Below are positions 1-64,000 of a DNA stretch of 64,000 nt, one piece after another. Origin of the DNA: Eledone cirrhosa (Eukaryota); NCBI GenBank assembly GCA_964016885.1, contig OZ024741.1, positions 233,678,001-233,742,000 of the forward strand. Direction: 5' to 3'. Both the position numbers and the translations under genes were made by a program. Within the stretch, counting starts at the first letter, position 1. Every line of letters starts with the position of its first letter. Under the pieces are notes generated by a model. The model saw only the letters and a program-made list of their open reading frames with translations. It had not been told where the DNA came from and made no database searches.

Positions 1-160
1 ACAGCTCTTTTCATTTCTGAGTTCAAATCCCACTGAGGACAACTTTGCCTTTCATCCTTCCAGAGTTGATAAAATAAAGTACCAGTTAAGTATGGAGTCA
101 ATGTAATCGCTTCCTGCCTCCCACCAAGGAATTGATGGCCCTGTAACTTAAAGTAGAAAT
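1..160 (+). mobile_element. tRNA-derived SINE fragment (abundant octopus-type family)
   Basis: GAGTTCAAATCC B-box followed by 'actttgcctttcatcc...gataaaataaagtaccag', the same body as copies at 3881, 7250, 10995, 15778 and 53075. Confidence 0.75.
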
Positions 161-259
161 CATTATGTATCAACTTAAAATTAGAAATCATGATGAACAA
201 ATTTACTACAAATAATAATATTCATTAAGACATAAATTTTATACAAGAACACAATGTCA

Positions 260-746
260 TCTATACATATATACAAAACTGAAATTGTCTGCATGTGTGT
301 GTGTGTCCTAATTTTTGCAAAGTCTATACAAATCCACATTTCTACTCAATTTGACTTCAAACTTGCATTTATATATTCCTTGCGATCTAAAGATATTAAC
401 TGCAGCTTTTATTTTTCAATTTTCTGTTGTTAAAGGCGTGTTAGCGATCTCTCTTTCTTAGTCTGCCGTTTTAGATAGATACATAGCTATAACGTCGGGC
501 CCTTATAATATCTGTCTGTATGCCTGCTGTCTGCATTACGACATTATTGGTGACGTATTATCTTCATTATTTTCCGTTCATTGCCAGGGAATGTCTTCAC
601 GAACCAAAGTATCGTCTTCCCGTTTTCCTTTGGTTGCAACGTTTTTCGAAATATTTACTTCTGCGTTCACAGATTGATTTTTTTAGTTTTAGAAGATCCC
701 GTTAAGGGTCAAAGCAGCGATTCTTTGCTTAATCTTTAATCTGTTA

Positions 747-750
<4 letters not shown>
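260..750 (+). mobile_element. Probable Helitron 5' portion
   Basis: A|TCTATACATATATACAAAA start resembles a Helitron 5'-TC end. The 690-750 block recurs at about 58099-58160, upstream of a Helitron 3' end. A helicase relic follows at about 2100. Confidence 0.45.
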
Positions 751-786
<36 letters not shown>

Positions 787-907
787 GGAGGTGAGTTTTA
801 TTGTAGTACAATAAAGCAATGCAGATATCGGATAAGAAGCACTCTACAGTTTGTGGGACTGGAGTATGCATAATATAAGATCAAAAGATGGTTAAAGGAG
901 TTCCATA

Positions 908-978
908 TATTTTATTATGCGCATTTCAAAAACAAACATCATCAAGCAATAATATTTGTGTTTTCATCAGATAAAACA
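908..978 (-). ncRNA. Minimal type I hammerhead ribozyme (family A, mirror copy in the other foldback arm)
   Basis: Exact reverse complement of 1105-1175. Confidence 0.7.
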
Positions 979-1104
979 GGAGAACATGATATGAAGGCTA
1001 AAAAAACACTTGTTGATAGTGCAGTTTTAAATCAACATATCAATATGTTGATTTAAAACTGCACTATCAACAAGTGTTTTTTTAGCCTTCATATCATGTT
1101 CTCC

Positions 1105-1175
1105 TGTTTTATCTGATGAAAACACAAATATTATTGCTTGATGATGTTTGTTTTTGAAATGCGCATAATAAAATA
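1105..1175 (+). ncRNA. Minimal type I hammerhead ribozyme (family A)
   Basis: Stem I tgttttat/ataaaata; CTGATGA 1113-1119; stem II caaatattatt/gatgatgtttg with G-U pairs; GAAA 1156-1159; palindromic stem III TGCGCA; cleavage triplet AUA (1165-1167). Confidence 0.75.
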
Positions 1176-1237
1176 TATGGAACTCCTTTAACCATCTTTT
1201 GATCTTATATTATATATATATATATATATATATAAAT

Positions 1238-1653
1238 TGAAACAAAATGAAAACGAAATTTCATGTCTCACTCTTAGTATGGCACTTACTTAAATGTAAG
1301 TATGCATGTATACGTACATACATATATGTATACAGACGTACAGTAGCATGCACATATATATATATATATATACATATATACATACATATGCATACAGGTA
1401 CACATACATATATGCACGTATCAGTTTAGCGGCGCTAACGTCGCTTTGTTCGTTTGTAAACAAACTGAACAGCCTGAATTTATGCCATACAGTGTTAAGG
1501 CAACCACGTCACCTTTTTGTTCAACACTGACACAGGAACGATGTACTAGTTTCAAGCTTGTTAGCTATCATCAGCACCGTTTACCCATCTGCCAGATAGT
1601 TGAACGTTCTGTATACATATATGTATGTACGTATACATGCATACTTACATTTA
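1238..1653 (-). mobile_element. Hammerhead-containing non-coding repeat (retrozyme-like family B) with short terminal foldback
   Basis: High similarity to 44221-44652. 1609-1653 is an inverted copy of about 1290-1335. Flanked by (TA)n. Confidence 0.7.
1537..1581 (-). ncRNA. Minimal type I hammerhead ribozyme (family B)
   Basis: Minus strand reads aacggtg CTGATGA tagct-aaca-agctt GAAA CTAG TA catcgtt: stem I aacggtg/catcgtt, palindromic stem III, GUA triplet. Confidence 0.8.
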
Positions 1654-2094
1654 TATATATATATATATATATATATAATTATATATTCGTGTACAGATAT
1701 TTTTGCATACACAAAAACAAAACATAAACAACAAACGTATTTATTTCATGAAAGCACAGACCGCCTATCGTCATTGTTACTGCCGATATACCACCCAAAA
1801 AGTCCCATTACTTTTGGCACAAGGCCAGCAATTACATAGTCGGAAATCACATGCATCGCGGACGAATTTACTCCTTACTCTACCAGTTAGTCCTAGTGTA
1901 TTTCGTCCTGCTTTTAGGTCATGCCTCGAAGGAAGAGATACTCCATTGGCCGAAATACTGAGAAAGCAGCAAGAAAAAGAACAACGTGAGCAAACGAATC
2001 GTCAGTGGAATCTGGTATTCGACGGACGCAAGATGCTGAACATACTGCCACCAGAAGAGCACTTGAAACAGACAACCAACGAACCATTCGCCGA

Positions 2095-2290
2095 ACCGTG
2101 TTAGCTTTGCAATGTCTATAAACAAATCCCAGGGTCAGAACCTAGCTGTTGCTGGTCTTCTTTTGGAAGAGTTTTACACACGGGCAACTATACGTTGGCT
2201 TCTCAAGAGTGGGAAGCAAGACAAATCTCTTTGCATATGCCCAACATGGAATAACGAGAAACATTGTGTTCAAGGACGTGCTACAATCAT
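2095..2290 (+). pseudogene. Helitron Pif1-like helicase C-terminal relic
   Basis: Reads FAMSINKSQGQNL..G..L and, after a frameshift, HGQLYVGFSRVG. These match SF1B helicase motifs V/VI of Helitron RepHel. Confidence 0.8.
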
Positions 2291-2779
2291 TGTTTAGGTA
2301 GACGAGGCAGAAGGGGATATACACGATTGGCTGAAGGACGAGACTATATTAGTAGTACGACCAACGGTTGCAATCACACCAACAACAAAGATAGGGAACG
2401 CAATTGCATGCTTTTGAAAACTAAAAATGAATTGTGAGAAAAAAACTCATTTTTTTCAATATCCTCAATAGAATCATAATTTGCCTCTTCATATATCTCT
2501 GTAAAATTTCATTAAAAAAATATGAATTATTAAGAATGTTATAACAAACCTGATATTGGTAATGGGCAGTAAGTTGTAATTATAATTGCATCTAAGTGCT
2601 GAGCATCATTGACAATAGATCTCCATTGAAAAACAAATGAAGACATAGTGTCCCACTCCACCATCCTCGCCCATTTGATAAATCCGTAGCACTGACTTAG
2701 CTGGGGATGAACCATATAACCTTTGCTAGCAGAGAAAAATGAACAATAAATTATGATGATGAAGATGTTGGGGAAAGAG

Positions 2780-3360
2780 TGTTTGGAATTACACTAATGT
2801 TCAGAAAAAAAAAAACTAGGAAACATTATTATGAGAGGTCGATGTATTTGAAAGATGAGTGGAAAGAAGGGAAACTACCTACACATGACTTCGGGCTATC
2901 GAAGTTGATAAAGTCAAAGAAGCAATCAGACAGATGAAAAATTGAAAATCAGCTGGTTCAGCGAGTCACCAGCATAATCCATAATCACAATGACTGGCGT
3001 AGCAATATAATCATTAATTGTTGCAAGGGAAATGTGATGCTCTACAGAGGTATAAAACTAATGAAAATGAAAAATAATTTTAGCACGATTAGTTAGAGAA
3101 AGATACAAATTAGATGAGATAAAAATTGGTTTTGTGCCAGGAAGAAGCATCACACACACCGTTCTTGGTGAGATAACCACAAGAGAACTTCTTAGCCAAG
3201 TGCAAACTGTTATATCTAGCTTTTGTTGATCTGGAAAAGGTTTTTGACAAAGTTCCATGATCAGTTATCTAATGGTTCTTAAGAAAACTAGGAGTAGATA
3301 AGTGGCTTGTCAGAACAGTGCAAGTCATGTACAGCAGATTGAGAGTAGGTAAAAGGATGA
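2780..3360 (+). mobile_element. Degenerate RTE LINE reverse transcriptase fragment
   Basis: Decayed matches to RTE copies elsewhere in the window (LDE..GFVPGRS, LAFVDLEK, LRKLGVDKWLV). Confidence 0.7.
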
Positions 3361-3685
3361 CACGTAAATATATATATTCACACACACAGCATGGCTGAAA
3401 CTTGCGCGTAGTTTCATCCCCACTTTGTAGCATCTTGGGCAAGTGTCTGTTTACGATAGGATTAGGTCAACGAAAACTTGGTGAATGAAAGAGGGTAGAT
3501 TGAAGCTATTTGGATATTGTCGTATAGACTGTACCTGTAAATTAAATGTCTAGCTTTGTCACAATGAATCAACATGAGAATTACACTAGGCACTACCATG
3601 CTATTAGCTGTCAGAAGTGAAAGTTTCGTCAACCTTCTCAATCGTAAACATCGTTTATTTCCGTATTACCACGCGTTATTTTAAT

Positions 3686-3863
3686 TGTTTCTACATTTGG
3701 CACAAGGCCAGCAATTACCCAGTACATTACTGGTACTTTATTTTATCGACCCTGTAAGGGTGAAAGGCAAAGTTAACCTCGGCGGGATTTGAACTCAGAT
3801 CGTAAAGGGACGTAACTATGCTGGAAAGCATGGCGTCCAACTCTCTACCGATACTGCCAAAAT
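3686..3863 (-). mobile_element. tRNA-derived SINE with 17-bp target site duplication
   Basis: Near reverse complement of 3881-4061. TSD ccacgcgttattttaat at 3669-3685 and 3864-3880. Confidence 0.85.
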
Positions 3864-3880
3864 CCACGCGTTATTTTAAT

Positions 3881-4061
3881 GGTGGATTAGCAGTATCGGT
3901 AGAGGGTCGGACGTCATGCTTTCCAGCATAGTTACGTCCCTTTACGATCTGAGTTCAAATCCCGCCGAGGTTGACTTTGCCTTTCATCCTTACGGGGTCG
4001 ATAAAATAAAGTACCAGTAATGCACTGGGTAATTGCTGGCCTTGTGCCTAAAGTAGAAACA
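3881..4061 (+). mobile_element. tRNA-derived SINE, full length, with 11-bp TSD
   Basis: Head ggtggattagcagtatcggtaga and B-box gagttcaaatcc. TSD gttattttaat at 3870-3880 and 4062-4072. Confidence 0.85.
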
Positions 4062-4536
4062 GTTATTTTAATAAAGCATATCGATGTAAGAGGAGTTATT
4101 TAAATAAAAATATAGGTGGCCCTTAAAAGGGCCAAATTAGAAAACAAATTGAAGATAATTAGAAAACAAGTCATGGTTATCAAATAAATTGGATTTAATC
4201 ATTTATATTTTCATAGTCATCAATGTAGAAAACAAGTCATTTTCACCAACAGTGGAATTACTTCTGACAGCTAATACCATGAACTATATTTTCATAGTCA
4301 TGGTTATCAATGTAGAAAACAAGTCATTTTCACCAACAGTGGAGTTAACTTAAATGAAAATATAGGTGGCCCTTAAAAGGGCCAAATTAAAAAACAAATA
4401 TATGGTTATCAAATTTTTTTCACCAACCCTATACATGAAATTGATAACCATAACTATGAAAATATAAATGATTAAATCCAATTTATTTGATAACCCTGAC
4501 TTGTTTTCTAATTATCTTCAATTTGTTTTCTAATTT

Positions 4537-4555
4537 GGCCCTTTTAAGGGCCACC
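4537..4555 (+). promoter_or_regulatory. Histone mRNA 3' stem-loop-like motif with no histone ORF (further copies on the minus strand at 4115-4133 and 4365-4383)
   Basis: GGCCCT-TTTA-AGGGCC-ACC matches the 6-bp stem, 4-nt loop SLBP-binding consensus. Confidence 0.55.
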
Positions 4556-4826
4556 TATATTTTCATTTAAGTAACTCCACTTACATAGATATGCTTTAAA
4601 ATAACGCGTGGTAATACGGAAATAAACGGTGTTTACGATTGAGAAGGTTGACGAAACTTTCACTTCTGACAGCTAGTAGCATGGTAGTGCCGTATACTAA
4701 ACAGTATACACGTCTCTGTGGAATGTTCAACCACTTGCACGTTAATTTCACTAACAGAGTGTTCCGTTGGTTGAACAACTAGAATACTCAATGTTGAAAC
4801 TGAAGTAGGTCAATTCCATGCATTAT

Positions 4827-5017
4827 TATAGAAAAACACTCCCCACCGATTTCAGTGAGAAATATTTTTTTCCCCCGTTTTATCGTCGGCCATCAATTAA
4901 ATTTACCGCGAAACACTCTGCAAATGACGTTTTTCCAGGCAAACGGACGGGGACCGGGATTACAACTAGGGTTAGGGTTATTTCCCACTGAAATCGGTGA
5001 GGGGGTGTTTTCCTATG
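4827..5017. mobile_element. MITE-like element with ~38-bp imperfect TIRs and an internal TAGGGTTAGGGTTA
   Basis: atagaaaaacactccccaccgatttcagtgagaaata versus tatttcccactgaaatcggtgagggggtgttttcctat. Confidence 0.6.
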
Positions 5018-5458
5018 GATTTACCCATTCTATTTCCACACACACACACACTTATACACTGTACATATTTTAATATGCACGCGCGCACGCAGATATGACC
5101 AGAAAGTTTCAAGTTGGGAAACATAAGTTTGAAAAGAATTCTGATAATGCGTGACACTATTTTCACACACACACACACACAAACATATCTACATACATTT
5201 AAATCTGTACCTCACAGTATCTAATTTTAATCAGAAATTAACAAAAGGTTCACTTGAAAAGTTGTTTCTAAATGTTTCTTCAGTTTTACCAATATTGACA
5301 GAAAAGTGTCTCGAGGGAGTGTTAAGAGTCATAAAACAAATTGCAAAGCCAATTATGTTTAATAAATACTTAATAACGCAGTTATAATAAAATACAAAAT
5401 TGAGTTATGAAGATAAAATATTCAAAAATATTGATAATTACAAACATGTATATAAAAG

Positions 5459-5895
5459 GGCGATATCCAATTTTAGCGGCCTAAATGCCGCTTACTTCAA
5501 TGTATGAGGCTATTCCAACAAATTTACATTCCCAGAACGAGGAAACTGTGGGGATATGTCGCCGGCCAACAAATGGTTTGTACAGGTAAGAGAAGGGAGC
5601 ACCCCCCTCTCTCTGTGCTCCCTGGCAGAAAGGTTGCACACTTTCTACGGGGGTGTGTGACCCCAAAAGGCTAATAAATCGTAAAAAAACAAACAAACAA
5701 AAACGTGGCAAATAAAGCAAATCTATGCCCCAGTGGCAAATAAATCGCAAAAAATTAAAACAATAAATAAATCTATATTTCTTTTAACGGCTAAAAAAAA
5801 GGGAATGTAAATTTGTTGGAATAGCCTCATACATTGAAGTAAGCAGCAACTACAGCAAGTAAGCGGCATTTAGGCCGCTAAAATTGGATATCGCC
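5459..5895. mobile_element. MITE with ~75-bp TIRs inserted in the 3' flank of CARD-DD copy A
   Basis: 5459-5533 is mirrored at 5801-5895 with a small internal duplication. Possible AAAAG TSD. The empty site is seen in the 3' flanks of paralogous copies. Confidence 0.8.
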
Positions 5896-5944
5896 GAAAA
5901 AGAAATTATAGTATATTGATGTAAAGGTAACACTATCGCATCTG

Positions 5945-6587
5945 AGTTTGTTTTTAAATTTCTCGATAGTTTTAAGAATTTTACTCGTCTACATCATCGA
6001 TGGCTTTCAGGAGTTTTTCCAATCCACCAGACTTGAAACCTTCTTTTTTTACCCATGAATTAAATACTTTAAAGCTGACCACGTAACCACCGTCTCTGGG
6101 GTTCTTCAACTGACTAATAGTCGCCAAACTAACACCTAATTGCTTAGCAACAGCTTCCCAACCAGAACCGACACTCTGTAAAAGGCTACCGAGAAGGTCT
6201 TCCTCCAGCTTTAGACCGTTAGCCTTTTCAAGGATGTTATTTATGTCATAGATCACCATAGGTGAACTGTCAGCTGTCTCCAGGTATGCGACTATATGAT
6301 TCAAATCGTTTTCTCTTAGACAGGCCACGAATTCATCAAATTGTTCTGACTTATTCGATTTATCGTCATGTTTCATTTTTCGATGAAGGATATGTAGAAA
6401 ACACCGATTCTTTTATTCTATAACTTTCTCTGCTTGAACGGTATGCATTTCCTCTGTACTGATAAGCTCCTTGGCAAAAAAAGCGATCAAGAATCGCTTC
6501 TAACTCCACATCACTAATGTCACTCACAAGTTGTGTCCAACATCGTTGAATTTTGTTCGCATTCCCACGTCGCTTAGTGTCGGCCAT
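5945..6587 (-). pseudogene. CARD + death domain adaptor (RAIDD/CRADD-like), copy A, frameshifted
   Basis: ORFs 6366-6599 and 5981-6376 together reconstruct the 219-aa paralog. Frameshift in a T-run near 6476-6482. A C-terminal deletion between gatgt direct repeats gives an early stop at 5981. Confidence 0.85.
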
Positions 6588-7249
6588 TTTAGTTGTCACC
6601 GGAACTGAGAGTGATTTCCCTTGAATTTACATTCGACCGCAATTATTCTCGGGTCCCAATTAATAAGGAGTGTTGGAATAAACGTGTGCTTGGGAGGGTA
6701 ATCGGCAATTGTATATGTGTTCGTAAATATGGGTTTTCTTGTATGTTCTTTTTTTTTTTTTGTCATATATAATGTATTCATATAAAATAAAATTATTATT
6801 ATCTCCATATGAGTCACAATAAAATTTCGCCGGAGATAGATTAGCAAAATTTAATAGCCGCGGTGGGGGAGGATTCAAGACCTGAGAGTATATACCTTTT
6901 ATTAAAACACTTCCTGGTTATACGAACTTGCAATCTGTTCCAAAAATTCAATGTGGCTTTTTATCCCATCATTCTTAAACACTGTTCTTTATGTCTTTTC
7001 TCACAATACCAACAATCTTTATCCACATTTTCCCAACAGACATCAAACTGCAAACATTTAAACTCTACTACAACCATATCATCCTCAAATAACACAGGCA
7101 AATTTGTAAACAATATGAGCACCACGTATTCTCCGATTAAAGTATTAGCAAAAAAGGAGTTTATTTAGAACAACCCCACTTCGGATTTCTACGTAGAAAT
7201 ATTAGATTAACCATGAATACAAGGAGGCAGTTTAGGGCAATATATGCGT

Positions 7250-7360
7250 TCCGAGTTCAAATATCGCCGAGGTCAACTTCGACTTTCATCGTTCGGGGAT
7301 CGATATAATCGACTTTCCCCTCTCCGCCAATTCCAGACCTTGTACTAAGATTAGAAACTC
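7250..7360 (+). mobile_element. SINE fragment, part of the duplicated unit (also about 10995-11100 and 15778-15887)
   Basis: gagttcaaatatcgccgaggtcaacttcgactttcatc. Confidence 0.7.
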
Positions 7361-7586
7361 TTGCTAACTCTTACATACCAGAATTAGCACAATTTACGTA
7401 ACATATCAAGAAAATAAACAACCATACAACCGTGTCGTTTAGTTATGCATACAATATCTGGCTAGTACACATAATTGAGGTCGAATGTTAAGTATATTGA
7501 GTGGAGTACCGGGTTGAATTTTCCATCCATATTTGTGTCCCAAATCATCTCTCAACTATGTTCATATCTAGCGAGGTCTCAGAAAT

Positions 7587-8220
7587 ATGAGTAACAAACA
7601 GCGGCTTGGGAATGCAAACAAAATTCAACGATGCTGAGAACAATTTGTGAGCGTCGTTAGTGATGTGGATTTAGAAGCGATTTTTGATCGCTTTTTTACC
7701 AAGGAGCTTATCAGGGAAGAGGAAATGCATGCCGTTCAAGCAGAGAAAGTTATGGAAAAAAAGAATCGGTGTTTCATCGAAAAATGAAACGTGACGATAA
7801 ATGGAATACGTCATGACAATTTGATGGATTTGTGGCCTGTCTAAAAAAAAAGGACATTCGGATCCTATAGTCGCATACTTGGAGACAGCTGACAGTTCAC
7901 CTATGGCCAATGACATAAAGGCTAATGGTGTAAAACTGGATGAAAAACTTCTTGGTGATATATTATACAATGTCGGTTCCGGCTGGGAGGCTGTTACTAA
8001 CCAATTAGGCGTTACTCAGGTGACAATTGGGAAAGCTAAAGAGAACGCACCAAACAACAGAGATAACCAGATATATTCTGTATTTAATTATTGGCTACAA
8101 AAAGAGGGTTGCGAGCCTGATGGATTGGAAAAACTCCTGAGAGCCATCGATGATGTTTCTGATAATTGTGATGTAGACTGGAGTAAAATGCTTGAAATTA
8201 TCGAGAACAGTAAAAAATGA
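7587..8220 (+). pseudogene. CARD + death domain adaptor, copy B; CARD disrupted, death domain frame open
   Basis: MSNKQRLGNANKIQRC* with TGA at 7635-7637 and deletions in the CARD. 7879-8220 encodes a death domain close to copy D. Confidence 0.85.
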
Positions 8221-11187
8221 AAAACATAAGGATCTTTTACTCAAAGTTTCCTATTGAAAACATAACGCAGGTTTGTGGTGGTGTTAGCTTTACATCAATA
8301 TGTTATAGTTTCTTTTATATACATGTATGTACCTATCAATAGCCTTCAACATTTGTTCTGAACAATATAATGTTGACTGGAATGCAATGGCACTAACGAA
8401 ATCTAAGGATTTTTAACTAAAGATTCACTGTTAGTTATACAATCCAGAATTATGGAGTGTTGACGTTACATCAATATGTTATATTTTTTATTATATACAT
8501 GTATATATCAATATTTGTAAGTATTTTACCTTCATATTTCATAATAACTGTGGTAATTTTATTTTTTATTATAACTGCTGATAACTAAAACCCACTTATT
8601 AATGTTGACTTTGCGTTATTAATAAAGTAGTTCATTATTACTTACAGTAACTATTATAATTGACTCCGTCATGTAATTTTTTATTCATAACTCCGACCTG
8701 ATACTTTTCGATTAATAGTGATAAAACTCAAGAAATATTAACCAGCAACGTTTTTAAGTGAACCTATTATCAGTTTCTCATGACATTTATGTACTATGTT
8801 AACTTCTAAAGCGAGGGAAGTATAATTATAAAGAAAGCTTCGCAAGTGCTCTCGTTAACGAAAAACTAATTTTCGGCGGTTTTTAACATCAAATTCAATG
8901 AAAACACACTTTAAAAAAACGCAAGACGGGTATTATTGTTAAATTAGACCAGTTATTTTTTTACATTTTACCGCATATATTTTATAATAGTTTCATAATT
9001 ACAGAAGTTCACTCTGTACTTGTGCGTAGAAATTTTAAGAGGTGCATTCCTAAATGCAGTCAAGCTAGTTCGGTGAACCAGGAAGTATTATTATAGCAGT
9101 AGAAGACAGAAAATCTGCGCTAAAAGTCGATTCAAGGGAGATCACTTACAGTTTGCTGGCATCCACGAACAACTGCTTGCGAACGTCAACAGAATTCAAC
9201 GATCTTTGTAGCACTTAATCAAAAAGGGAAATGACGTTTTTTGAAAATAGCTATTCCCCTAACTTATGGGCATGGGAATCTGGAGAGAAAAAAATTGAAT
9301 TAGACGTTTGCCATAATCCTATCATAGAATAGAAATAAGGAGGGCTAACACAGCAATATTTGACTGAAACTTAATTTAGGAAATGGAAATTGTTGTTGTT
9401 TTTAACAGTAATAAATTGTTTTTTTTTGCAAATCATTAGCACCATGCTAAATGAGTAGTTTGGGAGTAGTTGGTTTGTGCAATGGTTAAAATTGCAACAC
9501 GATACTGGATTAGTAGTTGAGGTTACAAATAAAATGAACCACATTATTCATAATTATCATCATAATCATCCATTAACGTCGGTTTTTCCCTCTAGCAACG
9601 CTTGCAAGTGTTTACAGTACTCAAGCGAAGCTACTGATTTCTCAGATGAGCCGAGTTTCTGCATCTCCCATACTTTTTCACATTCATTCGGGGCACCAGC
9701 AATACTGTGCTTGTCATGTCTTTGACACAGCTGAACAGTCTTGTTAGTGTTTATTTTGTTTTTTTTTGTTAGCAAGCTTTCTATGGCTGGATGCCCTTCT
9801 TATCATCAACCAATTTACATTGTATTCTCAATCAATGAAGAATATATTCATCCAGGGTCCACTGTCATAAGAGATATGTAGTAGTCACATAATAATTCAT
9901 AAGCCTGTGGTTATATATAAAGCTGTCAATTGTGTGGAACCAGTAACTCTGACTACCACAAACCATACAAATATCCCATGCTTTGTGACTACTTAAAGTG
10001 TGTGTTTCTTTCATCCCCAGTTTCTATGGAATTACTTATATTGTAGTGTCATGTCATACAGAGTTTATTAAAATATTGCCATGGTCGTTAGATCAAAAAT
10101 GAGGACCAAAGTGTAAGAATCCCCACAAGAATCTCAACAGTTCCAAATTGTAACCAAGAAACACTGTTGAAACTCTTGAAAATGATCTCAGTCTACACAA
10201 ATAGGAAACAAGTGTTGAGAAAGAATGGGCAAGCCGAAGAAACACAGAAGAACACTCAAACACCTGAGTTTCAACATTCTAGAAATATCAGGACTGGTTT
10301 GGTGAACATGAAGCAAAGAATTAAGAAGCACAAACTTCTTTCTACCTATCAGTGTGACACATCTCATGCATCCAAGAAATTATTAGTCATAGAGATACGC
10401 CAGATATGCAGAATCTACTAAGACACATCCATGAAAATTAACTGTAAGAAAAGCTAAAGAAAACCAGCATTATATTGATAGATATTACTGGAAGAGATTA
10501 TATGTATCATTGAAAGTCTCAATTCTTAGGAACTAGACCTCTTAAGTGCTGATTAATCCCCATTTTACACACATATAAAACACATTTTAGAGAGATTGGC
10601 TAAATACACAGAAATCATTTTAAATCCCTCATTTAAACGTTTCAATAAAACATATACAACTGGACCACATTCATAAACATAACTAAACCATATTTACTGA
10701 AAGGGAGTTATACGTACTAGGCGTTCTATAGCTATGTGTAACGAGACCAATATTAAGGTTGAAAAGTTCAGCACAAACAATATAAAAGTTAAAAACGAAA
10801 CTTCAAACAGTTCTGGTTTAGTGTTAAACTTTTGAGCCTTTTTCAATAAACATTAGCACATAACTATGTTACATGTATTCTGAACATGATTGTGTACTGA
10901 CTTGCTGGCCTTGTGCCAAAAGTAGAAACAATTATTATGATATATTGCCAGACCTCATATTTTGAGACATTTACTTCCGGCTATATATACGTTCGGAGTT
11001 CAAATATCGCCGAGGTCAACTTCGACTTTCATCGTTCGGGGATCGATATAATCGACTTTCCCCTCTCCGCCAATTCCAGGCCTTGTGCTTAGATTAGAAA
11101 CTCTTGCTAGCTCTTACAAACCAGAATTAGCACAATTTACGTGACATATCAAGAAAACACACAACCATTCAACCGTGTCGTTTAGTT

Positions 11188-12048
11188 GGAATCAGTTAAA
11201 CAACAAGAATAATTATGGTACAGAAAGGGTTAAGTAATCATATTGATGGCCTCCCCACAGCCCCGCTGGACAGGATAGAGAAGGCGTTTCCCTGGAGGAT
11301 GGTAAGGGAAACGCGCTGGACGAGCCATTCCAATTCGCGAGGGTCACACCTGCGGCTGGCCAGCTCAACGCCTATGGTGATGAGCAGGGAGGTAGCCCTA
11401 GGGTCGAAGACACTAGAAGTCTTCACTGCCAAGGGTACGACCGCAAACCTGTCGGAGAGCAACCGGTATTTGAACAGCTTGGCCTCCTCAGCCCAACGTG
11501 CAGCAGAACCTGGATTAGTCGCAGACTGCACCAGGTTGTGGCTGGAGAATGTGTCGCTGCAAGTGGTGTGCCACCGCGGAACGGGAAGATGGTCATGCCA
11601 TCTGGCCTTTTTGCCGTCCCCTCGGTCCAGCCCCACGAACTCGAGCTGGGAAGGGAAGCCTGCAGCGTCCAAGCCATGCTTTATGACCTCGTTGAGGGCA
11701 GCATGGCGTGGAAGCCGGCCGGCACTGTGGCGACAGGAAAGCGGGTGGAGGCCCAAAGAGTCCACGGTGGATCAACAGCGACATTGGTGTGGCTCGCAGA
11801 TCCGGAGGCCAAGCCTCAAGGAAACGCCGGTGCGCAGGCTATTGTTATCCAGCTGCGTACCAGTGGAAAAGGAGGGAAGGGCATGGAGCCAGGCACCATT
11901 GTAGGGTTTGGATGCCGCACGACAACAGGTTAGGTGGTGCTACTCCAGCTGGGGGGGGGGGGGGGGTGAGCCTGTTCTGAGGCCAGTCTGCACAGGATGC
12001 CATCCCAAATGCTGTGGGAGGACTTGATGTCAGTGGGGAGGAGGAGGG
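11188..12048 (-). mobile_element. CRE-clade non-LTR retrotransposon 3' fragment (zinc knuckle + restriction-like endonuclease), frameshifted
   Basis: CRCGSTVDSLGLHPLSC, RH.ALN, AEEAKLFKY and QRVS...QGNA motifs. Absent at the equivalent site in unit B. Confidence 0.8.
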
Positions 12049-12164
12049 ATATCTGGCTCGTACACATAATTGAGGTCGAATGTTAAGTATATTGAGTCGA
12101 GTTCCGGGTTGCATTTCCTCCATATTTGTTTCTCAAATCATCTCTCGACTGTGTTCATACCATA

Positions 12165-12824
12165 ATGCCCGACAGTAAGCTACGTGGGAATGCGAACAAA
12201 ATTCAACGATGTTGGACACAACTTGTGAGTGACATTAATGATGTGGAGTTAAATGCGATTCTTGATCACTTTTTTGCCAAGAAGCTTATCAGTGCAGAGG
12301 AAATGCATACCGTTCAAGCAGAGAAAGTTATAGAAAAAAAGAATCGGTGTTTTCTACATATACTTTATCGAAAAATGAAATGTGACGATAAATCGAATAA
12401 GTCAGAACAATTTGATGAATTCGTGGCCTGTCTAAAAGAACACGATTTGAATCCTATAGTCGCATGCCTGGAGACAGCTGATAGTTCCCCTATGGCCAAT
12501 GACATAAATAACATCCTTGAAAAGGCTAAAAGTGTAAAACTGAATCAAAAACTTCTTGGTGATATATTACACAATGTCGGTTCCGGCTGGGAGGCTGTTG
12601 CTAACCAATTAGGCGTTACTCAGGTGACAATTGGGAAAGCTAAAGAGGAGGCACCATACAACATATATAAACAGAAATATTCTGTATTTTATTATTGGCT
12701 ACAAAAAGAGGGTTACGAGCCTGATGGATTGAAAAAATTCCTGAGTGCCATCGATGATGTTTCTGATAATTGTGATGTAGACTGGAGTAAAATTCTTGAA
12801 ATTATCGAGAGCAGTAAAAAATGA
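12165..12824 (+). CDS. CARD + death domain adaptor protein (RAIDD/CRADD-like architecture), copy C, 219 aa, intact
   Basis: First ATG at 12165. The N-terminal ~100 aa follow a CARD pattern (LV.DI..ILD.F...LIS.EE..V...K..FL.IL...FDEFV.CL). The C-terminus follows a death-domain pattern (L.DI..VG.GWE.VA.QLG...I...P.....Q.Y.VF..W...L..FL.AI). AATAAA at 13331. Confidence 0.8.
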   Translation: MPDSKLRGNANKIQRCWTQLVSDINDVELNAILDHFFAKKLISAEEMHTVQAEKVIEKKNRCFLHILYRKMKCDDKSNKSEQFDEFVACLKEHDLNPIVACLETADSSPMANDINNILEKAKSVKLNQKLLGDILHNVGSGWEAVANQLGVTQVTIGKAKEEAPYNIYKQKYSVFYYWLQKEGYEPDGLKKFLSAIDDVSDNCDVDWSKILEIIESSKK

Positions 12825-12960
12825 AAAACATAAGGATCTTTTACTCAAAGTTACCTACTGGAAACATAACGCAGGTTTGTGCTGGTTTTAGCTTTACATC
12901 AATATGTTATAGTTTCTTTGATATACATAGCCTTCAATATATGTTCTGAACAATATAATT

Positions 12961-13065
12961 GTTTCTACTTTTTGGCACAAGGCCAGCAATTATCACAGTG
13001 TATTACTGGTACTTCATTTTATCGACCCCGTAAGGATGAAAGGCAAAGTTAACTCGGCGGGTTCT
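12961..13065 (-). mobile_element. SINE 3' fragment specific to unit C
   Basis: Reverse complement of the SINE tail, flanked by a duplicated gttctgaacaatataat. Absent in units B and D. Confidence 0.75.
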
Positions 13066-14260
13066 GAACAATATAATGTTGACTGGAATGCAATGTAACT
13101 ATCGAAAGCTAAGTATTTTTAACTTAAGATTCACTTTTAGTTATACAATCCAGAATTATGGAGTGTTACATCAATATGTTATATTTTGTTTATTATATAC
13201 ATGTATATATCAATATTTGTAAATATTTTACATTTGTATTTTATTATCTCATAATAACTGTGGTAATTTTATTTTTTATTATAACTGCTGATAACTAAAA
13301 CCCACTTATTAATGTTGACTTTGCGTTATTAATAAAGTAGTTCATTATTACTTACAGTAACTATTATAATTGACTCCGTCATGTAATTTTTTATTCATAA
13401 CTCCGACCTGATACTTTTCGATTAATAGTGATAAAACTCAAGAAATATTAACCAGCAACGTTTTTAAGTGAACCTATTATCAGTTTCTCATGACATTTAT
13501 GTACTATGTTAACTTCTAAAGCGAGGGAAGTATAATTATAAAGAAAGCTTCGCAAGTGCTCTCGTTAACGAAAAACTAATTTTCGGCGGTTTTTAACATC
13601 AAATTCAATCAAAACACACTAAAAAAAACGCGAGACGGGTATTATTCTTAAATTAGACCGATATTTTTTTAAAACATTTTACCGCATATATTTTATAATA
13701 GTTTCTTAATTACAGAAGTTCACTCTGTACTAGTGCGTAGAAATTTTAAGAGGTGCATTCCTAAATGCAGTCAAGCTAGTTCGGAGAAGCAGGAAGTATT
13801 ATTATAGCAGTAGAAGACAGAAAATCTGTGCTAAAAGTCGATTCAAGGGAGATCACTTACAGTTTGCTGGCATCCACTAACAACTGCTTGCGAACGTCAA
13901 CAGAATTCAACGATCTTTGCAGCACTTAATCAAAAAGGGAAATGACGTTTTTTGAAAATAGCTATTCCCCTAACTTATGGGCATGGGAATCTGGAGAGAA
14001 AAAAATTGAATTAGACGTTTGCCATAATCCTATCATAGAATGGAAGTAAGGAGGGCTAACACAGCAATATTTGACTGAAACTTAATTTAGGAAATGGAAA
14101 TTGTTGTTGTTTTTAACAGTAATAAATTGTTTTTTTTTGCAAATCATTAGCACCATGCTAAATGAGTAGTTTGGGAGTAGTTGGTTTTTGCAATGGTTGA
14201 AATTGCAACACGATAATTGATTAGTAGTTGAGGTTACAAATAAAATGAACCACATTATTC

Positions 14261-14783
14261 GTCATGAAATATTGTGTACAGTGCTCAGGTGCACTACAAC
14301 TCATCAAAAAGTGTATGTATAGTACATAGGGTAATGTACAAACGTCAGGAAAATGAACAGTGCATGAGTCATGATATACACATAGGTGCATGTGTATGGA
14401 AGGGGTACATCAGGTGTAGTTTTTGGCGAATTTCAGGAAGCATGAGGGTTTTAAAGGATGCAGTGTCTCGGCAGCTAACAACTGACGCAGGCAGTTTGTT
14501 CCATGCTTCAATAACTCTGAGCGTGAAAAAATGTTTACGAAAGTCATGGGCGCTGTACTGTTTTCTGATTTTGTAGGCATGTCCACGTGTGTTAGACACA
14601 CGGAGATCAAAAAGGTGCTCAGGGTTGTTGTTGGCGAGATGGTTAATAACTTTGTGGGTGTTTACCAAGTCCATTGCCAGACGTCGGAGCTTCAATGAAT
14701 CCATGCCCAAGGAAGCAAGGCGTTCAGAGTATGGTAGGTGTCTGATGGAGGGTATGCGCTTGGTTGCACGTCTCTGAACTGTT
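14261..14783 (-). mobile_element. CR1-clade LINE 3' fragment
   Basis: VQRRATK.I..IRHLPYSERL..L....L..RR, TRGH..K and F..RV...WN.LP motifs. Absent at the equivalent site in unit B. Confidence 0.85.
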
Positions 14784-15971
14784 TCATCATAATCATCCAT
14801 TAACGTCGGTTTTCCCTGTAGCAATGCTTGGAAGTGTCTACAATACTCAAGCGAAGCTACTGATTTCTCAGATGAGCCGAGTTCCTGCATCTCCCATACT
14901 TTTCCACATTCATTTTATCGTAAATTGTAACCAAGAAACACTGTTGAAACTCTTGAAAATGATCTCAGTCTACACAAATAGGAAACAAGTGTTGAGAAAG
15001 AATGGGCAAGCCTAAGAAGCACAGAAGAACACTCAAACACCTGAATTTCAACATTCTAGAAATATCAGGACTGGTTTGGTGAACATGAAGGAAAGAATTA
15101 AGAAGCACAAACTTCTTTCTACCTATCAGTGGGACACATCTCATGCACCGAAGAAATTATTATTCATAGAGATACGCCAGAATATGCAAAATCTACTAAG
15201 ACACATCCATGAAAATTAGCTGTAAGAAAAGCTAAAGAAAACCAGCATTATATTGATAGATATTACTGGAAGAGATTATATGTATCATTGAAAGTCTCAA
15301 TTCTTAGGAGCTACACTTCTGAAGTGCTGATTAATCCCCATTTTACACACGTATAAAACACATTTTAGAGAGATGGGCTAAACACTTCAACACAGAAAAT
15401 ATTTTAAATCCCTCATTTAAACGTTTCAATAAAACATATACAACTGGACCACATTCATAAACATAACTAAACCATATTTAATGAAAGGGAGTCATACGTA
15501 CTAGGCGTTCTATAGCTATGTGTAACGAGACCAATATTAAGGTTGAAAAGTTCAGCACAAACAATATAAAAGTTAAAAACGAAACTTCAAACAGTTCTGG
15601 TTTAGTGTTAAACTTTTGAGCCTTTTTCAATAAACATTAGCACAGAACTATGTTACATGTATTCTGAACATGATTGTGTACTGACTTGCTGGCCTTGTGC
15701 CAAAAGTAGAAACAATTATTATGATATATTGCCAGACCTCATATTTTGAGACATTTACTTCCGGCTATATATACGTTCGGAGTTCAAATATCGCCGAGGT
15801 CAACTTCGACTTTCATCGTTCGGGGATCGATATAATCGACTTTCCCCTCTCCGCCAATTCCAGGCCTTGTGCTTAGATTAGAAACTCTTGCTAGCTCTTA
15901 CAAACCAGAATTAGCACAATTTATGTGACATATCAAGAAAACACACAACCATTCAACCGTGTCGTTTAGTT

Positions 15972-16839
15972 GGAATCAGTTAAACAACAAGAATAATTAT
16001 GGTACAGAAAGGGTTAAGTAATCATATTGATGGCCTCCCCACAGCCCCGCTGGACAGGATAGAGAAGGCGTTTCCCTGGCGGATGGTAAGGGAAACGCGC
16101 TGGACGAGCCATTCCAATTCGCGAGGGTCACACCTGCGGCTGGCCAGCTCAACGCCTATGGTGATGAGCAGGGAGGTAGCCCTAGGGCCGAGGACACCAG
16201 AAGTCTCCACTGCCAAGGGTACGACCGCAAACCTGTCGGAGAGCAACCGGTATTTGAACAGCTTGGCCTCCTCAGCCCAACGTGCAGCAGAACCTGGATT
16301 AGTCGCAGACTGCACCAGGTTGTGGCTGGAGAATGTGTCGCTGCAAGTGGCATCCCAGATGAGGGGTGTGCCACCGCGGAACGGGAAGATGGTCATGCCG
16401 TCTGGCCTTTTGCCGTCCCCTCGGTCCAGCCACACGGGCTCGAGCTGGGAAGGGAAGCCTGCAGTGTCCAAGCCATGCTTTATGACCTCGTTGAGGGCAG
16501 CATGGCGTGGAAGCCGGCCGGCACTGTGGCGACAGGAAAGCGGGTGGAGGCCCAAAGAGTCCACGGTGGATCCACAGCGACATTGGTGTGGCTCGCAGAT
16601 CCGGAGGCCAAGCCTCAAGGAAACGCCGGTGCGCAGGCTATTGTTATCCAGCTGCGTACCAGTGGAGAAGGAGGGAAGGGCATGGAGCCAGGCACCATTG
16701 TGGGGTTTGGATGCCGCACGACAACAGGTAAGGTGGTGCTACTCCAGCTGGGGGGTGAGCCTGTCTGAGGCCAGTCTGCACAGGATGCCATCCCAAATGC
16801 TGTGGGAGGACTTGATGTCAGTGGGGGGAAGGAGGAGGG
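15972..16839 (-). mobile_element. CRE-clade non-LTR retrotransposon 3' fragment (zinc knuckle + RLE), open frame
   Basis: 198-aa ORF 16022-16618 with CRCG..D..G.H..SC, KRPDG, WDAT and AEEAK..KY, the PD-(D/E)xK nuclease signature of RLE elements. Confidence 0.85.
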
Positions 16840-16955
16840 ATATCTGGCTCGTACACATAATTGAGGTCGAATGTTAAGTATATTGAGTCGAGTTCCGGGT
16901 TACATTTCCTCCATATTTGTTTCTCAAATCATCTCTCGACTGTGTTCATACCATA

Positions 16956-17615
16956 ATGCCCGACAGTAAGCTACGTGGGAATGCGAACAAAATTCAACGA
17001 TGTTGGACACAACTTGTGAGTGACATTAATGATGTGGAGTTAAATGCGATTCTTGATCACTTTTTTGCCAAGAAGCTTATCAGTGCAGAGGAAATGCATA
17101 CCGTTCAAGCAGAGAAAGTTATAGAAAAAAAGAATCGGTGTTTTCTACATATCCTTCATCGAAAAATGAAACATGACGATAAATCGAATAAGTCAAAACA
17201 ATTTCATGAATTCGTGGCCTGTCTAAGAGAACTCGATTTGAATCCTATAGTCGCATGCCTGGAGACAGCTGATAGTTCACCTATGACCAATGACATAAAT
17301 AACATCCTTGAAAAGGCTAAAAGTGTAAAACTGAATGAAAAACTTCTTGGTGGTATTTTACACAATGTCGGTTCCGGCTGGGAGGCTGTTGCTAACCAAT
17401 TAGGCGTTACTCAGGTGACAATTGGGAAATCTAAAGAGAACGCACCAAACAACAGAGATAAACAGATATATTTTGTATTTTATTATTGGCTACAAAAAGA
17501 GGGTTGCGAGCCTGATGGATTGAAAAAACTCCTGAGTGCCATCGATGATGTTTCTGATAATTGTGATGTAGACTGGAGTAAAATGCTTGAAATTATCGAG
17601 AACAGTAAAAAATGA
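16956..17615 (+). CDS. CARD + death domain adaptor protein (RAIDD/CRADD-like architecture), copy D, 219 aa, intact
   Basis: Paralog of 12165-12824 with 20 amino-acid differences. AATAAA at 18021. Confidence 0.8.
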   Translation: MPDSKLRGNANKIQRCWTQLVSDINDVELNAILDHFFAKKLISAEEMHTVQAEKVIEKKNRCFLHILHRKMKHDDKSNKSKQFHEFVACLRELDLNPIVACLETADSSPMTNDINNILEKAKSVKLNEKLLGGILHNVGSGWEAVANQLGVTQVTIGKSKENAPNNRDKQIYFVFYYWLQKEGCEPDGLKKLLSAIDDVSDNCDVDWSKMLEIIENSKK

Positions 17616-19039
17616 AAAACATAAGGATCTTTTACTCAAAGTTACCTATTGAAAACATAACGCAGGTTTGTGGTGGTGTTAGCTTTACATCAATATGTTA
17701 TAGTTTCTTTTATATACATGTATGTACCTATCAATAGCCTTCAACATATGTTCTGAACAATATAATGTTGACTGGAATGCAATGGCACTAACGAAATCTA
17801 AGGATTTTTAACTTAAGATTCACTGTTAGTTATACAATCCAGAATTATGGAGTGTTGACGTTACATCAATATGTTATATTTTTTTATTATATACATGTAT
17901 ATATCAATATTTGTAAGTATTTTACCTTCATATTTCATAATAACTGGTAATTTTATTTTTTATTATAACTGCTGATAACTAAAACTAAAACCCACTTATT
18001 AATGTTGACTTTGCGTTATGAATAAAGTAGTTCATTATTACTTACAGTAACTATTATAATTGACTCCGGAATGTAATTTTTTATTCATAACTCCGACCTG
18101 ATACTTTTCGATTAATAGTGATAAAACTCAAGAAATATTAACCAGCAACGTTTTTAAGTGAACCTATTATCAGTTTCTCATGACATTTATGTACTATGTT
18201 AACTTCTAAAGCGAGGGAAGTATAATTATAAAGAAAGCTTCGCAAGTGCTCTCGTTAACGAACAACTAATTTTCGGCGGTTTTTAACATCAAATTCAATC
18301 AAAACACACTAAAAAAAAACTTAGAAAAAACAAAATTCTCTACAAACGCGAGACGGGTATTATTGTTAAATTAGACCGATATTTTTTTTTTTTATGTTTT
18401 ACTGCATATATTTTATAATAGTTTCTTAATTGCAGAAGTTCACTCTGTGCTAGTGCGTAGAAATTTTAAGAGGTGCATTCCTAAACGCAGTCAAGCTAGT
18501 TCGGAGAACCTGGCTTTCATCCTTACGGGGTCGATAAAATAAAGCACTGGGGTAATTTCTGGCCTTGTGCCAAAAGTAGAAACAATTATTATAGCAGTAG
18601 AAGGGAGAAAATCTGCGCTAAAAGTTGATTCAAGGGAGATCACTTACAGTTTTCTGGCATCCACTAACATACAGCTGCTTGCGAATGTCAACACAATTCA
18701 ACGATCTTTGCAGCAATTAATCTAAAAGGGAAATAACGTTTTTTGAAAATAATTATTCTCCTAACTTATGGACAGGGTCCACTGTCATAAGAGATATGTA
18801 GTAGTCATATAATAATTCATAGAGATACGCCAGAATATGCAGAATCTACTAAGACACATCCATGAAAATTAGCTGTAAGAAAAGCTAAAGAAAACCAGCA
18901 TTATATTGATGGATATTACTGGAAGAGGTTATATGTATCATTGAAAGTCTCAATTCTTAGCAACTACACTTCGTAGGTGCTGATTAATCAACATTTTATA
19001 CATATAAAACACATTTCAGAGAGATTGGCTAAATACTTC

Positions 19040-19510
19040 AACACAGTCCTGAACCATCCATCAACAATAAATGTTTAATCTTTCAACTGGACCAAGTCAA
19101 AACAAACTTTCAGCTAAACAATCATACTGCAGTAGTAGCATACTAGCAAAAACTACTAAGCAACTGACCTGCAGCAGAAATTTACAAAATAGAGGCCTCC
19201 ATTCTACATTAGAGGTTGACAGAATTATTCCAATATCTCTAGAACTAAGGTAAGCCCCCATGGGAATTCAAAGACACATTGTTGGTCAATATCTACAAGT
19301 GCAAAAGGAACAGGGAGTCATGTGATAACCACTGGGGCCTCTCTGCTGTTCTTTGCTGGGAAGATCCTTACCAGAGTTCTTTTGAACCACCTCATCAAAT
19401 AGTTTGAGACTTCTCTGTTCTCAGAAATACAATACAGTTTCCACGTAGGGCATGGCATTGTAGATATGGTATTCACCTTTATTGCCAGATATCATGATGA
19501 TACGATAGTT
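19040..19510 (+). mobile_element. Degenerate LINE reverse transcriptase fragment (RTE/BovB-like)
   Basis: Decayed GKILTRVLLNHL...SEIQYSF..GHG.VDMVFT. Confidence 0.55.
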
Positions 19511-20192
19511 AATGTCCTTGATACTTCTTATGATGTTTTAGTTTATGCTAATGTAAACATACCAAAATTATTGGATCCACTAGAGTGTTTCAGCCAACTA
19601 CTACTATAAAGTATCCAGTATGACGTTCTAATTTGTCAGAACTTTTAACTAAAAGTTTGAAAGGGAAAAATTGTGTGAAAAATGTTTAGTTATTTTGTAA
19701 TTAATTTATACACTTCTGACACAATTTTGAGGTTTATCTTTTCGTTGATGACTGATTTTCTAGTTTTTCAATTAGGAATAGAATAAAGGAAGTAAATTTG
19801 AGCATGAGTTTAAGTTAATCCAGACAATTGAATATGAACTCAATGTAAACATTTCCATGGACAATCTTTGATTAAGAGATTCAACATTTGTGATGACTGG
19901 AGAAAAATGGAAGTACTGACTATGTTTACTATGGAGTTTTGTAGAACTGAATGACACATCAGGTGTACAGTTACCATGGACCAATCAGAATGCCCCAACA
20001 GATCGTACTTTATTTTTAGTAAGTATATATTTAAACAAAAACTGATATATTTAAAGGTTTTTGATTTTTGTTAATGCACAAATATCTCACCCATTATTCA
20101 AGATAGATCCATCAAATATTTTGTAATTACATTCAGAATTCACATGAACAAAGTGTAATTATCAACTACCCAAGTGTATTTTTGCCTCAGTT

Positions 20193-20630
20193 TCTATTGC
20201 TGGATGGCCTTCCTAACACCAACCACATTTACAGGGTGGAGTGTGCAGTTATTGTTGTCTCATGTCACTAACATGACCACTCTATAGGGTGGACTGGGTA
20301 CTATTGTTGTGTCACCATCACAACAACCACCACCACTTTAGAAGGCTGAGTAGGTGCTCTTTGTCATGTCACCAACTTGAGTGCTCATCAGAGCAGTTCG
20401 GGTGCTATCTGTCTTGCCACTAACATGACTTTTCAAAATGAGCTGGGTACCTTCTGTCATGTCCCCAACATGACCACCTCACAGGGTGGACTGATTACTT
20501 ATTTCTCATGTCACCAGCACAACTACCTTGCAGGGAAGGTTAGCTGCTGTTTTGTCATAACACCTGCATGACAACCTTACTGAGGGTGGACTCAGGGCTT
20601 TTAGCCAATTCAGCAGCATTGTGGGAGAGC
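20193..20630 (-). repeat. Array of ~45-bp repeats attached to an RTE 3' tail sequence
   Basis: Unit approximately ttacagggtggactgggtgcttttttgtcatgtcaccagcatgacc. Begins with the reverse complement of the RTE tail (tggttggtgttaggaagg.catccagc). Confidence 0.75.
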
Positions 20631-21699
20631 ATGTTAAGCGCTCTATACTTGTCTACATTGGTTGGTCAAGAGAGGTGAATCAGATGTTGAAAATGGTGTT
20701 GGGGGTGTGTATGTAGGGTGTGGATTGGAGAGGTAGGTCAGTGTGGAGTACTTAGCTGGAAGTGGGTGGGTATCAACTACCCAAGTGTAACAAGTATTAA
20801 TAGAGGAAAGAGCAATAAACAGTAAACACATGAGTTACAATTACCTTCCTTCAAAAAATGGCCTTCAATGCATCAAGATACCTATCAAGAGTAAAGACCC
20901 CCTTTGATCATAAATGACTATTGTTTTTGCAACTAGAAAGTTCCCCTCTGAGGCACAAACCTAGGCAAGGTGTTTTCTGTGGAAGATCAGCAGTCACCCA
21001 TGCATGCCAGTCTCCCCTCTCCATGCCACCAATGTTGTTCAAAGGAGAGGCAAATAAAATAGCTATATATTTACCATCATAATAATCATAATATTATTAT
21101 TATTATTTTTCAATTTCCACTTGAAAAGGGAGGTGAGGGTGGAAAGGGATGTGCTCCTTTTCAGTACATTTACCAATGGGTGGTTGAAAGTAGCAAAAAT
21201 GATAAAAGTTAATGGGACTACTCTCAGCTTATGCCTGTATGTTGAACAATGATAGTTGGAGGAGGGCACTCACCCCTGGAGGTCAAAGCAATTGTAGATT
21301 TGTGGTGTTCTTCAATTAGCCTTAGGTATTCAGCTCTCTATAACAGGAGGACTGAATGCCTCATATAATTGTCCACTATATATATATCCAACTTGTATAC
21401 TATGTATACATGTCGGCCACACTTTTTTCCTTCTTATTTCTATGTAAACCCCCACTTTAATGTTATAACCTGTCTTTCTATTGTCTTCTCCATCTGATGC
21501 CTGTCTGACAAATAAAAGAAATCATCATCATTTTATTATGAGCAAGACATGGTCACCTGACCAAGCATTGCCCACAATAGGAAAACTTGTCTAACCCATG
21601 CTAGCATGGAAAAATGAACATAAAACGGTGATAATGATGATGATGGTGATAATTTGAAACTTCCTTTGAATTCAGCTTCTTTCCTAAATCATGCCATGC

Positions 21700-24184
21700 G
21701 TCAACCTGACACTTGAGGCAAAATTTGACAATATACACATTTTACAATCAATTGTCTTCTACTCGATGCCTATGACAGTAAAGAAGAACAGATAGAGACA
21801 TTCAATGTAGAAGAGCACTGGGAGTTCCTAAAAAATAACTTACTAAAGGCATTGGACGAGATCTGTGGTTGGAGAAAGTCCACAGGGAGGAGGAGAGTAA
21901 CTTGGTGGTGGAATAATAAGGTAAATGAGGCAGTTAAAGCTAAGAGACAGGCATGGAAAGAATGGAAGAACGGGGGAAGCAGTGCACATTACATAGAGAT
22001 CAGGTGGGAAGCTGGCGACAAGTATACTTAACTAGAATGGAAGCGGAGGATAGAAAATTCAAGCATGTTTTGCAATGTGAAGACCTGAAACAGGTGTTCA
22101 AGATTGCGGGGCAGTGTGTCAGAGACGATTGTGATGTCATTGAAGAGAAGTGTATCCGGAATGTAAAGATGAGCTTACCCTCACAAGTGCTGAGAAGAAA
22201 GCGGCATAAAAGAGACATTATGAAAGATTACTAAATGAGGAGAATGCATGGGGAAAAGAGACCCTACCCCAAGTGGACCCTATAGAGGAGCCAGCAGTAC
22301 AAGTCAGCAGCAGCATAGTAAGTAAGGCAATCAAAGATATGAAGACAGGGAAGGCAGCCGGTCCATCGGGTATAGCTGCCGAGATGCTGAAGGCATCTGA
22401 GTCAGTAGGTCAGACCATAACCACACAAATTGTTAACCAAGTAATACTAGAGGGTATCATACGAAAGGATTGGCGCAGCAGCATCATTGTCAACTGCTAC
22501 AAGGGTAAAGGTGATGCACTAGATAGAGGAAACTATAGAGGTATAAAGCTGAAGGACCAGATCATGAAAGTAATGGAAAGAGTTATAGCACAGTTGATTA
22601 GGGACCAGGTAAAACTAGATGAGATGCAATTTGGGTTTGTACCAGGAAAAGGTACCACTGATGCCCTCTTCCTTGAGAGGCAGTTACAAAAAAAGTACCG
22701 AACTAAAAGTAAGTCGCTCTACCTGGCATTCGTCGATCTGGAAAAAGCCTTCAACAGTCCCCTGTGGTATAATCTGGTGGGCTCTTAGAAAATTAGGAGT
22801 AGATGAATGGCTTGTGAAAGCTGTACAAGCCATGTATAGAGGAGCAGTCAGCAAAGTTAGGGTTGGCAATGACTATAGCGAGAAATTTAGCATACAGGTC
22901 GGTGTCCACCAGGGCTGTTCTTAGCCCTCTCCTGTTCATTATAGTTTTGCAGGCAATAATGGAGGAGTTTAAGCCTGGATGCCCCTGGGAACTCCTGTAT
23001 GCAGATGATCTCGCATTTATAGCTGAATCTATGGTGGAACCAGAGAAGAAATTCGAAGCATGGAAGCAGGGACTAGAAAGAAAGGGTCTCAAAGTCAACC
23101 TGACAAAGACTAAGGTTCTTGTAAGTAGACAAGAAAACAGAACCCAGATATCCTCATGGAAATGGCCTTGTTCAGTATGTAGGAAAGGTGTAGGTAGGAA
23201 CTCCATCCTCTGCCCCAAATGCAAACAATGCGTACACAAGAGATGTAGTGGGATCTCAGGAAGCTTAATTAAGAATGTAGGTTTCATATGTAGCAGTGCG
23301 CTAGGACAGCAAGCAGCAAACGGCCACAGGAAACAAGCACCACCAAACTCTGGGAGGGCTCTGTAGAAACAGTAGACAGCTCTGCTACCTAGGTGACCGA
23401 ATTAGCAGCGGAGGTGGGTGTTTGGAAAGTACAAAAACTAGGGTAAGAACGTGATGCTAGCTGCTAAAGGCTTTTCCCTCAAAATGAAAGGCAGACTATA
23501 TGATGCGTGTATACAAACAGCAATGTTACATGGTAGTGAGACCCAGGCGCTCTCTGTAGAAAACTTGTGCAGATTAGAAAGAAACGAAGCTTACATGCTC
23601 CGATGGATGTGTAATAGTAATATATGCGAACGGCAAAGCAGAAACGAATTGAGAGAGAGAGACTGAGCATAAGAGGAATCAAATGCTGTGTGCAGTAGAG
23701 GAGGTTGCGTTGGTATGGACATGTGATGCGTATGAATGAGGACAGCTGCATAAAAAGCTGCAGAGCACATGAAGCCATGGAGTGCACCTCTCAAGGGCGA
23801 TGGCACATGACTGTGGCCTCTGGCATCGCGCTGTAATACAGAAGACCCGACTTCCCATGTGTACAAGCCGAAGCTGAAGCATATAGTCAATATGCCCCCA
23901 CCCCCTCCCACTGCAAAGTGGCCCTGCAGGTGCCACGGCAAAAAAGCACCCAGCCTACGCTGTAAAGTGGACGTGTAGGCGCCACGGAAAAAAGCACCCA
24001 GCACTCACTGTAAATGAGGTTGGTGTTAGGAAGGGCATCCAGCTGTAGAAATCAAGCCAGAATCAGTTCCCGTATGAGCAAGTCACGGTCAGCTGACTGG
24101 ACACTGCCCACAACAGGACAACCCATCTAACCCATGCTAGCATGGAAGAGCGGACGTAAAACAGTGATGATGATGATGATGATG
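21700..24184 (+). mobile_element. RTE-clade LINE, 5'-truncated and frameshifted, (GAT)n tail
   Basis: RT motifs NYRGIKL, QFGFVPG, AFVDLEKAF, GVHQG and LLYADD. Zinc finger CSVC..C.KC..VHKRC. (GAT)n at 24165-24184. Confidence 0.92.
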
Positions 24185-24249
24185 TTTTACAGATGATGTC
24201 ACAAGGGCACAAACATCAGTTAAAGTCTTTGTAAGCTTTTTAAATTGAT

Positions 24250-25243
24250 CATGCCCTTCTTAGTGCCAGTCAACTCTATTCTCTTATCTCTTGCAGAGAT
24301 GGCTTTCCAGTTATTTGTGCCAAATATTTTTCAGTTCCCTTTTTTATCATTTTACCAAGTGCACTGGTATTGTACAGGCCTTAAGATACCACATTTTCTT
24401 AATTTCAATAGATAGATCTTTATATATACTGAGCTTTCTAAACTCTTTTGAGGAAATGTTATGATCTGATGGAATGCTCATGTCAATTAAGAAACATGTT
24501 TTCTCTTTATGGTCCATTGGCTTTGATTGTTCTATCAGTATTCACAGGGAAATCCCAGAGGATTGTTACATTCTTGCCTCCTATTACTTCATCTGGGTGA
24601 TAGTTGTGCCATTTTCCCTCTGTTTTCAGACCATAAGACATGCACATTACCTGGTGTAAGTATTGCCCTACTCTATCATGCCTCGTTTTATATTCCTGGG
24701 GAGTTAATACTTGGCAGCCTGAAACCAGGAGGTCTATGGTTCAACATACTGATCACAGAATCAACATTTTGGATAAATTCTATTTCTAATCACATTGGCT
24801 TGAAAGTTGAGTGTTGAAAGACACTAGTCTTGTGCAGCCAAAATGAAGCCCATACTCTCTGCCTTTAGCCCAAAACTCTGCAGCCACTAATGGGTAAGAG
24901 TTTGATCTACACTGGTTCTTTGCTACAGAGGACATACTGCCCATGCAGTGGTTTTTGCTCCCATATAGTGTACAGAATCTGTTGACCTTCATGTTTTACC
25001 AACACTTTGATATTCTTTGCAGCTTTAATTGCAGAATCAGCATTATTTTCAAAATGTATTCCCAATTCATCCGCAAACTTCCTGCTTTCCTTTGTGACTG
25101 AATGTAACCTCTTCTTCCTTTCATGATCAGCAACCATTTTCATCATCCAGTCATCTTTGGTTTTAAGGTACTGCTCAAGTCCAATGGTCGAAATCCTGGA
25201 AGACAGCTTGAACTGGATCATTCCTCTACCTCCGTTTTGTCTA
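24250..25243 (-). mobile_element. R4/Dong-like non-LTR retrotransposon C-terminal relic (RLE type)
   Basis: Minus-strand remnants KPLHGQY, GFILAAQD, ILWDFPVNTDRTIKANGP and LIDMSIPSD. Confidence 0.75.
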
Positions 25244-26479
25244 GTGATGATGATGGTGGTGGTGATCGTGATGATGATGTGGCATTAAGTGTAAACTTCT
25301 GAATTGTTTGAAATTTTGGAACAAATTCTCTCTAAATACATATATTTTAATTGATGTGGTAAAAGTAAACAATGGTGTGGATAAAGTATAGGGCTAGAAG
25401 AGTGTAGTTCTCTGTTAAAGGAAGCCTGTTAACCATACCATTTTGTTTGAGGTGAGTAGGAAGGTCGTCATTGCGTATCTTACTGCAAGGGAACAGAATA
25501 GGCTTACAATCTGGCTTCACTTCTATTTCTGGAGAACAACAGAAAACAAGGGTTAAATATGAAAGGAAGAAAGAAAGAATCAGCTTTATAAAACATTTTA
25601 AAGGAAATCAGTAAAGTAGATAAAATGGTATGGATTTGGTAGAGTGTTGTGGTGTAGTGGTGTAGCGGTGTATTGGTGCAGTGAGGGTGTGGTGTAGTGG
25701 TTGAGTGGTTTCTTGGTGTAATGTAGTGGCATATACATATTTAAAATGTTGGAATCAAAACACAGAAATCGCTATATATAATAATAGCTTTAGAAAATCA
25801 AGTAAAATACCTTTAGGGACAGAAAAAAATGACTAGCAGCCACTAGAGAAGCAAACCATGTGTCTCTCAAATTCTGGTTGAACATATTACCACAATGCCA
25901 AATGACAGCTGACAACAGCTGTAAAGTTGTTATATATAGTTCCTAATTTGGGAAGAAAATGTCAACCATAGTGGTAATACACTCAACATTTCAAATACTG
26001 AATCCTCCAAACACGTCGATAAATCATAAGATGAAAAATATGTGTGTGTGTAAACTAAGTGGTTAACTTAAGAAGAATTTGGAAAATTTGAAAGTTGAAA
26101 TGTATGCATCCCAACTTAAATTACCATAACAATAGTCGATCAGAATAAATAATTGTTGAGAAAATCTGGTAATATACCAACAGAGATTTGACAAAAATGG
26201 CCTGAGGTACTTGTGAGGAACTGAACATCAGGCGAGTGTGTTAGCCACTATGTTAAAGAGGTACTGGCCACTGATTCTGTCTTTTTAGAACATTTTAAGG
26301 CTGCAGCTAGAAGTCTAAGCAAAACGTAGTGGTTAACGCACATGGTTCGAATCCAAGAGATGTGGGGCTTGATTCTTTGCAGCTTCTTCTGTCCACTTTT
26401 TTCCGTTTTTAGGGCAACTTTGTGATCAACTAATATATATGTAGGAAGCCTGCACAGTACACTCTACATGTAAATGGAG

Positions 26480-26915
26480 TTCCACTAAAGCTGGTAAAGA
26501 AGTTCATGTATCTCAGGGACATGTTCACGAGTGATGGAAGCCAGGAGGTTGAATTAAGTTAAAAAATTGCAGGAACTGGTGCAGTAATGTGCCAGCTTCA
26601 GCATTCAGTAATCAGAAGAGAGGAAGGCGTAAAAGCCAAACTCTCTAGCTTCAATTCGGTTTTCGTGCCAACCCTTACCTATGGTCATGAATCTTGAGTA
26701 ATGATCAAAAGATTACAATAGCGAATACAAGCGGCCAAAATGGAGTTCCTTCGAAGGGTCTTTGCAGTAACATTACTCGATAGAGTGCGTAGCTTGGAGA
26801 TCAGAGAGTCACTCCAGGTAGAGTTGCTACTTGTCCGAATTGAGAGATCACAGCTCTGATACTATGGGCATGTGATTAGAATGTCTCATGAAAGAATCGC
26901 TGGACAGATTTTTCC
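26480..26915 (+). mobile_element. RTE-type LINE C-terminal relic
   Basis: PTLTYGHES, RIQAAKMEFLRRV and YYGHVIRM, with stops. Confidence 0.75.
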
Positions 26916-27276
26916 AGTCTACTTCTCAACAAGGAAGATGAAAAAACTTCCCTCGACACTTAATTTTAAGTCTTTAATTTTTAGTTTTTAATTCTTATTA
27001 ATTCTTTTTAATTGTATTACTCAACATTTGATAAGATGAATTTTACTAATACATTGAAACAGGTTATACTTTGTATACTTTATATACATTATAAAACACT
27101 TTTTTTTAAAGAATTGTCCCTCTCATTTTTTCAATAATGTCACTTTGACGAATCGAAGAAAGGAAAAAAAAGAAAAATAGACCCTTAAATATATTTTCCA
27201 TGCTATTTCCAATTTCACCTCTTCTCTGTCTCTCTCTCTCTCTCTCGCTCACTCTCTCTCTTGCTCTCTCTCTCTC

Positions 27277-27357
<81 letters not shown>

Positions 27358-27885
27358 GTTGAATGTGTGGTTGTAATCACTAAGGAGGGGGTGGGGTGGG
27401 GGGATGTGGGTGGGGGTGGGGTGGGGTGGGGGTGAATATGTAATCATAGAAATAAATATACTATATTGTGTAAAAATCACTGGCGGTGCCTTTCTGACTG
27501 ATGAACGAGGCAAAATCAACTCTCTTAAGGAAATTCTGACTCCTGGGGCGGTATAGGCCAGTTTGCCAAGTATTTTACCCAATATAGTATATATACATAT
27601 ACTTATATGTATATATAGGTTATTAGGTGGGTAACTTGTAGTTACTAGCAGCTACGCTGGTTGAAGCACTCAATGCTGTTACTCTGTCCATCAGTCATTA
27701 GCTTGTGCTCCAGCTTTAGGGTGGCTGTAGTTTGCAGAGTGTATATCTGAAGAAGTGTCGATTGAGAGTTGGGATCCGATCGCATGATCAAATCCGAGCT
27801 GATTGATAGAGAAACAAATTGTAATATGAAATAAAGTTTACAAAAAGCTGCAATTCTTATTGTCACTTTATACATATATATATAT

Positions 27886-29641
27886 ATATTGTTATACTTT
27901 GGGAGGGTCATGTTGCCAATGAGAAACACATGCACCAGTTGCTTTCACTCCAATTTATTATAAGTTAAATTAAATTATAAATTTAAGAAATTTATAACTT
28001 CCAATTGGTTAGTTGGTTCCACAACCGGACGGTTGTTCATATATTGTTCAAATTTAATGGAAAAACATATGCCCAAGAGGAGGGAGCAGCCATTGGTGTT
28101 AGCATTGCAGGTGACATAGCTAACCTATTCATGGTATGGTGAGACAATAAACTTAAAGAACAATTAGAAGACAACAACCTCTTAACCCTGATTATGTACT
28201 CCCGCTATGTTGATGATATAAACATCGTAGTAAAAACACCCCCACTAGGGAACTGTCAGGAATTAGAGAAAAACACCATGGAAAGCATCCAGCAAATAGC
28301 TAAATCCATCCACCAGAGTATTAAAGTTACTATAGATTACCCAAGCAAATACCCCAACCATCGATTACCTGTACTAGACACAGAGCTCTGGTTAGAAACT
28401 ATTAATAACAAAAAACAAATCCTCCATTCCCATTATGCCAAACCCATGACTTCCAAATATCTGATCCACCGAAACTCAGCTGTTTCAGACCATACCAAAA
28501 TCAACATACTGATTGCGGATTTAGTACGGGTGATGAGGAACGTGTCCCGCATGTGCAACTCCAAAGAACTAGAGAGATACATACAACACTTCATCCACCG
28601 TATGCAGTTCTCTGGTTACAATCAGAGAGATAAAATCAGAGTATATAGAGGAGCCAGAACCAAATGGGAAAAAATGGTAAATAATGATACAAATGGGACC
28701 TGCCCCTTGTATAGGAGCAAATTTTGGAATAGAATAGAAAGAACTAGGAATAAGGTTAATAAATAAACTCATGGTATGATAGCAATAAATACCAGAGTGT
28801 AATGTTCATCAATACAACCCCTAGAGGCGAACTAGGTTACAAATTTAGAAGAGCCCTAGATAAACTTAAACTAAATATTAAGATAGTGGAAAGACCAGGT
28901 ACCTCCATAAAAACACTTATTAGTAATACATACCCTTTTCAAAGACCACCCTGTATAGATAAGAAATGCATAATCTGTAAACTAAGACCCCATATTAACT
29001 GCAAAACTAGAAACATAGTATATAGCATAATATGTACTGAGGGACAATGTAAAGATAAGAATATAGTGTACATAGGTGAGACAGCTCGTAGTATAGGAGA
29101 ACGGATAAATGAACACTGGCGAGAGCTTCAAGATAGAAAAGAATCATCAGTACTCCACCAACATGCTAAAATAGAACATAAGGGCAAATTAGAGAACATA
29201 GAAATAAAAATAGAATCAACACACAGAAATGACGCAATGTTTAGACAAATCACAGAGGCAATAAACATAAATGAACTCCAACCAAAATTAAATAGAAAAC
29301 ATGAATGGAATAGCAACATCACAACTTACAATTAAGGACAATATGAAAACACACACACATAGAACACATGCGCAAACTAAGCACACAACACTCACAAAAA
29401 CAAGATGGCGTGGGACAAAACAAAGAGAAGAATCCCTGGTCACTGATAAGGTCACAGAATGTGTGACGAAAGAACTTTGATAATATATGAACAACCACCC
29501 GGTTGTGGAACCAACCAACCAACCAGAAATTATAAATTTCTTAAATCTATAATTTAATTTAACTTATAATAAATTGGAGTGAAAGCAACTGGTGCGTGTG
29601 TTTCTTATTGGCAACATGACCCTCCCAAAGTATAACAATAT
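27886..29641 (+). mobile_element. Penelope-like element, 5'-truncated (RT C-half + GIY-YIG), bounded by ~160-bp inverted pseudo-LTRs
   Basis: QEEGAAIG..ANLFM, YSRYVDD, LPVLD and MQFSGY, then NIVYSI.C...YIGETARSIGERINEH. Stop near 28140, frameshift near 28770. 27886-28045 is inverted at 29482-29641. Confidence 0.9.
29439..29481 (+). ncRNA. Degenerate minimal hammerhead in the 3' region of the PLE
   Basis: gtca CTGATAA g gtcaca-gaatg-tgtgac GAAA gaac TT tgat. Core G8 is changed to A. Confidence 0.45.
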
Positions 29642-30229
29642 CGGTTTCAACACGCGTTTTCAGATAAAGAATCTTGCTAAACAAATTCAAAAACGATATA
29701 TATATATATATATATACCAAAAGTAGAACTATACAAACAATTCTCAAAGGAAAATAGTAGTATGAAAATGATAGTATGTAATTGCTAGGTTTTAAAAAAG
29801 AAAAAACTCAATGCGTTTATAAAATATTTAAACGTTTGAAGAGAAAGAATGGAATACATATATCTTTTGAAACATGTGTAAAAGAGTAAATATGGCTTTT
29901 AGATAAAAGAAGCTAAATTTTCCATTTATACTCTTGTTTATATATATATTTATATCTTCTGAAGATTCCATATAGGGTAAGCAGAAATTCTTTGCTTGAA
30001 CTTTAATCTGTACTAATAATAAATATTTGCTCTGCTGGTTTATATATACTTATATATATACAATCCTTATCAAGCCCTCTTCGGATTTTGGTCTTTGTAT
30101 TTATTATTACTATATATATATATGTATACATACACACAAACATACATACATACGCACATACATATACACACACACACACGTATGTGTGTGTTTGTGCATA
30201 TATATATGTATATATATACATACATTGAA

Positions 30230-30780
30230 AGTATCATCCACCTCTGCAGAATGGAAGACGATCGAATCCCAAAACAACTTTTGTATGGCAAGCTTTGTAA
30301 AGGTAAGAGACCGCCTCACAAGCCAAAGCTCCAATTCAAAGATTGTGTAAAGGGCTCATTGAAAAAAGTGGTTTGATAGTGGCTGACTGGAAGATAGAAA
30401 CTCTTGAAAGAGAAACTTGGCATGGAATGGTAAATGATGAGGTCCATAATTTTGAGGACAGATGCATAGAGCATGAGAAGATCAAACGGGATGTGTGTAA
30501 GCAATGCCCTGGTATATCTCTCAAAAAAATCGGTGTCTCCATTGAATTGGTGTTCCCTGAGTGCAGAAAGATTTGCTTGAGCAAATCTAGTCTCAGGAAC
30601 CACAGTTGCAGCCATGTTCAGAGAGAACCAGTGAACTATTATCTCCACAGTATTGTGAAGGTTCTCAGGCAACCTGATGCAAGACCTGAGACCAGGGAAG
30701 TCCATAGTTGCTGTCAATGTGCGAAGGAGTGCAAGTCTCTAGCAGACTTGAAAAGCCATATCAGAGCGTCACACATCTGA
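30230..30780 (+). mobile_element. RTE/BovB-type LINE 3' end with C-terminal C2H2-like fingers
   Basis: RMEDDRIPKQLLYG.L..GKR....PKLQFKD, then C.QCAKECKS..DLKSHIR..H. Confidence 0.75.
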
Positions 30781-30861
30781 ATCTGACAAGCGATTGCAAT
30801 ACTCTTAGGGTGAGTTTTCAGCCATCATATACATACGCACACACACACACACAGAAGTGTG

Positions 30862-30892
<31 letters not shown>

Positions 30893-30894
30893 CT

Positions 30895-31965
30895 CATGAA
30901 GTTTTGAGACTTTCTTTTCAGGCACTTTTGATTGCCCTACATAATTTTCACTCTAATACATCCTTGATATGGTTATTATAGGCTAACATGCCAAATCTTT
31001 CTTTTCTAGATTGAAAGTTCTGGCCACTAGAGCACTTTAAACACTACCCATCACACATGTTTTGTCACAGCTGAGTGGTTCCACAATGCACTTGGGACAT
31101 GAGGACAACCTGGAGGCTTGATATGCAATGAAGTTTTGTGTCAAACTTGGCAAAAATACTACAGAAACCTATGAAATTATCAAAACTGCTTACGGACTAA
31201 CTTTCGTGAGCCGGGCGACTGTTTTCTGCTAGCACAAGAGGTTCCAGGAGGGAAGGGAGTAGGTCAGGGATGATAAGAAGTGTGGCAGATGGACATCAGG
31301 ATGCCAAAGCTGGTTGACAAAATTTGCAAATTTCTGGACAAGGACCTTCGTGCATCTCTCCTGATGATTGCAAAACAATTTGAAGTGGCTGAAGACACTG
31401 TGCACAGTCATTCATGATAATCTGAACACATGAAAGTTTGTTTCCAGGATACTCAATGAAGATCAAAGGCAGAGGTGCATTAATGAAGGCAGGAAGATGG
31501 TCAAATGGATCACTTTGAATCCAAGTGTCCTTGAGTCTCTGGTAAGCTGTGACAAGAGCTGGGTCAACTCTTATGATCTAGAGACCAAGAGACAGAGTGC
31601 CCAGTGGAAACATTCTGACTCCTCAGGGCCCAAGAAGGCCAGGCAAAACCAGTCCACTGGGAAGCTCGTGATGATCCTATTCTTCAACAGCAAGGGCATC
31701 ATCTAAATTCACTGGGTCCCCCATAGCCAGACAATCTACAAAGAGTACTATGTTGAGGTTTTAAGGCAGTTCAGAAAGCGATGTTATTGCAAAAGACCAG
31801 AACTCTTCAAGTCTGGTCAGTGGCACCTGCACCAGAACAATGCCCCCTGCCACAAATCTATCCTGATGACCAACTACTTGGCTGATATGGGGATCAAGAC
31901 TGTCCATCATCCTCCCTACAGTCCAGACTTAGCACTATGTGATTTCTGGATGTTCCCAAAGTGTA
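30895..31965 (+). mobile_element. mariner transposase relic
   Basis: From 31128, MKFCVKLGKNTTETY...; SCDKSW..YD.ETKRQS.QW; LHQNNAPCH; HPPYSPDLALCDF. Several stops. Confidence 0.9.
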
Positions 31966-31999
31966 CCTGTGTGACACCATTAGAAAGTATCTGGTTAGG

Positions 32000-32660
32000 T
32001 TTACCATTTTGTGATTTTATATGAGGTATTTAGAGGTATAAGTGAGTTAGAGTAATGTGTTTAATCATGTTATTTAGAGGAGCACTAATTGGGTTAATAT
32101 AATAAATTCAGGGGGATTGGAGGGTTCTCTTGGATTAAAGGATTTATGTGTATATTAGTATTCCTATTCTTACTTTTATTTTTATAATTATTACAAAGAA
32201 CAAATTTACTCATAATCACGTTAAACTTTTTAAGAGATGGCCTAGAATCCATGGAAATATGAAATGTTACTATTATAACCAGACCTAGCAAAGGCTTCCT
32301 TATAGTACCAGGTAGAAAGTCTCGAAATCCTGTGGGATACTTCTTTAACAATAGAATTAATGATAGACTTAGGGTGGTTATCCATCCTACATTGATTATA
32401 GTGGTTAATAATAAATTGAGCATCATCTCTATATAAACTGCTCTGTAAAATAGGAACTTCCTTGCTAAGCTTATATAATAAGTAAATATCAACCAGATCA
32501 GTGACTTGTGCTCAGTCACCTGAACCCATGGTAATAACAAAGTTGTTAGGACAGTTTGAGCCATCAAAATTCTATAATATTATGCCTAGCTGCAATTATG
32601 ATATCTATCTAATTCCTAGCAAGATTAATGAAACTCTTGGTGAATATTAGAGCATTGTTT
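32000..32660 (-). mobile_element. Degenerate Naiad-type Penelope RT relic
   Basis: Minus strand gives FVITMGSGD*AQVTDLV.IYLL...LYRDD (YRDD at 32422-32433) and NHPKSI, collinear with the element at 40-42 kb. Confidence 0.75.
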
Positions 32661-32671
32661 AAAATAATAGG

Positions 32672-33221
32672 ATAAATAAAGATAGACGGTAGCCACGGAG
32701 TAGGCAGACCCAGAAAAACCTGGGACGAGCTGATAAATTCCGACCTCACACACTTACACCTCTCCAAGACAATGTCACTGGACCGAGACCTTTGGCGGTA
32801 CTCAGTAATAGAGAAGACCCGCCTTACCTAAATACAAAGTAAAACCTACTACAGTCAGTAGGCATCTCTAACAAAATACACCCCCGTCCCACCACCCTCA
32901 CCCCATCCACACCGCCCCTTTCAATGTAATGTTATGTTGGTGCCACAACATCCAGGCCGAAACAAATGAGATCGTGTAGGTGTCACGACAAAAAAACACA
33001 GTCTACGCTGTAATGTGGCCGTGTAGGCAACACGGTAAAAACCTCCCAGCCCCACACTGTAAATGTGGTTGGTGTTAGGAAGGGCATCCAGCTGTAGAAA
33101 ACCCGCCAGATAGTCCTATGCAAGGAAGATAATCACTCTTGCCTCAAGTGGGAAAACCCCCGTCCAAACCCATGCAAGCGTGGAACACGGACGTTAAACG
33201 TTGATGATGATGATGATGATG
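32672..33221 (+). mobile_element. RTE LINE 3' end with (GAT)n tail
   Basis: Near-identical to about 48067-48620. Confidence 0.9.
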
Positions 33222-33320
33222 ACAAGAACAATAATTATCGATATTAAATTATAAGAACTTAAAGTTATTTTTATTACTAATAGTTTGAACCAATTATAAA
33301 CTCCGACAGATTAACAGCAA

Positions 33321-33512
33321 GCCCCTAGCAGTGGAGACTTCTGGTGTCTTTGGCCTAGGGCCACCACCTTACTCACCACCATAGGCGCAGAGCTGGCTAG
33401 CTGCAGGTGTGAGCCTTGCGAGCTGGAATAGTTCTTCCAGCACATCTCCCTCACCATCCCCTGGGGAAACGCCTTCTCTATTCTGTCCACTGGGGCCGTG
33501 GGGTGGCCAGCA
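33321..33512 (+). mobile_element. CRE-clade element short 3' fragment
   Basis: Matches the PLAVETSGV...GNAFSILS end of the 16022-16618 ORF. Confidence 0.7.
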
Positions 33513-34399
33513 CGTAGGACCCCATTTGTTCATAATAGTGGGAGATGGGGAGGGCTGGAAAGACGGAAGTGATGACAGTGGGAGTTTGGTTCCTCTGTGT
33601 TCGGTCCTGGTGTACATCTGTTAGTAAGTTGCCTTTGATTTATTTTTAACCGACAAGTTAAAGTACAGATGACTTGTTGACTAGAGTTATCTCCCATGTC
33701 TAACCAATACCATTAATAACTTCATCTGTTGTTCTAATAATGTCAATTTTATTTTTCAGTTTAGGTACCCACTGGAAGGAATGTTTGAGGACTCTGCCTC
33801 CATGAACCTCTCAGGAATAAGTGGGTGAAGAAGAAGTTTAGGTATAATTCTATAGGTACATGGGTGTTTTTAGTGTGTTTACTAGAGCTTTTGATTAGCA
33901 ATCTTAGTACCAGTTATCTCCATTTAACTGCCATATTAATGTTTTTTTTAAATTGATCAAGTAGCATCCATATGACATAATATAACGGGTTTTTTTGTTT
34001 TTGTTTTTCATAGTAATGAATAAGAATTTTAGGGTGTCATGTTAAAATGTAACCTCCAGTGACCTCGACATCATTCCTGCTTACTTATATTTACACTCTG
34101 CATGTTACAGCTGCCTTAACCCTGGACTACACTGAAGTATAAACCTTAAACGAGATGGAACCTTGTAACAGCATTGAGTGCTTTAACCAACCAACTGCCT
34201 GTAACTATAGTTACACACATATCTACCACACACACATATATAGATATGTACTATATATATGTGTGTGTGTGTGTGTGAGTGTGTGTGTGTGTAACAGGTA
34301 AACAGAAATAACAACACAATCGGTACAGTATATGGAAGGAATATATTAGTTTAATGCTTGAAATAACAGGAAGAGGGTCTTAACGTTTTAGATGCTAGT

Positions 34400-34439
<40 letters not shown>

Positions 34440-34812
34440 TATATACTAAATATATATATATATGTGTATGTGTGTGTGTGTGTGTGTACAGGTGTGTGTA
34501 TTGATGTTGAGCTGTTCTTTTTGGATACCTGTCACTGTTGTTCAGACAATGGGATTGGTCCAGTGCTAGGCATCACTTAATCTAAATAATTTTCAGGTGG
34601 ATTGCATGAGTATGGCTTTTTATTTTTTCTTTCATAGCAGCATATGCAGAAAGGAGTCTAAGTCCTTGGCAGGGCTAAAAAGTCATGTTTGTGCCACCCT
34701 TGTATGAAAAAATTATCAAAGGATGGGAATTCTTGAAACTGAGATGCAGCTGTTATATGTGTGTATCATCATATATGTATATACCCTTTAAATTATATAT
34801 ATATATATATAT

Positions 34813-34928
34813 ATAGGAAAAAGTATGACCCCGACAGCAGAGCTCAAGCCGTTTCGACGGTTATTTCAGTCCAGAAATAGCCGTCGAAACGGCTTGAGCT
34901 CTGCCATCGGGGTCATGCTTTTTCCTAT
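34813..34928. repeat. 55-bp-arm imperfect hairpin next to (TA)n
   Basis: 34813-34867 mirrors 34874-34928 around the loop agtcca. Confidence 0.85.
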
Positions 34929-35529
34929 TTCCCACTCTACTACCCTAAGTATTGAGTACTCTGGTGCATTATGGTCCATCTGGTTTCTTACCACAATTCC
35001 TTTGTTATATATATATATGAAGCAACAGCAAGTGGTCTGTAGTATGTACCACTTTTCCCTCCCCCTTAATACTCTTCCCATGACTTAACACTCCACCCAT
35101 CACCAGCTAAGTACCCCTACCCACCCCAGACCTACCACACCAATCTCCACTACATACACCCCCACCCCTCTTTCCACATCAGGTGCACCTCTCTTGACCA
35201 GCCTTTGTATACAAGCATGGAAAGCTGTCTCCAGCATAAACCCTTATAGAGTGGACTGGGTGCTTATTTGTCATGTCACCAACATAACTATCCATCCTAC
35301 AGGAAGAATTAGGTGCTCTTTTGTCATGACACCAGCATGAGCATCTTACATGGTGGATTAGGGGCTTTTGTTGTGTCGCCAGCATGACCACCTTAGAGGT
35401 TGGACTGAGAGCTTCCAGTCATTTCAGCAGCATTGTGGGAGACACAAGCCGAAACCGCTTGGCACTGCAGTTGGGATTCTACATATCTCTATACCCACTC
35501 TTTCTATACACATGTGAGTCATGGACTCC

Positions 35530-35920
35530 GACCACTGAATTGTAAAGAAAGATCCAAACAGTAGAGATGAGATGTTATTGAAGAAGCCTGGGAATCTCTT
35601 ACACAGAACACATCACAAACAAGAAGGTCTGCCAAAAATTACCCAGCACATGAGCCACTTTGATGATCTGCTGACTACAGTGAAGAGGAGAAAGCTGAGG
35701 TGGTATGGACATGTAACAAGATGAGACAAACTCTCCAAGGAACAGTGTGAGGAAAGAGAAGGCAGAGCAGGCAGAGGAAGTGGTGGACAGACAACATAGC
35801 TGAGAACTTTGCCACAATCCAAACACTCATGACTGCCAGAGATGGAAGTAATTGGTGCAGCGTTCAACACCTCAGTGTCCCAATGATCCCGAAAAAAGTT
35901 AAGGGACCATGATGAGGGTG
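35530..35920 (+). mobile_element. RTE LINE C-terminal relic
   Basis: E.WT......RKIQTVEMRCY.R.LGISY and TVKRRKLRWYGHVTR. Confidence 0.65.
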
Positions 35921-36119
35921 ATGATACCTACTCTGCAACTTCCCATGCATTGAGTGCTCCCATGATTAATGGTCTCCCCAGTCTCAGGACTGCAGACTCT
36001 ATACATATATATCAACAGCAACATCGTTTAATGTCCATTTTTTCATGTTAGCATGGGTTAGACAACTTGTCCCATTGTGGGACAAGTCAGATCAGATGAC
36101 CATGTCTTACTCATACAGA

Positions 36120-36600
36120 ACTGTTTCTGGCTTGATTTCTACGGCAACCACATTTACAGTGTGGACTGGGTGCTTTTTGTCATGGCACCAAAACAACCAC
36201 TTTACAGTGAGGACTGGGCACTTTTTGTTGTGTCACCAAGGTTGGGCTGGGTTCTTTTTGTCATGTCACCATCATGATCCCTTTACAGGATCGACTGGGC
36301 ATTTATTGTCATGTTACTACCATGACCTCTCTACAGGGTAGACTGGGTGCTTTCTGCCATACTCGACCTCTTTACAGGATGGATTTGCTGCCTCCTGCCA
36401 TGACCATCTTACAGAGTGGACTGGGTGTTTATTTGTAATGTCACCAGCATGACCATTCTGCAAGGAGGACTAGGTGCTCTTTTGTCATGACATCACCATG
36501 AGCATCTTACATGGTGGACAAGGAGCTTTTGTTGTGTCACCAGCATGACCACCTTACAGGACGGACCGAGAGCTTCTAGTCATTTCAACAACATTGTGGG
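36120..36600 (-). repeat. Array of ~45-bp RTE-tail-derived repeats (shorter array at 35240-35440)
   Basis: About 10 units of ttacag.gtggactgggtgctttt.tgtcatgtcaccagcatgacc. Confidence 0.75.
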
Positions 36601-37056
36601 TGTGGGTGTTTTATTTTCATTGTTCAATACACTAATACACACATATATATAGATATGTAAAATCCCAACCACGCCGCCAAGCGGTTTCAGCTTGCGTGTT
36701 CAGCAAACCTTTTTAAGCTGAACAAAAGTCAAAGATGGTGAGATGGATCTAGACTGCCAGTCTGAAGATCAGATTGAGAATGGAGTCAGGTTAATAACTT
36801 TGATGGGTGACCCCGAGCCAATCCACAGTGAAACATGCGTAACAGATCGATAAACAATAAAAGACTAAACGAAAATTCATCATTTTTCTTAATATGTACG
36901 CTCTATCTGTGCATTGAGTGCTCGTTTTGGTTCCACCACCAGTAATTCACTGTATCACAGACACTATATATATGTATTTATATATAAATATATATAAAAT
37001 ATTAAAAAAATAATGAATAAAACAATGAAACAGTTCCTTATATTAAACAAAAAAAG

Positions 37057-37209
37057 TTCATTATTTAACGATCGTTTCTAGGACATATATGTGTTAGAAT
37101 TGGCATGCATATTCAAAAGATCTATGTACAAAATTATACAAAATTATACAAACTATCAAATAGAATATACATACCAACACATACATATGCCGTCTTCAGA
37201 AATAATGAA
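37057..37209 (-). ncRNA. Type I hammerhead ribozyme with extended stem II (family C)
   Basis: Reverse complement of 39413-39565. Confidence 0.75.
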
Positions 37210-37567
37210 ATATATTTATTGATAATAACAACAATTCAAAATTACAGGTCTGTTTGGGAACAGATTTTAAATAGACCAATGAAATACATAAAAATATATC
37301 AAGAAAATACAGTTAGGTGTGTGTATATATGTAAGTAACTTCGTTCACAGATATGCATAAAAATGTATGTTCACATGTATACGCATGCCGAAAAAATGTA
37401 TGTAAATACAAAAATTCAGGGCTAATGTCTCTGTATGTTTATAATCCACAGACAAAATACACATACGTATACATACATATACACACTCATATATACACAC
37501 ATATACATACATTCATACACACACACGCATATACACATAAACATACACATACCCACGAACACACACA

Positions 37568-37601
<34 letters not shown>

Positions 37602-37827
37602 TACGTATATATTATTATTATAACTATATGGATATTGAGGCGCACACATAAACACGGCCACATACACTTACATCTAGATGCAGAACTAAAAATAGGTAAG
37701 GGAGTAAGTAATTACAGAGGGTGTCAGACACAGCCTATTTATAAAAATGTATCTATAAATTTAGAAATAAAAAGAAATATATTAAAAGAAATAAACAAGT
37801 AAAACATATACTCATACATAAAATACA

Positions 37828-37893
<66 letters not shown>

Positions 37894-38372
37894 TATATAT
37901 ACATACATATACACATACACACACATATATATATACACACATACTCACAACACACATATATACATATATGTACACACACATACACACATACATACACATA
38001 CATATATATATACACATATATATCCATATATATATACACACATATATATACACACACATATATATACACACACACACATACATATACGTATATATACACA
38101 TACACACACATATATCCATGTATATATATACACACAACCACACACTTACACACAACTCAGACATACATAAATATAGAGATATACATGCACACATATATAT
38201 ACATACATATATACATACATATAAATATATATACACACATATATATACACACATATATATATATATATATAAAAAAATAAATAAATACACACAGTCAGAC
38301 AATTATGCACATATATACACATACATACACACATCTCTACAAATACATATACATACACATACATACATACAC

Positions 38373-38432
<60 letters not shown>

Positions 38433-39412
38433 TTATTTACATGCGCACATATGTATTTTTATACTCACATACAAACACACAAACATACATACATACTTAC
38501 ATACACATACATACATTCACGCTTACAAATACGAATAATTATAGGGGGGGGGGGGGGGTTAAAATTATTAGTGGGAAATAGTAAATATAGGTTTCAAGGA
38601 ACATAGAATATTAATCTGCATTTAGATCATAATATGTGTTTACATAGTAGTTTCAGTATTAGGAAATATAAGAAAGAAGGCAAAATTATGCATTTTAATA
38701 TAAGTAGACTATTAATTATAGGTTAATTAAAGTAAAAATAGTTAATATATTAATTTCTAAGGTGTATACTACTTAGGTTTATAATATTTAAAGCGGAATT
38801 TTGAAGTTAAACAGTAGTAGAGTATTAATTATAGCATAACTAAATTAAAAATATTAACATTATGGTATCAATTTTAGGAAATGAATTTAGTAATAGGGAA
38901 AGCCAAATCAAGTATTTCATCGGTAGTAGAATATTAATTATAGGTTAACTAAACTAAAAATTATATATTAATTTCTATAGTATATGTTAATTAGGTTTAT
39001 AATAATTAAAGCAGATTTTGTATTTTATCTATAGTAGAATATAATTATAGGTTAACTAAAATTAAAATTAATCTATATATTTATTTGTAAAGAATATATT
39101 AATTAGGTATATATTTAAAAGTTTTTCTCAGTTTATGATTACATGATATTCTGCAATCCATCTGTATTAGAATTTTAATTTTAAGTTAACTAAATTAAAA
39201 TTATAGGTTAACTAAATTAAAATTAATTTATAAATTAATTTCTAAATTGTACATTAATTAGGTTTATAATATTAAAAAGTATTTCTCTGTTATTGATTAC
39301 ACGATATTTTGTTATATTTCATCTGTAAAGGACTTTTAATAAAAGGTCTATTTAAAATCTGTTCCCAAACAGACCTGTAATTTTGAATTGTTGTTATTAT
39401 CAATAAATATAT

Positions 39413-39565
39413 TTCATTATTTCTGAAGACGGCATATGTATGTGTTGGTATGTATATTCTATTTGATAGTTTGTATAATTTTGTATAATTTTGTACATAG
39501 ATCTTTTGAATATGCATGCCAATTCTAACACATATATGTCCTAGAAACGATCGTTAAATAATGAA
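39413..39565 (+). ncRNA. Type I hammerhead ribozyme with extended stem II (family C), in the 5' pLTR
   Basis: 10-bp stem I ttcattattt/aaataatgaa; CTGAAGA 39423-39429; 114-nt stem II region; GAAA 39544-39547; palindromic CGATCG; GUU triplet. Confidence 0.8.
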
Positions 39566-39914
39566 CTTTTTTTGTTTAATATAAGGAACTGTTTCATTGT
39601 TTTATTCATTATTTTTTTAATATTTTATCTTGACTCTGTATTCCGTTTATCTTTCACCGAATGTGATTTTTGAATGCATCTCTTCTTTCCATGATATCCG
39701 GATTACATTGAGTTCTTCATACGGATTGGACACTACCGTAAACTTTTGGTAGATTTATCTACATAATTTGCTCCTATTTTCACGGAAATATTCGTATTTT
39801 TGTACTGCATATGTGTGTTAATTTTATATTTATGTATATACATATATATGTATGATTTTATAACCCCATATACATTTAGTTGAGCTCTTTCTCTTGTCCA
39901 TTATCCATATCACA

Positions 39915-42367
39915 ATGGAAAAACAATACTTGGGAACTTCTTTAAAGAATATACCAATACCTTCTAAGGATGACTTCTTACTCCTTATGATACAGAAAAC
40001 TAACCAATTTATCAGAAGAGTTAGATGGAGGGCCTACCACTTCGATAAAAAATCTAAATATGCAGATAGGAAATATATGTATGATTTCACTACTTACAAG
40101 AATCCACCACACAACTCTCTACTTGAAGACTTTGAGAAAGACCTTTTTAATTTAATTAAACACCTCAAATTTAAGAAGTATAAATCTGTCTTTCAAAAGG
40201 ACCTTGATTCTACCCTATTGGACCTAAACAAGTCTAAAAAATCCATGTCCACTCGGACAAAACTGGAAACTTGTATCACATGGATATTGAAAATTATAAT
40301 GAGTTCATATATAAAGAACTCAGGAAAAATTATAGAAAATCTAATAATGCGTCACTCACCAACATCAACAACAAAACACACAACATAGTGAATAAACTAA
40401 ATATTGAAGATAGAACTGAACCTTTGGCATTGAAAAGACCACACTTCAACCTGAAAGATCATAAATCAAACTTTAACTCAAATCCTTCTATAAGACTTAT
40501 ATGTCCCTCCAAATCTGATATTGGAATAATTAGCAAAAAAATTTTGGATAGAGTCATCCCACAAATAAGAAAACATGTTAATTTACCACTCTGGGAAAAC
40601 ACTTCCCAGGTAATTAACTGGTTTAAAAATATTAGATGTAAATCTTCTGCTTCATTTCTACAATTTGATATAGATAATTACTATTCTTCTATATCACCTA
40701 TACTCCTGAACAAAGCTTTGATATTTGCTAAAAATAGATCTAACTTAACTTTGGATGACATTAATATTATTACACATGCTAGACTAACACTTATTGAATT
40801 TCAGAATGAATACTGGACCAGAAACACATATAGTAATCTATTTGATATTACTATGGGTTCAAGCGATTCTGCCCAAATTACTGATCTTGTGGGCCTCTTT
40901 CTTCTTTTTAACATAAATGCTTCCTTTCCCCACCTTAAAGGTGGTTTATATCGTGATGACTGTCTTCTTCTTTCCAACAACCTTAGCCTCTCAGAAATAG
41001 AAAAAAACAAAAAGCTTATTAGAACTTTCCTTAAAGACTATTATAGTCTTCATATTACTTTTGAAAACACAAGTAAAGTAGTTAATTTCCTAGATATAAC
41101 TTTAGACTTAGCTACGGGTATCTACCAACCTTACCATAAACCCAACCAAAACTTACACTACATACACTCACAATCTAATCACCCTAAATCTATCCTTAAA
41201 AACCTTGCATATAATATATCACTTAGAATTTCTAACCTTTCGTCTAACCTAGATGTATTTGATAAAAATGCGACCTTCTATAACGAAGCTCTAGATAGAA
41301 GTGGCCACAAAAATAGATTGGAATATATACCTTCTACTAATAACACTATAAACATACAACCTAATATTACCAACAAACACCAAATGAAAAGTACACACCT
41401 AAATGCCACTCACACTATACCCCAAAATACCAACATAAAACCAATTTTCTCTAACTCCTCTAATATAAAGTATAGTAACTCTCAAAAAACTACTCATCAT
41501 ACAACTCTAATAAATGTTAATAATAAAACTCCTAATAAACAAGATAAAACACCTAAATCAATAAATCTAACTAAAAATGTGCGTGGTGAGGTCATTAACA
41601 TTAATCCTCCTAGTAAACATCACGATGCAACCTATAAAAATAATAAACAACATAGAAACCGTAATAGACGAGTTACTTGGTATAATGCTCCATTTAATTT
41701 ACAAATTAAGGATAATATTGCTAAAAAAAATTTTAATATCCTAGAGAAAAACTTCCCGCCAAACCACAAATACCACCAAATCTTAAATAGATCAACAGTT
41801 AAATTCTCATACTCAACAACCAAAAACATAAAACAAAATATAAGTGCCTATAATGCATATAAATGTAAAAAAACCATAAGTATACCACCAATACATCAAA
41901 CTAACCATAATATCTCCTCAAATACAGAATTAACGAAAGGTTGTAACTGTAGAAACAAAACAAACTGCCCATTAAAAGGAAATTGTCTTGTTAACAACAT
42001 AGTTTATAAATGTAAAGTTAAAACTAAAGATTCTATTTGCTCATATATAGGAGCTACTTCTAACAATTTTAAGGTAAGGTTTAATACCCACAAACATAAT
42101 TTTAAAAATGCCGCACTGGCTAATACAACATCTCTAGCAGAAAAAATTAATAGTTATAGAAATAAGAATATAGAATATGATATGACCTGGAGTGTGCTCA
42201 AAAGAGCCACCCCTTATCAAAATAATAGAAATGAATGTAGATTGTGTTCCCAAGAACTATTTGAAATAATGAAATCTAAGGATATCCTATTAAATAAACG
42301 ACAGGAATTAATTATATCGTGTAATCATAAACTGAGAAAAACATTTAAATATTATAAACCTAATTAA
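39915..42367 (+). CDS. Naiad-type PLE polyprotein (RT + GIY-YIG endonuclease), one frameshift near 40240
   Basis: SLKNIPIPS...FIRRVRWRA; SDKTGNLY after the shift in an A-run; LKDHK..F..NP..RLI.P.KS; FDIDNYY; TMGS.D.AQITDLVG; YRDD; CNCR..CPL.G.CL..IVY; YIG; C.LC..E; LLNKR.E. Confidence 0.88.
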
Positions 42368-43568
42368 TAATATATATTTTAGAAATTAATATATAATTTA
42401 ATTTAAATGTAGTTAACCTATAATTTTAATTTAATTAAAATTCTACTACAGATGAAAATAAAAAATATTGTGTAATCATAAATTGTGAATAACTTTTAAA
42501 TATTATTAACATAATTAATATATACTTTGGAAATTAATTTATAGATTAATTTTAGTTTATTTAACCTTTTATTAAAATTCCTTTACAGATGAAATATAAC
42601 AAAATATCGTGTAATCAATAACAGAGAAATACTTTTTAATATTATAAACCTAATTAATGTACAATTTAGAAATTAATTTATAAATTAATTTTAATTTAGT
42701 TAACCTATAATTTTAATTTAGTTAACTTAAAATTAAAATTCTAATACAGATGGATTGCAGAATATCATGTAATCATAAACTGAGAAAAACTTTTAAATAT
42801 ATACCTAATTAATATATTCTTTACAAATAAATATATAGATTAATTTTAATTTTAGTTAACCTATAATTATATTCTACTATAGATAAAATACAAAATCTGC
42901 TTTAATTATTATAAACCTAATTAACATATACTATAGAAATTAATATATAATTTTTAGTTTAGTTAACCTATAATTAATATTCTACTACCGATGAAATACT
43001 TGATTTGGCTTTCCCTATTACTAAATTCATTTCCTAAAATTGATACCATAATGTTAATATTTTTAATTTAGTTATGCTATAATTAATACTCTACTACTGT
43101 TTAACTTCAAAATTCCGCTTTAAATATTATAAACCTAAGTAGTATACACCTTAGAAATTAATATATTAACTATTTTTACTTTAATTAACCTATAATTAAT
43201 AGTCTACTTATATTAAAATGCATAATTTTGCCTTCTTTCTTATATTTCCTAATACTGAAACTACTATGTAAACACATATTATGATCTAAATGCAGATTAA
43301 TATTCTATGTTCCTTGAAACCTATATTTACTATTTCCCACTAATAATTTTAATCCCCCTCCCCCCCCCCCCCTATAATTATTCGTATTTGTAAGCGTGGA
43401 TGTATGTATGTGTATGTAAGTATGTATGTATGTTTGTGTGTTTGTATATGAGTATAAAAATACATATGTGCGCATGTAAATAAGTGTGTATGAGTGTATA
43501 TATATATATATAAATGTAAGTATGTATGTATACGTACATACATATATGTATACAGACGTACAGTAGCA

Positions 43569-43613
<45 letters not shown>

Positions 43614-43775
43614 GCATACAGGTACACATACATATATGCACGCATCAGTTTAGCCGTCGTTTATTATAACGCCGGCCGCTTTGTTCGTTTGTTTGTCAAC
43701 AAACCGAACAGCCTGAATTTATGCCATACGGTGTTAAGGCAACCACGTCAACTTTTTGTTCAACACTGACACAGG

Positions 43776-43820
43776 AACGTTGTACTAGTTTCAAGCTTGT
43801 TAGCTATCATCAGCACCGTT
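43776..43820 (-). ncRNA. Minimal type I hammerhead ribozyme (family B)
   Basis: Same motif as 44249-44293 with one stem I mismatch. Confidence 0.7.
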
Positions 43821-43941
43821 TACCCGTATGGCATAAATTCAGGCTGTTCGGTTTGTTGACAAACAAACGAACAAAGCGGCCGGCGTTATAATAAACGACG
43901 GCTAAACTGATGCGTGCATATATGTATGTGTACCTGTATGC

Positions 43942-44014
<73 letters not shown>

Positions 44015-44248
44015 TGCTACTGTACGTCTGTATACATATATGTATGTACGTATACATACATACTTACATTTAAGTAAGTGCCATACTAAGAGTGAGAAAT
44101 GAAATTTCGTTTTCATTTTTTTCAACTTATCGTTTTCGGTATGCCTGACCGATTTAACTCACTCAATATGCAAATTAGGCTGCTCAGCCGTTAATTTTCA
44201 TAAGGAAAGTATATACTTTCGAACGTTCAACTATCTGGCAGATGGGTA

Positions 44249-44293
44249 AACGGTGCTGATGATAGCTAACAAGCTTGAAACTAGTACATCGTT
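44249..44293 (+). ncRNA. Minimal type I hammerhead ribozyme (family B)
   Basis: aacggtg CTGATGA(44256) tagctaacaagctt GAAA(44277) CTAG TA catcgtt. Confidence 0.8.
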
Positions 44294-44455
44294 CCTGTGT
44301 CAGTGTTGAACAAAAAGGTGACGTGGTTGCCTTAACACCGTATGGCATAAATTCAGGCTGTTCGGATTGTTGACAAACAAACGAACAAAGCGGCCGGCGT
44401 TATAATAAACGACGGCTAAACTGATGCGTGCATATATGTATGTGTACCTGTATGC

Positions 44456-44540
<85 letters not shown>

Positions 44541-44657
44541 TGCTACTGTACGTCTGTATACATATATGTATGTACGTATACATACATACTTACATTTAAG
44601 TAAGTGCCATACTAAGAGTGAGAAATGAAATTTCGTTTTCATTTTTTTCAATTTATA

Positions 44658-44701
<44 letters not shown>

Positions 44702-45179
44702 AATGTGTATGTATGTATGTGTATGTATATGTATTTGTAGAGATGTGTGTATGTATGTGTATATATGTGCATAATTGTCTGACTGTGTGTATTTATTTAT
44801 TTTTTTATATATATATATGTGTGTATATATATATGTGTGTATATATATTTATATGTATGTATATATGTATGTATATATATGTGTGTATGTATATCTCTAT
44901 ATTTATGTATGTCTGAGTTGTGTGTGAGTGTGTGGTTGTGTGTATATATATACATGGATATATGTGTGTGTATGTGTATATATACGTATATGTATGTGTG
45001 TGTGTGTATATATATGTGTGTGAATATATATGTGTGTATATATATATGTATATATATGTGTATATATATATGTATGTGTATGTATGTGTGTATGTGTGTG
45101 TACATATATGTATATATGTGTGTTGTGAGTATGTGTGTATATATATGTGTGTGTGTATGTGTATATGTATGTATATATA

Positions 45180-45225
<46 letters not shown>

Positions 45226-45451
45226 TGTATTTTATGTATGAGTATATGTTTTACTTGTTTATTTCTTTTAATATATTTCTTTTTATTTCTAAATTTATAG
45301 ATACATTTTTATAAATAGGCTGTGTCTGACACCCTCTGTAATTACTTACTCCCTTACCTATTTTTAGTTCTGCATCTAGATGTAAGTGTATGTGGCCGTG
45401 TTTATGTGTGTGCCTCAATATCCATATAGTTATAATAATAATATATACGTA

Positions 45452-45494
<43 letters not shown>

Positions 45495-45839
45495 TCGTGG
45501 GTATGTGTATGTTTATGTTTATATGCGTGTGTGTGTATGAATGTATGTATATGTGTGTATATATGAGTGTGTATATGTATACGTATGTGTATTTTGTCTG
45601 TGGATTATAAACATACAGAGACATTAGCCCTGAATTTTTGTATTTACATACATTTTTTCGGCATGCGTATACATGTGAACATACATTTTTATGCATATCT
45701 GTGAACGAAGTTACTTACATATATACACACACCTAACTGTATTTTCTTGATATATTTTTATGTATTTCATTGGTCTATTTAAAATCTGTTCCCAAACAGA
45801 CCTGTAATTTTGAATTGTTGTTATTATCAATAAATATAT

Positions 45840-45992
45840 TTCATTATTTCTGAAGACGGCATATGTATGTGTTGGTATGTATATTCTATTTGATAGTTTG
45901 TATAATTTTGTATAATTTTGTACATAGATCTTTTGAATATGCATGCCAATTCTAACACATATATGTCCTAGAAACGATCGTTAAATAATGAA
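45840..45992 (+). ncRNA. Type I hammerhead ribozyme with extended stem II (family C), in the 3' pLTR
   Basis: Same sequence as 39413-39565 (CTGAAGA 45850, GAAA 45971). Confidence 0.8.
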
Positions 45993-46030
45993 CTTTTTTT
46001 GTTTAATATAAGGAACTGTTTCATTGTTTT

Positions 46031-48590
46031 GTGGAAGAGCAATTAGAGTCGTACAATGTACAGGAACAGTGGGAATTCCTGAAAGCAAACCTGGTGATGG
46101 CGGCAGACGAAGTCTGTGGCTGGAGCAGGCCTGTAGGCAGGAGGAGAGTAACATGGTGGTGGAACAGTAAGGTGGAGGGGTCAATCAAGGCCAAAAAGCA
46201 GGCTTGGAAAGCATGGCGGGATGGGGGAAGTAGAGAAGACTATCAAGTGGCCAGGAGGGAAGCTAGGAGACAAGTGTACTTCGCAAGAAGGGAAGCAGAG
46301 GAAAGAAAGTTCAAGCATGTTCTACAACGCGAGGACCAAAAACGTGAGGTGTTCAGGATTGCTAGGCAATGTGTCAAGGAAAACCATGATATTGTCGGGG
46401 AGAAGTGTGTACTTAACGATGATGGCGTACTTGCCATCACTGACGCTGATAAGAAGGTAGCTTGGAAGTGTCACTACGAAAGTCTACTAAATGAGGAGAA
46501 TAAATGGGAGATAGACAATCTCCCCCACATCGACCTAATAGAGGGACCAGCAGTGTTAGTCGAAGGTAGTATAATAAGTAAGGCAATCAAAGATATGAAG
46601 ACGGGTAAGGCGGCTGGGCTTTTGGAAATAGTTGCTGAGATGCTGAAAGCCTCTGGAACGGTGGGACACACCATGGTCACCCGGATACCCGGATAGTAAA
46701 CAAAGTCATACAGAATGTGGTTGTTCCGAAGGACTGGCGTAGCAGCATCATCGTTAACTGTTACAAGGGTAAAGGAGACGCCCTAGATAGGAGTAACTAT
46801 AGAGGCATTAAATTAATCGACCAGGTCATGAAGGTCACGGAAAAAGTAATAACGCAACTAATCAGAGAGAGAATTGATCTAGATGAAATGCAGTTCGGGT
46901 TTGTGTCAGGTAAAAGTATCACAGACGCGCTTTTCATTGTACGACAACTACATGAGAAGTACCTAGCTAAAAGTAAACCCCTATACTTAGCTTTTGTCGA
47001 CCTGGGAAAGCCTTCGACAGAGTCCCTCGTTCCATTATCTGGTGGGCTCTTAGAAAACTAGGTGTTGACGAATGGCTTGTGAGAGCTATACAAGCCATGT
47101 ATAAAGAAACAGTCAGCAAGGTTAGAATTAACAACGAATATAGCGAAGAGTTTAGCGTAAAAGTTGGTGTCCATCAAGGCTCTGTTCTTAGTACCCTACT
47201 ATTTATTATTGCCCTTCAAGCTATAACAGAGGAGTTCAAGACCGGCTGCCCATGGGAACTCCTATACGCAGATGATCTAACGCTCATAGCTGAATCAATG
47301 GCCGAGCTACAGAAGAAATTCCAAACATGGAAGCACGGCCTAGAATCAAAAGGCCTTAAAATTAACCTGGCTAAGACTAAAGTTCTAGTTTGTAGGAAAG
47401 AAAATAAGGCGCCGGTCCCTTCCGGGAAATGGCCATGCCCAGTGTGTAGGAAAGGCGTAGGTAGAAACTCCATTTTATGTCCCAAATGCAAAGTATAGGT
47501 GCATAAAAGATGTAGTGGGATCACAGGTAAGCTAACTAAGAACATAGATTTTACATGTGGCCGGTGCTCTGGTGAAATAAGTAGCAGCAAGTGCCCACAA
47601 AATACTAGCTCTTTCAATTGCTCAGCGGGTTCTAGAGAAATAGTGGACAGCTTCCGTTACCTGGGTGACAAAATCAGCAGTGGGGGAGGGTGCTCTGAAA
47701 GTACAGTAGCTAGAGTCAGAACTGGATGGAAAAAGTTAAGAGAGCTTATACCACTATTAGCCGTTAAAGGGTTCTCCCTAAAAATGAAAGGCAGGTTGTA
47801 TGATGCCTGCATACGAACAGCAATGTTGCATGGCAGTGAGACCTGGGCATTGTGTGCAGAGGATATACGCAGACTAGAGAGGAACGAAGCTTGCATGCTC
47901 CGCTGGATGTGTAATAGTAATATACGTGAACGGCAAAGCATAAACAAACTAAGGAAAAAATTAGAAATAAGAGGGATCAGATGTTGTTTACTCGAGAGAA
48001 GACTACGTTGGTATGGTCACGTGATGCGCATGAAAGACGACAGCTGTATAAAAAAGTGCAGGGCAATAAAGATAGACGGTGGCCACGGAGTAGGCAGACC
48101 CAGAAAAACCTGGGACGAGCTGATAAATTCCGACCTCACACACTTACACCTCTCCAAGACAATGTCACTGGACCGAGACATTTGGCGGTACTCAGTAATA
48201 GAGAAGACCCGCCTTACCTAAATACAAAGTAAAACCTACTACAGTCAGTAGGCATCTCTAACAAATACACCCCCGTCCCACCACCCCCACCCCATCCACA
48301 CCGCCCCTTTCAATGTAATGTTATGTTGGTGCCACAACATCCAGGCCGAAACAAATGAGATTGTGTAGGTGTCACGATAAAAAAACACAGTCCACGCTGT
48401 AATGTGGCCGTGTAGGCAACACGGTAAAAACCTCCCAGCCCCATACTGTAAATGTGGTTGGTGTTAGGAAGGGCATCCAGCTGTAGAAAACCCGCCAGAC
48501 AGTCCTATGCGAGCAATGACAACCACTCTTGCCTCAAGTGGGAAAAACTCCCGTCCAAACCCATGCAAGCATGGAACATGGACGTTAAAC

Positions 48591-48621
<31 letters not shown>
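46031..48621 (+). mobile_element. RTE-clade LINE, 5'-truncated, few lesions, (GAT)n tail
   Basis: Four consecutive ORF pieces with RT motifs (YADD near 47265) and LRWYGHVMRM. (GAT)n at 48591-48620. Confidence 0.93.
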
Positions 48622-48887
48622 TGGCCACTTGAAAGCATTATGTACTAAACTGTACTAATGTTGATAAGTATGTGTTCTAGAATACCATCTTGAGACATTA
48701 AAAAAAAATCAACAACTTCAGGGAATAATATTGGCTGCCTTGCTATTTCACATAGAAGACATAGAAATTAAGCAGACACACACAAAAAAAACTGAAAAAA
48801 AAAACTCTTACAAAGAAAGAAGTCTGTCCAATTGAATAAAGAAGACAAAAATGAATGCAGAAATTGCTTTTCCATTATATTAGACAA

Positions 48888-64000: not shown

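What the first reader, a model, noticed from the sequence alone, without database searches (positions are those of the whole stretch)
5945..17615. Four-copy birth-and-death cluster of compact CARD + death-domain (RAIDD/CRADD-like) adaptor genes
Seen: four paralogs of an uninterrupted 219-aa ORF. Copy A (minus) and copy B (plus) are head-to-head pseudogenes; C and D are intact in ~4.8-kb tandem units, each with a downstream AATAAA. Inferred from residue patterns: an N-terminal CARD and a C-terminal death domain. Established: this is the architecture of RAIDD/CRADD, the PIDDosome adaptor linking PIDD to caspase-2, which is single-copy in vertebrates. Inference: a lineage-specific, rapidly turning-over family of death-fold adaptors, possibly a cephalopod innate-immune or cell-death signalling module. 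I do not know of a description of such a family.
Basis: partly seen in the sequence, partly recalled or inferred. Interest (0 to 1): 0.85.

Follow-up and report, generated by a model that had tools for sequence, protein, structure and literature searches.

The report
Multiplied octopus CRADD-like death adaptors
An octopus-type genome carries ten tandem copies (five intact) of a small two-domain gene that is likely its version of the cell-death adaptor CRADD, and the copies keep a near-identical caspase-recruitment half while the other half falls into two distinct versions, which would let different signals switch on the same caspase.

Summary
Observation confirmed: C and D are intact 219-codon ORFs 4,791 bp apart; A and B are broken and head-to-head; Pfam, an AlphaFold model and fold search show CARD plus death domain (DD). 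Three corrections. (1) The four copies are one of three ~70-kb blocks: ten copies, five intact, plus two old paralogs. DNA depth follows copy number, so the expansion is real; an unlabelled run that behaves as RNA covers D. (2) The family is not new to this lineage: Octopus and Argonauta carry paralogs, two auto-named CRADD. (3) It is probably the diverged, intronless cephalopod CRADD itself: two CRADD-like proteins from other animals hit this cluster best, though trees do not settle it. Likely reading: gene conversion keeps one caspase-recruiting output while DD inputs diverge. No partner was tested. This conflicts with papers reporting either no cephalopod CRADD or one constrained copy. New variant of a known kind; interest 0.45.

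The parts
5945..6587 (-). Copy A1: broken CARD+DD gene of subfamily I (A-type); its counterparts in the next two blocks (A2, A3, outside the window) are intact
   Evidence: Pfam Death E 4.1e-4 on the residual ORF
6598..6618 (-). Conserved non-coding stretch just upstream of the A-type start; read out of frame it gives EITLSSG, the same letters as the annotated N-terminal extension of the O. vulgaris protein, so that extension is probably 5' UTR
7454..7566 (+). Upstream element shared by B, C and D type copies (likely promoter or 5' UTR; inferred)
7587..8220 (+). Copy B1: broken CARD+DD gene of subfamily II; the same breaks are in B2 of the next block
   Evidence: Pfam Death E 9.8e-6 on the residual ORF
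8621..8626 (+). AATAAA downstream of B
10145..14260 (+). Tandem unit carrying C (includes decayed retroelement pieces)
   Evidence: self-comparison
12165..12824 (+). Copy C1: intact 219-aa CARD+DD ORF, subfamily II
13331..13336 (+). AATAAA downstream of C
14922..18513 (+). Tandem unit carrying D
   Evidence: self-comparison
16859..17146 (+). Stretch covered without a difference by a depth-71.6 contig of run X1; these 288 bases occur exactly once in 457 kb, at D
16956..17615 (+). Copy D1: intact 219-aa ORF; CARD about residues 5-107, linker, DD about residues 119-218
17430..17501 (+). Codons 159-182 of D: end of DD helix 3, the 3-4 loop and helix 4; the peak of divergence between subfamilies and the densest amino-acid change among recent copies
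18021..18026 (+). AATAAA downstream of D
49313..51136 (-). C2H2 zinc-finger coding stretch that sits in the same ~70-kb block and is triplicated with the cluster (98-99% identical copies)
   Evidence: the zinc-finger label is read from the sequence motifs, no family scan was run on it

Best explanation
These are single-coding-exon CARD+death-domain genes, ten recent copies of which five are intact, that are likely the diverged cephalopod CRADD/RAIDD family and likely act as non-enzymatic adaptors: the death domain would co-assemble with an upstream death-domain protein and the CARD would then cluster and activate a CARD caspase (caspase-2 or caspase-Y). Shown: the two folds, the copy number, two subfamilies that share a near-identical CARD half and differ in the death-domain half. 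Inferred: orthology with CRADD (about 0.7), gene conversion as the cause of the shared CARD (about 0.8), caspase recruitment (about 0.65), and that the two death-domain versions read different upstream partners (about 0.4). The copy number itself comes from a 4.8-kb tandem duplication plus triplication of a ~70-kb block.
For: Fold: Pfam CARD and Death; model mean pLDDT 81, 14 helices in two bundles plus a linker helix; best DD structure match is RAIDD DD (Foldseek rank 1, E 0.013, target TM 0.85; Z 12.3, 91 of 91 residues, rmsd 2.3, ahead of RIPK1 11.2, TNFR1 10.8, PIDD 10.4). ESM Atlas nearest clusters are CARD+DD proteins named CRADD or zgc:174906 (0.86-0.89, leads only). Reciprocal hits: P0029 (unnamed record) has human CRADD DD as best solved relative (E 1.6e-12) and 10 of its 11 matches in this genome are this cluster, best E 4.5e-14; the limpet protein P0020 has CRADD as best DD match and hits RAIDD CARD at 4.6e-5, and 10 of its 12 matches are this cluster. 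A C-terminal C-x-VDW-like motif is shared with those proteins and not with the ten other death-domain stretches of this genome in the alignment. Mosaic: A2 vs D differ at 21 of 322 bases in the 5' half and 82 of 298 in the 3' half (Fisher P 1e-12; same in A3/C1 and A1/C3); dS 0.03-0.10 in CARD vs 0.43-0.60 in DD for the six between-subfamily pairs; identity falls to 44-49% in the window over DD helices 3-4, surfaces used in type I and III DD contacts (PMC7156525, passages). A divergence peak under conversion is a described sign of selection (PMC3924837, passages). The O. sinensis pair shows the same direction: CARD 75%, DD 54%. CARD caspases exist in this genome. Copies are real and at least D appears transcribed.
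Against: Sequence profiles of the family score RIPK1 DD best, with CRADD behind PIDD or FADD; RAIDD CARD (3crd) is absent from the full lists and from the rows shown; P0020's best CARD match is RIG-I. The DD tree groups the family with CRADD-like rows only weakly (86/45) and an AU test rejected none of five alternative partners; the CARD tree does not join them. No PIDD-type ZU5 gene among 6 matches of 13 candidates and no caspase-2 was identified here. Excess amino-acid change in DD is only borderline (3 synonymous, 31 non-synonymous; P 0.054 or 0.017 by the expected share), no single pair is significant, and conversion tracts can mimic it. CARD changes among recent copies look neutral (9:39), and half of the ten copies are broken.
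Confidence: 0.55

Rival explanations
1. Passenger expansion: one working CRADD-like gene is enough, and the extra copies are neutral by-products of segmental duplication in a repeat-rich, zinc-finger-bearing block, drifting toward loss.
For: The cluster is triplicated as part of a ~70-kb block together with a C2H2 zinc-finger gene and retroelements; 5 of 10 copies are broken; whole-gene dN/dS is 0.7-2.2 and never differs significantly from 1 in ten pairs.
Against: Two subfamilies with DD dS about 0.5 both keep intact members; old paralog lineages are kept across octopods (E groups with O. vulgaris CAI9733324 and Argonauta GAB1604217, 99/96); variant letters in high-depth X1 contigs match intact copies of both subfamilies (A3 and C2). 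This rival can hold for the recent copy number while failing for the two subfamilies.
Confidence: 0.25
2. An independent cephalopod fusion of a CARD and a RIPK1- or Roco-like death domain, unrelated to CRADD by descent, acting in NF-kB or antiviral signalling or as a decoy that caps death-fold filaments instead of activating a caspase.
For: Profiles score RIPK1 DD highest; the family CARD has an insertion of about 8 residues absent from the CRADD-like rows and most other CARDs of this genome; trees do not resolve; other CARD+DD genes exist beside CRADD, such as fish zgc:174906; the nearest non-family DD in the genome belongs to an LRR-ROC-COR gene.
Against: Reciprocal best hits through two CRADD-like proteins over both domains, no better CRADD candidate found in the genome, shared C-terminal motif, RAIDD DD as best structural match.
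Confidence: 0.17
3. Assembly artefact: C and D, or the three blocks, are alleles or falsely duplicated sequence.
For: Blocks are up to 99.4% identical over 7.7 kb, within reach of allelic difference.
Against: No N in 457 kb; contig depth in three DNA-like runs rises with assembly k-mer copy number (r 0.97-0.99, 8 contigs each) at 12.0, 9.0 and 8.3 per copy against 10.2, 5.4 and 5.1 in a single-copy stretch nearby; three blocks cannot be two alleles. The tool warns that contig depth is not a copy number, and the three runs are one sample.
Confidence: 0.03

Closest known systems
Human CRADD/RAIDD (PIDDosome adaptor; PDB 2o71, 2of5, 3crd)
   Same: N-terminal CARD, short linker, C-terminal DD, about 200 aa, no enzyme domain; RAIDD DD is the best structural match.
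   Different: Multi-copy with two DD versions; no intron in the coding region (human CRADD has one, recalled); CARD not closer to RAIDD CARD than to other CARDs and carries an insertion; no PIDD found in this genome.
Lophotrochozoan CRADD (Krasovec et al. 2024, PMC11463336; Aplysia LOC101855728 in PMC9334734)
   Same: Probably the ortholog group: that paper lists CRADD as present in O. bimaculoides and proposes CRADD as activator of caspase-2 and caspase-Y without PIDD or APAF-1.
   Different: Described there as the one conserved CARD activator under constraint (one gene in Aplysia); here ten recent copies, pseudogenes and two old paralogs. Which octopus accession the paper used could not be read.
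Octopod database entries: O. vulgaris CAI9733330, CAI9733331 ('domain-containing CRADD'), CAI9733324; O. sinensis LOC115219506, LOC118766026; O. bimaculoides LOC106868330; Argonauta GAB1604215, GAB1604217
   Same: Same family, 40-49% identity for the core members; near-consecutive accessions on one contig per species suggest a tandem array (inference).
   Different: Automatic annotation only; the five intact copies here form their own clade (88/99), so the ten-copy state arose or was homogenised in this lineage.
Fish zgc:174906 and expanded death-fold adaptor sets of other invertebrates
   Same: CARD+DD genes outside the single CRADD; expansions in amphioxus, sea urchin and sponges are recalled, and earlier finding e1-9797598 describes a sponge case.
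   Different: No exon shuffling here: single-exon ORFs diversified by duplication and conversion.

Membership tests
CRADD/RAIDD | N-terminal CARD | tested here: met
   Pfam over cut-off in 5 of 5 intact copies; Z 11-12.6 to solved CARDs over residues 5-107
CRADD/RAIDD | C-terminal death domain and no other domain, about 200 aa | tested here: met
   Pfam Death E 5.8e-7 to 1.7e-3, over cut-off in 2 of 5 intact copies; Z 12.3 to RAIDD DD; 219-227 aa
CRADD/RAIDD | Reciprocal best hit with CRADD orthologs | tested here: met
   Through two bridging proteins (P0029, P0020): their best DD match among solved structures is human CRADD and their best genome matches are this cluster. Direct profile searches rank RIPK1 DD first.
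CRADD/RAIDD | Groups with CRADD in a tree | tested here: inconclusive
   DD tree support 86/45; AU test rejects none of five alternatives; CARD tree unresolved; human CRADD itself was not in the trees
CRADD/RAIDD | CARD closest to RAIDD CARD | tested here: inconclusive
   3crd not listed; many CARDs tie
CRADD/RAIDD | CARD binds caspase-2 CARD and activates it | not tested
PIDDosome | A PIDD partner (LRR-ZU5-ZU5-UPA-DD) in the genome | tested here: inconclusive
   6 ZU5 matches of 13 candidates fall in three loci that read as ankyrin, ZO-1 and UNC5 (labels recalled from motifs); diverged or intron-split ZU5 can be missed; papers disagree (absent in PMC11463336, present in squid in PMC9389742)
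CRADD/RAIDD | Conserved synteny and exon structure with molluscan CRADD | not testable with these tools
   No other mollusc genome could be searched

The most novel reading that the evidence does not exclude
Octopods have turned the single CRADD adaptor into a small, fast-turning repertoire in which gene conversion holds the caspase-recruiting CARD constant while selection keeps two or more death-domain specificities apart, wiring several PIDD-independent sensors (an LRR-ROC-COR-DD protein is one candidate) to one initiator caspase: variation placed in the adaptor layer rather than the receptor layer, and arising in parallel in Octopus.
Probability: 0.3. Interest if true: 0.7.

Novelty: new variant of a known kind. 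Interest (0 to 1): 0.45.

Why it matters
How molluscs activate CARD caspases is open: one paper finds no APAF-1 or PIDD and proposes CRADD as the only activator, another reports no CRADD in squid or octopus. A diverged, intronless, multi-copy CRADD family would explain the miss, contradict the 'single constrained copy' view for octopods, and supply natural variants (same CARD, different DD) with which to find the upstream partner. It is not a new architecture or pathway type.

Tried and rejected
False duplication: rejected. Sequencing-run search listed no holder on record as RNA; X1 is treated as RNA-like only from its behaviour. Looking for a separate canonical CRADD: Pfam CARD (26 matches of 28 candidates) and Death (20 of 21) lists were inspected; 30-60 kb upstream of the C7 and C27 death-domain exons held no CARD exon; the C7 one ends an LRR-ROC-COR gene; a protein search with the C27 exon found nothing among 43 candidates. 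These searches score only best candidates, so absence is not shown. Looking for caspase-2: the multi-exon caspase on C3 is an executioner-type gene and 200 kb upstream held no CARD. The idea that subfamily II is the ortholog of O. vulgaris CAI9733330 and subfamily I of LOC115219506: weak (CAI9733330 sides with II at 9 and I at 3 of 31 diagnostic sites, the others split evenly; AU P 0.19); left open. Complex prediction of the CARD with a caspase-Y CARD was not available, so binding is untested. Table S7 of PMC11463336 (CRADD accessions) and the supplement of PMC11431876 could not be read; either could show whether those papers' 'CRADD' is this family. Earlier findings by place and by sequence: none.
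Full report
Observation. The window holds two intact 219-codon ORFs, C (12165-12824) and D (16956-17615), in tandem units 95.7% alike, and two broken relatives, A (minus, start 6587) and B (plus, start 7587), head to head. Pfam finds CARD and Death in C and D. An AlphaFold model from an 8-row alignment (mean pLDDT 81, pTM 0.55; the other four models 64-69) gives two helical bundles joined by a low-confidence linker. Foldseek has no match at E 0.001 or better, but ranks RAIDD DD first; the second-look aligner gives Z 12.3 for RAIDD DD over residues 119-215 and Z 11-12.6 for many CARDs over residues 5-107. The architecture is therefore shown.

Extent. A search of the genome (3.0 Gb, chromosome-scale) gave 15 matches of 20 candidates, 14 within 150 kb. 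Rebuilding the region shows a ~70-kb block present three times at 95-99% identity, each with the cluster and a C2H2 zinc-finger stretch. In window-based coordinates the ten copies are A1, B1, C1, D1; A2 (76177-75494, minus, intact, 227 aa), B2 (broken like B1), C2 (81700-82359, intact); A3 (147513-146839, minus, intact, 224 aa), B3 (5' part missing), C3 (14-base gap). Five are intact. Two old single-ORF paralogs also exist: E, 98 kb upstream (192 aa, profile E 1e-13, no Pfam hit) and F, 105 Mb away on the same contig (221 aa, Pfam Death E 3.6e-5).

Real or artefact. There is no N in 457 kb. For the 8 longest listed contigs of each of three DNA-like runs (one sample), depth rises with assembly k-mer copy number (r 0.97-0.99) at 12.0, 9.0 and 8.3 per copy, against 10.2, 5.4 and 5.1 in a single-copy stretch near E. 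The tool warns that contig depth is not a copy number, but nothing points to over-assembly.

Expression. No run is on record as RNA. Run X1 (88 million letters) behaves as RNA: one contig covers E's ORF and downstream region, stops fitting exactly at an AG after a T-rich tract 26 bases before the ATG, and the six bins upstream of it have no X1 cover where DNA runs continue. In the cluster, an X1 contig matches 16859-17146 with no difference, a string found once in 457 kb, at D; others carry letters of intact A3 (3 of 3 sites) and C2 (9 of 12 sites), and a lower-depth one carries letters of broken B2 (4 of 4). This is one sample, contigs only, and cannot rank genes. An O. vulgaris skin-mucus proteome lists a 'death domain-containing protein CRADD' (PMC11431876, passages; supplement unreadable), which may or may not be this family.

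Relatives. Word-based searches returned 2 and then 4 proteins, three named from Octopus and one unnamed; the full scan returned 31 at E 0.001 or better, of which I looked up 10. Named ones: O. bimaculoides LOC106868330, O. sinensis LOC115219506 and LOC118766026, O. vulgaris CAI9733324/330/331 (330 and 331 auto-named 'domain-containing CRADD'), Argonauta GAB1604215/217, and a limpet CARD+DD protein. Close accession numbers on one contig suggest tandem arrays in those species (inference). In a 22-row tree (6 of the 28 aligned rows dropped: five near-duplicates and one long outlier) the five intact copies form their own group (88/99) and E groups with CAI9733324 and GAB1604217 (99/96). The family is thus old in octopods and re-expanded here.

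Is it CRADD? For: two bridging CARD+DD proteins whose best solved DD relative is human CRADD find this cluster as their best match in the genome, 10 of 11 and 10 of 12 matches; a C-terminal C-x-VDW-like motif is shared; the best structural DD match is RAIDD. No other CRADD candidate turned up among the CARD and Death lists, which are lower bounds. Against: family profiles score RIPK1 DD first, RAIDD CARD is not among the listed hits, and trees are unresolved. I put orthology at about 0.7.

The copies fall into subfamily I (A) and II (B, C, D) by their 3' half, but not by their 5' half (separate trees). A2 and D differ at 21 of 322 bases in the CARD half and 82 of 298 in the DD half (P 1e-12); synonymous divergence is 0.03-0.10 against 0.43-0.60. 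The simplest cause is gene conversion or recombination that spreads one CARD across old duplicates (inference). Identity bottoms out at 44-49% over DD helices 3-4, which form type I and III contact surfaces (PMC7156525, passages). Such a peak under conversion has been used as a sign of selected functional difference (PMC3924837, passages), but simple loss of conversion in a diverged tract gives the same picture. Among recent intact copies DD changes are 3 synonymous to 31 non-synonymous (P 0.054 or 0.017) and CARD 9 to 39 (neutral-looking); 10 of 23 subfamily II DD changes fall in residues 159-176 (P 0.006 for a window chosen after looking). The O. sinensis pair shows CARD 75% and DD 54%, while the O. 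sinensis and O. bimaculoides orthologs show CARD 76% and DD 91%, so a duplicate's DD diverged there too.

Mechanism. By analogy with the PIDDosome, the DD would join an upstream DD protein in a helical oligomer and the CARD would cluster a CARD caspase. The genome has single-ORF CARD caspases of the caspase-Y kind (label by resemblance to sequences in the PMC11463336 supplement). Caspase-2 was not located. No PIDD-type gene was seen. The closest non-family DD belongs to an LRR-ROC-COR gene, a candidate sensor only. No binding was tested.

Literature. PMC11463336 (passages, section 10 in full, supplement searches and part 3; preprint passages) lists CRADD in O. bimaculoides, finds no PIDD, and argues for one constrained CARD activator; its CRADD accession table was unreadable. 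PMC9389742 (passages) reports no Cradd in squid or the octopus genome, reports Pidd1, and notes 15 unassigned CARD or DED candidates. PMC9334734 (passages) counts one CRADD in Aplysia. PMC7836458, PMC8917759 and PMC4346834 (passages) mention bivalve CRADD or PIDD without an expansion in the text seen. Six searches (listings, with the papers above opened) showed no description of a cephalopod CRADD expansion; subscription journals are not covered.

Verdict. Known architecture, known kind of expansion, new for this gene: new variant of a known kind, interest 0.45.

Noticed in passing
L100:4558-5136 (minus), 98 kb upstream of the window: Old paralog E, 192 aa, with a shortened DD and no Pfam hit; an X1 contig covers it and breaks off at an AG acceptor 26 bases before the ATG, so it likely has a spliced 5' UTR.
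   Followed up: yes
L015:1198-1863 (+): Old single-ORF paralog F, 221 aa, 105 Mb away on the same contig; single-ORF caspase genes lie 0.7-1.2 Mb from it.
   Followed up: partly
window 49313-51136 (minus): C2H2 zinc-finger gene triplicated with the cluster.
   Followed up: partly
window 6598-6618 (minus): The N-terminal extensions annotated on Octopus proteins P0001, P0002 and P0004 match a conserved stretch that is out of frame here, so the true start is likely the MAD methionine; the conservation suggests a regulatory element.
   Followed up: partly
window 7760-7775 and copy C3 (L024 near 8520): B copies (13 bases) and C3 (14 bases) lack nearly the same stretch, as if a disabling gap was passed on by conversion or recurred at a short repeat.
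   Followed up: no
L164-L180, L037, L045, L052, L133: Many caspase genes of this genome, CARD caspases included, are single uninterrupted ORFs, several in small clusters: intron loss or retrocopying seems common in this pathway here.
   Followed up: no
L060-L061 (contig C7, 85.077-85.085 Mb, minus): LRR-ROC-COR gene with a 1,063-codon exon and a downstream death-domain exon; its DD is the nearest non-family DD to the cluster.
   Followed up: partly
L135 and L136: An identical half-CARD exon at two places 99 Mb apart on contig C4.
   Followed up: no
window 870-1213, 3682-4065, 36994-46030: Near-perfect inverted repeats, including arms of about 1.4 kb at 97% around a 695-codon retroelement-like ORF (40280-42367).
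   Followed up: no
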